IMG/VR virus record: IMGVR_UViG_3300025168_000086
Span: 1-61,750 of that record
Strand: one strand, 5' to 3'
Source of the DNA: a virus
Lineage: Duplodnaviria; Caudoviricetes
DNA length: 61,750 nt
Shown: piece by piece, positions 1 to 61,750 of the stretch
Layout of the letters: each line of letters opens with the position of its first letter
Position numbering within the stretch: the first letter of the stretch is position 1
Made by a program: the position numbers and the translations under genes
Notes under the pieces: model-generated
What the model saw: the letters and a program-made list of their open reading frames with translations, nothing else
Database searches by the model: none
What the model was told of the DNA's origin: nothing

Positions 1-1
1 C

Positions 2-775
2 CAGCCTGTGCTGGAAGGTAAGGGTGTCTTCCTCAAGAAGACCGGTGAGTGGATCACTCCTGCTGATGGCTTCGTTGTGTTCGCTACTGCCAACACCAAG
101 GGTGAGGGTTCCGATGATGGCATGTTCACCCATACCAACATCCAGAACGAGGCTTTCCTCGACCGTTTCGCATTCACCTATGATCAGGCGTATGCAACCA
201 AAGCCGTCGAGAGAAAGATCCTGACCAAGAAGGCTGAGAAGTATGGCACCAATGATCCGGGGTTCCTTGACAATCTGGTGACATGGGCAGAGGTGACACG
301 CAAAGCCTTCACTGAGGGTGCTGTTGAGAAGGTGATCTCTACTCGCCGTCTGGAGGATGCCGTCAAAGCCTTTGCGATGTTCGGTGACCGCATGAAGTCG
401 GTGGATCTGGTTCTGGCTCGTTTCGATGAGTCCACCCGTGAAGCCTTCTCCAATCTCTACACCAAGGTGGATGCCGATGTGCACATGCCTGCTGATGAGG
501 AGGGACCGTGGTATGATAATCCTGCCAACTGGGAGGACTGTGAGCGTGTGGTCGTGGATGTGTCGTACACAGAGAAGGATACCTTCAGAGCAGACTATCC
601 TACAGCCCAGTGGGACATCGCTGGCAAGTACTGGTACATCCCCAAGGACGATGTCATCAACATGATGAGGGATACGAATGGTCTTGTTGGAGAGAGGTGG
701 GAGAAGCTGCTGCCTCGCAATCCTCGCAAGCTCTCCATCGGTGAGAACATTCTCAACATGGCAACGAATTCATAA
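2..775 (+). CDS. cobS: CobS/MoxR-like AAA+ ATPase (5'-truncated) with C-terminal DUF5710-like domain
   Basis: ATANTKG sensor, NEAFLDRF arginine finger and ISTRRL motifs of phage CobS-like proteins; tail VDVSYTEKD...AQWD...KYWYIP resembles DUF5710. Confidence 0.85.
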   Translation, partial: QPVLEGKGVFLKKTGEWITPADGFVVFATANTKGEGSDDGMFTHTNIQNEAFLDRFAFTYDQAYATKAVERKILTKKAEKYGTNDPGFLDNLVTWAEVTRKAFTEGAVEKVISTRRLEDAVKAFAMFGDRMKSVDLVLARFDESTREAFSNLYTKVDADVHMPADEEGPWYDNPANWEDCERVVVDVSYTEKDTFRADYPTAQWDIAGKYWYIPKDDVINMMRDTNGLVGERWEKLLPRNPRKLSIGENILNMATNS

Positions 776-793
776 TTGAAAGGACCGAACACG

Positions 794-1006
794 ATGATGT
801 ATGAAGCCGACATGGAATGGACCGAAACCCGTCACTTTACTGCCACTGCTATATCGATTGAAGTGCCTGATGATATCCCCGAAGATGAGGTTCAAGCCTG
901 GATCGCGGACAACATCTGGGTGGAAGGAAACCCATACGCACACTCAGATGATGGCTACATCGACGAGATTGATAATGATGAAGTGCTGGAAGTGAGGGCG
1001 ATCTGA
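794..1006 (+). CDS. small acidic hypothetical protein
   Basis: ORF after AAAGGA RBS; stop overlaps next ATG (TGATG). Confidence 0.65.
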   Translation: MMYEADMEWTETRHFTATAISIEVPDDIPEDEVQAWIADNIWVEGNPYAHSDDGYIDEIDNDEVLEVRAI

Positions 1007-1113
1007 TGTATATTCCAAGTGACGAGATGCTCGATTGGATGCCTGTGATGCTCTCTGAGGATGAAGCCCGTGAGCTTCTCGGAGAAGAGGATCTGGACGG
1101 CAAACTGGTATAG
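1006..1113 (+). CDS. 35-aa acidic hypothetical protein (MYIPSDEMLDW...GKLV)
   Basis: Translated by hand; TGATG coupling to the upstream ORF; ends just before a terminator. Confidence 0.55.
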   Translation: MYIPSDEMLDWMPVMLSEDEARELLGEEDLDGKLV

Positions 1114-1122
1114 TGTTCATAG

Positions 1123-1158
1123 GTGCCTCTCGGAGCGATTCGGGAGGCACTTTTTTTT
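1123..1158 (+). terminator. Rho-independent terminator
   Basis: GTGCCTC...GAGGCAC stem followed by T8. Confidence 0.9.
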
Positions 1159-1189
1159 CACTATTTTCACCGAATACACTGTATACACC

Positions 1190-1217
1190 TTGTATACACT
1201 CTGAGACATGGTAAAAT
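1190..1217 (+). promoter_or_regulatory. sigma70-type promoter with extended -10, probably leaderless
   Basis: TTGTAT-16 nt-TAAAAT with TGn; ATG at 1224 only 6 nt after the -10; no SD. Confidence 0.7.
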
Positions 1218-1223
1218 ACACTC

Positions 1224-3389
1224 ATGAACAAGAACACCAACAACGTCAACATCACTGCCAAAGACAGCTTCGCACGGGTACTTGCCACCGAGAACATTCA
1301 TGTTTCTCATGATGGCAATGCCTCGACTGCATCGTTCAACACTCAGAGCCGTGTCCTCACCCTGCCTCGTTGGGAGTCCATGGGCAGTCAACTCTACGAC
1401 ATGCTCGTGGCACATGAGGTTGGACACGCACTGTACACACCGGCTGACATCGATTCTGTTCGCGCCCTTGCAGCCAAGCACGGTGTCGATCTCATGGTTG
1501 CCAAGGACTACATCAATGTGGTCGAGGATGCCCGCATCGAGCGTCTCATGAAGCAGAAGTTCCCCGGTCTCCGCCGTGACTTCATCTTTGCCTACAACGA
1601 TCTGCTCAAGCGTGAATTCTTCGGTGAAAATGCCCTTGACGCTGACAAGGTTGCTGCCATGCAATTGATCGACCGTATCAACCTGCACTACAAGGCTGGT
1701 ACCGTTGGGGCTTGCATTGACTTCGACACCGTTGAGCGACCGTTCGTTGATCAGATCGATGCCGCTGAGACTTGGGATGCCATCATCGACTGTGCTGATG
1801 CCCTTCTTGAGTATGCTGGTGCCATTCCCAAGCAGGAGTCTGATCAGACTCCACAGGATGGTGATCAGGGACTTCCTGACACCGGCGATGACTCTGATGA
1901 CTCTGATGAGTCCAGCATCGGTGACGATGACGGTGACATCGATGGTGATGATGGTGATGCTGGTGAGCCACTCACCAGTGAGAAGACTGATGATCAGCCA
2001 AAGTCTACCACTTCTGGCAGTGACATCTCAGCCACCGATCAGCATGACGATACCACTCCCATCGAGCGGTCTGAGACGCAGCAGAAGTTCGATGAGAACG
2101 TGGACCGACTCCGCACCAACTCCGGTGGCGCAGACAAATTCGTCGGTGTGCCTAAGCTTGCTCTCGACAAAGTGATGATCGACTGGACTGAACTCTACGG
2201 TACGGGCGAGAAGAGCGTCAACGGACACTACTCCGATGCCAAGACCTCACTCGAAACTCTCGACGAGGTTGACCGCTTCCTTGACGAGTCCCGCAAGACC
2301 TGTCGCTCCATGGCTCAGGAGTTCCTCCGCAAGCAGAACGCCGTTGCATTCCGCCGTGCTACCATCGCCAAGACCGGCGTGCTGGACATGCAGAAGATGG
2401 TGAACTACAAGTGGTCCGAGGACATCTTCCGCAAGACTACCATCATGCCAGACGGCAAGAACCATGGACTCGTCATCGCAGTGGACTGGTCTCAGAGCAT
2501 GGATCCCGTGATGAAGGACACCATCCGACAGGCTATCCAGATGGCGATGTTCTGCCGCATGATCAACATTCCTTTCGAGATGTATTCCTTCTCGACCATC
2601 GTTCAGGGTCGCAGTTACCGCTCCACCGATTTGCCAGAATTCATCGATCCTGACACAGGCGAAAAGATCGTGGGGACTGACCTGATCATGCGGAACTACC
2701 TCTCGTCGCGTATGCCCAAGCAGATGTTCTTCGATGCCTGCAAGCGAGTCGCGATCATGTCTGAGACGTTTGGTTGGAGCGGGCAGGGTATCACTCGACA
2801 TGATGATCGTCTTGGTGCCACTCCTCTTGATGATGCAATCTACGCTCTGACCAACTGGCTTCCCAAGTATCGGACCGACAACAACATCGAGATCATGAAC
2901 ACCCTGTTCATCTCCGATGGTGCCTCTACCAGTATGCCGCTCAGAGAATCAGAAGTTATCCGTGACGGTCACCGATACTTCCGACCAGATCGGCGTTCCC
3001 GATATGGACAACCATCCACGATCCAGGCTCTGGATGTACTTCGCGCCCGAACCGGAACTCGCCTTGTTCAGTTCTTCCTGACCGAGAAGAAGTCGATCAA
3101 GAACAGTTGGTGGCTTGGACTGGGTGATGACAGGAAGCAGGAAGAGCGACAGCGAGCCGAGTACAAGAAGAACAAGTGGACCATTGCTCAGGAAAAGCAG
3201 GGCTTCGATGAGCGGTTCATCATGTTCGGCAAGAACGCAGTCCAGAATGCCGATGCATTCGAGGAGATGGGGCGCTCTGACGAGGACGGTGTGACCATCA
3301 CCAAGATCCGCAACAGCTTCGTCAAGGCTATGAAGCAGAGTGGTACCTCCCGTGCCATGCTCAACCGCTTCATCGACATCATCGCATGA
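1224..3389 (+). CDS. CobT-like protein: HExxH metallopeptidase-like domain, acidic linker, vWA domain
   Basis: AHEVGHAL, NVVEDARIE, D/G-rich linker, MIDAS VDWSQSM and FISDG; usual partner of phage CobS-like ATPases. Confidence 0.85.
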   Translation: MNKNTNNVNITAKDSFARVLATENIHVSHDGNASTASFNTQSRVLTLPRWESMGSQLYDMLVAHEVGHALYTPADIDSVRALAAKHGVDLMVAKDYINVVEDARIERLMKQKFPGLRRDFIFAYNDLLKREFFGENALDADKVAAMQLIDRINLHYKAGTVGACIDFDTVERPFVDQIDAAETWDAIIDCADALLEYAGAIPKQESDQTPQDGDQGLPDTGDDSDDSDESSIGDDDGDIDGDDGDAGEPLTSEKTDDQPKSTTSGSDISATDQHDDTTPIERSETQQKFDENVDRLRTNSGGADKFVGVPKLALDKVMIDWTELYGTGEKSVNGHYSDAKTSLETLDEVDRFLDESRKTCRSMAQEFLRKQNAVAFRRATIAKTGVLDMQKMVNYKWSEDIFRKTTIMPDGKNHGLVIAVDWSQSMDPVMKDTIRQAIQMAMFCRMINIPFEMYSFSTIVQGRSYRSTDLPEFIDPDTGEKIVGTDLIMRNYLSSRMPKQMFFDACKRVAIMSETFGWSGQGITRHDDRLGATPLDDAIYALTNWLPKYRTDNNIEIMNTLFISDGASTSMPLRESEVIRDGHRYFRPDRRSRYGQPSTIQALDVLRARTGTRLVQFFLTEKKSIKNSWWLGLGDDRKQEERQRAEYKKNKWTIAQEKQGFDERFIMFGKNAVQNADAFEEMGRSDEDGVTITKIRNSFVKAMKQSGTSRAMLNRFIDIIA

Positions 3390-3541
3390 AGAAGAAGGCA
3401 CCCAAATCGAAGCGTGGATCCCAGTGGAACAAGGATGGGGCGGGGCGACAATCGCTCCGCTCCAAGACATGGAGTAGGCAAGATGACAGAGATCCAAAGA
3501 GAATCAGACGAGAGTGGAAAAAAGGTCCTGATGGAGATTGA
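3386..3541 (+). CDS. 51-aa basic hypothetical protein (MKKKAPKSKRGSQW...GPDGD)
   Basis: ATGA overlap with the upstream stop; translated by hand. Confidence 0.5.
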   Translation: MKKKAPKSKRGSQWNKDGAGRQSLRSKTWSRQDDRDPKRIRREWKKGPDGD

Positions 3542-3671
3542 ACTCGATGATCACATTGCGAACGGTCTGAATATGATGGTGTTCAAGACACAGACGAGTG
3601 GCAGAAAAGATGTCTGGGATGCGCGGCAATGCGTGAAAGAACTGATCAATCGATACCAAGAGGTCCGTTGA
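3531..3671 (+). CDS. small hypothetical protein
   Basis: ATG at 3531 overlaps the previous ORF end; start uncertain (track start 3414). Confidence 0.45.
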   Translation: MEIELDDHIANGLNMMVFKTQTSGRKDVWDARQCVKELINRYQEVR

Positions 3672-3682
3672 TAGTAGCCACT

Positions 3683-4819
3683 TCAGGGTGTGGAACCGAA
3701 CCGCTCTTCACCAGAGGCTTTATTCGCCCGAGAGAATCCCTGCTCACCACGGCGAACAAACTTCACTGGTGTATGCCCTTCAAGAGACGAGACAAGACCC
3801 TCATGTTCAGAGTAATGTTTGTTGCCTTTAGGAGTCAGAGAGAAGTTACTGGCATTGTTACGCAGGGAGTTCGATACTTCATTGGTGACCGAGGTGAGAC
3901 TGTTATGGGCGTTGAGCATGTTGGTGAAGTGGTGCTCGTTGTCGTTGATAAGATTGGTATGACTCTCCAGTTCCTTTGTCTGAAGCCCACCTGACACCTT
4001 CCTCTTCTCCACATGCCCTTGCATGAACGTGCGAAGGCCGTCCACCGATACCTTACCGTCTGTTCTCGCAGAGTTATTTGAGTAGGCTTGAATCATGGTA
4101 GAGAACTTCTTGTTCTGAGGTAGACTCTGAGCGAATTCGGCTGTTCCTTCAGAACCCATCGAACGTCGAGCATCGCTCATGTGCTGGTTGATATCGTGGT
4201 GTCTGTCTTTCGATAGATTCATGTTCATCTTCTTGTGAACGTGGAGGTTGGGTGTGTGGACTCCTTCACCCTTTAGTTGAGACATATCAGGAACATTCGA
4301 TGTTCTCGTGATGCTATCTCCTGCAACAGCGAACTGACCGTGGACTGCGATAGAAAGATTGTTGGGATGAGATGTCTTGTATGAGATTGTGTTTGGCGTA
4401 TGTGTGGAGTCTGAATGTTCTGGGGTGTGTAGAACGTCAGCTTGGAATGCTGTCCCCGGCTTAAGCCCTTTCATCTTCGATGCTCCAGACAGGAGTGGAG
4501 ATAAAGTATCAATCATATGTTGTTTGCCTGTTCTTGCGATTGAGTCGTGATTATAATGTCGTTCCTTGCCCGACTTATATGAGACGAAATGATCACCACC
4601 TCGATCCTTTCCCACAATTACGCTCATGCCGCCATCTGCTTTCAAGGACAGATCATGCCCTTTCGTGATCGAGTTGTTGAACCTCTTAGTTGTGGCATCA
4701 ACGTGAGCGAACGCACTCTCGTGATTGCCACTTAAGACTAGATCGGACAGGTGTGTGAGGTGACCTGTAGTCTGAACGTCCTCTGTCATATATTGAATAT
4801 GTTGTGTGAATGTGTGCAT
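3683..4819 (-). CDS. DUF6267-like protein with ligase/nucleotidyltransferase-like motifs; His-rich
   Basis: HLTHLSD, LKADG (KxDG), EHEGLV, VKFVRR..FSRAN resemble a conserved T4-like cyanophage family; AGGAG RBS. Confidence 0.65.
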   Translation of the reverse strand: MHTFTQHIQYMTEDVQTTGHLTHLSDLVLSGNHESAFAHVDATTKRFNNSITKGHDLSLKADGGMSVIVGKDRGGDHFVSYKSGKERHYNHDSIARTGKQHMIDTLSPLLSGASKMKGLKPGTAFQADVLHTPEHSDSTHTPNTISYKTSHPNNLSIAVHGQFAVAGDSITRTSNVPDMSQLKGEGVHTPNLHVHKKMNMNLSKDRHHDINQHMSDARRSMGSEGTAEFAQSLPQNKKFSTMIQAYSNNSARTDGKVSVDGLRTFMQGHVEKRKVSGGLQTKELESHTNLINDNEHHFTNMLNAHNSLTSVTNEVSNSLRNNASNFSLTPKGNKHYSEHEGLVSSLEGHTPVKFVRRGEQGFSRANKASGEERFGSTP

Positions 4820-4834
4820 GATGACTCTCCTTGT

Positions 4835-4842
4835 TATTTATG
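4835..4842 (-). promoter_or_regulatory. T4 late-promoter variant CATAAATA
   Basis: Lies between the terminator and the RBS of ORF 4819. Confidence 0.55.
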
Positions 4843-4877
4843 AAAAGACAGCAGGCGGTGATTTCTCACCGCCTGCT
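4843..4877 (-). terminator. Rho-independent terminator
   Basis: AGCAGGCGGTGA/TCACCGCCTGCT 12-bp stem, then GTCTTTT on the minus strand. Confidence 0.85.
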
Positions 4878-4908
4878 ATTCTAAAATTTAAAACGTTAAT
4901 GGTTAGAT

Positions 4909-7900
4909 TCAACCACCACCTAGTGCTGGTGGTATAATTATTGCGGGTTTGGTAGCTGATGTTGGATCTGGGATATCACCAGATGAGAACACCTGCTGAA
5001 CCTTGGCGAGTGTGGGTTTAGCCAAAGTCTCACCATCTCCCCCACCTTGGTTATCAGTAACCTGCCCGGTGTCAGTTCTGTTCTGAAGTCCAAGTCTAGA
5101 TTGCTCCTTAGCACTCAATTTAGCTTTGACATCAGCGGCTAGGTTGACTCCGGGGTTACCCTCGAAGACTTCGACGAGTCCCAATGAACTCTTACCAGCT
5201 TCGGGTGTCTTTACACCAAGAATGTCGTAAGCCTCAATACCGTGACCAACTCTGTTGCTGTCACCGGAAGCGGAACCACCACTCATCTCACCACCTGATG
5301 TAAGCCCAAACACCGCGTGTGGATCATGATATCCGGTAATCCCGAATTGATCATCGATGATTTCCTTTGGCTTCATATCTGCATTATCTATGACGGCTGT
5401 CGCATCATTTGAAAGATCGAATACTCCAAATGGTGAGTTTGGAATTCCACCAATCTTACCCGGATATGCAGGATAGAATATATGAGTCGTTTCCATGTTC
5501 TTGTGTGAAGTACCACCTGCCATTGGTGTGAAGAACGCAAGGTTTGAGTCACGGAAGGCTTCCGCACTCTGAGTATAAACCGTTGGCATAAAGTAACCGG
5601 GAGCCTTATTGAATCCGGGTGCTCCTGCGATATGTCGGACATCACATGGTGATCCAATTGGTCGGAAAGCAAGAGTAACTCCATCCCGATATGGGTCTGT
5701 TATGTCAAGATCGGAATTATTCCAGTCGAGCGCGGACATACATCTCTTAAAGGGAATTTCACCGAATGTTGTATCAGTTGTTTTACCAGCAAAGAATTCT
5801 TTCATCGAAGCGTTATCCCTGACAATGTGGTTGTTTTCACATCTACTACTGGCGTGATCAAACATATCACCCCAAGTTATCGATCTTGCACCCGAGTAAA
5901 GATTCAAACTCTCACCAGTTCCCCATTCACCAAATTCGCTGTTGAATTTATGGTAATCTGGAATCGATCCATTTACCTTACCCTGAAGGGTGTTCGTTAG
6001 ACGCATGTTCCTGAATAAGTGTGGTCCGGAGAATCCACCAGACTGTCCCATTCCAGTTGCTCCCAAGGTTCCTCCACCGAGAGCGGTGTTACCGGGATAT
6101 CTTGGCGTGAATGCGGAACCACCAACATACCACTTTGGAATGCTAATGTTGTAAGCGGCATTTCTCATTATATTCCGATCGATAACAAAGTGGTCAATTG
6201 AACCATTTATGTTCATGTTTTGTCCGCCTGGAGCGTCATACTGATTATCAACGTGAGCAAAGTCTTGTTGTGGGTAGCAGTATCCATATGCATGTTTTTG
6301 ACTCGCCTCAAAGTTGATTCCTGCCGAATTGTCTTTGTAACGAGTTGCCTTACCAAAAGAGTGGTGACCAAGCTGATTGTTAGACACTGATACTCTGAGA
6401 CCAGCCAAAATTCTGTTTCTCATGTGGAAGCCATTTGAGTACTGAACAAGGTCACTGTGGACTTCCTTAGAGTGATATGATCCACTGTAAGCGTGCCAGC
6501 AACATGCAATAACGGCACCCGGTGCCATTGGATACATATCACCCTTCTGTAGAATGTGCTCGTTGTGCTTCGCTACTTTAACACCCTTACAGATGTAAGA
6601 GGTGCCCCAAGTGGTCGTGTTGAAGACATAAACTCCACCAGGCCATTGCGTCGCGAGTGAGGTGGCTTGTTGTGGTAAAGCCTTCCAGTGTGAAGTATTA
6701 GTGAAATCTTGGTACGTGTTACCCTTTGAGAAGTAGCAACCATCCATGTATAGTTTCATGAGAGATATTCTACTAGTACCGTTGAACACTGGTGCGAATC
6801 CACCCATCATAAAGTCTGGCTTAAACCACAGATCTTTAAATCTAACATTCAAATCATCAACTCTGGCTCCACCATTGAAGTTCATGAGGGTGCCAGCGCC
6901 ATCGACATAGCTTTCTGGGTTACCACCAGAGTGACCTCTCATTTGTACGAATTGAGTTCCATCCGTTGCGGTGGGGGTGTTCGATAAACCAACGATGTCA
7001 ATTACCTTTTCGACGGCAAGAGCAGTTGCTACTCCACCAGTCGCTGAGTTTGACCATATAAGACGATTTTCCGCTGCTTGAGATCCATTGACAGTACCAA
7101 AGTTTGCTCGTGGCCACTGGTGAATACCACCAGATACACCAGAACCAGATGGTGACTTGAGGAAGACTTTCATGTCTGCGTTTTCTTTACACTTGGCGGC
7201 AGTTGTCCACTCACCTTCAAATACATTCTGAAGTGTTCTGTATGGTTGTGTTAAACCACCCGTTTCGGTACCTACAAATCCGGGATCGACGTACCAAACT
7301 TTTCTAGCTGTATTGGTGTTGAAGTAGAAACCTTCAGCAGCGATGCCAGGGCCCTGTGGGTTGTGCCCTCTGTAACCTGCACCACCAGAGAGAAGTTCTT
7401 CCTGAATGGTATTTGGGGTAATATGTCGAGAAATCGTTATATCACCAGCACCAGTTTTACCGGTGTGGTCGAATGTAGTACCGCGTTGCACTACTCCGTC
7501 ACCGTCAGTGTAGAAGGCTTCGGTTCTACCCTCTAGTCGAACAATCTTACCGGCGCTCTTTGGATATACAACTGCACGAACTTCATTGTAACCATTTGTC
7601 ATAGTTTTCGCTGGAATTTTCGCGTAGTATTCATTATGCTTAGTTCCCCACGTGGGGTGTGGAACGGGGCAACCTTTACTATTTACATCAAGAGTTAAGC
7701 CACCATTAAGTTGGAATTGAACTTTGTCAATGTCATTGATGTGGTGAGCCTGTAGTGTGACATAGAAATCATCTTCATATGTAAGATATGGTTGTGTTGA
7801 CCAAGCAACAATTGGTGATGCGGTGTAACCCCTAGCACCAGAAGTTCCAACGAAACCTAAATCAACGCTGTCTCCCGTACCATCACTTAAGAATCCAGTA

Positions 7901-8238
7901 CCAGCGATTAGCTGGTTCTGGTTCAACGCTCTTTGTCCAGGTCCACCAGCAGCAGCACCGTAACCAGCAGATGCACTACTTGCTGCGTCGGCAGCATCTG
8001 CGGCATTTGAACTTGTACTACGACTTTCTAGAGCTTCAATTAATGAGAATTGCAAATTCTGCAATTCGACATCAGTTATCTTAGCTCCAGTATTCACGTC
8101 TTCCCACATCTGCGACTCACCAAGCCATCCGAATACTCTACCATCGTCGAGGTGAATTCTTCTGGAAAATCTATTGTGATCTATTGTTGACTTTGCAGGC
8201 AAATGCTCATTAATTTTCTTGTCGTTGTTGGCGCCCAT
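4909..8238 (-). CDS. 1109-aa virion/surface protein: Ig-like domain, DUF1565-like motif, beta-helix
   Basis: WYVDP...GGLTQPYRTLQ motif; paralogous blocks shared with 32482..34353; Gly/Thr-rich; late promoter upstream. Confidence 0.6.
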   Translation of the reverse strand: MGANNDKKINEHLPAKSTIDHNRFSRRIHLDDGRVFGWLGESQMWEDVNTGAKITDVELQNLQFSLIEALESRSTSSNAADAADAASSASAGYGAAAGGPGQRALNQNQLIAGTGFLSDGTGDSVDLGFVGTSGARGYTASPIVAWSTQPYLTYEDDFYVTLQAHHINDIDKVQFQLNGGLTLDVNSKGCPVPHPTWGTKHNEYYAKIPAKTMTNGYNEVRAVVYPKSAGKIVRLEGRTEAFYTDGDGVVQRGTTFDHTGKTGAGDITISRHITPNTIQEELLSGGAGYRGHNPQGPGIAAEGFYFNTNTARKVWYVDPGFVGTETGGLTQPYRTLQNVFEGEWTTAAKCKENADMKVFLKSPSGSGVSGGIHQWPRANFGTVNGSQAAENRLIWSNSATGGVATALAVEKVIDIVGLSNTPTATDGTQFVQMRGHSGGNPESYVDGAGTLMNFNGGARVDDLNVRFKDLWFKPDFMMGGFAPVFNGTSRISLMKLYMDGCYFSKGNTYQDFTNTSHWKALPQQATSLATQWPGGVYVFNTTTWGTSYICKGVKVAKHNEHILQKGDMYPMAPGAVIACCWHAYSGSYHSKEVHSDLVQYSNGFHMRNRILAGLRVSVSNNQLGHHSFGKATRYKDNSAGINFEASQKHAYGYCYPQQDFAHVDNQYDAPGGQNMNINGSIDHFVIDRNIMRNAAYNISIPKWYVGGSAFTPRYPGNTALGGGTLGATGMGQSGGFSGPHLFRNMRLTNTLQGKVNGSIPDYHKFNSEFGEWGTGESLNLYSGARSITWGDMFDHASSRCENNHIVRDNASMKEFFAGKTTDTTFGEIPFKRCMSALDWNNSDLDITDPYRDGVTLAFRPIGSPCDVRHIAGAPGFNKAPGYFMPTVYTQSAEAFRDSNLAFFTPMAGGTSHKNMETTHIFYPAYPGKIGGIPNSPFGVFDLSNDATAVIDNADMKPKEIIDDQFGITGYHDPHAVFGLTSGGEMSGGSASGDSNRVGHGIEAYDILGVKTPEAGKSSLGLVEVFEGNPGVNLAADVKAKLSAKEQSRLGLQNRTDTGQVTDNQGGGDGETLAKPTLAKVQQVFSSGDIPDPTSATKPAIIIPPALGGG

Positions 8239-8285
8239 TATGGATTTCCTTCTTAATATAGTTTGTTTTGGGTGTACACATAGAG

Positions 8286-8297
8286 TATTTATAAATA
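8286..8297. promoter_or_regulatory. overlapping divergent T4 late promoters (palindrome TATTTATAAATA)
   Basis: Perfect TATAAATA on both strands between divergent ORFs 8238(-) and 8338(+). Confidence 0.85.
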
Positions 8298-8337
8298 ATT
8301 ATGAGTTTAGATTACACCACCAAATAAAGGATCGATT

Positions 8338-9333
8338 ATGTCTGATAAAACAACCGAGAACAAACAACAGAAATCACGATTTGGTCAAGTTATATCAGAA
8401 AATGTAGCTTTATCTTCCGCAGAACAGAGGCGAATAGACGATGAGATGAAAAAGATGAACGACAATATCGCACGGGAGGTTGAAAGAAGATCAAGAAGTC
8501 GCTTTACTGGAATAGATCCTACCAGTGATCGATATCGAGGAAGAAGAAACGAAGCAGGTGTTCGGTCCAATCCAGACTTCGATCCGACTGCACCCGGCGC
8601 ACAGGATGCAATTCGCAGAGCACAAGTACGTGATAACTTTGCTCAAGGTCGTGCTCCACAATATGGAGATCCCACACACCCATCAAGGACAGGTACTCGT
8701 GGAAGCACCTATACTGATATCGCGCAAGACAGACGAGGGGTGATTAATCCCGATCGGGAAACAGCTATTCAGGATATTATGAAAAGTGCACCAGAAGGTA
8801 GTGCAGAGCACACAAGGCTCATGGGTCTGGACGATGCAGGCTTACAAAGTGCAATTGATCAGAGAATTTCCGCAAACAACAAGGCTCAAATGGATCGTGT
8901 CAAAGCAGACCGAGAATATAGAGAAATGGAGCAGTTTGGATATCAACCAAGCAATGCCGCTGGTGGTGGACCACCAGATCCAGCTTCAACTCAGAGGTAT
9001 AGAGAAAGATCGCAGGAATACCAAGATAGACAGAGGACCGCATTTGCCGACTATAAATCTGGTGATGCTGGAGACGGAATGAGTCAACGAGACATTTTCA
9101 ATCAGGACATCGCTGCACTGAATAACCAGAGGCGGAGTGCCGGTTCTAGAGAAGACAGAATTGCCATCAATGCGAAAATTCAAGCAAGAAGACAACAAGA
9201 TCGCATAGCGAGAAGAAACATGAGAAGAGATGCTGCTGGTGGTAAATCCAGAGATGAATTTATGCAAAATGAAAATCATTTTCCCACATCTCCATCAGAA
9301 TTTGTTAAAATGTTACGTGAACAATCCAACTAA
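8338..9333 (+). CDS. R/D/Q-rich low-complexity hypothetical protein
   Basis: 331-aa ORF, AAGGA RBS, late promoter. Confidence 0.75.
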   Translation: MSDKTTENKQQKSRFGQVISENVALSSAEQRRIDDEMKKMNDNIAREVERRSRSRFTGIDPTSDRYRGRRNEAGVRSNPDFDPTAPGAQDAIRRAQVRDNFAQGRAPQYGDPTHPSRTGTRGSTYTDIAQDRRGVINPDRETAIQDIMKSAPEGSAEHTRLMGLDDAGLQSAIDQRISANNKAQMDRVKADREYREMEQFGYQPSNAAGGGPPDPASTQRYRERSQEYQDRQRTAFADYKSGDAGDGMSQRDIFNQDIAALNNQRRSAGSREDRIAINAKIQARRQQDRIARRNMRRDAAGGKSRDEFMQNENHFPTSPSEFVKMLREQSN

Positions 9334-9347
9334 AAGGAAATTATATT

Positions 9348-9641
9348 ATGCCGACTTATGATTACAAATGCAGTGCATGTGAAAACTTATGGGAAGAATT
9401 CAGTTTAATTAACGACAGAGATCAACCCACAAATAATCCTTGTCCAGAATGTGGTAAAGAAGAAGTTACTCGTGAAGTGACTGGTTATGGTATATGCGTC
9501 GATACCAATATCACACCAAACAAGAAAACTGGTGGTCAGTGGAATGAACTGATGCAGAAAATGAATAAAACTTTATCGAAGGATGCCCAAGCAGGGCTTG
9601 ATCGTGCAAGCAGTAGATCTGGTCAGCGTTGGTCAGGATAA
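9348..9641 (+). CDS. FmdB-family zinc-ribbon protein
   Basis: MPTYDYKCSAC...CPECG signature, common in T4-like phages. Confidence 0.85.
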   Translation: MPTYDYKCSACENLWEEFSLINDRDQPTNNPCPECGKEEVTREVTGYGICVDTNITPNKKTGGQWNELMQKMNKTLSKDAQAGLDRASSRSGQRWSG

Positions 9642-9699
9642 CGAGTATATATAAGTTGACCTTTTAGTTCATGATGAAATTTATGGGAATGTTTAGTTA

Positions 9700-12600
9700 A
9701 TGTCAACACAAAGAAATTGTTGCTGCGATAGCGTAAGACCAGATGTCCCAAAACAAGCTGCCTGTTTGGGTGGTGATAAATTTTTCGTTCGTCAAGGTGA
9801 TGTACCACACTCCGAGAATAATCCCAGTAGATATTATCCACCGAACTATGGAACACCCTCCAATCTTTCAGATCCTAACGATATGAAAACAAACAACGGA
9901 AACTCGTGTATGTTATGCACGAATACTTTAGTTCAGAAAAATTCTAACTTTCCATTTTCACTCTGGGGAACAATGGTCGTCATACCAGGCGGTGCGTTGG
10001 GGTTACAAGATCCAACCGATGACAGCGTTGGTGATGCTCCTCGCATCAAAGGTGATCACCTAGCAGCACTTGATCTATATTATGGGGCACTTCCACCTAG
10101 TGAAAATGAAAGACTCAACCTGCGAGAAGGTCTACTAGATCCAATTCACTCAACATATAATTTCAATAGAGTTATCTCCCTAAACCCATCGGACGCAGAA
10201 AACCCAACAATTGACTTCCCAATTCAAGAAGATCAATTGCCGTTTAAAAATTCATACCTGAAAAAACTTGAACAGTATAAACAGCAAAAAAGATATCACG
10301 TATTTAATGTCAAAAAGAAAAAGAGAAAACTAAAACTCAATAAATCATTTGGCATGAGCCTTAAGCTTCGAGTACCATACTTCACAGCAGACAAAGAAGA
10401 TCAACTTCACGTAGGTGTAAAATCCGACTATGCAGTATTAGATTATCTTGATCACAACAACAGTCTTATTTTTCTTTTCAAATCAAAAGAAAAAAGAGAC
10501 GAATTTGCATTGACAACAGATTATATTGATATAAGATGTATTGACTCGGATAGATCACAATATCGATCGAGAGAGTTATCTCCTGTCATGTTCAAAGATA
10601 CTGTACATGGTATGATGGTGAGGTTTAATGGTAAACAAGACGGTAGCCCTCAAAATGAAAGAGAAATAACCAAAACAACCACAAATGAACGGCTACAAAT
10701 TGTGTTGTGGGGATATGAAGGAAATTCAGATCCCGATATCCCCGTTAATATTATCGGTGCCGAAATATATGTAAATCGTTCAGCGTTATTGAAAGAGACT
10801 CCTCCAATAACAAACGAATTAATTGAAATTATCAATCCTGATTGGACAGAGCAAATTAATAAAATTGCCGATAATTTTGAAGATGATGATATACCCGATG
10901 AACGAGTTTCTGTTGGAGATGGTGGAACACCCGGCACCGAAGCTGCCTGGCTATGTTGCTGTAATGGCGACGAAGCATGTGGTAAATTTGTTCCAAGCAG
11001 CCCGGGATGTTTACAGGGAGGTAATCAGACGCAGGAAGAAAGAGAAGAATGCTGTAAAAATGTAACACCCTCTGTTGGTCAAGGTGGTAACCCAGTCGGT
11101 GGTGGTAATGCACCATGCGTACCAATATTGGCACTCGATACTTGCCCATATCGAATATGTTGCGATTTCAATTACGACAGTCAGACTATTATATGTGATT
11201 GTATTAATACAGATACCGATACTTGCGATGGAAGTTTAAGTCTTAATAGGGCATGTGGTAAATGTGGTTCTGAAATAACTGGTGCGTGTTGTTTACCAGA
11301 CGGAAGTTGTGAGGAAAAAACAGCGGACGAATGTGCCGCTGTTGGTGGAACCTTATTCGAGGGAACATGTGCAGAACTCGAAGCAAGTGGTGATTGTGTG
11401 CAAATGGGGGCTTGTTGTTTCTGTGATGGTACATGTACTGACAACACAACACAACAAGTATGTGAAGACAATAACGGAACTTTCAGTAGTGGAGAGAGTT
11501 GCGCTGGTCTCAACTCAGATCCTACAACTGCATGTATAGCCATAGGTGCCTGCTGTGTAAAACGGAATGATGGTGTATCAAATTCATGTTCACAAGATAC
11601 GACTGAACAAGCCTGTGATGCGCTGGCCGCGAATGATCCGGGGGTGGAGGATACATCATGGAATAAGTGTGGTCTCTGCCCTGGCTCCAGTGGTGGGGAC
11701 GGTGACATAGTAGATTGCGAAGGAGACGGTAATGTCGGTGAACCCGATCCCGGTGGTGGTGTCGGTACAAACACGGAGAACTCCGGAGTTGGCTCATTCA
11801 ACCAGACGGAATCTGCTGAATCGACTAACACGACTAACACGACTAACTCGGGTGATGGAACCGATGGAACCATTGACATTGGTGATACGAACGACTCCAG
11901 TGATCCTGTTCTAGATGTTGATCCCGCTGATGACGGGACTCCGTGGCCAAATGATGAAAGTTTCGATTCGACGCACAACCAGTTTGAAACTGGCGTACCC
12001 GACAATAGTGGCGTACCCGACAATAGTGGCGATGACGGTGGAGTCGATGTCGATGTTTCCGGTGGTTCCAATGCTTATTATATGAACATAAAGACTACTT
12101 ACCAAGAGGGTCAACCAATCTACACAATGTTCCACCACATCGTAGATTATTGGTACTTTGATTGGGGAAGATCTCTCCATGGTGAAGGTCCTGATCTGTC
12201 CACACCCGAAGGTTTCTATGGAATTGGCAAGGGTAAATCACAGTACGGACAGGACCATATATTCACTCCTCAGATTGATCATGATCATTTTGTGCCTGGT
12301 TGGAGTGAAAATGTACCATTTAAATATCCGGGGGCGCCGAATTTTGGGCCAGGTCAAATGGTACCGAAATTTGATGGTCCAAGTGCATTATATGGCATTG
12401 ACGATCAGCTTGATGGTCAAACAGATCAGAATGGAATATTTAATCCAGTAGATTCTGTAGACATAAGCCGTGAGGATTACCTCAGTTGTAGATTCGGTAT
12501 ATCAAATGTAGATTTAATTTGTCATCCAAACAAAGATCGCGGAATGGATGCTAGAAGTGTATGGTCAAACTCTGGTAATAATCCGATCAATGAATGGGGA

Positions 12601-15600
12601 AATGCTAATCTTGGAGAAGCTTCGATACCCCTACCCGGTGGTCAGCAACCAACCACAACGATACCCGACTTGTTGCGCTCGGCATCGTCAGCCAACAACA
12701 GCGGATGTTCGCCATTCTCGCGTTGTCCACACACCTTACACACAAATTTGTCTGGGTATTATGGTCACCCTGCTGAGGGGGTCGCGGAAAATGGGACGTT
12801 TGATGTTCCCGCTAATCAGGGAGGAAGTAATGCTTATACCATGTGGAATCCGGGCCCGGCGACCGCCAACCAGCGAAAATGGGCTTTTGAAACTAGATGG
12901 TTGTGGCAAGGCAATGGAATACATTCTATATGTCCAAAACAGAGTAACTGTCTAGCCCAAGGCGCACCGTATAACAAAACTCCATATCAATCTAGCACGA
13001 ACGCGAGTACCTATGGCACACGAGGAAAAAGTGGGCTGAGTGATTGGCAAGTAACTACCATGGCAGCAGATCAAGACAGTAGATGGCTTCTTGACATTAT
13101 GTCATACGCTGATGCTAAACCGGTATTCTGGAGTCCATTCCACAATAAAAAAGCAAATCTGTATGATTGCCTCGTAGGTGTCATGCATAAAATGCGTGTA
13201 TTTGTACGTGGAGATTTCTGGACAGAATCACTAACTGGTCCATTCCAAACTTGCCCAGATGATCCATTTGGTGTTTGTTTTGAGGGTGAGGGTGCGAGTT
13301 TATCCAAATTAAAACCACACACATTCTACCCACCCCTTGTAAATTCAAAAATGCAAGCATCTGCTGATGGGTGTCAAACATGTTTCTCCAATAACCAAGA
13401 TCCAACTTGCCCATATAAAGACTACACTAAGTATTGTACGACACCGAAATACTGGATTTATAAATGTGCTGGTGTACCTATATTTGACTTTGAATTATGG
13501 GGGTTGATGTTAGAAGGAAAACTAAACATAGGTGATCTAAGTATACTGAGAAAGCCACCCCACCTAAACTTTAGGTATAGTGAGAACTTGGACGAACTGG
13601 ACCGCTTGCAAGCTTTGCGTTCAATAGGTGCCGACATACAAGATATTGGTGAAAAACTTAATGATGCAGGAATCTTAGACATACGTGACTGGAGAGAAGA
13701 ACAGCGTCTAATGTATAGAACGTGGGATCAGTTCTTAGACAAGGGTCGTCCAACGTTAGATCAAGAAAATGCTGGACCATATGCTGGCTTCAATGGGGAT
13801 GGATCTAGAATACCCGGAGTAGTGTGGGGAGATGCTTGTTGTCATGTTACTGATGATGAAGGCACACGATGTGATCCTGAAATAGATAGTCGATTTGCGT
13901 GTACTGAAGACAATATGCAATGGAAGGGTAGAACAAATCTATCAGACCCCCCCATTACGGAAGATTTAAAAAGAAGTGAATTACTACCAATCAGAAAAAG
14001 ATCAGTCGTCTTTATAAAGGATGAGGATGATATTGATTTCGATCCAACAGACAAAATAGGTCTACACTACGTCACTCGGGATCAGTACGAGGATGGTTTA
14101 CGTTCACTTGCTTCTAATGGGGAAGTGGATTCATCATATTATGATCCAACGGATCTACGTGGTGCCTTTTTGGGAAGTCCCCAGAATCCGGGTCCATTTG
14201 CTCGAAATCCTGTAAAGCTTGCGGGTAAATATGGAAGTGCTACTGGAATCCAACCACTAACACCAGATCTTATCAATAAATTTACTGCTTTAGAAAGTCC
14301 AAATCTTGTTCTTTCTGGTGAAATGGGATATTACAACCCAGATCGATACAACAAAAATCCACTTCGTCAAGGTCTTTCACCAAGACAGATTGTAGATACA
14401 AATGGATATTGTGGAGGCACCACGGTCACGAACCCTGAAGACGGTGTCGTCAACCCGACTCTAGGTGCGACTGTACCCGGAACTAGAAGAAGAGAAAATG
14501 ATCCCAGATGGTTACCTTATCCCAATGAAAACGATTATTATGATATTGCAGGTGCCCTTGATAGAAATGAGACAGAGTTAGAAGCAGGGATCATTACCGA
14601 AGAGGAATACCTAGCAGAAAAAGAACGACTAGAAGAGATACTTGAAGAGCAAAAAAATCTAATACGATATTATAAAATATATCTCGCCAACAATCCAATA
14701 TATCTACATGCTAGACCTGGAGGTTGGTCTCATGTTCCGATCACCCGACCAACCGAATTTGGTCTTATTGGATCAATACAACCATGGGATTTACTGAAGA
14801 AAAATAAAGGTGGTCCATACGCACTCCTTGATTTCTATGGATTTGAAAATGCTCCATGTTGGACCCACGGAGGCTCTGCCAACGGTCAGGGTGTTTTTCC
14901 CAGCGTAGCATATCCATATGGAACTCAGATGGTATATTTTCAAATTTACGAGAGTTCATTCACCGGTGTTCCAATAGTTTTACCCAGAGCAAACACCCGG
15001 AATCCTAGCGTTGGTGGTTGGAGTGATCCAAATATAGACTGCAAAGGTCCGAACTGTGGTGTAAATCCCAGTGAACCATGTCAACCACCAAACTTTGGGG
15101 CCCCATGTAATCAATGGATGGATCAACCTCAAATTGGTGTAGGTCCGGGTGGTTGCATAAATAGCTTAAGCGAAGATGGTTTGTGCAATTCATTAGTAGT
15201 CACAGGAAATAATCATGGTCTTCGAATTCGAGAGAAGGTATCATACCAAAATGGAATATGTCCACAAGAACCACTCGGATGTCAAAAGATCGTAAGAATT
15301 GATGAATACTGGAGATCATATTATCAAGAAACTCTAGTATTCCCGTTTGACTACAATTGTGTTCCCAGTGATCTACGATTATCACCGCGCCCCACAGAAG
15401 TACCAGAACCTGCTCCTGGCGGCGAATCGGACGGCGAACCGGAATTGGGAGAAGAATATAGTATACCTGATCCAGCATTTCCAGATCGAGGTGATTTTAA
15501 TGCGGAGAACATAGTTGGTTGTATAGAAAGAGTTGGAGGAATCTATGACGATTTAATTCCCAGACCAAACAACATGCAGCCGGAACACGATAAGGTTTCT

Positions 15601-18600
15601 TATGGTGCAAAACTTCGAGAAAATACTCATGTATGTGGTGATGATCCGTGTTCATGTGCCGGCTCGGGAGGTGGACATGCTCCTTGTAATCCTTCTCAAT
15701 CTTGCCCCGGGCCCGACTGCCCGTCGTTCTGTGGTTGCTGTTGTGACAGGGTTGAATGTGAAACTTGTCGGCAATGCGGTGAGGTAGATGCTAGTGGTAT
15801 TATAGAGTATGGTATAGAGACTGGTGGTCCAGATAAAGCTTTTCAGAGAGCACCACAGGGTTGGTATGTTCCTTATATTGTACAGTATAGTTGGAGTGAA
15901 ACTCCAGTATTCGATCCACCTGAATTAGAAAGCGAGGGTTGTGGTTCAGGTGGATACATATGCAAACGTATAGCAGACCCAAGTAATATAAAACCAGCCC
16001 CAGTGGTATTCGGGTGGGGCGCGAAGATAACATATTTCCCAATCCTTCAGATCGAACCAAGATTCAATAGTGGTGTGTGTAGATTATCTCGCCACTGTCC
16101 ATTTTCTATTGCAAAAAGTGGTTTCTCCTCTCTTAAATTAGATCAATCTTTGCCATATGGAAGTTCGTGGTATAGATGCGGGGATGCAATCGATGGTCCA
16201 CCAACACCCCACGATTGTTATGATGATGACAATCTCCCACCACGAGTTGATCTGGAAATTAAAACACTCAAGAGAGTAAAAACTGATGTTAATAGCAGAA
16301 CATTATTCCTAGATGAATTAGACTCTGGCAACTCAAACATAGGATATCCAAGTGCATACGTCAATCCCACCGAGGATGAAGATGCAGAAGATGTCGAATT
16401 TTACTGTTCGGTCAAACGATCAGATGAAGAATTCGAAGAAACTGGTATTGTGACCGACATACCGTTGCTACACTGGACATCTACCAGTCTCGGTGGATTT
16501 AGAGAAATTAGATTCACTAATATAATCAATCCAATGGAAAAGCATATTCGTAATGCTGCCAAAATTTTAGATCCGGAAGATGTTAGAGAGATTTATGGAT
16601 CACCCATAGGATGGAGAACATTTAAGGATTTAGAATTACACAAATCGGGATTTCCGCCAAATCAGATTGTTGGTGGTCCACCAGAATATCCCGGTTGGTC
16701 TCCACCAGAGTTACCATCCCCCGTTCCCGCCGATCAAAGAAGTGATCATGGATCACCGAATGCATCTGGTGCTCAGGACGCTTCATCACCATATAGATTC
16801 TTTGAATTAAATCACGACGAAGGTAGAAAGGTGGGTGCAATCATTCCATTCGGTGGATGGTTTGGTGGTGGTAGGTTCCTTGAGCCAGACACCTACCCTT
16901 CCAGTGAGATTCAGTTAGATCCTGATACGTCTCCACCATTCAGACCAAAAAATCTAAATGAAAAGGTACGTGGTGATTCGTATACTAGTGATGTTGCATA
17001 TATTCACTGGTATGAAGCCTTTGATAATTCCGATTTCGGAACCGATCCATGTCTACAATGTGATGCAGACGGTGAACCTGAAAATTGTTTGGTACAGCCA
17101 GGAGAAATTTGTCCAACTCCAGTTAATCCAGCCCGAGGTGTTATGGCTGGTCTACCATATTATCGCTATGATAATCAAGTGAATCCTGACGGAGGAGGAG
17201 GCGCGCCCTACGACAGAAAAAATAGAGACTTGTATGTCAACTATGGACCACCGGGATCCCTACCGGGCTATGCTAGTAACGGACGGGACGATTATATAGG
17301 AGTAAATAATCGACTAGAGGCAGGAGTTGCAGACGAAATAAATCGCGAAGATCTTGCCGATCGCGAATTTAGAAATGAGACTGTTTTAGGAACGGTGATG
17401 TTTATTTTCGATGATTTTGAAGACATGTATACCGCAGCGGTAACAAATAAAATGAGTAAAATGAGTTTACGTATTGATCCCGATTCATGCGAGACTAGTG
17501 ATTGCTCGGATTGGCCTCTTCGTGGTAGATACGAATTAACCAATCCAGCATTCATATTTGATCCAGCAGTATCTCCACCCTGCGAAGGAAGAAGCAATAT
17601 ACCACTCGTGACTTATAGTGGAAGAGGTTTGCAGGGTGATAGATACAATGATGTTGGATATTACGTCTGGGGCAATATCTTCTGTGATTCGACATCAGAT
17701 GCGTGTATTGATGATAATCAGGAAGATATTAATATCCCCGGTGAAAAATATTTTCCGAATGCCCTAGCATATGATTTGACTATGCTTCCACCCGATGCAT
17801 ACACGGATCAAGAAGATTATACCACAAATGGACCCGGCAGTAATCCTATAAGATCGGTTTCTGCACCTCATTACGATGAAAATGGTGACATGTTATATGA
17901 TTCATGTGTAGATTCACCTCACATTGAAGACGGTCAAGATGGTTGTTTTGACCCATGGTGTTCTCGGGTTGATCCAGCCGGCAACGATCTGAATTGCTCC
18001 AATGACCCTTCTGACTCTACTATATGTGAAACCGCCCCAGACGAATTTAAGGACTCATGTGCATGTGTTGGATTTAGAAATTGTCTCGAAGCATTCTATG
18101 CGAAATTGCACACGACACTTTCCAAGGATAATACAGTTAAAATTCTATTAGAGCCGCCTGCATGTGCATTATATGGTGGTGCAGATCCGGGCGGACTAAG
18201 ACCAATATGTAACTGTACTGATAATGAAGAAGAGTTAGGGCGTTGCACACAAGCTGATGATCCAAATTTACCTGCCCCCGGATCTCTAATAGATGACTAC
18301 TCAGAGACTGGATCAGGCTCACGACCAACAAGTGCCGAGTGTTGTGCAGCATTCTCATCAAATCCACTTTTTGCTTACTGCAATGATGCTAGGTTTGGTG
18401 GATGGGATCAAAATTGCTCTGACGGATTTGCGGCCTATCTAAATTCCCCTGATGTTTCTCCATACTGTACTAATCTTAGCTGTAGCACTGGCGTTGGATC
18501 TTGCTGTACCGCGCATAATACACCATTCTGTGACACACCATCATGTTGTGGAGCGGTATGTGACATTGATCCCAATTGTTGTGAGTTTGGATGGGATGAG

Positions 18601-19083
18601 ACATGTGCTGAGTGGGCGAGAAACCCAATCCTCAACGAGCCTGGTCCAAATGGTGAAGATCCACCCTGTGCATGTGAACAAGCTACTGGTGCATGTTGCC
18701 CTCCACCAATAGATGAAAATGATGGAGGAGATCCGACTCAACCACCCGTAATACCACCGTCATGCCAGGAAGGTCGGACAATTGAAGAATGTGCAGAAAA
18801 AACGTACCAATGGCAACAAGCTGGAAACGAAGGATTCTTCACATGGCAAGAAAACGCTGGATGTTGTGTTTGTAATGGAGAGTGTGACGAGCCAAGAGGA
18901 GCCTGTTGCTATGGAGACGATGGGCAATGTCAACCAGATCTTACTTTCACTGAGTGCGTTGAAAGTGGGGGTAATTATGCAGGAAACTTTACGAATTGTT
19001 TAGCGTGTGTTGACGGACCCGGTGGTGGAGTTGGACCTGGTGATGGACCCGGTGGTGCGCCTGGATTTGGTAGTGGATTTTAA
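9700..19083 (+). CDS. giant 3127-aa Cys/Gly/Pro/Asp-rich protein with GACC repeats
   Basis: Uninterrupted 9.4-kb ORF; N-terminal RNCCC; G(A/S)CC modules at 11281, 11407, 11545, 18496, 18688, 18898; no signal peptide. Confidence 0.85.
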   Translation: MSTQRNCCCDSVRPDVPKQAACLGGDKFFVRQGDVPHSENNPSRYYPPNYGTPSNLSDPNDMKTNNGNSCMLCTNTLVQKNSNFPFSLWGTMVVIPGGALGLQDPTDDSVGDAPRIKGDHLAALDLYYGALPPSENERLNLREGLLDPIHSTYNFNRVISLNPSDAENPTIDFPIQEDQLPFKNSYLKKLEQYKQQKRYHVFNVKKKKRKLKLNKSFGMSLKLRVPYFTADKEDQLHVGVKSDYAVLDYLDHNNSLIFLFKSKEKRDEFALTTDYIDIRCIDSDRSQYRSRELSPVMFKDTVHGMMVRFNGKQDGSPQNEREITKTTTNERLQIVLWGYEGNSDPDIPVNIIGAEIYVNRSALLKETPPITNELIEIINPDWTEQINKIADNFEDDDIPDERVSVGDGGTPGTEAAWLCCCNGDEACGKFVPSSPGCLQGGNQTQEEREECCKNVTPSVGQGGNPVGGGNAPCVPILALDTCPYRICCDFNYDSQTIICDCINTDTDTCDGSLSLNRACGKCGSEITGACCLPDGSCEEKTADECAAVGGTLFEGTCAELEASGDCVQMGACCFCDGTCTDNTTQQVCEDNNGTFSSGESCAGLNSDPTTACIAIGACCVKRNDGVSNSCSQDTTEQACDALAANDPGVEDTSWNKCGLCPGSSGGDGDIVDCEGDGNVGEPDPGGGVGTNTENSGVGSFNQTESAESTNTTNTTNSGDGTDGTIDIGDTNDSSDPVLDVDPADDGTPWPNDESFDSTHNQFETGVPDNSGVPDNSGDDGGVDVDVSGGSNAYYMNIKTTYQEGQPIYTMFHHIVDYWYFDWGRSLHGEGPDLSTPEGFYGIGKGKSQYGQDHIFTPQIDHDHFVPGWSENVPFKYPGAPNFGPGQMVPKFDGPSALYGIDDQLDGQTDQNGIFNPVDSVDISREDYLSCRFGISNVDLICHPNKDRGMDARSVWSNSGNNPINEWGNANLGEASIPLPGGQQPTTTIPDLLRSASSANNSGCSPFSRCPHTLHTNLSGYYGHPAEGVAENGTFDVPANQGGSNAYTMWNPGPATANQRKWAFETRWLWQGNGIHSICPKQSNCLAQGAPYNKTPYQSSTNASTYGTRGKSGLSDWQVTTMAADQDSRWLLDIMSYADAKPVFWSPFHNKKANLYDCLVGVMHKMRVFVRGDFWTESLTGPFQTCPDDPFGVCFEGEGASLSKLKPHTFYPPLVNSKMQASADGCQTCFSNNQDPTCPYKDYTKYCTTPKYWIYKCAGVPIFDFELWGLMLEGKLNIGDLSILRKPPHLNFRYSENLDELDRLQALRSIGADIQDIGEKLNDAGILDIRDWREEQRLMYRTWDQFLDKGRPTLDQENAGPYAGFNGDGSRIPGVVWGDACCHVTDDEGTRCDPEIDSRFACTEDNMQWKGRTNLSDPPITEDLKRSELLPIRKRSVVFIKDEDDIDFDPTDKIGLHYVTRDQYEDGLRSLASNGEVDSSYYDPTDLRGAFLGSPQNPGPFARNPVKLAGKYGSATGIQPLTPDLINKFTALESPNLVLSGEMGYYNPDRYNKNPLRQGLSPRQIVDTNGYCGGTTVTNPEDGVVNPTLGATVPGTRRRENDPRWLPYPNENDYYDIAGALDRNETELEAGIITEEEYLAEKERLEEILEEQKNLIRYYKIYLANNPIYLHARPGGWSHVPITRPTEFGLIGSIQPWDLLKKNKGGPYALLDFYGFENAPCWTHGGSANGQGVFPSVAYPYGTQMVYFQIYESSFTGVPIVLPRANTRNPSVGGWSDPNIDCKGPNCGVNPSEPCQPPNFGAPCNQWMDQPQIGVGPGGCINSLSEDGLCNSLVVTGNNHGLRIREKVSYQNGICPQEPLGCQKIVRIDEYWRSYYQETLVFPFDYNCVPSDLRLSPRPTEVPEPAPGGESDGEPELGEEYSIPDPAFPDRGDFNAENIVGCIERVGGIYDDLIPRPNNMQPEHDKVSYGAKLRENTHVCGDDPCSCAGSGGGHAPCNPSQSCPGPDCPSFCGCCCDRVECETCRQCGEVDASGIIEYGIETGGPDKAFQRAPQGWYVPYIVQYSWSETPVFDPPELESEGCGSGGYICKRIADPSNIKPAPVVFGWGAKITYFPILQIEPRFNSGVCRLSRHCPFSIAKSGFSSLKLDQSLPYGSSWYRCGDAIDGPPTPHDCYDDDNLPPRVDLEIKTLKRVKTDVNSRTLFLDELDSGNSNIGYPSAYVNPTEDEDAEDVEFYCSVKRSDEEFEETGIVTDIPLLHWTSTSLGGFREIRFTNIINPMEKHIRNAAKILDPEDVREIYGSPIGWRTFKDLELHKSGFPPNQIVGGPPEYPGWSPPELPSPVPADQRSDHGSPNASGAQDASSPYRFFELNHDEGRKVGAIIPFGGWFGGGRFLEPDTYPSSEIQLDPDTSPPFRPKNLNEKVRGDSYTSDVAYIHWYEAFDNSDFGTDPCLQCDADGEPENCLVQPGEICPTPVNPARGVMAGLPYYRYDNQVNPDGGGGAPYDRKNRDLYVNYGPPGSLPGYASNGRDDYIGVNNRLEAGVADEINREDLADREFRNETVLGTVMFIFDDFEDMYTAAVTNKMSKMSLRIDPDSCETSDCSDWPLRGRYELTNPAFIFDPAVSPPCEGRSNIPLVTYSGRGLQGDRYNDVGYYVWGNIFCDSTSDACIDDNQEDINIPGEKYFPNALAYDLTMLPPDAYTDQEDYTTNGPGSNPIRSVSAPHYDENGDMLYDSCVDSPHIEDGQDGCFDPWCSRVDPAGNDLNCSNDPSDSTICETAPDEFKDSCACVGFRNCLEAFYAKLHTTLSKDNTVKILLEPPACALYGGADPGGLRPICNCTDNEEELGRCTQADDPNLPAPGSLIDDYSETGSGSRPTSAECCAAFSSNPLFAYCNDARFGGWDQNCSDGFAAYLNSPDVSPYCTNLSCSTGVGSCCTAHNTPFCDTPSCCGAVCDIDPNCCEFGWDETCAEWARNPILNEPGPNGEDPPCACEQATGACCPPPIDENDGGDPTQPPVIPPSCQEGRTIEECAEKTYQWQQAGNEGFFTWQENAGCCVCNGECDEPRGACCYGDDGQCQPDLTFTECVESGGNYAGNFTNCLACVDGPGGGVGPGDGPGGAPGFGSGF
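11822..12031 (+). repeat. in-frame tandem repeats in a linker (9-bp CGACTAACA x3; 18-bp TGGCGTACCCGACAATAG x2)
   Basis: Seen directly at 11822-11847 and 11991-12031. Confidence 0.8.
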
Positions 19084-19144
19084 ACAGATAAATACTTGAG
19101 ATGATTTTAGTTTTTTTGATATATTTACCATATGGAGATTTAAA

Positions 19145-19900
19145 ATGTCTGAGACGAGACCAAAAACATACACTCTAAACAAAGAGTTTGATCTATACAG
19201 TGCATACACTAATTATGAAAGTAATTATAAAACAAACTGGCCAGAAAAAGATACTCCAGAAAAATTAGAATATCTGAAAAGACTACAAGAAGAGGGATTC
19301 AAGCCAATCCACGAAAATGCTGCTATGGAACAAACTCTCGAAGCTTTCAAAAAGAGATACGACGAACAAGTTAAAGATGGAACGTTAAACGATATCCCAA
19401 TATCGAAAGCTATATCAAAACCTATAGTTAACAAGCAAAATAGAGATAGCTCTGGTGCAGTTGTAGAAAAAAATCCAATAAAACAACAGATAAACATACA
19501 AAAACCAAAACAACAAGTCAAACAACCGGAAGTTATGACAAAGGAAGAACAGAAAACAAAGTTCTCTGTTAAAAACGTGGTTAATTATCTGAAAGCAGAG
19601 CAGTCCCTTGCCACACAAGGACCAGTTTCTCTTACTGTCTTCGAGGAAAGAAAAGCTATATGTGGAGAATGCCCCCACAGAAAGACTCACGAACAGATTC
19701 CAGATGAACTTGGATTCTGTACTAAGTGTGGCTGTGGTGCCAACCCACGGGCAAGACTGACAAACAAGATTAAAATGCCTCAGACTTCTTGTCCATTAGA
19801 CAAATGGGGCACATCAACGGGCATATATAAAGGTGTAGCAGGTAAACTGAAATATAAGCTAACTCCCAAGTCAAAGCGGGAAAAGTTGGATTATACATAA
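19145..19900 (+). CDS. hypothetical protein with C-terminal Cys cluster (DUF6171-like)
   Basis: ERKAICGECP...CTKCGC...SCPLDKW. Confidence 0.7.
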   Translation: MSETRPKTYTLNKEFDLYSAYTNYESNYKTNWPEKDTPEKLEYLKRLQEEGFKPIHENAAMEQTLEAFKKRYDEQVKDGTLNDIPISKAISKPIVNKQNRDSSGAVVEKNPIKQQINIQKPKQQVKQPEVMTKEEQKTKFSVKNVVNYLKAEQSLATQGPVSLTVFEERKAICGECPHRKTHEQIPDELGFCTKCGCGANPRARLTNKIKMPQTSCPLDKWGTSTGIYKGVAGKLKYKLTPKSKREKLDYT

Positions 19901-19918
19901 TATAAAAGGAGAGTCCAT

Positions 19919-20221
19919 ATGGCAGGTTATGATCAGTACAAAAGTGCAGCAGCATTACCCCAAACATTCCCGGTTACAAAAGCATCGTTCGTTGGTCCCA
20001 ACAAAGGAGTCTATATTACCTTTATTGGTGCGACCGCTGACGGAGGAAACGCTCATAATGGAGGTGCAGGAATTACCTTTACTACAGTATCAAACCAAGA
20101 AATTGGTCTTGTAGGTTTCTGCGGCGCTACAGCTTCTGCCAATCTTCCGTACATATTCCCGGTGGCGATTCGCAATTACACGAGTCTGAATACCGATAAT
20201 AAAATTTACCTTCTCCATTAG
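19919..20221 (+). CDS. small G-x-T-rich probable virion protein
   Basis: AAGGAG RBS; GAT/GIT motifs. Confidence 0.7.
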   Translation: MAGYDQYKSAAALPQTFPVTKASFVGPNKGVYITFIGATADGGNAHNGGAGITFTTVSNQEIGLVGFCGATASANLPYIFPVAIRNYTSLNTDNKIYLLH

Positions 20222-20233
20222 AGAAATTACTAA

Positions 20234-21028
20234 ATGCAATCATTCCTAAATTTTTTAGTAGAACAAGAGACCGATCCCTCCATTGTTGGTCCAATGATCA
20301 CTACTCGTGATTATGCTGACAGGATGATGAAACAAGGTGCAAAATTTCTCAAGTACGGAAGAGAAAAAGGTAAACCAGGCTACGATCCAAAGTATGATTA
20401 TGGTGGTGCAGGAGACGTTCCGCGTGACTCAGGTGCATACGGAAGAGTCATGCAAGGTGTTGTCAGGGGAATGATGCGTGACGAAAAAATTGGGGAAGAT
20501 CAACTAGATGATCCTACAAAAAGGGAACAACTCATCACAAGATATCGTGGAGAGAGTCGAGATAACGATTCCCGATATTTCGATGTAATCGATAAAAATT
20601 ACAAGTCAGGTGGAAAAAACTGTGTAGGTTCTTTCTGTGATGCGATCATAAAGGCAGAAACAGGATCATTCAAAGATCCTTTCATACGAACAGTAGGTGT
20701 ACCCGGATCTTCATCCACTGCATATGGTCCCGGTCAAATAACTCTTTCGGATAAAAAAGGCACATTACCAGACATGGTAAGGCGACATCCAGATCTATTC
20801 TCAGATGAAGATCCACGACATGTCCCAGGCGAAGAGTACTCGGATTCAGCTCCGGCTAAAGCCCCGACTGACAGCAGAAAAGAACGTTACGAATATACCG
20901 ATGATCAGGGAAGAACACAAACTCGTGATCCATTTAAATCCTTCCCTAAACCAACTACACCAGAACCAAAGAAACAAAAATATCCCCTTACCACCGCTGG
21001 TAATATAGGGTTTATACCAAACAAATAG
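20234..21028 (+). CDS. putative lysozyme/transglycosylase-fold protein
   Basis: AIIKAETG (catalytic Glu candidate) and STAYGPGQIT hairpin motif; N-terminus MQSFLNFLVE. Confidence 0.5.
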   Translation: MQSFLNFLVEQETDPSIVGPMITTRDYADRMMKQGAKFLKYGREKGKPGYDPKYDYGGAGDVPRDSGAYGRVMQGVVRGMMRDEKIGEDQLDDPTKREQLITRYRGESRDNDSRYFDVIDKNYKSGGKNCVGSFCDAIIKAETGSFKDPFIRTVGVPGSSSTAYGPGQITLSDKKGTLPDMVRRHPDLFSDEDPRHVPGEEYSDSAPAKAPTDSRKERYEYTDDQGRTQTRDPFKSFPKPTTPEPKKQKYPLTTAGNIGFIPNK

Positions 21029-21061
21029 CGCCTTGGGCATCGCTACCTAGGACCGCGCTTA

Positions 21062-21110
21062 AACCCCCACCATTAAACAGAGAGTGATCCGTCTTTGGTG
21101 GGGGTTGTTT
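21062..21110 (+). terminator. stem-loop (terminator-like) with GAGAGTGATCC in the loop
   Basis: AACCCCCACCA/TGGTGGGGGTT 11-bp stem, 23-nt loop, then GTTTT. Confidence 0.6.
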
Positions 21111-21144
21111 TATATATACTGTGTACCATTATAAGGAATATTGT

Positions 21145-21954
21145 ATGTCGCTAGAGAAAGATATTGTAGCACTTCATGAATCAATCGGTGGAAGTGGTAA
21201 ATTTCCAACTAGTGGATTTAAATTAGATCCCGAAACTGGATTCGCAAAATCCAGACAAGGTTCAAACACTGTCCCAAATCCAGCGTCAATGGCAGATGTT
21301 ACACCAGCAGGTTATGAAAAGCATAACATTCTTGGTAAAGAAGTTAGAGTTCCATACTTTGATAATCAAAAGATGCACGGGCGTGGTTCTGGTGATCCTA
21401 TCGGTAAAGGTACTGGTGATCGCAGTTACTATGACATAATTTCTTCTTTCATCGAAAAGATGATTGGAATTGAGGGTGATGCTGAAGGTGATGAGAATAC
21501 CACTACAGATCCTGATTCCGTATCCGCAGAAGAAAGAGAAAGAAAAAGAAATATTAAAAATCCCGACAATCCAATAAATAAAGGTACGAGAGAACTTGAG
21601 TATAAGGGTTACTCGGCCTTGGAAAGTGTTAGACATAACGAAATAAAAAATACCATTCTAGAAAATAAAAGTGGTATTATGAAAGGTATCGGTAGTTTTG
21701 CATTACAGACCGCTGCTCTCAGTGCGCTACAATCCCTACTAGGCATGTCGGATAGTGAAGCGCAGTCTTTTATGGGTAAAAAAACCGTCACCTCTCCGCG
21801 TGGTCCAGAAGAAGTTCTCGCAAAGACAAGAAAACAAAAGTCTATCTCTGGTGGTGAACTTGCTCAAGAAGGACCAAGATCAAAGAGAATTAAAAAGAAA
21901 ATTAAGGGAACACTTGAGTCCAGAAGATCAAAAGAAAGAGCAATGAAGAAATGA
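21145..21954 (+). CDS. hypothetical protein (probable internal virion protein)
   Basis: ORF with AAGGA RBS; one hydrophobic Ala/Leu helix. Confidence 0.7.
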   Translation: MSLEKDIVALHESIGGSGKFPTSGFKLDPETGFAKSRQGSNTVPNPASMADVTPAGYEKHNILGKEVRVPYFDNQKMHGRGSGDPIGKGTGDRSYYDIISSFIEKMIGIEGDAEGDENTTTDPDSVSAEERERKRNIKNPDNPINKGTRELEYKGYSALESVRHNEIKNTILENKSGIMKGIGSFALQTAALSALQSLLGMSDSEAQSFMGKKTVTSPRGPEEVLAKTRKQKSISGGELAQEGPRSKRIKKKIKGTLESRRSKERAMKK

Positions 21955-23354
21955 ATCGATTTCAAAAATATCGTGAAATAATGGAACGACAAGATGAGTA
22001 TGGGTATACTGACGATCAGGGCAGACAGCAAACTCGAAATCCCTTTGCTATGTACCCGGATCCACAGTCTATAAAGAATCCCACGGATCAACCCAACGCA
22101 GTAAATCCAAGCTCAACTGCTACCGATAGAATGACTCCAGACATGCAGCAGAGCATGATGAACAAGTTCCTATCCTCAAAAGGTGTAGAGTTAACCACCG
22201 ATTATGATGCTAGACAACTTGCTCTCACGGGAGCGGGTATGACTCCAGCGGTTGGTGCTCCAGCCGATTTTGCTGCATTTGTTGATTCTCTTGTGAATCT
22301 AAAACTTGGTGATGCTGGTATGAATCTTGCTGCTATGGTTCCTGGCGCCGGGCAAGCCGCTGGTGGAATAAAACTTTCAGCGGCAGCAGCACCACTACTT
22401 GCGACAATAAAAAGAGCACCCGGTCGTGTAGATGATGCAGCAGATTTAACTAAAACACGCCGCGCTGGTCGCAACTATGACTCACCAACTACACCATCTG
22501 CATCTCCTCGCAATCCAGACGCTCCCGGTCAACAAAAGATGCCCGGATTCGGTACGAGTAGAATGACACCACAAGATAGAGCTAGAATTTCAAGAGGTAC
22601 GGCTGAATACGATAAATTAACTGATACAAAAACATTGGATGCAGTCCTGAAAGATATATTCCCTGCTAAACCTAAACCAGCAACTCAAACCGCTCTGAGA
22701 ATGGATCCTGTAAAACGGGCTGTGACTCGTGCAGTACCACGGGTTACTCCCCTAGTTGCTCCCGAAACCGCAATTGCACCTGAAACTGCTACTAGCCCTG
22801 CACCATCTTCTACTTCTACTAGCACTGCTACTAGCACTACTACTTCAACTAGCCCTGCTCCATCACCACAAAGAACACCAGTAATGCCACGCACTGGTCA
22901 AGAATCAGATGTTGAACCGACAATTCGTAGGGATAATCAAGATATGATTCCCCCCGATACGAAAAAGGATAAAAAGTCTCGAACTGGCAATACTAGATTA
23001 GTTTCTCCAAGAGGGTTCCGTGAGGGAATAATGGATATAAACTTTGGCTCTCAAGTAGCTCCAATACTAAACGAAAATAAAAAACTAAGTGATTTAATGG
23101 ATAAGATGCCCAAAGGAAAAGCAGCCACCACAGGTGCAATTTTAGCTGCTATACTTGGACTTTCGGCTGCTGCTGGTTTTGGTCAACGAAATCGTGGTGG
23201 TGGAGGTTCTGGAGTATCAGACGTAATCAGCACACTAGGTGATGCAAGTCTGATTGCAGGAGTAGGTGGTTTAGATAAATTAAAATCACTGAGTGGATTT
23301 GATCCTAAAATTATGCCCAAAGTCGCAGGAATCGACGCAGTAACTTCGAGGTAA
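21951..23354 (+). CDS. hypothetical protein with pre-toxin-TG-like hairpin and Thr/Ser/Pro linker
   Basis: GAGMTPAVGAPAD...GDAGMNLAAMVPGAG; hydrophobic C-terminal helix. Confidence 0.65.
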   Translation: MNRFQKYREIMERQDEYGYTDDQGRQQTRNPFAMYPDPQSIKNPTDQPNAVNPSSTATDRMTPDMQQSMMNKFLSSKGVELTTDYDARQLALTGAGMTPAVGAPADFAAFVDSLVNLKLGDAGMNLAAMVPGAGQAAGGIKLSAAAAPLLATIKRAPGRVDDAADLTKTRRAGRNYDSPTTPSASPRNPDAPGQQKMPGFGTSRMTPQDRARISRGTAEYDKLTDTKTLDAVLKDIFPAKPKPATQTALRMDPVKRAVTRAVPRVTPLVAPETAIAPETATSPAPSSTSTSTATSTTTSTSPAPSPQRTPVMPRTGQESDVEPTIRRDNQDMIPPDTKKDKKSRTGNTRLVSPRGFREGIMDINFGSQVAPILNENKKLSDLMDKMPKGKAATTGAILAAILGLSAAAGFGQRNRGGGGSGVSDVISTLGDASLIAGVGGLDKLKSLSGFDPKIMPKVAGIDAVTSR

Positions 23355-23359
23355 CCTAA

Positions 23360-24067
23360 ATGACAATAAACAAAAAAAATCTAAATGAATTTGTCAAACC
23401 AACAATCACAGCCGCAAATGATGCAAAAGAGGAACTGGGAGATTACCTACTTTCTACCTCAGTTTCAGATCGAGCGAAAAAATCAGGCCAATTAAGTCAG
23501 TATTACAAAAGAGGTCTCGAAGCAGCTCTAGCTAAACGAGCTACATCTCTGTATGGATCACGCGGTGCAGTTCGGGGTGCTCAAGGTCTTGGACTCGCAG
23601 GCGCTGTAGCTGCTCAATTCATGGGTAAAAAGGGCAAGACTAAAAAGATTACTGCTGCGAAAGTCGCCGGTAAGGGGCTTGCTGGTGGTATCTTAGGATC
23701 TGTCATCGGTGCTGGTATTGGAACGTATGATCCAGAAACAGGAATGGCTGTTGGTCCTGGCGCCGCTGCTTTTGCACTCGCTGGTTTGGGGAGACGAGGA
23801 TTATCAGCTCGATCAGCGAGTAGAGCCGGAAAGAAATCAGCTATGGCATCTGGCTTCAAATATAAAGGAACCGGATCTAAGGCTACAGAAATTAGTCAAA
23901 AATCATCCGCCAAATATGCAGGCGCTGCGGGTTCTATCGCAGCAGTTCTTGCTGGTAAGTTCTACGGATACCATTCGGATAGATTTGAAAAGGCAAAACA
24001 AGGGCAAACTGATCCATATCTTGGAAGAGTAACATCGTCCCCCGGAATCCCCGGATATAATCGTTGA
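23360..24067 (+). CDS. Gly/Ala-rich glycine-zipper protein
   Basis: GLAGGILGSVIGAGIG and related helices interspersed with basic patches. Confidence 0.7.
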   Translation: MTINKKNLNEFVKPTITAANDAKEELGDYLLSTSVSDRAKKSGQLSQYYKRGLEAALAKRATSLYGSRGAVRGAQGLGLAGAVAAQFMGKKGKTKKITAAKVAGKGLAGGILGSVIGAGIGTYDPETGMAVGPGAAAFALAGLGRRGLSARSASRAGKKSAMASGFKYKGTGSKATEISQKSSAKYAGAAGSIAAVLAGKFYGYHSDRFEKAKQGQTDPYLGRVTSSPGIPGYNR

Positions 24068-24130
24068 GATTATTATAACGTATACATATAAAGTAATCCT
24101 AAACTCATAGATCCCCCAAAGGAAAAAACC

Positions 24131-24475
24131 ATGTTTTCAGATAAAGCAACCAAGGACTTAGCAAAGACCGCATTCCAAATAATGACAAAGCACACCGAAG
24201 AGCGAGAGACGGCTCCACAAGAAGATTTAAGTGAATCAACTCAGATTGACGAAGTAAATAATTTAGCTGAACTCATTGACTCGCTATTGATCGAAGGAAT
24301 TGCACAATATATCGGCTTATTCGAAGAGGAAGTAAAGAGAGAACTCAACGAAGAAGAAATCACCGAAATGACAAACAACATCATGGAAGAAATTGAACAG
24401 ATGAGTGATGAGCAAAAGATTCAACTAGGCGAATCGCTCATTGAAGCTCACAGAAATTCATTGACTGAAGACTGA
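24131..24475 (+). CDS. acidic helical hypothetical protein
   Basis: Glu-rich ORF with AAGGA RBS. Confidence 0.7.
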   Translation: MFSDKATKDLAKTAFQIMTKHTEERETAPQEDLSESTQIDEVNNLAELIDSLLIEGIAQYIGLFEEEVKRELNEEEITEMTNNIMEEIEQMSDEQKIQLGESLIEAHRNSLTED

Positions 24476-24488
24476 ATTCTGTTATAAT
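24461..24488 (+). promoter_or_regulatory. sigma70-type promoter with extended -10, probably leaderless
   Basis: TTGACT-16 nt-TATAAT with TGn; ATG at 24495 6 nt downstream. Confidence 0.8.
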
Positions 24489-24494
24489 TACATT

Positions 24495-25169
24495 ATGCAA
24501 TTCAACCATGTGACACAATCTAAGATCTTAGAAGATATATCTGCTGTTACTACCGATAATGGCAGATATTATCTTTCACCCACCGGTAAAAATCTACCCA
24601 GCGTAACTACTGTTACGGGTTGGAAAAAGTCCAGATTCTTTGCGAAGTGGAGGAGAGATAACCCAAAAGAAGCTAAACGAGTTACTGTAAGAGGAAATGA
24701 GTTCCATGCTCTTATAGAAAAGTATTTGTATAATAATCTAAATCTGTGTGATGAGATCATGGACATAGACAAAGATCTACTGACTTTGTTTAATCAATTG
24801 AAACCAGAACTGGACAAGATAGATAACATCAGAGGTCTAGAAAGCGGTCTATACAGTGACACAGTAGGTCTAGCTGGTAGAGCAGACTGTGTTGCTGAAT
24901 ATGATGGACAGTTATCGATTATTGACTTCAAGGGATCAACGAGAACAAAACGTCTTCGAGATATTGATAACTATTACCTACAAGCAACTGCATACGCTTT
25001 GATGTGGCAGGATATCTACGGAGAGGAAATACCATACTTCAACATACTAATTAGTTGTGAAGATGGTAATTCTCAGGTATTTACTGGTAGAACTATGGAT
25101 TATACTAAAAAACTACATGCAACGATACGAGAATACCATGAAGAACACACAAATCTCTTCTCACATTGA
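24495..25169 (+). CDS. PD-(D/E)XK Cas4-like exonuclease
   Basis: LPSVTTV, RGNEFH, AGRADC, IIDFKGS, YYLQATAYA. Confidence 0.88.
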   Translation: MQFNHVTQSKILEDISAVTTDNGRYYLSPTGKNLPSVTTVTGWKKSRFFAKWRRDNPKEAKRVTVRGNEFHALIEKYLYNNLNLCDEIMDIDKDLLTLFNQLKPELDKIDNIRGLESGLYSDTVGLAGRADCVAEYDGQLSIIDFKGSTRTKRLRDIDNYYLQATAYALMWQDIYGEEIPYFNILISCEDGNSQVFTGRTMDYTKKLHATIREYHEEHTNLFSH

Positions 25170-25527
25170 AGCTTCTGCTTTTGGTAGAGCTTCACTTAGA
25201 AATACAATAGAAAATCTAGAAAAACATCAGGGTATAGAATCAAACTTAAGTCTTCTGAAAAAAACATTCAGGCAAGTATTTGGATTTCTCTCTGTGTTGG
25301 ACGTAAACCCCAAATCGGCACAGTTCCTCGCTGATTTTGTTCGATCATACAGAAAAACAAAATCATATCCTTTGACATATAAGGGGTTCCGCTCTTGGAC
25401 TAAAACACAGAAAGAAAAAGAAAGAGAAATAAAGCTCCTCAATAGATTCAAACGAGAAGTGAATGGAGTATTTGCTGCATACACTTTGTTGTGTAGAATT
25501 CAACATGATTTGGATAAAACTAAATGA
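25138..25527 (+). CDS. hypothetical protein
   Basis: ORF; start uncertain. Confidence 0.55.
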   Translation: MKNTQISSHIEASAFGRASLRNTIENLEKHQGIESNLSLLKKTFRQVFGFLSVLDVNPKSAQFLADFVRSYRKTKSYPLTYKGFRSWTKTQKEKEREIKLLNRFKREVNGVFAAYTLLCRIQHDLDKTK

Positions 25528-26015
25528 GTGATATGTTCTCCCGTGTAAATATTCCAAACACTATGGAATGGTGTAAATTCAACGACAATTCAAAAGCGGC
25601 TGGATTCCGTCAAATGTTTACGAAGAAATACGGTGGGGAATTCAGATATAATGGTAAGTGGTATCAGTGGGTAGCACCTAATGACATAACATTACAACCA
25701 CCAAATACAATGATGCGTCCAAATCAAGCTCAGGTACACTTTTCAAATAAACAAGACGTTGTAAAAGAGCCGGAAATTGAGTATGATCCAAAAGAGGCGT
25801 TTAAATCCAGAGTAACTATAGATTTAGAAAAAAAATCCGAGTTTAAGCAAAAAAGTTTATATATAATTGTGGATCCGGAAGGAAATGAAACTGAAATTGA
25901 AAACTTCAGTAAATTTTGTCGGGATCATAATCTTAATAAATCAGCGATGTACGAGGTAGCGCGGGGAAAACGCAAACACCACAAAAAGTACACATGCAGA
26001 AAGAAGGAGTATTAA
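25524..26015 (+). CDS. hypothetical protein with C-terminal NUMOD1/HTH-like DNA-binding domain
   Basis: DPEG..IENFSKFCRDHNLNKSAMYEVARGKRKHHKKY. Confidence 0.65.
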   Translation: MSDMFSRVNIPNTMEWCKFNDNSKAAGFRQMFTKKYGGEFRYNGKWYQWVAPNDITLQPPNTMMRPNQAQVHFSNKQDVVKEPEIEYDPKEAFKSRVTIDLEKKSEFKQKSLYIIVDPEGNETEIENFSKFCRDHNLNKSAMYEVARGKRKHHKKYTCRKKEY

Positions 26016-26016
26016 A

Positions 26017-26145
26017 ATGCAAGAATTTTTTAGCGGAACCCTAGGAACAATCTTTTACAGTATAGTAATTTTTGTTGCAGGAGCATTGATTGGTACTCCA
26101 CTCTGGAATTGGACAAAAAATTATTTACCATGGAATAAAGACTGA
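26017..26145 (+). CDS. 42-aa membrane peptide (MQEFFSGTLGTIFYSIVIFVAGALIG...PWNKD)
   Basis: AAGGAG RBS; single TM segment; translated by hand. Confidence 0.7.
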   Translation: MQEFFSGTLGTIFYSIVIFVAGALIGTPLWNWTKNYLPWNKD

Positions 26146-26150
26146 TCTAC

Positions 26151-26260
26151 TATTCGTGTTGAGTTGAGGTATTTCAAAGTACTTTAGCACACGGATAGGG
26201 GGTGATCCAGTCTCAATGAACCCTTTAATATAAAAAGCCTCAAAGCTCAACACGAGTATA
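26151..26260 (+). ncRNA. candidate structured RNA: long stem enclosing a GGATAGGGGGTGATCCAG loop motif
   Basis: TATTCGTGTTGAGTTGAGGT pairs with GCCTCAAAGCTCAACACGAGTA; mismatches are G-U on the + strand. Confidence 0.55.
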
Positions 26261-26291
26261 GGAGAGTCCTTCGGGACTCTCCGTTTTTTTT
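26261..26291 (+). terminator. Rho-independent terminator
   Basis: GGAGAGTCC-TTCG-GGACTCTCC followed by T-tract. Confidence 0.92.
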
Positions 26292-26298
26292 ATAAATA
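26291..26298 (+). promoter_or_regulatory. T4 late promoter TATAAATA
   Basis: Perfect consensus upstream of the GGAG RBS of ORF 26320. Confidence 0.85.
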
Positions 26299-26319
26299 TA
26301 CTAGCTATATGGAGTTATT

Positions 26320-29217
26320 ATGTCGGAAATAAGCTTTACAGTAGGGCGTTATCATGGACTTACGAATTCACACCATGGTGTGTTTAATACAATGCCAGAA
26401 GATCACAGTAAATTTATTTTTGTGACACAGAAGCATGATCCCAAAGATCCTCGATACCCACTCCCAGTAAAACACAGAGAAAAAGCAATAAAAGAAGTTG
26501 CCCCAAAGGACACTTCGGTTGTTCCGGTTCAGAGTGCGTACCATGCGTTCGAACATGCCGTCGATCATGCAAGAAAAAATAATATCAACACAGTCAATGT
26601 TCATGTTGGTGATGATCGAGGAACCGAAATGAACAGACTTGCAGGGCATAAAGACTTCAATGGCATAAATATTAATGTGCGTCCAATAGAAAGAGGAAGT
26701 CTGGGTGGACACTCAGGTACAGCGTTACGTGATGCAGCAAGAGCAGGGAATACCAAGCAAGTAAATAGCATGATGGCTCCAGTAAGCGATAAAACCAAAA
26801 AGGAATTCATAAAGCATATGCAAAAAACAAATGAAAATTTCGATCATGAAAACATTCCAACTTGGTTTAATCTGGAGGAGTTCTATGCGTTTGCTGATGC
26901 ATATGATGGAGTGAGTGAACTCATCACCGAACAGGAGATGACAAAGGAAAAACCACTAACTCGTCAGATGAAGCTGGACGATGCAAGAAGTAACCCTGAT
27001 GGCGACGAAACAGTAGATAGAGATAGAAAACGAACAGATAGAGCTGCATCTAGAGATAATATGAAAACAAATCCATGGCCTGAACTAGCTATTGTTAGAA
27101 CCACACAGGATGGTAAACTTCGCATTATCCCCAAAGCTGATTTTAGTTACAAAAAACATGAACTAGTCACTGGTAACATCAAGGGACTCCCCCCACGAGG
27201 AGAAGTAACTCCCCAGACCACATTCTCAGTGATGCAAGAACCAGACTTCGAGCAATCTAAAACATCAAAACGTTTAATTCAGATGTTTGGTTTAGACTCA
27301 CCACAGATGGGTGGAGGGCAAGCAGCTCCAGAAGGTCAAGCGGTAACTGCTGATCCAGAAGTAGCTCCAATGAATCCAATGATGATGGGACCACCCCCAC
27401 AACCACCAAGGTTACCACCTGACGGAAAAGAGATAACAGGGAAGGGATCAATAAACCCAGACTGGGATCACAGTGTCAATGATATTGACGCTGGTATTGT
27501 ACACGCATGGAACCAAGCAACAGGAAATAATCCATTCAACGGATTACTTGCAGACAACGATCTCAATAAAGTTGGTGAAAGTGAAACGCTAGAAGCTGCC
27601 GGGTTCAGAGCAATAGAAAAAATTATGCAAAAAGTTCCAGCAAACTTCGAAGCGATCATGCTAACACCCGGAGAACAGAAAGTAAACACTAATTGGAGCG
27701 ATATTGGTGGTATGGACAATACACCAGCAACCAATGTTTACTTCAAACCAAAAGATAAAAAGGATACTGCGCAAGAAGTAATTAAAGCCACAATGAAAAT
27801 TGGTATGGCTAAGATTATATCAGATCCAATTGCAAATGGACCTCCTCTTTTTAATGCGGTTTCCATGTCAGATGTTGGTCAGTCATTAGCACAGAATACC
27901 AAAGTGAAAGAGTTTGTTAAAAATACAACAAAGAAATTAAATGAAAGTTTCGTATCATTAGCCGCTGTTCAAGCAAAAACTGAAAGAGAAAAAAAGAACA
28001 CAATTGATGAGTTACCAGAAGTGGCAGAAGCACAAAGAATGTCAAATGAAATATCTTCTGGTATAGAAAATATATTCACTCAAGATAAAAACTTCAAAAA
28101 AGAAATCACTAGAGAATCTCTGACGGGTGAATTGAAATTTGGTGCTGATTCAATCGCCTCAGCAAACTCAATCATAAGTGGAAATAAAGATGGGACAAAC
28201 ACAAATCTAGTTCCTATCACCGACGAATATATTGAGATGATATCCAAAATCCCTAGAATGATGTTGGCTTTCAAATCACCAATGTTTGATTTAGATGTGC
28301 CACAATCAGAGCAAGAATCACAATCCTTTAACTATAGAACTGCGTTACAAATGCAGTCGGGTAAAAACTTACAGCCAGTTCCAATGGAACAAAATAAAAT
28401 CAACCTTAAGAATATGATTTCTTTGAAAGAAGAAGACGGTGGTGGTGATGGTGTTGGTGATGCTGGTTCAGTGGGAGCTGCCGGATATGGTATGAGTGAT
28501 TATGATCCTGATATTCAAAGATATGATGATACTACTACAAACTATACCGAACCATCTTATACTGGTCAATTTAAAGACTATGGTACAGGAAATTCACAAG
28601 AGTACCTAAGATCGGCTATTGAAAATATCGGTGATGATGTATTTAAATTAATGGAATTTATGCAACTTGGTGTGGAGAGTATCGATACCGAACCAATTAA
28701 TTTCGCAGAATATACCATGGACAAATCTACAAAATACAACGAAATTGAAATGAACGGTAAAAAGATAAGGATCCCTATAGATCCTAACTTTGAAATGATC
28801 ACAACCGAAGAAGTTGAGTATATCGACACTATGTTTGATCTAATCATAATGGAAAGAAACTATAAAAGAGAATATGAAACTTTTCATGGTAAACCAGAGC
28901 AACGAAAAAGAAGATCTAAACGAGTTCTTGCAAGAAGAAAATTAGAAAAAGAGGGTAGAGTAACTAAAGGTGATAACAAAGATGTTGATCACAAAAAACC
29001 ACTAAGAAATGGTGGTACTAATTCGGATTCCAATCTAAGAGTTCGCGATAGGAGTTCTAATCGAGCAGAGAACGGCAAAAGAAAATCTGTACGAGAAGAA
29101 CACGGAGCCGGAGAAGAAGGTACGACAAACTTACTCAATAAATATATACAAGGCACCCCCGGTCAATTTTTAAAAAAGAAGAAAAAAGGTGAATCAAAAC
29201 CATGTCAGAAGAAATGA
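26320..29217 (+). CDS. multidomain protein: N-terminal cytidyltransferase-like domain, unknown middle, C-terminal HNH domain
   Basis: FTVGRY...VGDDR...SGTALRDAARAGN; RNYKREY...DVDHKKPLRNGGTNSDSNLRV; EEHGAGEEGT...TPGQ tail. Confidence 0.75.
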   Translation: MSEISFTVGRYHGLTNSHHGVFNTMPEDHSKFIFVTQKHDPKDPRYPLPVKHREKAIKEVAPKDTSVVPVQSAYHAFEHAVDHARKNNINTVNVHVGDDRGTEMNRLAGHKDFNGININVRPIERGSLGGHSGTALRDAARAGNTKQVNSMMAPVSDKTKKEFIKHMQKTNENFDHENIPTWFNLEEFYAFADAYDGVSELITEQEMTKEKPLTRQMKLDDARSNPDGDETVDRDRKRTDRAASRDNMKTNPWPELAIVRTTQDGKLRIIPKADFSYKKHELVTGNIKGLPPRGEVTPQTTFSVMQEPDFEQSKTSKRLIQMFGLDSPQMGGGQAAPEGQAVTADPEVAPMNPMMMGPPPQPPRLPPDGKEITGKGSINPDWDHSVNDIDAGIVHAWNQATGNNPFNGLLADNDLNKVGESETLEAAGFRAIEKIMQKVPANFEAIMLTPGEQKVNTNWSDIGGMDNTPATNVYFKPKDKKDTAQEVIKATMKIGMAKIISDPIANGPPLFNAVSMSDVGQSLAQNTKVKEFVKNTTKKLNESFVSLAAVQAKTEREKKNTIDELPEVAEAQRMSNEISSGIENIFTQDKNFKKEITRESLTGELKFGADSIASANSIISGNKDGTNTNLVPITDEYIEMISKIPRMMLAFKSPMFDLDVPQSEQESQSFNYRTALQMQSGKNLQPVPMEQNKINLKNMISLKEEDGGGDGVGDAGSVGAAGYGMSDYDPDIQRYDDTTTNYTEPSYTGQFKDYGTGNSQEYLRSAIENIGDDVFKLMEFMQLGVESIDTEPINFAEYTMDKSTKYNEIEMNGKKIRIPIDPNFEMITTEEVEYIDTMFDLIIMERNYKREYETFHGKPEQRKRRSKRVLARRKLEKEGRVTKGDNKDVDHKKPLRNGGTNSDSNLRVRDRSSNRAENGKRKSVREEHGAGEEGTTNLLNKYIQGTPGQFLKKKKKGESKPCQKK

Positions 29218-29507
29218 AACCTAAAACATATGCCGGAGATAACACCAGCAAGACATTTACTTTTGCACTTCTAGTTGGATGGGGATTAACTTTAGCAACT
29301 GTAATATGGCAAGTCGCTGTAAAAGATGCTAATTATTCACTACGTCTAAGCACAATTGAATCAGAACTGACGAACTTAGATGACAGGCTAGATACCGCCG
29401 AGGAGTTTAGAATAACTCTCGCATCAAACTTAGCGGAAATTAAAACTGATTTGGTTTGGATAAGAAAAGAACTACAAGAAATGTCCAACAGAGAGCACTC
29501 AAGATGA
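29202..29507 (+). CDS. single-TM coiled-coil protein
   Basis: FALLVGWGLTLATVIW then heptad repeats. Confidence 0.7.
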   Translation: MSEEMKPKTYAGDNTSKTFTFALLVGWGLTLATVIWQVAVKDANYSLRLSTIESELTNLDDRLDTAEEFRITLASNLAEIKTDLVWIRKELQEMSNREHSR

Positions 29508-30283
29508 AACCTAAATCATACCAAAAAACCGTAACTGAGTTAGTAGAAAACGATGTATTTACATCAGAAAATTCTATATTTCAGTTTGTTTCTTTAGAAG
29601 AAATTTCAAAAAACTTCTGTCAAATAAACACAATCAATGAAAGTAGAGAAAAAGAATCACTACGAATGAGGCGAGACGAGATTGTAAGTGTCTCCGTTAA
29701 TATCAGTGAAGCTGAATATAAAGGTAAATCAGTATCTCTCAATAAACCGTTTAGACAGTCTGGTGGGAAAAAGAAATTTGGTGTGTATGTTCGCAACCAA
29801 AAGGGTAACATAATTAAAGTTTCTTTTGGTGATCCAAATATGGAAATTAAACGTGACGATCCAGAGAGAAGAAAAAACTTCCGTGCAAGACATAACTGCG
29901 CAGAAAAGAAAGACAAAACAAAAGCTGGATATTGGAGTTGTCGTCAGTGGAGAGCCGGAAGTAAAGTAGAAGATTCATATGATCCACAAGGTAGTATGTT
30001 GAGTGAAAGAAAGCTCAGTAAAGGTGAAAAAGAAAAACGAGATAATCTGGCTAAAGAACTATTGGACAAGGGTGATTTAAATCCATCGCGAGGATCAGAG
30101 TCTGATATGGCATATGCTATTGCAACAATAAGGGCAAAGGGTGAAAATCCAAAGGCTCGTGGTAAGAACAAAGATAAGGGTAAAAAAAGAAAATCAAAAA
30201 ATGAACAAGTTGATAATTACCTAAATAACAATAGACTAAACAATCTAAACGAAATAACTCGTTACAGGAGAGAAGATAAATGA
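29504..30283 (+). CDS. DUF6321-like conserved T4-like phage protein
   Basis: AEYKGKSVSLNKP, KVSFGDPNM, RRKNFRARHNC, YWSCRQW. Confidence 0.75.
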   Translation: MKPKSYQKTVTELVENDVFTSENSIFQFVSLEEISKNFCQINTINESREKESLRMRRDEIVSVSVNISEAEYKGKSVSLNKPFRQSGGKKKFGVYVRNQKGNIIKVSFGDPNMEIKRDDPERRKNFRARHNCAEKKDKTKAGYWSCRQWRAGSKVEDSYDPQGSMLSERKLSKGEKEKRDNLAKELLDKGDLNPSRGSESDMAYAIATIRAKGENPKARGKNKDKGKKRKSKNEQVDNYLNNNRLNNLNEITRYRREDK

Positions 30284-30840
30284 AAAATTTTAAAGAACTC
30301 ACCAAATCCTTAAATCTCCACGAAATGGAGTATACTGAGGGTGGTGCTCTAGGTGGAAGTCCATCCGCACTAGGTGGCGGACACTCAATCCATAGTGACG
30401 AGGGTGTGCATAGAGTTGATCTCGCTAGTCAGAGAAAAAGAATTGGTGCATTCCTAACTGCATTTGGAAGAAAAGAGTATCTTGATCCCAAAGCAGCTAT
30501 TGGTATTATGAGATCTAAGCTAAACATTATAGGCTTAGACTTTGATTTTAATCCACAAAAATCAAAGTGTGAAGTAGCGGCAGAAACTGGTGAACCATTG
30601 ACATACAGACTCACTCGTTTTGGTGGTGTCTTTGGTACATCACCAGATCATGATTTATTAAAAAATGGATTCATCAATTCAGATGGTATTTCAGATGCAA
30701 GGAACGGTGTTGGTTTAAATTTAATTATTGGAATAGTCGAAACTCCAAATGGTTTATTTAAACTTGATGTAAACATCGAAGATGTAGTAAATGAAACCGA
30801 AGAAGATGACGACGAGGTGAATCCAGAAGAAGAGGAATGA
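30280..30840 (+). CDS. conserved hypothetical T4-like protein
   Basis: ORF with AGGAG RBS; LTRFGGVFG motif. Confidence 0.7.
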   Translation: MKNFKELTKSLNLHEMEYTEGGALGGSPSALGGGHSIHSDEGVHRVDLASQRKRIGAFLTAFGRKEYLDPKAAIGIMRSKLNIIGLDFDFNPQKSKCEVAAETGEPLTYRLTRFGGVFGTSPDHDLLKNGFINSDGISDARNGVGLNLIIGIVETPNGLFKLDVNIEDVVNETEEDDDEVNPEEEE

Positions 30841-30846
30841 TCTTGC

Positions 30847-31236
30847 ATGTTAAGTGAACCTCTTAAAGAGGAAAATTATGATTTTTTTGTGCGTGAAATG
30901 TATGACAATCCTGCCTGTGAAAGTGAAACTGAATTTCAAGAGGATTTGAATAGAGTAAAATACATTAAGAGATTATTTAGTAGGTTTGAAAAAACAGGAG
31001 AGTTGAAAATAAGACTCATACTAAATCACATAATCATATTAAATAATGTTTTTAAATATGGATCATGCACAAGATTACTCTTCTACAAATTAGATGATGA
31101 ATATTATGGGATGCTAAAAAGCTTTTTAGGTTACTTAAACTTAATGCCAATGAACATACCAGAGATAGACTTAGAAATAATATTAAGTGATCACAGAATA
31201 GACATTCAACTAAAGGAACTGATATGCAAAGACTAA
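30847..31236 (+). CDS. conserved T4-like phage protein (DUF7207-like)
   Basis: YDNP..EFQEDLNRVKYIKRLF..LILNHII.LNNVF. Confidence 0.75.
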   Translation: MLSEPLKEENYDFFVREMYDNPACESETEFQEDLNRVKYIKRLFSRFEKTGELKIRLILNHIIILNNVFKYGSCTRLLFYKLDDEYYGMLKSFLGYLNLMPMNIPEIDLEIILSDHRIDIQLKELICKD

Positions 31237-31784
31237 ACGAAAATTTATCTGGATCTGAACTAATAAATGCGTTTACCCTATACACATTTGTACAGGAATT
31301 AACTACTCCATTTATACAAACAGAAGCATACAGGCAAGGTTTAATTGATCAAAATGGGGATCTTCTTAAAAAATACTCAAGCTTAACCATGCAAGAAAAG
31401 TTAGTAATAACACCATTCAAAAAGTTAGTATTCAAAATAAAACAACTTTTTGAAATGATTCCAAATCCAGCAGTAAGCTACAATTTGAAGAGCTTTACAA
31501 CAGCCCTAAAACTATTATCAGAAGAAGGCGAACAAGTTGGAGCAGATAAAGACTACATCTATGAAAACGTAAAATCAATTATGTTTTCCCTGAAGGAAGA
31601 TGCTGGTGCTGCCAGTGGAGTAGCTACAAACTCAATGGGAGCAGGAGCATTTGGTGCTGGTCCAGACGTTGGTATTTCATCTAGAAGTGATGCAATTCAG
31701 GGGGTTGACATTCCTCTTGGTATGACAAGACGGGACTTCTTAAAAAGAAGAAAAAAGAAGAAGAAAAGAAAAAATAAGAAATAA
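31224..31784 (+). CDS. conserved T4-like phage protein
   Basis: LTTPF..TEAY..GLIDQNG motif; basic C-terminus. Confidence 0.7.
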   Translation: MQRLNENLSGSELINAFTLYTFVQELTTPFIQTEAYRQGLIDQNGDLLKKYSSLTMQEKLVITPFKKLVFKIKQLFEMIPNPAVSYNLKSFTTALKLLSEEGEQVGADKDYIYENVKSIMFSLKEDAGAASGVATNSMGAGAFGAGPDVGISSRSDAIQGVDIPLGMTRRDFLKRRKKKKKRKNKK

Positions 31785-32233
31785 TGGAGTTCCTAACAGT
31801 AGAATTTATATCATTGATTGGTAGTAGTCTTATTGGATTTCTTTTTCGTTCAAATGCAGAACGACGTAAAGAGCAAGCAGAAGTATTCAACCGCATCCTA
31901 GATGCGAACAAAGTCACAAACGAAAATCACAACGCTGCTACTGAAAGAGTCACTATTTCTGCTGGTAAGTGGGTAAGAAGGGGGATAGTTATAACTATCC
32001 TTTTTGGAACTATAATAGCACCATTCATACTACCATTCTTTGAAATACCTACCGTGATTGAGATCGAAGAGACTAAGCGGCAGTGGTGGGATATATTTGG
32101 TCTAGCAGGAACATATACAACAACAACAATAGAACCAATTGATGGTTACTTACTTCTCAAGGAGAACAGACAGATACTAATCAGTATTGTTGGTTTCTAT
32201 TTTGGTAACGCAGTGGCGGCAAATAAAGCATGA
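31784..32233 (+). CDS. multi-TM membrane protein (holin-like)
   Basis: Hydrophobic segments, WVRR before a TM, C-terminal IVGFYFG. Confidence 0.55.
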   Translation: MEFLTVEFISLIGSSLIGFLFRSNAERRKEQAEVFNRILDANKVTNENHNAATERVTISAGKWVRRGIVITILFGTIIAPFILPFFEIPTVIEIEETKRQWWDIFGLAGTYTTTTIEPIDGYLLLKENRQILISIVGFYFGNAVAANKA

Positions 32234-32442
32234 AATACTTATTCACACTAATAATAATGAATCTCGTTGCATGTCAGACTGGTCATGTAATCAATAATGC
32301 GAAACCAAAAGTGGGCAACGGAGAAACTCTGCCAGATCCCACAATCCCAACAGACATTTCTGTCTGGACATGGCTTCCTTGGTATATTGTTGCTGTTATT
32401 ATTTTGATAATAATTACAATAAAAATGTGGAAAGAACGTTAA
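32230..32442 (+). CDS. small lipoprotein with C-terminal TM (u-spanin-like architecture)
   Basis: Lipobox LVAC at residue 15; C-terminal TM WYIVAVIILIIITI then KMWKER. Confidence 0.55.
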   Translation: MKYLFTLIIMNLVACQTGHVINNAKPKVGNGETLPDPTIPTDISVWTWLPWYIVAVIILIIITIKMWKER

Positions 32443-32481
32443 TTTAGATATAGATATATTAAACAATTAAAAGTAAAGGAT

Positions 32482-34353
32482 ATGCTAACCATGACATACA
32501 AACCAGAAAACGAAGCCGCAATTGCATATTGGACAAGACCACAGTACATTGACGTAAGTGGTAAGACGAAAATCGGCGTAGCAGCATACGCACTCGAAGG
32601 AATCGAGAAAGTAGAATTCTATCTACATGATGCAGAGAAGATCCCAACACAACTCAGTGGAGATTTTAATCTAGACGGTAAAGTAAACGTCGGAGATTTG
32701 AACTATATCCTCGCAAACTGGGGAACCGTTGGACCAAGAGATCTTGTAAAGGTGCTCTCCAACTGGGGTGCAAAACAAGAATACTCAAACATTCTTGGCA
32801 TTGCTACAGAAGAACGTCTCAACGAAGAGACTGGTGAACTCGAATGGTTCTTTGAATTCAATCCTGTACAGTTCAAGCACGGAGAGCGACTTCGCATCAG
32901 TGCAAAGGTCTACCCCAAGGTTGGCATTCCCCTTGAATTAAAGGGTTCATTCCTCGACTACCCATCAATCTGTGGACTCGATGTATTCCCAAACAACCAG
33001 ACATGGGGACCAGACTATGATCCCGCATTCTATGTAAGTGGCAAGGGTAACGACGAGACTGGTGATGGTTCCAGAGAGAATCCATTTGCTACGATTCATA
33101 AAGCAGCGTACCATGGTCTTGTTAAGGGTGACACCAACGCAGGGCGTGTCATCAAACTACTCGAAGGTGAACATAAACTTGCATCGAACAGCGAAGACCG
33201 TGATCTTCGAAGTGTAAACTCGTCTGGTATGAAAGACGATCAGTGGGTGACAATTGAAGCCGCAGTTAAGGCAGATCTATGTCCTATCGTCGGACAGCAT
33301 AACGGCACATGGAAGTGTAAACTCTACTTCAAAAATGTCCACATCGTACCCGATACAGTAGAAGATGGTGATGGCATACTCAACGGTGGAAGACAAAGCA
33401 TGTACTGTTTCGACAACTGCTTGATCGAAGGAAAGACTAGAGAGCAAGGCAGTGAAATGACAAAGAGTGGACCGCATATCTTCTCGATCGGTTCTACATG
33501 GAAGCGACACTTCCAACCCGCAATGCGTATCGTTGACATCCAGTCACACTATGATCTGTGTCTCGGTGATATTATCCTCACTGGTTATTCTCATCTTGTG
33601 TCGAATCTATCGACATCTCGTCACGGTTGGCATCTCGATGACGATGGTACACCACCACCAAAGAGTGGAGTCCATGTAGACTTGGTCCAGACTCACACTG
33701 GTGGTAAAAATGATACCAAAATTGTTCAGGAGAACATCATCATTCGGTATGTTACTGAGTGGGATCGAAATGGTGGACAACAATTGTTCGGTTCGTTCGG
33801 AAGAAACGATCTAGAGGAATCTGAATTCAGAAACTTTGCGTTCGTAGGAAACCGAATCGCTCAGTGGGCAGGTATCGATGACGAGAACTACCCCGGAGTT
33901 AGACGTGAAGATGGTAGTCTTGTCGTTGGACGAGCAAGAATGTTTGCATGGGGTGTACACAACACTCGCAACTGCTTGTTCCAAGACAACATCATGTTCG
34001 GTAAAGGTAACTGGAACGGTATTGAAACCAAGAACAAGTACACAGGAGAAGAAGTCGAAGTCCAATACCCATTTGAAAATGGTTACGGATCTCCCATGTA
34101 CACCAACGTCATGTGGCGAGACAATTATCGTACACCAGATAAGGAAGAGTATTTCATGCCGACTCCAGATGCTACATCAGGACAGGGAAGTGGTACACCG
34201 GAGGAACTTCGATTCGATCCGGAAACGATGACCTTGCCTTGGACGAGTCCTGCTACGGGTGTTCACTATGAAGGAGATGCATCTAAGTTAGCAAGTCACA
34301 AATGGAATGACTACGCCAACAACGATGATATACTAGAGAAGTGGGATAAGTAA
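32482..34353 (+). CDS. beta-helix (DUF1565-like) protein with dockerin-like insert
   Basis: GDFNLDGKVNVGDLNYILANWG; FYVSGKGNDETGDGSRENPFATI; paralog of 4909..8238. Confidence 0.7.
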   Translation: MLTMTYKPENEAAIAYWTRPQYIDVSGKTKIGVAAYALEGIEKVEFYLHDAEKIPTQLSGDFNLDGKVNVGDLNYILANWGTVGPRDLVKVLSNWGAKQEYSNILGIATEERLNEETGELEWFFEFNPVQFKHGERLRISAKVYPKVGIPLELKGSFLDYPSICGLDVFPNNQTWGPDYDPAFYVSGKGNDETGDGSRENPFATIHKAAYHGLVKGDTNAGRVIKLLEGEHKLASNSEDRDLRSVNSSGMKDDQWVTIEAAVKADLCPIVGQHNGTWKCKLYFKNVHIVPDTVEDGDGILNGGRQSMYCFDNCLIEGKTREQGSEMTKSGPHIFSIGSTWKRHFQPAMRIVDIQSHYDLCLGDIILTGYSHLVSNLSTSRHGWHLDDDGTPPPKSGVHVDLVQTHTGGKNDTKIVQENIIIRYVTEWDRNGGQQLFGSFGRNDLEESEFRNFAFVGNRIAQWAGIDDENYPGVRREDGSLVVGRARMFAWGVHNTRNCLFQDNIMFGKGNWNGIETKNKYTGEEVEVQYPFENGYGSPMYTNVMWRDNYRTPDKEEYFMPTPDATSGQGSGTPEELRFDPETMTLPWTSPATGVHYEGDASKLASHKWNDYANNDDILEKWDK

Positions 34354-34371
34354 AATTTAAACACTTTACAG

Positions 34372-34408
34372 AAACACCGGTTGGGGGACATCTCCAACCG
34401 GTGTTTTT
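34372..34408 (+). terminator. Rho-independent terminator
   Basis: AAACACCGGTTGG/CCAACCGGTGTTT stem with T-tract. Confidence 0.85.
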
Positions 34409-34462
34409 AATTAATAAAATACAAAATTTATACAAAAAATAGCATATTTAGCCATATATACT

Positions 34463-35221
34463 ATGATGTCAAAAAACAAACTAGTAGCATATGCAGTGAG
34501 CTTGCTAGTCGTCATGAACCAACTCTCAGGCTGTTCTACATTAGAAAAGTCTTCACAAAAACCCACAGAAAATCAAACAGAATCACCACCAGAATTTAAA
34601 CCATTCATCCCTCTTGATGATAATGCGTTTGGTTTTGTAGGATCTCTACGTCGTTCAACAGGTAAAGTTCTAGGTTCCGCTGTTCTGATAGAAACAAATG
34701 TTGCACTTACTGCGGCGCACTGTTTAATTGATACCGATATTTCATACGTAGAATTTGCTGGGAAAAACTACCCAATCGACTACACCATATGCTACGAAGA
34801 CGGAACACATATAAACCACGACATTGGGTTAGTATTTCTAACAGAAAATGTTATTGGAGTTAATCCAGTTAGCAGAATTGATGACGTTATTAGTAGCATA
34901 AAAAAATGGGATTATGTTACAACAATTGGCTACTCTAGGGGATTTAAAAAGGCATCGTCACTCAGCACATTTCGATACTACGGTGTTCTATACAACGAAG
35001 AAAATCAAATCAAGATGCTACCACATAATGGGAGTATCTGGTTTGGTGACTCTGGTGGTGGTTTATTTTGGTTTGGTCCCAAAGGATTTCAATTAATAGG
35101 AATCCTAATCAGCTTTTCACAGATTGACGGAACAATCATAGAAAATTCATCTACTCGTGTTGATTGTTATCAAAATTGGATAGATCACGAAATAGAGAAG
35201 AATAAAGAATTAAATTCTTAA
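34463..35221 (+). CDS. trypsin-like (S1) serine protease, lipoprotein
   Basis: LTAAHC, HDIGL, GDSGG triad motifs; lipobox LSGC. Confidence 0.88.
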   Translation: MMSKNKLVAYAVSLLVVMNQLSGCSTLEKSSQKPTENQTESPPEFKPFIPLDDNAFGFVGSLRRSTGKVLGSAVLIETNVALTAAHCLIDTDISYVEFAGKNYPIDYTICYEDGTHINHDIGLVFLTENVIGVNPVSRIDDVISSIKKWDYVTTIGYSRGFKKASSLSTFRYYGVLYNEENQIKMLPHNGSIWFGDSGGGLFWFGPKGFQLIGILISFSQIDGTIIENSSTRVDCYQNWIDHEIEKNKELNS

Positions 35222-35784
35222 ATCATAGTATATTTTATATTATCATATAAACACTTACAAACAAAATACGCATCAACAATATCTGATACGGGGTTAGTTA
35301 CGCCTGTTTTGTCTGGAGTTATAATTTTAGCTAGATTATGAGTTGTTTCCCGGTGAAAAGCACTGTGCATGTCAGCTTTATTTGCATTACCTTTCCCACA
35401 AGCTCTCTTCTTAACTTCAGACGGAGTTATAACTTCTACTGGAATATTATTCTGAAAGAATTTATATTTTAGTATGCCAGTATTTTCTGCAATATGGAAT
35501 ACTCTACCCTTTGCACCATAGGCATATCCCTCTAAACCAACTTGATCACAACCATAGCAAACATCGGCTGCCCATGCGGAAATTGTATCATATCGTTCAC
35601 AGTCGTGATTATATTCTTCAAAAACACTACCATGTATATTTGACAAAAAAGTCTTTGCATATTTTTTAGTATCTGTAAGATAGTAAAATTTACATTTATT
35701 AAAAGAGAAAGTATCGGTAATTTCTCCCCTATAAACACAAATTGCTGGACCACACAATGAATAATCGATTCCGGCTATTAACAT
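35218..35784 (-). CDS. RuvC-like Holliday junction resolvase
   Basis: GIDYS, LEGYAYG, PSEVKK..GKGNANK, DIVDAY. Confidence 0.8.
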   Translation of the reverse strand: MLIAGIDYSLCGPAICVYRGEITDTFSFNKCKFYYLTDTKKYAKTFLSNIHGSVFEEYNHDCERYDTISAWAADVCYGCDQVGLEGYAYGAKGRVFHIAENTGILKYKFFQNNIPVEVITPSEVKKRACGKGNANKADMHSAFHRETTHNLAKIITPDKTGVTNPVSDIVDAYFVCKCLYDNIKYTMI

Positions 35785-35840
35785 AATTTTTCCTTCTAAG
35801 TAGTTATATTAAATAAATACATCAAAAGAGGAGAAATAAA

Positions 35841-35915
35841 ATGCCAGTAATTAATATCACTAGAAAAAGTATTCGGTACAAAATAAAGAACATCAAGAGA
35901 GTATATTCGTATTAA
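35841..35915 (+). CDS. 24-aa basic peptide MPVINITRKSIRYKIKNIKRVYSY
   Basis: AATAAATA late-like promoter (35812) and GAGGAG RBS; translated by hand. Confidence 0.5.
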   Translation: MPVINITRKSIRYKIKNIKRVYSY

Positions 35916-35947
35916 AAATAACAAGAGGGGACTAACGTCCCCTCTTG
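35914..35947 (-). terminator. terminator for the porin transcript (possibly bidirectional)
   Basis: CAAGAGGGGAC/GTCCCCTCTTG stem; TTATTTTT follows on the minus strand. Confidence 0.85.
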
Positions 35948-35969
35948 CACACGGATAGAGGGTGATCCA
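35947..35969. repeat. 23-nt element 22/23 identical to 26187-26209
   Basis: GCACACGGATAG(A/G)GGGTGATCCA. Confidence 0.9.
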
Positions 35970-35997
35970 ACCCCCCAGTATAATATAACTTTATATA

Positions 35998-37026
35998 TTA
36001 AAAGCTAACAGTCAACATGCTCTTGATGAGATACTGTCCGTCAGTGGTGGAAGTTTCCCATCCAGTATTGGTAAGATCATACCCAGAATCGACTGCGTTT
36101 AGCGCATACCCGAAAGAGTTGGTCCACCTTACATTGGAATTAAAGATAACATTCGCACCAATAGTAGCGAGATTTAGATCCGAATTGACGCCATCCATGA
36201 CACCATATTCGTACTGACCAAATAGCTGTACGTCATGGCTAAGAAGATAGCTGGCAGTACCAACGACAGAATAATTACTCCAACTGTCGTTGACTCGGTT
36301 CGACGCAACATAAGCAGCATCAAACTTAAATTCGCCACACTCTACACCAGCATCAAACGTAAAGCTATCGTAACTATCGGTAGCAGTCTGTTCGTTTGCA
36401 AATGCACCACCAAGAGTGATGTTCTCAAAACCATCATATTCTACGCGTCCACTAAGTCCGTAGTCATTGTCACCAAAGCTACTGTTGTCAGTGTTAAAAC
36501 CATCATTGTATGATGCGTAGAAAGAAAAATCATCGAAGCTCTTGCTGACTTCGATACCCTGTGACCAACCTTGGCCATATGTGAGGGCTGTGACAGTATA
36601 GTCACCAGTGACAAGCGTGGTTGGATCAGAGACGTACCCGCTATAGAAGCTGGTAACGAACTGCCCCGCCTTCACATCAAAACCACCGATGTTCTTACTG
36701 AGGAAAGCATCCTTCAGTACAAACTCGGTGTCACTCCACTGACCACTTACTCCATAGTCAAATCCATAAACCTCACCCGAAAAGGCAATTCGAGCACGAT
36801 CAATGTCAAATCCCCGAGTTGTTTCGTTTGATCCACCAGCGTTCCATAGATAACGGAACTGAATGAAACCAGAAACATCCACGGTGACGGGAGATTCTTC
36901 AGACTTGAGACTCATGTGAGTCATCGAGTCTTCGCGAACACCCATGATAAGCTCATGGACATTTACGTTTTCGGCTGCACCAGTCATAAGAGGTGCAGAA
37001 AGAAGTACTGTTGCGATATTAATCAT
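35998..37026 (-). CDS. outer-membrane porin (OprO/OprP-like beta-barrel)
   Basis: Signal-like N-terminus, SGFIQFRY..GFDIDRARIAFSG, LKDAF..KAGQF, amphipathic strands, terminal Phe (LTVSF). Confidence 0.8.
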   Translation of the reverse strand: MINIATVLLSAPLMTGAAENVNVHELIMGVREDSMTHMSLKSEESPVTVDVSGFIQFRYLWNAGGSNETTRGFDIDRARIAFSGEVYGFDYGVSGQWSDTEFVLKDAFLSKNIGGFDVKAGQFVTSFYSGYVSDPTTLVTGDYTVTALTYGQGWSQGIEVSKSFDDFSFYASYNDGFNTDNSSFGDNDYGLSGRVEYDGFENITLGGAFANEQTATDSYDSFTFDAGVECGEFKFDAAYVASNRVNDSWSNYSVVGTASYLLSHDVQLFGQYEYGVMDGVNSDLNLATIGANVIFNSNVRWTNSFGYALNAVDSGYDLTNTGWETSTTDGQYLIKSMLTVSF

Positions 37027-37047
37027 AGTAGATCTCCTTTAGTGGCT

Positions 37048-37242
37048 TCAGCCACCCCAAGTAGTAACTGAGTCCCAGATGGTTGCGATCGCATCTCGGA
37101 ACCAGAGGACACCATCCCATGCGAATGGGACAAGGGCGAGACTGATGAGGAGGGATCGGGTAATTCCAATCTTTCCAAGCCAGCTCTGTACAAAATCTTT
37201 ACCGCAACCTGCGGCGGGGCAATCTCCAGTAGTTTTACTCAT
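37048..37242 (-). CDS. small membrane-associated protein
   Basis: AGGAG RBS; CPAAGCG then hydrophobic helix. Confidence 0.65.
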   Translation of the reverse strand: MSKTTGDCPAAGCGKDFVQSWLGKIGITRSLLISLALVPFAWDGVLWFRDAIATIWDSVTTWGG

Positions 37243-37311
37243 AGGTTTCTCCTTGTATAAGAGTATAATGTGTCCATGCTCCGACGAACACACTGGATTA
37301 ATAAAAGTTCT

Positions 37312-37340
37312 ATTGTATCATGAATTAGTTGTTAAGTCAA
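37312..37340 (-). promoter_or_regulatory. sigma70-type promoter for small ORF plus porin
   Basis: TTGACT-17 nt-TACAAT with TGn. Confidence 0.7.
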
Positions 37341-39282
37341 CTACTTCACATGAATTTCCTGAACAAGCAAACGTCTGCGTTCCCGCTGTATTGTCTTCTT
37401 GTTCGTACTCTCCCAATCTACTCCAATCCACATCTTGTGGCATGGAAGCTAAAAGTTCTTTGTACTCTTCATCAGTGCAATCCTGATAAGGAGCTTGTCT
37501 ATATGTATGATCCGAGAATGGTAAGAATGATACACCGGAGACATCATCAAAATGTTCCCACACCCATGCCCCAACTTCCATCCACTCAGACTCTTTGACT
37601 GAAACGGTTATTGATGGTTTGTGTTCACACCAAAACTTCTGATACTTTAACCAAAGTTCCAGTTGTTCTAGCGCAGTAAGATCCATACGGAACACTGCAT
37701 TTTTTGGTGCCTTCATTGGGAATGAAAATACCATTGTATGTTCTGGCTTCATCACATCAGGTTCACATGGAAATCCAATTTCATCCATAAATGTACATAA
37801 TGGATCTTTGATATCTGCACGAACAGTACGAATATAATTTGGGTTATGTCGAGCATGAATCCCAGAAGCAGCGTCAACTAACTGAGAGACAGTTCCACTA
37901 GGTTTTACGCATGTAATAGCAACAGATTCATTTATTCCAATATTCTTTGCTGTCTTCTTGTTCTCTACTATTGCGGTAGTCTTCAGATGCGTTAGAAGCT
38001 CTTCTAGTCCCTTAGACTTACCGTTAGTGAGCTTACAATCCATGATACCTGTCATTGATACACCAAGAAGTCGTTCATCTTCACAATTACGTTCCCACTC
38101 ACTTGACAGATACTTAAAGTTAGTTAGAGTTGACTGCCAAGTTCCCAGAATCGTAGCAAGACGCACTTTGCGTTCAAGGGATTCTTTCGTATCGTCTCCA
38201 CGCACAACAATCTCGGTGAGGTTACAGAATTCTTTATCACGGAGAATGATCTCACTACATGGGTTGGTACCAAATTCATGATCAGTTTCTCGCAATCGAT
38301 AACCATCACCCATAGATTCTCTATGATTATTTGCATGTTCAATTTGTTTCTTGGCCGCATCTCGATTGAAGATACCACGCTCACCGGACTTACTCTTGTA
38401 GAGTGAAACCCATTCCTCCATAAACGTACCAATCTCAGGCTTCTCTCTATATGCTACTGAATTATTCGATAATGCTCTTTGTGGGTCGGAAACCCACCAC
38501 TGTCCGTGCTTCGCATCACGCATCCGTTCATCGGTAAGCGACGAGAGTGAGATAAGGGCACTTCTTCGTACTCCCCCAACCACGACAATTTCAGCAATCT
38601 TACAGATGACATCATGACACTCGATTGATGTGAGTTTTCTTCCAGCAGCTTTCTGATAGGTATCCACCGTGAATCGGAATAAATCGTCCAATGGCTCCGG
38701 ACCCGAAGCTCTACCACCGAAAGTTTTGAGTTTTGCTCCGGCAGATCTAACTTTAGATAAGTCCCATTTCGGAATCTGACCTCCAATAAGAAGGGAGTTG
38801 AGTTCCTTATATGCTTTAGCCCAACCCATCTTACTATCCTGTACAACAATGGTCGTATCACTATCTTCAAATTCTTCTGCAATTGTAGGAAGTTTCTTAA
38901 GGAAATCACGTTCGACACTAAACCCAACACCAGTACCACACATAAGTACATATAAAATTTCATCAAAGGCACGAACTCTACCTGAACTAGCAAAGGAACA
39001 ATTATATCCTGCAATGTTGTCTCGCTTAAGAGCTTCTCCGGCCGTCATGAGTGCTCTCATCGAAGGCATGACTTCTAGGTTAAGAACAGCAGTTTCGAGT
39101 TCTTCTCGTTCCTTCTTTGATACATTGTAATTATGAAACTCCTTAAGGTGTTCCTCAAAGAAGTTAAAATAACGACTAACAGTTTCAGACCAAGTCTCTC
39201 TCCTGCCTATTTCCGGTAACCATCTAGAGTAACGGGATAGGTGAATAAACGACTGATATAAACTTGGTAACTCTGTACTCAT
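37318..39282 (-). CDS. nrdJ: class II (AdoCbl-dependent) ribonucleoside-triphosphate reductase
   Basis: RYSRW, MPSMRALM, GTNPCSEI, TCVKPSGTVS, C-terminal ACSGNSCE; no nrdB nearby. Confidence 0.9.
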   Translation of the reverse strand: MSTELPSLYQSFIHLSRYSRWLPEIGRRETWSETVSRYFNFFEEHLKEFHNYNVSKKEREELETAVLNLEVMPSMRALMTAGEALKRDNIAGYNCSFASSGRVRAFDEILYVLMCGTGVGFSVERDFLKKLPTIAEEFEDSDTTIVVQDSKMGWAKAYKELNSLLIGGQIPKWDLSKVRSAGAKLKTFGGRASGPEPLDDLFRFTVDTYQKAAGRKLTSIECHDVICKIAEIVVVGGVRRSALISLSSLTDERMRDAKHGQWWVSDPQRALSNNSVAYREKPEIGTFMEEWVSLYKSKSGERGIFNRDAAKKQIEHANNHRESMGDGYRLRETDHEFGTNPCSEIILRDKEFCNLTEIVVRGDDTKESLERKVRLATILGTWQSTLTNFKYLSSEWERNCEDERLLGVSMTGIMDCKLTNGKSKGLEELLTHLKTTAIVENKKTAKNIGINESVAITCVKPSGTVSQLVDAASGIHARHNPNYIRTVRADIKDPLCTFMDEIGFPCEPDVMKPEHTMVFSFPMKAPKNAVFRMDLTALEQLELWLKYQKFWCEHKPSITVSVKESEWMEVGAWVWEHFDDVSGVSFLPFSDHTYRQAPYQDCTDEEYKELLASMPQDVDWSRLGEYEQEDNTAGTQTFACSGNSCEVVDLTTNS

Positions 39283-39354
39283 AACAAAAATCTCCGACTA
39301 TATTGTATAAAAACACTATTATATATGGTTTATTTAATAAGTAAACATAAAAAA

Positions 39355-42300
39355 CTAATATCCATACCCACCAGATGATGGTGGTGACATTGGTGGTGGT
39401 GACTGACGTGGCGGTGATGACTGACGTGGTGGTGGTGACTGACGTGGTGGTGTGGGCGTCGATGGAGTCACCGGATCAGGTTCTGGTGATTTGGTTTTTG
39501 TAGCTACACTTGACAGTTTAATGCCCGAACTAAGTGATATAACCTCTCTATCAGCGGATGTAGCGTTATCTCCAATAATACCAACGCGAGCTTGAGTAAC
39601 ATCACGATCAATTGGTCCACGAGAAGGATACCACACCAAACTATCCGAATCAGCAACCCTATATGACATTGCGCGAACAGTACCGTCATCCAGAACAATG
39701 TAATATATGTCTGCGTGTGCGGCCGCATATTCAATTTTTCTTCCTGATTCATCGTTCAAATTTGCATCTAATATGGTTAAATTTGCAGAATTCATAACAT
39801 ATGTGCTATCACGTCTATATTCTCTACCCAAAGCATCTGGATATGGAATACACTCTAAATTATCTTGATTGATAAAGTTTCTTTCATTAATTCTATTTGG
39901 AACCCTAAAATCCTTTAGGAAATTGGGATCATTTCGCAATTCATCTGGAATATTATTTGATAATTGACCTGAGTTTGCCCAAAATGAAAAGTTCTTTTTA
40001 ATGTCGATCAGAGGATTACCCTCTGCATCAAACAAAGATGGATCTAATATTCGCTCTGAAGCGTTTCCACCCAATGCTTGATCGAATACATCCCAATCAA
40101 TTTCTTCATTGTCTGGATCATCTGTACCAAAAAAGTTAGCTTCGAGAGCACCATACTGCTGTCCACCCTCAGATTCACCTTGTTGAGAAAATCCCCTGTA
40201 GTATGGATGAAGCGCACCCGATTCATGTGCTGGTATTCCGGGTAGGTATGGTGGTTGCATTGGTGTTGGATTATCGGCTGGTCCGGGTTCTGCAAAAGGT
40301 GTAATACTCGGGGGATTGCAAAATCCGGGATAACAGACACTCCCCTGAAATAATTGCCCTCGACTCGCATAAATAGATCCGATCATAGGAATACCGTCAG
40401 GGTAATTTGAATCTGTTTTAGATGGGTATATTTTACTGTCCCAAGTATTGAGGATTGGGTTAAATAAACCATTGGCTCTATTGTTTGGGTTTAATTTAAA
40501 GTTGTTTAAATTGCCTCGGTTAAAAAACAGATTCCAAAATCGAATGTCATCATATGTCCTCCATGGTTCATAATCAGGAACAACATTTACACCTCGCGGC
40601 TTAAAATATACCGGGTGTGGTACTGTAAAGAAATCTATATCTACACTATCACCAAACTCAAAACTTCCTGGTCCAGCAGATAAAAATGGTTCAGCAAATT
40701 CCACACCTTTCCATTGTTTTGCAGTTATGTAGGCAATCTTATCATTATTCGAGTGAATTACAATGCCAGATCTAGTACCCCCAATGTTTCTGGGTGGAAT
40801 ATAATGTCTATTCCCACCTTCTGTCCTAACAAATAATTTTTCATAATTAACTGGATCAAAAGATGTTGTTTTATCGGGATTGTTTGTTGCATTTTCGCGG
40901 TATCCCCATAGAGAATCATCTAGTGGATCAATATCAGGAGAGTATACATGTGTGGTCAATCTCGGAGACAACTTTTTCGCAAGCGAATTTATTAGATTAG
41001 CATTATCGAGTTGCATGACACCAAGGTGCATAATACCAGGCCTATAATTTGGAACGACCTCATCATCACTAATAACCAAAGGACTTAAACCACCATTTGG
41101 AATACCATAAACAACAGTAGAAAGATGTTCGAATGTATCACTCATTTGATAAACAGGGCATCTTTCGCCATTTGAGTCTTTTGGTATTTCCCTCAATGAT
41201 GCTGTTAGAAACCTAAGAATCGAATTATCTTCGTGAATCGGAGAGTTTGTTTCCGGATCAATCATTATACTTTCAGGTCTTGTGTAATCTCTATACTTAG
41301 CAGCAACCCGGTGTGGATCTCCATTCAGAATAAGTCGAATGAATTCATCGTTAACCCGCTTATCATAAATTGGTAGATCTTCTGCGTTTGGATCAGTTGG
41401 ATCTGATGGTAGTGTATATCCAATTTCAATGAAAGTTCTTTGCATATCAACAGTTATCACTCCATCAAACCCAAGCCCTGGCGATGATGTCAAAAAACCA
41501 CCGCCGTCTTGTGGAATATGACCAGCTTTCATGTACAGCGGATCTAGATCAGAATTGGGCACACCATTCGAATCATATGAACTGTACTTGGTCCTCTCTA
41601 TAAATCTAGAATAAGATTGCCCCGTGTCTGGAATGGAAACTGTTCGCAAATTTGGAGAAATTGTGCTCTTAATTTCACGAGCATAAAGCTTACCGTTATC
41701 ATCAATTGCGAATACAGTAACTCCCTCACCAGTAAGAGTACTACCTACTGCTTGAACTGATATAAACACAACATCTTCGGTATCAACTAAATGTCCGCTA
41801 TCATCCATCCAAAAATACTTTTCTGAACTCATATATGGGAACGAATTTAAATCCAACGGAACACCATTAGAATCCAAATGTTCTGACCAGTCTACTTTTC
41901 TATATTTCTCTGGGTACCATATGAAGAAATTCCTAACGAATGATTTTTCAGCACCGTATGATGTAGTTGAAGCGTTCGGTGTGGTGTTCGATAGCGGAGT
42001 ACAATTAGATAGAACATGAATCTTACCCTCTTCATCTAAAAGAATAGCAAGTTCATTACCGGCCATGGCCATTGATTTTATTTTTAAATCTTCATCGTAA
42101 TATTCAACTGCTGATGCTAAATGAGTATAGTTAGGATTACCCGACTCATAAACGTCTTTAAATTTTTCATTTAAAAATAATCTAAACAAGTGGCCAATAT
42201 TCGCAATGGGTTCTGCCAGATATTTGGTTATTCTATCAGTATAATTTAAACCTAAAGATGCACTTTCCTCATCTCCAGTCCAGTCAACAGGCTCTGCTAC

Positions 42301-43128
42301 AAATTTTTCTGATGCTGGATTGAAAATAGAATGATATTCGATACCCTCTGTCTGTACGCCTTTTTTGTTAAATAGATATTTGTCGAATAAAGATAATAAA
42401 CTAAAAATTGGTGGTTGCAATGCAAATGAGTATGCACTACTTACCTGTTTTATTTTACCCTCTTGATCTACATACAAACCATTATCAAAACCAGTCGAGA
42501 ATGTTTGCTCTTTTGCGTCTTGAATTTTTCCAGTGTCATCATTTCGGTAAGATCCATACTTATAAAAAGTAGGTCGTTTTGGTATTCTTTCTGTTAAAGT
42601 GACTAGATCAGGAAGTTCACTACTAGCCAATTCAGGTAGAGCTAGATTATATGTTCGTCTCACCACAGGGCTACTTTGATCGTAGATCAGATTAACTCCG
42701 GGTATCGTCTGTATAGATGATAGATCACTAATCGTGGCGACATTTGACTCGTATGAGCCATTAGGCACGAAATCAGCATTACCATCAGAATTACCATCAA
42801 AACCAAACATATCAAAGTTAGTCTCGTCAGCTCCCAATTGTTTCTTGTTGGTTGTCGCGGCACCAGCTAAACCTATTAATTGAAATAAACCATGTGAATT
42901 TTCCAATGGGGTTGGCCAACCAGTCCCACTTGCAATACCACCATCAAATCTATCTGAGAACAAACTAAGACTATATTCACTCTGACTAGAATCGACTGAA
43001 GTCGGATTATCATTCAGCAGAACTAATCCACCATAAATATCACCCTCAACATAGCGTTTTAAGATAAGCTGTGGGTTCTCGATCTCTGCATCACCACCAA
43101 GTCCACCATGTCCAAATGTATGTACCAT
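39355..43128 (-). CDS. 1257-aa probable structural protein with Pro-rich C-terminal repeats
   Basis: Long ORF in a late operon; PRQSPP repeats; weak RCC1-like strands. Confidence 0.7.
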   Translation of the reverse strand: MVHTFGHGGLGGDAEIENPQLILKRYVEGDIYGGLVLLNDNPTSVDSSQSEYSLSLFSDRFDGGIASGTGWPTPLENSHGLFQLIGLAGAATTNKKQLGADETNFDMFGFDGNSDGNADFVPNGSYESNVATISDLSSIQTIPGVNLIYDQSSPVVRRTYNLALPELASSELPDLVTLTERIPKRPTFYKYGSYRNDDTGKIQDAKEQTFSTGFDNGLYVDQEGKIKQVSSAYSFALQPPIFSLLSLFDKYLFNKKGVQTEGIEYHSIFNPASEKFVAEPVDWTGDEESASLGLNYTDRITKYLAEPIANIGHLFRLFLNEKFKDVYESGNPNYTHLASAVEYYDEDLKIKSMAMAGNELAILLDEEGKIHVLSNCTPLSNTTPNASTTSYGAEKSFVRNFFIWYPEKYRKVDWSEHLDSNGVPLDLNSFPYMSSEKYFWMDDSGHLVDTEDVVFISVQAVGSTLTGEGVTVFAIDDNGKLYAREIKSTISPNLRTVSIPDTGQSYSRFIERTKYSSYDSNGVPNSDLDPLYMKAGHIPQDGGGFLTSSPGLGFDGVITVDMQRTFIEIGYTLPSDPTDPNAEDLPIYDKRVNDEFIRLILNGDPHRVAAKYRDYTRPESIMIDPETNSPIHEDNSILRFLTASLREIPKDSNGERCPVYQMSDTFEHLSTVVYGIPNGGLSPLVISDDEVVPNYRPGIMHLGVMQLDNANLINSLAKKLSPRLTTHVYSPDIDPLDDSLWGYRENATNNPDKTTSFDPVNYEKLFVRTEGGNRHYIPPRNIGGTRSGIVIHSNNDKIAYITAKQWKGVEFAEPFLSAGPGSFEFGDSVDIDFFTVPHPVYFKPRGVNVVPDYEPWRTYDDIRFWNLFFNRGNLNNFKLNPNNRANGLFNPILNTWDSKIYPSKTDSNYPDGIPMIGSIYASRGQLFQGSVCYPGFCNPPSITPFAEPGPADNPTPMQPPYLPGIPAHESGALHPYYRGFSQQGESEGGQQYGALEANFFGTDDPDNEEIDWDVFDQALGGNASERILDPSLFDAEGNPLIDIKKNFSFWANSGQLSNNIPDELRNDPNFLKDFRVPNRINERNFINQDNLECIPYPDALGREYRRDSTYVMNSANLTILDANLNDESGRKIEYAAAHADIYYIVLDDGTVRAMSYRVADSDSLVWYPSRGPIDRDVTQARVGIIGDNATSADREVISLSSGIKLSSVATKTKSPEPDPVTPSTPTPPRQSPPPRQSSPPRQSPPPMSPPSSGGYGY
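39387..39453 (-). repeat. 21-bp tandem repeats encoding PPRQS(P/S)P
   Basis: TGACTGACGTGG recurring three times on the + strand. Confidence 0.75.
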
Positions 43129-43139
43129 TCAATTCCCCT

Positions 43140-43610
43140 TTACTTAGTTACTTCTCTGTTTACAACAAATCTACCCTTGAGAACTTTTATGGTTTCATTT
43201 GAAGGGTTGATAAATTCTAGATCATAGAAGTGTCTACCGAAAGGCATCTCAGATGTGGTCAGGGCATCCATTGCCACAAAAACACCACCTGTCGAATTAC
43301 CATGTGTTGATCCTGTAGATGAGGCATTAAAGTAAATACCCCCAGTTCTACCAGCACTAATTCCACCAGTAGATGTAGATTGGAAAAATCCGATTGTCCC
43401 ACCACCGATAATCGAAGCACCAGCACCAGTTGGTCCTGTTCCTAAAAGATACACAAGCATATCATCCGAACCAGCGAATTTACGAACTTGCATTTCAGCT
43501 TTCTTATAATTATTCAAATCTATGAGATTATCATCATTATCAGTAAACTGAAAATACAATCCAAATTTTTCACCTTGATCTATTTCTATGTCGTAGTTTT
43601 TTTGTGCCAT
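43140..43610 (-). CDS. tail/baseplate-associated Ig-like protein
   Basis: YDIEIDQG..IDL..AEMQVRK...YDLE..KVLKGRF.V..EVT family pattern. Confidence 0.7.
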   Translation of the reverse strand: MAQKNYDIEIDQGEKFGLYFQFTDNDDNLIDLNNYKKAEMQVRKFAGSDDMLVYLLGTGPTGAGASIIGGGTIGFFQSTSTGGISAGRTGGIYFNASSTGSTHGNSTGGVFVAMDALTTSEMPFGRHFYDLEFINPSNETIKVLKGRFVVNREVTK

Positions 43611-43623
43611 AATAGTTCCTTTA

Positions 43624-44364
43624 CTATGTATTTATAGTAAGGGCTTTCCATGAAAATGGGAAGAGAGGTTGTATAATATCACCAATTACTCTCGCATATT
43701 CACGGATCTCCCACTGTGCGTGATCATCAGACCTTTGACTATAGAATCTAGCATATGCTGCAAGTGATCCTGTCCAGTACCATTCCGTGTACATTGCTTG
43801 TGGTAAAATGAAACGTGCTTGCTCTGGAGCAACACCAGAATCAAGTAGTTTATGATATGCATCCAAAGATGCATTAAGTGAATCAGAGAACGCTCGTATT
43901 GTCGCTGAGGGTAAAGCTACGAAATCGTCACTACCCTGCTTTGCACCGTTCGTTGGTTGACCTCTCCAGTGAGGTAAATAAAACTCAGGCTCATGCGAAA
44001 CATATCTTCTGCTAATTTCATTCTCAACAAATCCCTGCTTGTGCTTAAAGAACTGAGTTCTAATTGACACGGGAGCTTTTATTCTCAACGTAATCTGTGG
44101 ATGTGCAAAGGGTGTCCAGTGCTTATTTTTTGCTAAGTATCGTATGAGTTTTTTATCAGATTCAGACAAAGTTTTGAACTCATTGCGAAGTTTATCTGCC
44201 TGCCAATTTGATCCCTGAATCTTTTTCATAGCCTCTTCATCATATGCCCACTCACTTTCTTTATTGAAAGAAACACGAGCAGCATTTACCACAGTGAGAT
44301 CATTACCCATGTGATCAACCAATTCAACATGTCCTGCATTTAAAATCTTAGTCACGTTCATCAT
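43624..44364 (-). CDS. thyX: FAD-dependent thymidylate synthase
   Basis: VVNAARVSF, HWTPFAH, NEISRRYV, APEQARFILP, HAQWEIR. Confidence 0.93.
   Translation of the reverse strand: MMNVTKILNAGHVELVDHMGNDLTVVNAARVSFNKESEWAYDEEAMKKIQGSNWQADKLRNEFKTLSESDKKLIRYLAKNKHWTPFAHPQITLRIKAPVSIRTQFFKHKQGFVENEISRRYVSHEPEFYLPHWRGQPTNGAKQGSDDFVALPSATIRAFSDSLNASLDAYHKLLDSGVAPEQARFILPQAMYTEWYWTGSLAAYARFYSQRSDDHAQWEIREYARVIGDIIQPLFPFSWKALTINT
43629..43636 (-). promoter_or_regulatory. T4 late promoter TATAAATA
   Basis: Perfect consensus inside the thyX 3' end, upstream of ORF 43610. Confidence 0.8.
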
Positions 44365-44530
44365 CTCCATAAAAAATATCAAAATCTTCTAATTCAGTAT
44401 AACTTTTAGCATAATCAACCGCTCTTCTCCATAAATCAGAATCGTTCTCTTTTACGTAATCTGAAAAATGATTTGCAAATTGAATTGTTGCCTCCAGAAA
44501 AACATCATCGGGAATATCTTCTTCCATCAT
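44348..44530 (-). CDS. small acidic hypothetical protein
   Basis: ORF coupled to primase and thyX. Confidence 0.65.
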   Translation of the reverse strand: MMEEDIPDDVFLEATIQFANHFSDYVKENDSDLWRRAVDYAKSYTELEDFDIFYGDDERD

Positions 44531-45579
44531 ATCTTTCTCCATTTCATTAATTTTAGTTTAGCTTCTAGCCCCGTGTAAATATTCTGATCAATTATACTTT
44601 TAATCTCCCTATGTGATCTCGTGTATATCATATCATTAATATCTTTTTGCTTTACATTTTCTGGCCAGATACAAACGGAACATTTTTTCTCTATGAGACG
44701 TTCCATGTAGTTTATAATTTGTTTGTTTCTTGGTTCATTATCGAGAGCGTATATAACGTCACTACAATCAAACCGAGGATGTATTTTTTCAATCGCACCA
44801 GCACCAACCATCGCTATGGTATTTGGTATAAACAAACTATCCAGTGGTCCTTCAACAACATAAACTCGTTTCTTAGGGTTAGCTCTCCACATACCATACC
44901 ATAATCGATCAATACTTTTATCAGCTTTCACTGTTATATAACGGGCAGTATGTCGAGCATTTTGTTCTGATTTTAAATTTAGAAGGCGACCCTGTGCAGC
45001 AACAAGATCACCTGTCTTATTAAAGAAAGGTATAATCAAACGCTCTTCCGCACCAAAGGCCATTGCTTCCGGATCCAATTTAGTCTGGAAAGATCCAAAG
45101 TCATCAGTATAATACAAAATATCATAATACTTTTCTGGTATCTTTCTCAACTTGACAAATTGTAAAGCTGGATGATCCTTACTTAGATCTTTAATTTTAG
45201 ATAGGTTTTGCAATAGTTTTGGTATTGGTTTAAATTTTGGCTTTGAGTGTATTCCTAACATGTCTTCCTTTTCTGGTTCGATGAAATTAGATCTGTTGTT
45301 CTCACCAGACTTCCATCTTTCCATGGAATAATCTTTCATCAACAACGGCGAGACCATCTCTAAAAATCTATATAGGGAGTGTCCAGCACCACAATTGTGA
45401 CATTTATAGAAAAAATCGTTACCTTTTTGAAAAAAGTAACCTCGTGCTTTTGTTTTATTTTTTTTCGAGTCCCCGCAAATGGGACATCGACAGTTAGCTA
45501 AATCATTCTTCTTCCAACTAAATTTATCTAGTTGAGGTGATACCAAATTGATAAATTTTTTATCAATGTAAGTAGTCAT
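44527..45579 (-). CDS. gp61: DNA primase (T4 gp61-like)
   Basis: CRCPICGDS, CHNCG zinc finger; VVEGPLDS, DNEPRN, KDINDM TOPRIM motifs. Confidence 0.93.
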   Translation of the reverse strand: MTTYIDKKFINLVSPQLDKFSWKKNDLANCRCPICGDSKKNKTKARGYFFQKGNDFFYKCHNCGAGHSLYRFLEMVSPLLMKDYSMERWKSGENNRSNFIEPEKEDMLGIHSKPKFKPIPKLLQNLSKIKDLSKDHPALQFVKLRKIPEKYYDILYYTDDFGSFQTKLDPEAMAFGAEERLIIPFFNKTGDLVAAQGRLLNLKSEQNARHTARYITVKADKSIDRLWYGMWRANPKKRVYVVEGPLDSLFIPNTIAMVGAGAIEKIHPRFDCSDVIYALDNEPRNKQIINYMERLIEKKCSVCIWPENVKQKDINDMIYTRSHREIKSIIDQNIYTGLEAKLKLMKWRKI

Positions 45580-46985
45580 TAAATGCTCCAACTTTCAAAT
45601 GAATTTTTTGATTCAAACTTAGAATCAAAGTTCTTACCATTAAATCCTGCACCAGAATCCTGACTTACACTTTGATTTGATTGTGTCAGATCACCAGATC
45701 CATGATCTACATCATACAGTTTCATTTTTCCTCTGTTAATACCAAGTAAGAATTTCTTATTACTAGCCACATCATTGTAGCGATTCTTCAATTGTTTAAC
45801 CATGATTTGATTTAGCTCTTCCAACTCTTCGGTAGATATCAAAGCAATCATGAAATCTGCGGTAGCCGGAAGTCCAAATGATTCTGATGTATCCTCAAGA
45901 CCAACATCACTATTATTAAATCCATTACGATTCACTTGTGTTGCAGAAAAAACAGGTACAGATCTTTCAACTGCCATACCACGAAGTTCTTCTGCGATCG
46001 CTTTAATATAAGTATAAGAATTCACGTTACTACCATTTTTCAAACGTGCTGAAGCACATATGTTCAAGTAATCAATAAAAATGATATCTGGTTTAAATTG
46101 CTTCTTCATCCACAACTCATCCAGTAAAGCACGAAAATGATTGACGTTTGCAGTCGCAGTAGGGTACTCCTTGACAATTAATTTACCCTTAATCTTAGAT
46201 TTTAGATTATTTAATTTCTTATTATATATTGTTTTGGGTAGATCCTGAACATTATCAATAGTCATATCTAGTAAATTGGCATCTATTCTCTCTGCAATTC
46301 TTTCTTCTGCCATTTCACATGTAATGTACAAAACATTATTGTTTTGCGATAAACAATTAGCTGCATGGTGACACAAAAATAATGACTTACCAACACCCGT
46401 ACCAGCCATGATTATGTTTAGCGTTTTCTGTGGTGTCCCACCGCCAGTTATCGTATTAAAATACTCAAGATCAAAAGGAACTTTTTGCTCCACTTTATGA
46501 TAAAAATCATATCTCTCATCAGAATCTTCCAGATAATCATGTCCAACGTGAGTATCAAAAGAAACTGCCAACGCATCAGATAGAATTTCTGGTATTGCGT
46601 TTGAATTTTGTGTTTTAGATTCACCATCAATGATGTGAATTGATTCCATGATGGCATTATATACTGCTTTATCCTTACAAAAGCTTTCTGTCTGTTCAGT
46701 CAACCAAGAAAAATCAACTTCATCATCGGACAAACTGTCTAACATAGAAGCAATTTGTTTAAAATCATCTTCGGTTACAGTTTTAAGTTTATCAATTTCA
46801 ATCAGAACAACTTCTTGTGTGGGGGCTGCATTGTAGGTAAGTATAAAATTTTGAACTATAGTAAAGGCTGTCTTTTCGTTTCTATCATGGAAATACTCCG
46901 CCTTTAAAAACGGAGTTACTTTCCTAGAATATTCTTCATTGTATAAAAGGTTCTGTAAAATGATTTGTTCAAGATTTTTTGTCAT
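45579..46985 (-). CDS. gp41: replicative helicase (T4 gp41-like)
   Basis: AGTGVGKS Walker A, IDYLNIC, SATQ, ESFGLPATAD, QLKNRY. Confidence 0.95.
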   Translation of the reverse strand: MTKNLEQIILQNLLYNEEYSRKVTPFLKAEYFHDRNEKTAFTIVQNFILTYNAAPTQEVVLIEIDKLKTVTEDDFKQIASMLDSLSDDEVDFSWLTEQTESFCKDKAVYNAIMESIHIIDGESKTQNSNAIPEILSDALAVSFDTHVGHDYLEDSDERYDFYHKVEQKVPFDLEYFNTITGGGTPQKTLNIIMAGTGVGKSLFLCHHAANCLSQNNNVLYITCEMAEERIAERIDANLLDMTIDNVQDLPKTIYNKKLNNLKSKIKGKLIVKEYPTATANVNHFRALLDELWMKKQFKPDIIFIDYLNICASARLKNGSNVNSYTYIKAIAEELRGMAVERSVPVFSATQVNRNGFNNSDVGLEDTSESFGLPATADFMIALISTEELEELNQIMVKQLKNRYNDVASNKKFLLGINRGKMKLYDVDHGSGDLTQSNQSVSQDSGAGFNGKNFDSKFESKNSFESWSI

Positions 46986-47298
46986 CACCCTCCTTTAAGA
47001 GTTCCCCATCTTCACCGGCAATAGATAACTGTTCATCTAGTACTTGAAAAAGAATGTTATTTAATACTTTATTGAGTTCTTCACTTTCATTAATGAAACC
47101 CGAAGCGTCACTTTCATTGAAATCTTGTTCATTTATGATATCATAATCATAATTAAAATTCAACTCTTCATCTTTTTCTTCAAAGTATACACCATCAAAT
47201 CTAAATTGTAGACCTGTATATTCACCCTCAGTAATTTCAATCGGGACATTACCGTCAACATACTCATCCATATATCGGTAACTAACATTATCATTCAC
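46969..47298 (-). CDS. gp40-like head vertex assembly chaperone
   Basis: Sits between uvsX and gp41 as in T4; acidic; GTG start inferred. Confidence 0.55.
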
Positions 47299-48355
47299 TT
47301 TTCTCTTCCTCCACCCCTCCAGTATCATGTGACGAATCACTTGTTCCATATGTAAATTCTTTCTGTGCGACTCTATCCAATTCTTGCATAAAATCTTCAC
47401 AAAAGTATTTTTCCGGGTTCTTGTAGATTTGCTTTTCATATACTTTAGTACCATCTTTCAATTGGATTCTGTTTGAAACTTTACTTACCAATTCATACTT
47501 GAGGGCAAGATCAATTAGTCCATAGTAAGGATTTAGACCTTCGTCATAATTCAACAAAACGTCCACCATAGAATTTTCTTTGGTGAATCGACTCTTATAT
47601 AGCTTACAGTGGATGATGTTTCCAATCACATCTGTTCCATCCTTAACTTTCTTCTTAGATAGGTACACAATAGTTGATGCTGCATATTTGAGTCCAGAAC
47701 CACCACCCATTTCTTTCTGAGGAAACATAGAACCAATCACATCATATGTGTGGTTTGTCAGAATGAGTGGAATACCTGCTTTTCCTAACTTAAGAGTCAG
47801 AACTCGGAAAGTTGATTTGACCATCTGTGCTCGTGTCATATCACGAGTACCCTTACCATCGGCAGTGTCAGTAATTTCTTTATCGGTGCTCAACATACCA
47901 AGTGAGTCCAAGCAGATTAGCATAGGTTTTCTTTCTGACTTGGGTAGTTCAAGATATTTGTCAACAATTGTAATAGCTTGATGACGAAACTCTTCGATTG
48001 TTGCAACGGGGAACACAGCGACACGACTAGGATCAACTCCACGATCAGTGAACATATCTGATGTTACGGCTTGCTCAGTATCAAAATACAAAACTACCCC
48101 GTCACGATTGTCAGTCAGAAACTTATGTACGATACCGAGTGTAAAATAAGTCTTTCCCGTTGCAGATTCTCCTGCAATTGCGATAATCTTATTATTAGGA
48201 ATTCCACCCCAAAGAGAACCAGAAAGCAAAGCGTTAAAAGCATAAGATCCAGTGTCAACGAATCCATCTACGTCCGCACCATCCAATCCATTTTGGACAA
48301 TATTTGCATATTTGTTTCCACTCTCTTTCACAAAGTCATTTAAAAAATCGTTCAT
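47291..48355 (-). CDS. uvsX: UvsX RecA-like recombinase
   Basis: [31 protein letters not shown]. Confidence 0.95.
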
Positions 48356-48366
48356 TAACATATCTC

Positions 48367-48558
48367 CTACTTCTGTTGTTTAATAATGGATAGAATTCTA
48401 CCAATGTTATCGCGATCACTTGCTAAACTACCAATTTCATCTAGGGAAGTTTCCTCATCTGCATATGATTCTCTTACACTATTACTTATCTCAGTATGAA
48501 TTGTAGATAAGTAATTTTCCAAAAATATTAAGTCTTTATATTCAATAGTAATGTTCAT
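48367..48558 (-). CDS. small hypothetical protein
   Basis: ATGA-coupled to the polymerase stop. Confidence 0.6.
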
Positions 48559-51068
48559 GTGAAAAGTCCCTCTAGTGTTGCTTCTTCTTTAGACTTCCAC
48601 CCAATTGCAGTAAGAATTGTTTGCAATGGATCCAAAAAACTTGTGGTGAATTGCTTATCATAATCAATAAATCTATGTAAGTCAAGTTCTTTAGGAATTT
48701 TAGTGGGGAAAGAAATTACCTTATCTCCCCTACCACCACCGATGGGATTTGGTTCCTTTAGGTAAATAAATTTAATTTTATCTCCCTCTTGTATTTTTTC
48801 ATATTTATGACAAAGATTAGCTTTCTTTACAAAGAAATTATAAATCAAAGATCCCTTGACTGCAATTGGAGTTCCCTTGGAATATATGTTTGATGGAGAA
48901 GAATATTTTTCTAGATTTGAAACACTACGAGGAAATGCAATTTCTTCTGGATCAAACTTAAAGAAATTTGTTTCAAATTCAGATACAAATTTCTGAATAA
49001 CAGTTTCATCTGTAGTAAGAATTAGGCGAATAACTTCTTTGAGTTTTTCGCGAACGACTGCGGGAGTTGAACTTCTAGTAGTTTCAATTCCCATGATCTT
49101 AAGTTTAGGTTCATCGTATCGAATCCCTTCTGAATCCCAAACATTTAACGCATATCGTTTCTTGGCGGTCCAAACACCTCTCTCAGAAATAACTTCTCTA
49201 CCCATTTGCATTTTGTTTTCATAAGCATTCATCATCTTAGCGAGTTCATCGTAATTTTTGTCAATAAGAGGTTGGATAATCTTATCTGAACTTTCATCTA
49301 AGAAATTAACAATCTTATTTACATCAGTACATTCAGGAAGAAATCGATCAACCAATTTGCTCAGTCTAACATAAATCGAGTCTGTGTCTGATGCAACAAC
49401 ATAGTCGTAGTTTTCGGTTCCAATTGTATTGTTTAGGAAAACATTCAATTTATCAGCAACCCAACGAATACTCAATTGACCCGAAGTGGTGATTGCTTCT
49501 GCAACATCAGTTGAATAATACCTAAAATATTGATTACCAATTGCACCATAAGCAGAGTTAAGTTGAATCTTACGAACCATCTGAAAGTTATTGTACTTGG
49601 TAATTTTATTTTCTAGATTCGGTTCACCCGCTTGTTGACGTTTCTGACAATCGATCATTTTCTTCTTATATGTCTTTCTTTCAGCATACATCTTAGACAT
49701 CAATTCTGGAAGGAACCCACGAATCTCGCGAGTGTAACATGTACCATTTGCTGCCACTGAATAATTTTTATCAGTATGCTTCTTCAACGCTCTTTTAAAA
49801 TGATCAGATTGTTCACCAAGAGCAGCGTTTGGTGTGATAATAAAATCTTGTGGTTGATTAATTTTTGTCTCTGGACTAATATTGTATTGCATAATAAGGT
49901 GTGGGTATAGACTGTTCAAGTCAAAAGACACAACCCAATCATGCATTCCTGTGATTGGATCCTTTACATATGCGCCAACATATTGCTCATCTTTTTTCCC
50001 GCCCTTCTTGGGAGGAATTACAATATTTTCTTTTCTGAGGTGATGGTAGATAATTTGATCCCATGTTCTAACTTGAGAGAAAACATCCTCATAGTTCACC
50101 TTGGCAGAATAAGCTAATGCAAGGGCAAGCTCAAGTAATTTCATCTTATCTTCTAACATCTCAATCAACTCAACATCACGAACATTATACTCCATAAACT
50201 TTTGGAAGTCATTGCGATAAAAATCTCTAATTGTTTCGTATTCACCATAACCGAGTTTGCGTTCACCAAGTTCAACAAACGTAATGTGATCTAGTTTATA
50301 TGATTCTTGATTTTTATATGTAAAAGTTCGATACAAGTCCAAGTAATCTAGAATAGAAACACCAAGAATCTGGAAAGTCAAATGCTTCTTACTGGATCGT
50401 TCAATTTCTTTCTCTCTGATTTTTTTCCATGGAGAAAGTTGTGCTGTCTCAACTGGAGTGAGTAGTTTGTTCATTCTTTGAACAAGATATGGAATATCAA
50501 AAAACTTAATGTTCCAACCAGTTACAATGTCTGGGTGTTCCATTTTCCAAATGTCTAGAAAATCGGCGAGAAGATCCTCTTCATGTTCATAGTTTCTACA
50601 ATCAACATTGTCAATGTGAAACTCACCAAGTCCAAGCACATACTTCTTTCCATTAACAGAAAGAGTGATACCAATAACTTCCTCTTGTGGATCGTCAACT
50701 TGAGGAAACCCATGCTCACATTGCGTTTCGATATCGATATGAGCGATGACAATTTTTTCCATGTCATAGTCAACTTCACCCGAAAATTCATCACCAATAT
50801 ACTGATAAACGTAATCAGTATTACCATATATGTTGAAGTTAGGAATACCTTTGTATTTGTTAACAAACTCCCGACATTCTGAAATGTTTCCGGGGTTGAT
50901 CGACTCTACAAATGTACCTTCCAATGTCTTAAATTCAGTTTCTTTATTTGATGGAACAAATAAAGTTGGTTGATATTTAACAACTCGCTTTACTGCTATT
51001 CCATTTTCAATCGCTCGATAGAGAATACCATCCCCAACGAGTGACACATTAGTATAGAAATTTGTCAT
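48555..51068 (-). CDS. gp43: family B DNA polymerase (T4 gp43-like)
   Basis: DIET exonuclease, SFDLNSLYPH, KIQLNSAYG, SDTDS, KKRY. Confidence 0.97.
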   Translation of the reverse strand: MTNFYTNVSLVGDGILYRAIENGIAVKRVVKYQPTLFVPSNKETEFKTLEGTFVESINPGNISECREFVNKYKGIPNFNIYGNTDYVYQYIGDEFSGEVDYDMEKIVIAHIDIETQCEHGFPQVDDPQEEVIGITLSVNGKKYVLGLGEFHIDNVDCRNYEHEEDLLADFLDIWKMEHPDIVTGWNIKFFDIPYLVQRMNKLLTPVETAQLSPWKKIREKEIERSSKKHLTFQILGVSILDYLDLYRTFTYKNQESYKLDHITFVELGERKLGYGEYETIRDFYRNDFQKFMEYNVRDVELIEMLEDKMKLLELALALAYSAKVNYEDVFSQVRTWDQIIYHHLRKENIVIPPKKGGKKDEQYVGAYVKDPITGMHDWVVSFDLNSLYPHLIMQYNISPETKINQPQDFIITPNAALGEQSDHFKRALKKHTDKNYSVAANGTCYTREIRGFLPELMSKMYAERKTYKKKMIDCQKRQQAGEPNLENKITKYNNFQMVRKIQLNSAYGAIGNQYFRYYSTDVAEAITTSGQLSIRWVADKLNVFLNNTIGTENYDYVVASDTDSIYVRLSKLVDRFLPECTDVNKIVNFLDESSDKIIQPLIDKNYDELAKMMNAYENKMQMGREVISERGVWTAKKRYALNVWDSEGIRYDEPKLKIMGIETTRSSTPAVVREKLKEVIRLILTTDETVIQKFVSEFETNFFKFDPEEIAFPRSVSNLEKYSSPSNIYSKGTPIAVKGSLIYNFFVKKANLCHKYEKIQEGDKIKFIYLKEPNPIGGGRGDKVISFPTKIPKELDLHRFIDYDKQFTTSFLDPLQTILTAIGWKSKEEATLEGLFT

Positions 51069-51070
51069 AT

Positions 51071-51526
51071 TTAAACCGGGTGGTGCATTACCGTGTTGGG
51101 TGGAAGATCTTTAGTTTCGTCATCGAAGATTGTAGATGTAGGTCCCGTTGGTAGCTTGATAACTTTGTGACTTGGTGCTTCATTTGGCGCAAGATCTTGC
51201 TCTGATTCTGGATTATCTTTATCTTGAACGTAAGCACCAAGGAGAACCATATAATTAACAACATCAATCATAGTGTCATAAAAACTCTCATCCTCAACGT
51301 GCATCTTACCAGACTCAAGAAAAGAACTCATCCGACTAATCTTATCAATCACCCGAACAAGAAAACCAGTCTCTGTTTGACAGACACCCATAGATTCACA
51401 TCGTGTAAAATTAGCAAAAGGTTCCTTTCCTCCATTACCAGCATAGTCACGATTTTTAAGACTCATGAGATTTCTGGCATCTTCACATACTGATACATGA
51501 AATTTAATTAATTCATCACGATTCAT
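51071..51526 (-). CDS. nucleotide-modification-associated domain 1 (DUF1599-like) protein
   Basis: KNRDYA..PFANF..DKISR..DTMIDVVNY. Confidence 0.7.
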   Translation of the reverse strand: MNRDELIKFHVSVCEDARNLMSLKNRDYAGNGGKEPFANFTRCESMGVCQTETGFLVRVIDKISRMSSFLESGKMHVEDESFYDTMIDVVNYMVLLGAYVQDKDNPESEQDLAPNEAPSHKVIKLPTGPTSTIFDDETKDLPPNTVMHHPV

Positions 51527-52104
51527 CAGTTTACTCCTGTGCTTCCGAACCCACCGACTCGACTCGTCTTCTGTGTGGGCATTTCTGGGATTTGTTTAAT
51601 TTCATATTCCACGTTCTCGATCATTTCGGCTTGTGCAATTCTTTCACCGTGATGAATTCTAACCGTCTGGTTGCTCGAATTGTACAACATCATATAACAC
51701 TCATGATAATAATCAGAGTCAATTATACCTTCCCCATTCACCATCATCAATCCCTTTTTCAGAGAAAGACTTGACCTACTGTGAAGTCGCACAGAGAAAC
51801 CTTCTGGAATATCAAAGATCAATCCAGTAGGAATCAGAACACGATTCTGCATAGGGATACTAATATAAGAATGTGAATTATCCCCCTGAACAGTAGTAGC
51901 ATCTGTGGTCATATCATATAGACGCTCCTTGTTCACAGAGTCATATCCACGAACAACCATACCCGGCTCAAAGTGAGCATACAAGTCGAAGCAGGCAGAT
52001 TGTTCGGTTCCCCAGATTGGTTGTTTCACACTATCGTGTAGTGGGTAGAAACCCAAAAAATCAGTCATCATATTTTCACCAAAGTTCCAGTCATTATCAG
52101 ACAT
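51526..52104 (-). CDS. dut: trimeric dUTPase
   Basis: SACFDL, IPTGL, SRSSL, GIIDSDY, ERIAQ, RVGGFGSTG. Confidence 0.93.
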   Translation of the reverse strand: MSDNDWNFGENMMTDFLGFYPLHDSVKQPIWGTEQSACFDLYAHFEPGMVVRGYDSVNKERLYDMTTDATTVQGDNSHSYISIPMQNRVLIPTGLIFDIPEGFSVRLHSRSSLSLKKGLMMVNGEGIIDSDYYHECYMMLYNSSNQTVRIHHGERIAQAEMIENVEYEIKQIPEMPTQKTSRVGGFGSTGVN

Positions 52105-52126
52105 AATATATTCCTTTCACACTAAC

Positions 52127-52154
52127 ATAATAACACCAATACAAAAAATGTCAA
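52127..52154 (-). promoter_or_regulatory. sigma70-type promoter for the replication operon
   Basis: TTGACA-16 nt-TATTAT with TGn, upstream of the dut RBS. Confidence 0.75.
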
Positions 52155-52155
52155 G

Positions 52156-52386
52156 CTATTTTGCTGCTAAACCATCATCCTCTGAGGTTGGATCATAAAC
52201 AATAGTTTTGATGGTTTCTGCGTTTGCCAATAGACCAGTTGCAGTGGCAACCAAAGCATCAATCAACTGAGTGTCTAGATCAGTTTTAGGTGCGATTTCC
52301 TTGAAGTTGTATGCGATGGCTTCAAGCCTCGATTGCATCTTATTGACATCGGCAATAAGAGCGGCGTAGTGTTGAATGTTAATCAT
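52156..52386 (-). CDS. small helical hypothetical protein
   Basis: AAGGA RBS. Confidence 0.65.
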   Translation of the reverse strand: MINIQHYAALIADVNKMQSRLEAIAYNFKEIAPKTDLDTQLIDALVATATGLLANAETIKTIVYDPTSEDDGLAAK

Positions 52387-52401
52387 TGTAAGTTCCTTAT
52401 T

Positions 52402-52863
52402 TTAAAATGTTAGGGTGACAGTTATAGTTATGTTGTCGGTGTCATCAAGATTATTGTCAGTCCAAAAAGTTCCGGCTGCGGTGTCGCTTGTTGTCATATC
52501 AAATCTAGGTCTAGAGGCGGTTCCGTTAATAGAAACCGAGTCTGGTGTAAATACATTACCTCCCACAGTAAGTGTGGCGGAGGTCAAATTATTTCCAATA
52601 TCAGCCTTGGTTTCAAATCCTGAAACACTGTCATCATTATCGGTCCTATATTGAATGATACTATTACCACTCAGCCTAAATTGGTTGTTGTTATTAAAAG
52701 GAGAAAATTGATCAGCTAGACTACCGCTTTCTGTTCCAGTGCTGTCCTGTTTTCTTCTGTCTATCAGGGACACACCACGAGCGATCGCTCTATCAGTTTG
52801 GACCTCATAGATGTACTGTGCGGTCGTTGACTGCGTGGGGAAGAATAGCCATTTAGGAGTCAT
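52402..52863 (-). CDS. Thr-rich beta-structured protein (fibre-associated)
   Basis: ATGA-coupled to the fibre gene. Confidence 0.65.
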   Translation of the reverse strand: MTPKWLFFPTQSTTAQYIYEVQTDRAIARGVSLIDRRKQDSTGTESGSLADQFSPFNNNNQFRLSGNSIIQYRTDNDDSVSGFETKADIGNNLTSATLTVGGNVFTPDSVSINGTASRPRFDMTTSDTAAGTFWTDNNLDDTDNITITVTLTF

Positions 52864-54272
52864 GATGTTGTAGTATACTCCACACTAAAGATAACATCAG
52901 TAGCAGATGAATTACTCGAAGTAACAATACTCATAGTTGCTCCTGCTGAAACAGAAGTATTACCCAAGGAACTCTGAACTCCGCTCGTAGTGCTCACACT
53001 AGCAGCTTTAACTGTGGCGGCTGCATTTTTCAAAGTCGCTGTCACTGTACCAGAACCAGATTTAATGAAATAGCCAGTAATTGTTCTTGCTGTCGCTGGT
53101 GATGGATCGATAACATATGTTTTATCCGAAGCAGTTTCAATTTGACCTGTGTATGAATCAGTTCTAGTGGCAGTCACCAACCCAGTTCCATCAGCAAAAG
53201 TAATCCCTCTGTTACCTAGTGTTACACCAAGAGCTTGGATAGTTCCGGTTGTAAGTGTTGCAACATCGGGGCGGAAGAATAATCCTTCAGAAGTACTACC
53301 ACTGTCAGTCTTCAATCCAAGCGAGACTGATCCTGATGCGGAACCCGCAGCAAAAGGAATTCTATATTGTGTGCTATCATCCACAGCAGTAACTTGTACA
53401 TTATTCGCAATAGTCGCTGTTGATGCGGTGCTTGCCGAAAGAGCGACAGTCGCTGTACCTACCATGACACCGCTAGAAATCAGAACCGATCCAACCGTGG
53501 ACGCACCACACGATATACCACTAGACTCTACTAACCCTGCAAACGTGGCTCCTGCTGCTGCGGATATACCAGTAAGGATTTTGAAGTCCCCAGCATTCAC
53601 TTCTAGTTTTCTTTGGTTAACATCAAAGCTAATTTGCTGCGACGAATCATCAACTACAAGTTTTGTGCTGGAACCACCATCTTCGGGATCACCCAATGAT
53701 ACTTTATTATTACTCTCGACTTTAATTAAAGGCTCATCAGCACCAACTTGAATACCATTAGCATTTGCCATCACAGCATTTCCAGTGAGTTGTAGAATAC
53801 TAAATGTTGCTCCCTTGTCACCCGACACACCACCAATGAAGTGGGTTCTACCAGTTACGTCCAATGCACCTGTAATATTAACGTCACCACTGTGGTTGAC
53901 GATACCACCAAAGGTTGCTCCACCATCAGAGGAGATACCTGCTAGATGAATATGTGGTAATATATTCCGTGCAAGAACACTACCAGTCAAACCATCAAAC
54001 GAACCAACCCCAGTAACTGAACCAGTTAACCCATTAAATGAACATACAACATCAACCACATCACCTGTGTTCCCACATACAGAAGAAACACCAATTACAT
54101 CACCGGTAGCTCCATTGAACGAGTCAACAACGTCACCACCGCTGTGACCATGATCACTATCTGTTGTAGCTTTATCCCACGCAGAGCCGTTCCATACCCA
54201 TGACTTAGCTCCTATTTGGTGCGTAGTAACATTGGTAACTAAATCATTTACTGGAAAGTTTATTGCAACCAT
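52860..54272 (-). CDS. tail fibre-like protein
   Basis: INFP..W.WNGSAW N-terminus; four S(F/V)xGxTG(D/S)V repeats; three G(I/V)S...GATF repeats. Confidence 0.75.
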   Translation of the reverse strand: MVAINFPVNDLVTNVTTHQIGAKSWVWNGSAWDKATTDSDHGHSGGDVVDSFNGATGDVIGVSSVCGNTGDVVDVVCSFNGLTGSVTGVGSFDGLTGSVLARNILPHIHLAGISSDGGATFGGIVNHSGDVNITGALDVTGRTHFIGGVSGDKGATFSILQLTGNAVMANANGIQVGADEPLIKVESNNKVSLGDPEDGGSSTKLVVDDSSQQISFDVNQRKLEVNAGDFKILTGISAAAGATFAGLVESSGISCGASTVGSVLISSGVMVGTATVALSASTASTATIANNVQVTAVDDSTQYRIPFAAGSASGSVSLGLKTDSGSTSEGLFFRPDVATLTTGTIQALGVTLGNRGITFADGTGLVTATRTDSYTGQIETASDKTYVIDPSPATARTITGYFIKSGSGTVTATLKNAAATVKAASVSTTSGVQSSLGNTSVSAGATMSIVTSSNSSATDVIFSVEYTTTS

Positions 54273-55453
54273 TAAATTTCAAACCATTCGTTAGTGTTTC
54301 TCATTCGTAAAACTCCACCGCCACTACCTGTATCGAACCAGAGTTCGCCCGTCATGACCTCTTTATTTTCCGTAGATGGATCTGTATCAGAAATATACAC
54401 AGGAGAACTGACCTGAACATCCTTTCCGTGTCTAGCTACATCAATATTTATACCACGGAATTTTATGTCACTAACAGAACCAATCAAAAGTCTACCGTCT
54501 TTTTTAATTCCAACTGCACCACCACCACCAATAGCGGTGAGTAGGTTATTAATTTCCAACCCAGATAAATTAGAAGTTCCTAACTTTGCTACAACTCTTT
54601 CTATTGCTTTTTCATCTAAATGTAACTTACCAGTCGAATCTTCATACTTTAATGGAAATTTTACTTTTAGTTTTGGTGATTCTCCATCTTGTCCACGCAC
54701 ACCCGGAGATCCTACCGATCCACGTTCTCCCCTATCTCCTTTGGGCCCCTTAGCACCAACATTTCCTTTGAGACCTTTAAGTCCACGATCACCTTTATCA
54801 CCCTTTGTGCCATCTTTTCCGGGTAATCCATCGATCCCATCTTTACCATCATTACCGTCAGTACCGTCAGCACCATCTTTACCCGGTGATCCATCAACTC
54901 CATCAACACCCGGAATACCTTGCGATCCTTCTATGCCCGGTAGCCCGGGTTCACCTTGATCTCCTTTGGGACCAGGATCGCCCGGTAAACCATTGATACC
55001 CTGTGCTCCCTCTGGTCCAGGCTCTCCCTGTGGACCTTGCGGTCCATCTAATCCTTGCGGTCCTTCTACGCCCTGTTCACCATCATAACCGCGCATACCT
55101 TGCGGCCCTTCAGTTCCCATGACACCCGGATCCCCCTTCTGTCCGGGTGGACCGGGTAGACCGGGCTTTCCTTGAACCTGCTCAACCACCGGTCTAGATT
55201 TCTCAATAACCTCTTTGATTACCGGTGTTTGTTTTCTCTGAGGTTTGCTTTCATATACTACTTCTAGTACTTCTTTTATTGCGCGTTGGGGCCCCTGTAA
55301 AAGAAAAATTTCACCGTGATCATTTATAATATGCACTTCACCCAAACCAAACCCTAACGATATTCTAACGTCGGGTTCAGTCTGATTTATCTGTTCTACG
55401 ATAGAACCAACTGATAAATTTTCATGTATGTTTTTAGCAACAATGAATTGCAT
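54272..55453 (-). CDS. collagen triple-helix repeat protein
   Basis: Long uninterrupted G-X-Y tract; GGGGAV and GELWFDT fibre motifs. Confidence 0.88.
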
Positions 55454-56751
55454 TATCTACTCTTTACGGTTTTTTTCTTTCCCTTGGGAGAAGCAGTTTT
55501 GGTTGACTTTTTTACTCCCCGATTCTTTTTCTTTTCTAGCTTTTCTTCGATGTTGATTTTTTCTTTCTTGATCTTCTCAAGTTCATGATCAATATTATTC
55601 TTGAATTCATCAGAATGAATTGAACTCAAAACTTTTTCATACTCTTCGAAATTTTTAGCTACCCGATCCCTTGCTTCTCCTTCGGGTACCATATTATCCT
55701 CTAGTAACTTTTTACATGCAGAATAACCAACATGAGGCTTTCCGGCATAATATGCAGAAGCAGCAACTTCATCTAAGACGGACCAAGTATAAACATCTTC
55801 CTGAACAAAAAGTATATCATCCTGTGGGTATGGAATTTCAATGGCGTTTTTTGCAAATACATAAGCAATTGCAGGTCTACCATTCATTCTATTCAGTCTT
55901 GCTAGATGATATAGTGGTTCTGCTCTACTAGGTCTAGAAGCATGTGCCAAGAGAAATTTATCTTGTATTTGTTCGAATGGTTTACCCAGTAATGCATAAG
56001 CCATTGCAACTCGAAGTAAAGCAAAGAAGCACTCTTCTGGCCATCCACCCATCTCAGCTCGTTTCTGGTAGGCTTCTGCTGCCTTTTCCCATTGCTGTGA
56101 GTCAAAATAACTCTGAGCAAGGTAGAACTGATACCGAGCATTTTTTGGATCCTCTAGTAGTGCGTTTTTTAATGTCTCAGCATCACGAGAATATTTTTCC
56201 TTTGGGTCAATTCCTACGTTTCTTGCACCTTCAGTTCTTGCTTCGAGATGATATTCACCTCCAAGTTTACCAATCTTTGGATTTTCCATTCCAACACATT
56301 GTGCATATTCATGAAGTATACCTTCATACTTCCATCCACAAGACAATCTAAATATCTGATTTCGCCACCAACTAAAATCACCACGATGAATAAGCAAAGC
56401 ATATGAATCTAGATCTAGATTACTAATATCGGGAGTCCCTACGATTTCATCGTCGGCATCAATTACCCAAGCAAAATCAGCCCCGCTCTTCTCTGCGTAT
56501 TGAAGTGATTCAGTTCTAGATCCCATTTTACCATTGTGATCACCAAAGCCTTTCCAGTCAGAGAGATAAACTTCACCCGGAACATTTAGCTCGTCCATGA
56601 TTTCTTTAATTTTCTCTGGTGTACCGTCAGTTGATCCGGTATCAGTAATATCATAACGATCGATGTAAGGGGCAATTGATTTTAGACATCGTTCAATGAC
56701 GTGTGTCTCATCTTTTACGATCATGCATAGAGTAATTGTTGGTTTGTTCAT
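55453..56751 (-). CDS. GT2 glycosyltransferase with TPR repeats
   Basis: LCMIVKDE, DTGSTDGT, IDADD, LHEY; TPR-like RYQFYLAQSYFD, RAEPLYHLA. Confidence 0.9.
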   Translation of the reverse strand: MNKPTITLCMIVKDETHVIERCLKSIAPYIDRYDITDTGSTDGTPEKIKEIMDELNVPGEVYLSDWKGFGDHNGKMGSRTESLQYAEKSGADFAWVIDADDEIVGTPDISNLDLDSYALLIHRGDFSWWRNQIFRLSCGWKYEGILHEYAQCVGMENPKIGKLGGEYHLEARTEGARNVGIDPKEKYSRDAETLKNALLEDPKNARYQFYLAQSYFDSQQWEKAAEAYQKRAEMGGWPEECFFALLRVAMAYALLGKPFEQIQDKFLLAHASRPSRAEPLYHLARLNRMNGRPAIAYVFAKNAIEIPYPQDDILFVQEDVYTWSVLDEVAASAYYAGKPHVGYSACKKLLEDNMVPEGEARDRVAKNFEEYEKVLSSIHSDEFKNNIDHELEKIKKEKINIEEKLEKKKNRGVKKSTKTASPKGKKKTVKSR

Positions 56752-56760
56752 ATTAAATCC

Positions 56761-57861
56761 TTATAATGAATATTTATCAGCAGCATCTAATTCTGCGGTT
56801 TCTGTATATGTATTTAGTCCATTCGTAACCACCTCTTCAGGAGCGGAAGCAACAACATCATCCAAACCCATTTCGACATTATTGAGAATCCAGGCATATG
56901 TTTTCTCGATACCTTCGCGCAGAGATTTTGATGGACACCAATTTAGTTTTTCTCGCATAAGATCATTATCAGAGTTTCTACCCCGCACACCAGTCGGACC
57001 ATCAATATGATTAATATCGACTTTCTTGTTAGCGACATCACTGACAATTTCCACTAACTGATTGATGGTTACCATTTCCTCCGAACCAATATTCATTGGT
57101 CCCATGAAATCACTTTCCATCATTTTTCTCATTGCATCAAGACACTCATCAATATAAAGGAACGAACGAGTCTGCTCTCCATCACCCCACATCTCAATTC
57201 TGGACACCTCCCCGTTGTAATGTGCGACTTCTGCTACCTTACGACACATAGCAGCGGGAGCTTTCTCTTTGCCATTGTTCCAAGAACCCTGAGGTCCAAA
57301 GATGTTATGAAATCTAGCGACTCTAATATCAAGCCCGTAGTTTCTGTTAAAAGCGAAGTAAAGTCTTTCACTAAACAACTTCTCCCACCCATACTCACTG
57401 TCAGGGGCAGCAGGATATGCTGAATCTTCAGAGCACTTTGGGTTGTCAGGATCTAGTTGGTTATATTCTGGGTACATACAAGCAGAAGATGAGTAAAAGA
57501 TCTTTGGTGGATTCTTAAATTCACTTGCAACCTTAGCAACATTAAGATTAATCATAGCGGAGTTGTGCATAACATTTGCATCATTATCTCCAGTAAAGAT
57601 ATAACCTGCACCGCCCATGTCCGCAGCAAGCTGATAAACTTCATCAAAAGTAATACTCAAATCACCAACGGCAGCTTTCATTGCACGGCGAACATTTCGT
57701 TCACTTCTAAGATCAAGAACCTGAAAGTCGTCACAAGGTAGATCAGTATATTCGTGCTCCTTGATATCAACGCCACGAACCCAATAACCTTCGTCCTTTA
57801 GTCTTTGCACTAAATGACCACCAATAAAACCACCTGCTCCACAAACTAATGCTGTTTTCAT
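56761..57861 (-). CDS. GDP-mannose 3,5-epimerase-like SDR
   Basis: GAGGFIG, LAADMGGAGYIF, YGWEK, KEKAPAAMCRK, GVRGRNSDN. Confidence 0.85.
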   Translation of the reverse strand: MKTALVCGAGGFIGGHLVQRLKDEGYWVRGVDIKEHEYTDLPCDDFQVLDLRSERNVRRAMKAAVGDLSITFDEVYQLAADMGGAGYIFTGDNDANVMHNSAMINLNVAKVASEFKNPPKIFYSSSACMYPEYNQLDPDNPKCSEDSAYPAAPDSEYGWEKLFSERLYFAFNRNYGLDIRVARFHNIFGPQGSWNNGKEKAPAAMCRKVAEVAHYNGEVSRIEMWGDGEQTRSFLYIDECLDAMRKMMESDFMGPMNIGSEEMVTINQLVEIVSDVANKKVDINHIDGPTGVRGRNSDNDLMREKLNWCPSKSLREGIEKTYAWILNNVEMGLDDVVASAPEEVVTNGLNTYTETAELDAADKYSL

Positions 57862-58862
57862 TTTTTTCTCCAAAACGAATAAATTCCTTTGTCAATTTCA
57901 AATTTATCAAAATCTCGACGCTCTCGATTTTCTTGTTCCTTTGCCCAATTCCACATTTCAGTTAGACCATCCTTTAAAGATGTATTGTCAACATAATCTA
58001 AAAGATCAACTGACTTCTGGTGGGTGGACCACGCGAACTTAGCTTCGTGTCTTTCTTCTAGATGTTTTATTTCACCACCACCCATAACCTCTAATAAAAT
58101 ATTAGCTGCTTCTTTGATTGAGTATTCTTTAATTCCACCTAGATTAATAATTTCCTTTGATGCTCGTGGATCTACTGCGGCTTTCCACAATGACTCGACA
58201 CAATCATCAATATAACTAAATGCTCTTTTCTGTTCACCGTCACCGAAGATGGTTAGTGGTTGCCCATTTAAATGTTGATACATCCAAATACCTAAGACGT
58301 TCCTGTATTTGTCCCAAATATTTTGTTTGATACCATACACATTATGTGGACGAATAATACACCAATCAAGATTATGTTGCTTCCCAGCTATTACTAAGTC
58401 CTGCTCACATGCGGACTTTGCAATACCATATGGATCGATAGGCTTTCTTGACATATCTTCTGAGAAAGGTGGATTCTGATCTCCATACACAGCCATACTT
58501 GAAGTGAATACCAAACGCTTAATGTCATGATTGATACAATTATTAATTACATTAGCTGTACATACTGTATTATTTTGATAATTGTAACTACGAATGAATG
58601 GGCTAAGTCCCTCTGCGGCATAAGCTGCAAAGTGAAAAACATAATCTGGCTTTTCTTCCTCAAACACCCAATTCAAATTATCTGAATTTAACAAATTTTC
58701 CTGATGTCTATTCCAGAATTTAACTTTGGGATTTACATTTTCCTTATAACCACCAGACATATCATCAAAACCAATAACCTCATAGTCGGGGTGATTTTCA
58801 ATAATCCAATCTGCTAGGCGGGATCCCAAAAGCCCTGCTACACCTGTAATCAATACTTTCAT
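57858..58862 (-). CDS. NAD-dependent sugar epimerase/dehydratase
   Basis: TGVAGLLG, SSMAVYG, YGIAK, RPHNVYG. Confidence 0.9.
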   Translation of the reverse strand: MKVLITGVAGLLGSRLADWIIENHPDYEVIGFDDMSGGYKENVNPKVKFWNRHQENLLNSDNLNWVFEEEKPDYVFHFAAYAAEGLSPFIRSYNYQNNTVCTANVINNCINHDIKRLVFTSSMAVYGDQNPPFSEDMSRKPIDPYGIAKSACEQDLVIAGKQHNLDWCIIRPHNVYGIKQNIWDKYRNVLGIWMYQHLNGQPLTIFGDGEQKRAFSYIDDCVESLWKAAVDPRASKEIINLGGIKEYSIKEAANILLEVMGGGEIKHLEERHEAKFAWSTHQKSVDLLDYVDNTSLKDGLTEMWNWAKEQENRERRDFDKFEIDKGIYSFWRKK

Positions 58863-58863
58863 T

Positions 58864-59520
58864 TTAAAAAGTCACTTTCTCTTTTTTATGTGGTTGCTGT
58901 ACTGTATATTCTTTATATGGTTCTATTACTTTATATTTATTATTAGTTTTGTAACAAGAATAATCAAAACTCAATTGATCCCTATAACTAAACTGAGCAA
59001 CCATAGACCACCACTGTTCATTTAGTTTTGCTATTTGTGGAGTATTTCTTCTTACCAATAGATGACATGCACCAAGACCATTATTTTCTGGATAACCATT
59101 AAATCTCATATGCGCAACTTCATCATCAACCACATCAGGATCCTCATATTTTAACACATCACGTATTTCTTTAGCCTCAGCGTAAGCACACGATCGGTAT
59201 GGATTTTTATGTAGAGCGATATCGTGATCCGTTAAAAACTCATCAATAAAAAACTGTGGGTGTCTGTTGATAAACATATTTGAGTCAACGTAAATTGTAT
59301 AATCATAGTTCGGAAAATATAAATGTGAGTTAATTTTTGGATGTCGTGAAGTCTTTCTAACTGTATCAGATGTCAACATTGGAGCCTTGAGTTGCCAACC
59401 CGACACACTTTTCGGCTCCTCTTCGTCTGTTATCATGAATAAATCAACTCCCGGAATTTCCGGTATCGATATATTTTCATCATAACCACCTATGTTCACA
59501 GTGTAAACAGCTATCTTCAT
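58864..59520 (-). CDS. DUF616 (TOD1/MUCI70-like) glycosyltransferase-like protein
   Basis: VYT..GGYD, SRHPKI, YVDSN, R.C.Y.EA, RDQLSF. Confidence 0.78.
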   Translation of the reverse strand: MKIAVYTVNIGGYDENISIPEIPGVDLFMITDEEEPKSVSGWQLKAPMLTSDTVRKTSRHPKINSHLYFPNYDYTIYVDSNMFINRHPQFFIDEFLTDHDIALHKNPYRSCAYAEAKEIRDVLKYEDPDVVDDEVAHMRFNGYPENNGLGACHLLVRRNTPQIAKLNEQWWSMVAQFSYRDQLSFDYSCYKTNNKYKVIEPYKEYTVQQPHKKEKVTF

Positions 59521-60215
59521 ACTTCTACTTGTTTCCAATTGAATCTAATATAGTCATCTGACCAATCCACTTTTCCAGATTTTTTTTGCTCTAACAATTC
59601 AGAATTCACAAAGCAATCTCTCTCAATATCAGATTCACCATCCGAGTCAATTGTAACATGTAAGTCATATCCTTCATGAACCACATAATTATCTTGACTC
59701 GCTCTCCAGAAAAAAGCAGGATCGTTCATACCATAGTCTTCACAAAAATCTTCATCCCAGGCACCGATACTCCAAAAATCATCTTTTCGAATCATGAATT
59801 GACCGGGAGTTATTTTGTTAGCGTTACTGATTGATGTTCCATTTGTTCTATAGAACTTATAAATGCTCTTGTCTGGTGCCGACTCAATCAGTTCCAGAAG
59901 TTTGTTCATGGTTTCCTCTGGAATGATAGTGTCCATGTCTTGTTTGATAAACCACTCAGTTTGAGTTTTATCGGCACCAAGATTCACTGCACCCGGAACA
60001 TTAAAATAAACGTCATCGGTAACTCTGTAGACATTAAGATCGAACTCACAACTAGAAAAATCAAAATCTTCTGTAGAATTTTTCATCGAACAATCATCTA
60101 CCAAAATAAAATTAACTTCATCTCTCAGATCCTTTGAATATGAATTCCAGTTGTCAATCTGCTTTCTAAGCATTTTATCTTGATTATAATATGTCATAAC
60201 AACTGTCAGTTTCAT
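59517..60215 (-). CDS. GT-A glycosyltransferase (GT2/GT7-like)
   Basis: ILVDDCS, QDMD, IGAWDEDF..YGMND. Confidence 0.8.
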   Translation of the reverse strand: MKLTVVMTYYNQDKMLRKQIDNWNSYSKDLRDEVNFILVDDCSMKNSTEDFDFSSCEFDLNVYRVTDDVYFNVPGAVNLGADKTQTEWFIKQDMDTIIPEETMNKLLELIESAPDKSIYKFYRTNGTSISNANKITPGQFMIRKDDFWSIGAWDEDFCEDYGMNDPAFFWRASQDNYVVHEGYDLHVTIDSDGESDIERDCFVNSELLEQKKSGKVDWSDDYIRFNWKQVEV

Positions 60216-60850
60216 GTGAGTAAGTACCCTTCTCGTTGCCCTTGATTCCAATAATAACCAAAACCGTACTCACCAATCATATTTTCATAAAGTGACATCA
60301 TCGACTCGGGTTTCTTTTTACCATCATCACTTAGAACATGATCAAGACAAATAATACCAGATTTAGCATTTTTTCTAGATGCTAGATAAATATCATTTGC
60401 ATGTACATCATAACTAGATGCACCGTCAATATATACAAAAGAGTATTCAATCAATTGTATCAACGCATCCGACATTTCTGTACTAGAATTTTCCATGTGA
60501 AGGTGTACTGTGTCACTATATGGTTTTGTATTCTTTAAAAATTGAAAATATTTATCGGTTAACTTTTCATTTCCACTTGTACTTTTTCCAGTATTATATG
60601 GATCAATACAAGTAACCTGCCTATCATACCGAGCAGCAACCTCAGCAAGAATAGCAGTAACTCGACCCTTACCACACCCAATCTGTAGAATATCACCCGA
60701 ATGCATCTGTAGTGCATAATCGGCTGTCGCATATATCCTAGCATTCTGTTGCTTGATTCCAAAATTAATTGGTGTCTCCAAGAAAGAATCTCGAATTACT
60801 CTTCTTGGTTCGTGATACTGTTCACATATCATTTTAACTTTATCTAACAT
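60212..60850 (-). CDS. class I SAM methyltransferase (Methyltransf_24-like)
   Basis: LQIGCGKG, CIDPY, FVYIDG..Y, GIICLD. Confidence 0.75.
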   Translation of the reverse strand: MLDKVKMICEQYHEPRRVIRDSFLETPINFGIKQQNARIYATADYALQMHSGDILQIGCGKGRVTAILAEVAARYDRQVTCIDPYNTGKSTSGNEKLTDKYFQFLKNTKPYSDTVHLHMENSSTEMSDALIQLIEYSFVYIDGASSYDVHANDIYLASRKNAKSGIICLDHVLSDDGKKKPESMMSLYENMIGEYGFGYYWNQGQREGYLLT

Positions 60851-60874
60851 TTAATTATCCTTATTGTTACTTTT

Positions 60875-61750
60875 TCAATCATATCTCACCTTATTTCTTG
60901 CATAATCAATACATGCAGCGAGTCCATCTTTCATTTTAACTTTAGTTTCCCACATCAAACATTGTTTTGATTTTATTGGACAACCTAGACTAAATTTATT
61001 TACTTCATCAACAATCCGTTTGCGAGGTAGTGGATGTTTACCAGAAAACAACTCTGGATAATTGTCCCAAAATGTTTCCGGTGAATTGTATTTTGCTGCA
61101 TTGTCCACCATCATGTTACATTTAAAAAGATCATAAATCTCACGAACCGAATAACACTCACCAGAGCAAACATTGAACACCTCACCTGCTAACCCAGAAT
61201 CATGATTCACTAATATATGTATTAGATCAATTAAATCGTCAATATACACATAATCTCGTTTTTGATTTCCGTCTGAGTAAAAAGTTGGTGTTTCACCATA
61301 CAATAAACATTTGGTAATATACCCCAACAAAGGTGGTTGCTTTCTCATGAAATCCTGATGTGGTCCATACACATTAAAAAATCTAAGAATATTAATATCC
61401 ATGTTATAAACATCAACATAAGATTTACACAACAATTCAGCTTGTCTTTTTGTGACAGCGTAAACTAAATTGGGTTCTTTCTCAACCTGATCCTCCTTGA
61501 ATGGAGCGTTCTTGCAGTTTTCATATACAGCACTCGTACTTGCAAATATGACTTTTTTAATGCCATGTAATCTACAAGTTTCTAGGACATTTGCAGTACC
61601 CTCTACATTATTTGAAATTGCAGACACCGGATCTGACTGACAATCGGGGAGAGGGGCAACTCCCGCTAAGTGTAAAACAACATCTGGTTTGTAGGCTTCG
61701 AATAGAAGATTTAGATTACTTCTAATATCATACTCCACAAAAGATCCAAA
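60875..61750 (-). CDS. NAD-dependent sugar epimerase (5'-truncated)
   Basis: HLAGVA, ASTSAVYE, YAVTK, RFFNVYGP, RDYVYIDD. Confidence 0.88.
   Translation of the reverse strand, partial: FGSFVEYDIRSNLNLLFEAYKPDVVLHLAGVAPLPDCQSDPVSAISNNVEGTANVLETCRLHGIKKVIFASTSAVYENCKNAPFKEDQVEKEPNLVYAVTKRQAELLCKSYVDVYNMDINILRFFNVYGPHQDFMRKQPPLLGYITKCLLYGETPTFYSDGNQKRDYVYIDDLIDLIHILVNHDSGLAGEVFNVCSGECYSVREIYDLFKCNMMVDNAAKYNSPETFWDNYPELFSGKHPLPRKRIVDEVNKFSLGCPIKSKQCLMWETKVKMKDGLAACIDYARNKVRYD

What the first reader, a model, noticed from the sequence alone, without database searches (positions are those of the whole stretch)
26151..26291. Structured RNA displaying an anti-16S (extended Shine-Dalgarno) motif in a large loop
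Seen: a roughly 20-bp stem (26151-26170 with 26237-26258) whose mismatches are G-U only on the + strand encloses about 65 nt containing GGATAGGGGGTGATCCAG, a 5-codon ORF (ATG AAC CCT TTA ATA TAA), then a UUCG terminator. Known: the 16S 3' end reads ...CTGGATCACCTCCTT, so GGGGGUGAUCCAG could pair with it well beyond a normal SD (using G-U pairs). Inference: a phage small RNA that binds or sequesters 30S subunits (ribosome decoy), or a micro-ORF translation sensor. The motif serves no real gene here.
Basis: partly seen in the sequence, partly recalled or inferred. Interest (0 to 1): 0.82.

Follow-up and report, generated by a model that had tools for sequence, protein, structure and literature searches.

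The report
Phage RNA pair mimicking SD helix
A marine T4-like phage carries a conserved folded RNA that displays a ribosome-binding-site look-alike with no gene behind it, plus a second RNA that resembles the ribosome's own mRNA-binding tail; the two match each other and probably pair, a device I could not find described.

Summary
At 26146-26291 (+) an outer stem encloses a loop carrying GGATAGGGGGTGATCCAG, followed by a UUCG terminator and a TATAAATA box. Eight distinct versions from three diverged phage groups keep the outer stem (12 of 20 pairs changed on both sides), an inner hairpin and the motif in its apical loop. The 5-codon ORF is present in only 2 of 8.

The new point is a second copy at 35947-35972. 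It lies on the sense strand of a minus-strand porin-like gene, just before that gene's terminator and upstream of a RuvC-like resolvase gene. There the RNA reads CUGGAUCACC..., like the 16S 3' end (13 identical letters in two relatives). The site-1 RNA is its complement (15 letters perfectly complementary to the 16S tail in two relatives).

In all four genomes holding both sites, the two sense RNAs can form a 16-28 bp helix whose only irregularities are G.U pairs. The flanks changed in step at both sites and away from the 16S sequence.

My best reading is a phage-encoded pair of complementary RNAs that act on each other (confidence 0.45). There is no Rfam match. No strand-resolved RNA data were available.

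The parts
26017..26145 (+). 42-aa ORF (small hydrophobic protein). The element lies in its 3' untranslated region.
   Evidence: Its C-terminal half is conserved in groups I and II.
26150..26169 (+). 5' arm of the outer stem.
   Evidence: It shows compensatory changes with the 3' arm.
26187..26212 (+). Site 1 core, GCACACGGATAGGGGGTGATCCAGTC. It is SD-like and complementary to the 16S 3' end. It sits within 38 nt that are invariant in all 5 group I versions.
26196..26227 (+). Inner hairpin. The stem UAGGGGGU (26196-26203) pairs with ACCCUUUA (26220-26227). The apical loop GAUCCAGUCUCAAUGA is 26204-26219.
   Evidence: The equivalent stems are AG(A/G)UAGG/CCUAUUU in group II and AAAGGG/CCCUUU in group III.
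26217..26234 (+). It is not conserved.
   Evidence: An ATG is present in 2 of 8 versions.
26238..26261 (+). 3' arm of the outer stem.
26261..26291 (+). Intrinsic terminator: 9-bp stem, UUCG loop, T8.
   Evidence: It is kept, with compensatory changes, in all 8 versions.
26291..26298 (+). TATAAATA box (the T4-type late promoter consensus, recalled) ahead of the 965-aa gene.
   Evidence: It is conserved in groups I and II.
35947..35972 (-). Site 2 core. On the minus (sense) strand it reads ...GGGGUUGGAUCACCCUCUAUCCGUGUGC, which resembles the 16S 3' end and is complementary to the site-1 RNA.
35921..35948 (-). Intrinsic terminator of the porin-like gene, directly 3' of the site-2 core on the minus strand.
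   Evidence: 12 pairs plus TATTTTTAAT. A compensatory G-C to A-U change is seen in L003.
35998..37026 (-). 342-aa porin-like gene (signal-peptide-like N-terminus, C-terminal Phe). Its 3' untranslated region carries site 2.
   Evidence: No Pfam or PHROG hit. The porin label is my inference from the sequence.
35218..35784 (-). RuvC-like resolvase gene. It is always the next gene downstream of site 2 and its terminator.

Best explanation
The element is one half of a phage-encoded pair of complementary RNAs.

Site 1 (26146-26291, + strand) is the structured 3' end of an upstream operon. An outer stem and an inner hairpin present GAUCCAG, preceded by a G-rich SD-like run, in an apical loop just before a terminator.

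Site 2 (35947-35972, read on the - strand) is a single-stranded or loop-displayed seed just upstream of the terminator that precedes the resolvase gene. It reads like the 16S 3' tail.

I infer that the two RNAs meet through their complementary loops (GAUCCA with UGGAUC) and zip into a 16-28 bp duplex. One would then act as antisense regulator or sponge of the other, most likely changing RNA stability (a duplex that long is a plausible RNase III substrate) or the availability of the seed.

Shown: the structures, their conservation, the complementarity and its co-variation.
Inferred: that both strands are transcribed as assumed, that the RNAs meet, and what follows from their meeting.

Why both strands copy the SD:anti-SD helix remains unexplained. 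It suggests a link to translation initiation.
For: 1. There are two copies per genome and no more. G000 has 2 and G001 (142 kb) has 2 within 3 mismatches of the 23-mer. Further GTGATCCAG 9-mers in G001 lie in coding sequence.

2. The cores are under purifying selection. In group I, 38 nt are invariant at site 1 in 5 versions. At site 2 the 24 nt from GCACAC to GATCCA are invariant in all 6 versions; the two letters after them vary in W and L004. Flanking coding sequence varies at third positions throughout.

3. The sense-sense helix is 28, 27, 18 and 16 contiguous bp in the 4 genomes holding both sites, interrupted only by G.U pairs. The two antisense strands give only 12-14 bp.

4. The flanks co-vary between the sites and away from the 16S sequence. 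After CCAG, site 1 has CAG in groups II and III, opposite CUG or UUG in site 2. In group I it has UC opposite GA. The 16S has CGG at that place.

5. Predicted heterodimers stay favourable after the cost of unfolding: ddG -17.7 (W), -25.0 (G001) and -8.1 (G003) kcal/mol. The W duplex is -61.3 against -21.7 +/- 4.0 for shuffles.

6. Site 1 sits in a co-varying RNA structure. Site 2 is always directly 5' of an intrinsic terminator, in three different gene contexts.

7. Relative DNA orientation does not matter. The sites are direct repeats in groups I and II and inverted in group III. This argues against a recombination-type DNA role.

8. A covariance model built without group III found the group III site 1 at E = 7e-8 to 1e-7.
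Against: - There is no strand-resolved expression evidence. RNA-library contigs were shallow and fragmentary. One covered 26014-26192 only, and contigs cannot give strand or ends.
- Only four genomes (three groups) hold both sites, so the number of independent compensatory events is small. The bias towards G.U differences is worth roughly p = 0.01 if only transitions are counted (my estimate).
- Each site keeps its orientation relative to its own genes simply because a whole block was inverted. That orientation is therefore not independent evidence for an RNA-level role.
- Pairing alone does not explain why the sequences copy the 16S tail and its complement (13- and 15-mers). Each RNA could instead act separately on ribosomes or on mRNAs.
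- Gene conversion between the copies could imitate co-variation.
- In group II the shared block is only 17-18 nt and the predicted ddG is modest (-8.1).
Confidence: 0.45

Rival explanations
1. Site 1 acts on the ribosome directly. The loop-displayed SD-like sequence would bind the 16S 3' tail of 30S subunits as a decoy, a standby or parking site, or a shield for the RNA 3' end. Site 2 would be unrelated, or would be a 16S-tail decoy that competes for site 1.
For: - Site 1 has 15 nt perfectly complementary to the 16S 3' end in L122 and L137, and 14-16 bp with G.U pairs in groups I and III.
- Its duplex with the last 15 nt of 16S is -24.1 or -25.0 kcal/mol, against a best value of -13.1 among 64 real ORF starts.
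- With the last 13 nt, a complex is still favoured after unfolding (ddG -7.1 and -6.2).
- GGGGG in place of GGAGG keeps pairing with CCUCC through a wobble pair.
Against: - The SD core is the variable part and GUGAUCCAG the invariant part.
- Part of the G run is in the inner stem.
- The conserved CCAG(C) would pair with bases in the helix 45 stem (recalled structure), which are not free in mature 30S.
- The flanks follow site 2, not the 16S.
- The conserved GCACAC... part has no role under this reading.
- Titrating ribosomes stoichiometrically seems costly (inference).
Confidence: 0.2
2. Both sites are binding sites for one phage or host protein, on RNA or on double-stranded DNA. The likeness to the 16S would be incidental, or would reflect a protein that normally recognises the 16S tail.
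For: - A strictly invariant 9-26 nt core occurs at exactly two places per genome.
- The relative orientation of the sites is irrelevant, as expected for a DNA-binding protein.
- Co-variation of both sites could equally track a protein.
Against: - A double-stranded DNA site gives no reason for all differences between the copies to be G.U-compatible on one pair of strands.
- It also gives no reason for site 1 to sit in a co-varying RNA stem and hairpin loop.
- On RNA the two sense strands are complementary, not identical, so one RNA-binding protein could not read both.
- No candidate protein was identified.
Confidence: 0.12
3. Site 2 with its terminator is a leader or attenuator for the resolvase gene, and site-1 RNA (or the ribosome) modulates read-through. 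This is a special case of the pairing model with a defined output, namely timed expression of the resolvase.
For: - Site 2 plus a terminator lies immediately upstream of the RuvC-like gene in all three groups, whatever gene precedes it.
- In group I the duplex with site 1 would reach the first two bases of the terminator stem.
- Temporal control of the T4 resolvase gene 49 through RNA structure is known (recalled, not checked here).
Against: - The overlap with the terminator stem is minimal, and it is absent in groups II and III.
- In group I about 135 nt and an opposite-strand small ORF separate the terminator from the resolvase start.
- No alternative anti-terminator fold was found.
Confidence: 0.08
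4. The sequences are relics without present function: an old strong ribosome-binding site and its copy, kept alike by gene conversion.
For: - Real genes in other viral contigs use TAGGAGGTGATCCAG followed by ATG or GTG at 0-2 nt (for example L194, L208, L128, L164).
- Two of the 8 versions still have an ATG.
Against: - The cores are invariant while neighbouring intergenic and third-codon positions vary.
- The element persists across groups whose flanking proteins are only 28-51% identical.
- The surrounding stems show compensatory changes.
- The copies are not identical, so they have not been homogenised recently.
Confidence: 0.05

Closest known systems
c4 antisense RNA of phages P1 and P7
   Same: A phage-encoded RNA acts by pairing short complementary stretches, presented in loops, with a target on another part of the phage's own transcripts near a ribosome-binding-site-like sequence. 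This description comes from passages of the review PMC12197685.
   Different: c4 blocks a real ribosome-binding site to stop translation of ant. Here the SD-like partner has no ORF. The sequences are unrelated, and there is no Rfam hit to any family. The phage is lytic and T4-like.
icaR mRNA of Staphylococcus aureus (3' UTR anti-SD motif pairing with its own 5' UTR)
   Same: An anti-SD-like sequence in a 3' untranslated region pairs with an SD sequence. Source: title and start of abstract of PMC3868564, seen in the listing.
   Different: In icaR the partner is the mRNA's own functional SD. The porin-like gene's own ribosome-binding site (UAAAGGAGAUCUACUAUG) has no extended match to site 2. The partner here is an orphan SD on another transcript.
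Prophage-encoded anti-sRNAs (AgvB, AsxR) and other RNA sponges
   Same: A phage-encoded RNA imitates a target site and titrates a regulatory RNA. Sources: listing of PMC4104026 and passages of PMC12197685.
   Different: Those sponges act on host sRNAs. Here both partners are phage-encoded, and they copy the two strands of the SD:anti-SD helix.
STAB-SD 5' mRNA stabilisers (cryIIIA of Bacillus thuringiensis, phage SP82). Recalled, no paper read.
   Same: An SD-like sequence that starts no translation and is thought to bind 30S subunits.
   Different: Those lie near the 5' end of the RNA and protect what follows in Firmicutes. Site 1 lies in a 3' region between a stop codon and a terminator, in a phage whose porin-like gene suggests a Gram-negative host.

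Membership tests
Any Rfam 15 family | Match at or above the family's gathering score. | tested here: not met
   There were 0 matches in the whole window. The best sub-threshold matches were terminator-driven: sbrA at 19.7 bits against a gathering score of 45, and sraA at 22.9 against 56.
Functional ribosome-binding site (SD plus start codon) | A start codon about 5-10 nt after the SD core and a conserved reading frame. | tested here: not met
   An ATG is present in 2 of 8 versions, 12-13 nt after the G run. Indels are not multiples of three.
Intrinsic terminator | G+C-rich hairpin followed by a U tract on the transcribed strand. | tested here: met
   26261-26282 plus T8. 35948-35921 on the minus strand. 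Three terminators in L381.
Antisense or sponge RNA pair | Extended complementarity between two transcripts, kept through compensatory change. | tested here: met
   Helices of 16-28 bp in 4 of 4 genomes, with flank co-variation and favourable cofolds.
Antisense or sponge RNA pair | Both RNAs are made, and they meet in the cell. | not testable with these tools
   Only contigs of RNA libraries were available, with no strand or end information.
icaR-type 3' UTR-5' UTR pairing | The 3' UTR motif is complementary to the same mRNA's ribosome-binding site. | tested here: not met
   The ribosome-binding site of the porin-like gene has only an ordinary AAGGAG.
STAB-SD 5' stabiliser | The SD-like sequence lies near the 5' end of the stabilised RNA. 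| tested here: not met
   Site 1 lies 50-60 nt after a stop codon and about 50 nt before a terminator.
T7-type single-subunit RNA polymerase promoter (considered because of GCACAC..ATAGGG) | A phage with such a polymerase, and many copies of the promoter ahead of genes. | tested here: not met
   The phage is T4-like (gp43-type DNA polymerase, 52% identity to cyanomyoviruses). There are only two copies. One is followed by a terminator and the other points into convergent genes.
T4-like phage (context) | A gp43-type family B DNA polymerase and late promoter boxes. | tested here: met
   phrog_262 with E = 0. 52% identity to cyanomyovirus gp43. TATAAATA at 26291-26298 (the consensus is recalled).

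The most novel reading that the evidence does not exclude
The phage makes RNA copies of both strands of the Shine-Dalgarno:anti-Shine-Dalgarno helix and uses them as a two-part switch on translation initiation. The 16S-tail look-alike (site 2) would compete with ribosomes for SD sequences of host or early phage mRNAs, or act as a decoy for a factor that attacks the 16S tail. The orphan super-SD (site 1) would bind 30S subunits or neutralise the look-alike at a set time of infection.
Probability: 0.15. Interest if true: 0.9.

Novelty: new variant of a known kind. Interest (0 to 1): 0.72.

Why it matters
Regulatory RNAs of lytic T4-like phages are almost unknown, and marine members of the group are abundant.

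This is a compact, conserved two-RNA module with clear, testable pairing rules. Its sequences copy the most conserved RNA-RNA contact of bacterial translation.

If the two RNAs only regulate each other, this adds a new family of phage antisense or sponge RNAs. If either one also touches ribosomes or SD sequences, it would be a new way for a virus to reprogram host translation. It would also be a natural template for orthogonal translation control.

Tried and rejected
Searches that found nothing useful
- Rfam gave no family and ARAGORN found no tRNA or tmRNA.
- blastn of the locus against 50,697 GenBank phage records gave no match for 25500-27000. For 26140-26300 only the terminator part matched.
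- The RNA-library contigs (X15, X17, X18, X19) were shallow fragments and say nothing about strand, ends or level.
- Searches of the paper library for an anti-SD mimic or a 16S-mimic phage RNA found nothing relevant. A 2025 review of phage sRNAs has 0 occurrences of '16S' (passages only). Supplements were not consulted.

Ideas rejected
- N4-like phage with hairpin promoters, which I considered because of the 3127-aa ORF: dropped once the DNA polymerase placed the phage among T4-likes.
- T7-type promoter: rejected (see membership test).
- Micro-ORF sensor: rejected, because an ATG is present in only 2 of 8 versions.
- The competing fold in which CUAUUCGUGU pairs with ACACGGAUAG. It is the minimum-energy fold and for L033 and L040. 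I rejected it as the conserved structure because the complementarity is lost in group II (L122).
- Phage ribosomal protein bS21 as a link: absent from G000, G001, G003 and G004. These records are incomplete.
- icaR-like pairing with the porin gene's own ribosome-binding site: no extended match.
- A third copy in G003 (an exact 13-mer, L124). It lies inside a trypsin-like gene, and the window's homologue lacks it at that place. I treated it as coincidence, though its chance expectation is low.
- GGTGATCC occurs 9 times against 1.8 expected. The 7 extra copies lie inside long ORFs.

Limits of the comparative sampling
- The search for related loci with the 965-aa protein found nothing. With alignment A3 it found only the 4 records already known.
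- Of 76 RuvC loci, only L043-L048 carry the element.

Full report
WHAT THE WINDOW IS

The window is an IMG/VR viral contig of 61,750 b, estimated 34% complete. Its family B DNA polymerase matches phrog_262 and is about 52% identical to gp43 of cyanomyoviruses. It is therefore a distant marine T4-like phage with no close cultured relative. Runs that hold the sequence are mostly marine metagenomes.

THE OBSERVATION

The region 26146-26319 is intergenic, between a 42-aa ORF and a 965-aa ORF. A TATAAATA box follows at 26291-26298.

Without the terminator the RNA folds into an outer stem plus an inner hairpin. The inner stem is UAGGGGGU paired with ACCCUUUA, and its 16-nt loop begins GAUCCAG. The energy is -35.1 kcal/mol, z = -4.46.

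Rfam and ARAGORN found nothing.

RELATIVES OF SITE 1

Pattern scans of viral and metagenome contigs gave 8 distinct versions of this element.
- Group I has five: the window, L005, L031, L033 and L040.
- Group II has two: L122 and L137. There the downstream protein is only 30-31% identical to the window's.
- Group III has one: L381. Its RuvC-like protein is 51% identical to the window's and its large protein 28-49%.

In group I, 38 nt around the motif are invariant while neighbouring codons vary at third positions.

All 8 versions have:
- an outer stem of 14-23 pairs;
- an inner hairpin whose loop carries GUGAUCCAG;
- a terminator.

The stems differ in sequence between groups. On a model-fitted alignment, 12 of 20 outer-stem pairs show changes on both sides. 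Overall, 17 pairs do so, against 6.6 in shuffles and 2-6 in slid controls. That alignment is biased towards the structure, but it also misregisters group II, which lowers the counts. RNAalifold on the plain MAFFT alignment predicts the same outer stem and terminator.

A covariance model built without L381 found L381 at E = 7e-8 to 1e-7.

The ATG of the micro-ORF is present in 2 of 8 versions.

A SECOND SITE

The 23-mer core recurs once in the window, at 35947-35969, with one mismatch. The related 142-kb record G001 likewise has exactly two copies.

Site 2 lies between a minus-strand 342-aa gene and a minus-strand RuvC-like gene. I read the 342-aa gene as porin-like because of its signal-peptide-like start and C-terminal Phe. 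It has no family hit.

On the minus strand the order is: stop codon, 3' untranslated region, site 2, then an intrinsic terminator of 12 pairs with a U-rich tail. The transcript that surely contains site 2 is therefore the porin-sense one. In it the core reads ...UUGGAUCACCCUCUAUCCGUGUGC, the complement of site 1.

Nine distinct versions of site 2 were found: six in group I, two in group II (L119, also held as L046 and L047, and L121, also held as L048) and one in group III (L381).

The context differs between groups.
- In group II the small opposite-strand ORF of group I is missing. The porin-like gene, the terminator and the RuvC-like gene follow one another on one strand.
- In group III the porin-like gene is absent. 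The seed UUGCUGGAUCACCUCUGUAUUU lies between two terminators just upstream of the RuvC-like gene. Site 1 follows 1.1 kb downstream on the same strand.
- The two sites are thus direct repeats on the DNA in groups I and II and inverted in group III. A block of about 10 kb has been turned round.

RELATION TO 16S rRNA

In L272 it lies at 6674-6689 of an Rfam SSU match that ends at 6690.

Compared with that tail:
- Site-2 sense RNA shares 13 identical letters in L121 and L381, and 9-12 in the other versions.
- Site-1 RNA is perfectly complementary over 15 letters in L122 and L137, over 11 in L381 and over 10 in group I. Group I extends to 14-16 pairs with G.U.

Matches of 9-10 letters are common by chance in 61 kb. 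The 13- and 15-mers in short conserved elements are not.

Site 1 is by far the strongest complement to the 16S tail in the window.

DO THE TWO SITES PAIR?

In each of the four genomes with both sites, the two sense RNAs can form one contiguous helix: 28 bp (window), 27 (G001), 18 (G003) and 16 (L381). These helices contain 1-4 G.U pairs and no mismatches. The two antisense strands reach only 12-14 bp. The differences between the copies therefore run in the direction that keeps sense-sense pairing.

Beyond CCAG the two sites changed together and away from the 16S. Site 1 has CAG opposite CUG or UUG in groups II and III, and UC opposite GA in group I, where the 16S has CGG.

Cofolding predicts stable heterodimers after unfolding costs: -17.7, -25.0 and -8.1 kcal/mol.

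Both partners tend to show the central hexamer in a hairpin loop, the geometry used by known antisense systems (recalled).

For:
- the very strong complementarity to the 16S tail;
- its preservation through wobble pairing (GGGGG for GGAGG).

Against:
- The SD core is the variable part and GUGAUCCAG the invariant part.
- Part of the G run is inside the inner stem.
- The extension would pair with bases that I recall as lying within helix 45.
- The flanks track site 2.

I cannot exclude that site 1 also binds 30S subunits, or that site 2 also binds SD sequences. The rRNA likeness itself demands an explanation that mutual pairing alone does not give.

LIMITS

- There are no strand-resolved RNA data.
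- The host is unknown. The 16S tail used for comparison is an example from a SAR116 genome.
- There are few independent genomes.

VERDICT

The feature is real and conserved, and it is not in Rfam or in the literature I could search. It is best read as one half of a complementary RNA pair that copies the SD:anti-SD helix. Its function is inferred, not shown.

Noticed in passing
window 35998-37026 (-): A 342-aa protein with a signal-peptide-like N-terminus and a C-terminal Phe, 80-88% identical among group I relatives. It looks like an outer-membrane porin carried by the phage, but it has no Pfam or PHROG hit.
   Followed up: partly
window 26320-29217 (+): A 965-aa protein with an N-terminal HxGH nucleotidyltransferase-like start and a C-terminal HNH-like segment (phrog_4590, residues 846-922). 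The group III homologue (676 aa) lacks the N-terminal domain.
   Followed up: partly
window 9700-19083 (+): A 3127-aa ORF with no Pfam hit, in a T4-like phage.
   Followed up: no
window about 25500-35800 compared with L381: The block from the HNH-like gene to the trypsin-like gene is inverted relative to the RNR-RuvC block in groups I and II, compared with group III.
   Followed up: partly
window 1-4000: G+C is 0.52-0.53 here against 0.34-0.46 elsewhere. The stretch holds a phrog_459 'peptidase' / CobT-like gene (1224-3389).
   Followed up: no
window 35841-35915 (+): A 24-aa very basic ORF with a strong SD, conserved in group I only. It lies opposite to the porin-like and RuvC-like genes. Its transcript would read through site 2 in the site-1 sense.
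   Followed up: partly
L139, L225, L138, L159, L145, L147, L162 (unrelated viral contigs): TAGGAGGTGATCCAG occurs at or just after a stop codon and is followed by a TTGACT...TATAAAT promoter-like stretch and a hairpin, with no nearby ATG. These may be orphan super-SD sequences in other phage families.
   Followed up: no
L124 (G003, position 13969): An exact 13-mer, AGTGATCCAGCAG, lies inside a trypsin-like protease gene on the opposite strand. The window's homologue (34463-35221) lacks it at that place.
   Followed up: partly
window 36015-35988 (-): A sigma-70-like TTGACT-16-TAAAGT sits at the very end of the porin-like gene and is kept in relatives (TTAACT...TACAGT in L003). It could drive a separate short RNA carrying site 2.
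   Followed up: no
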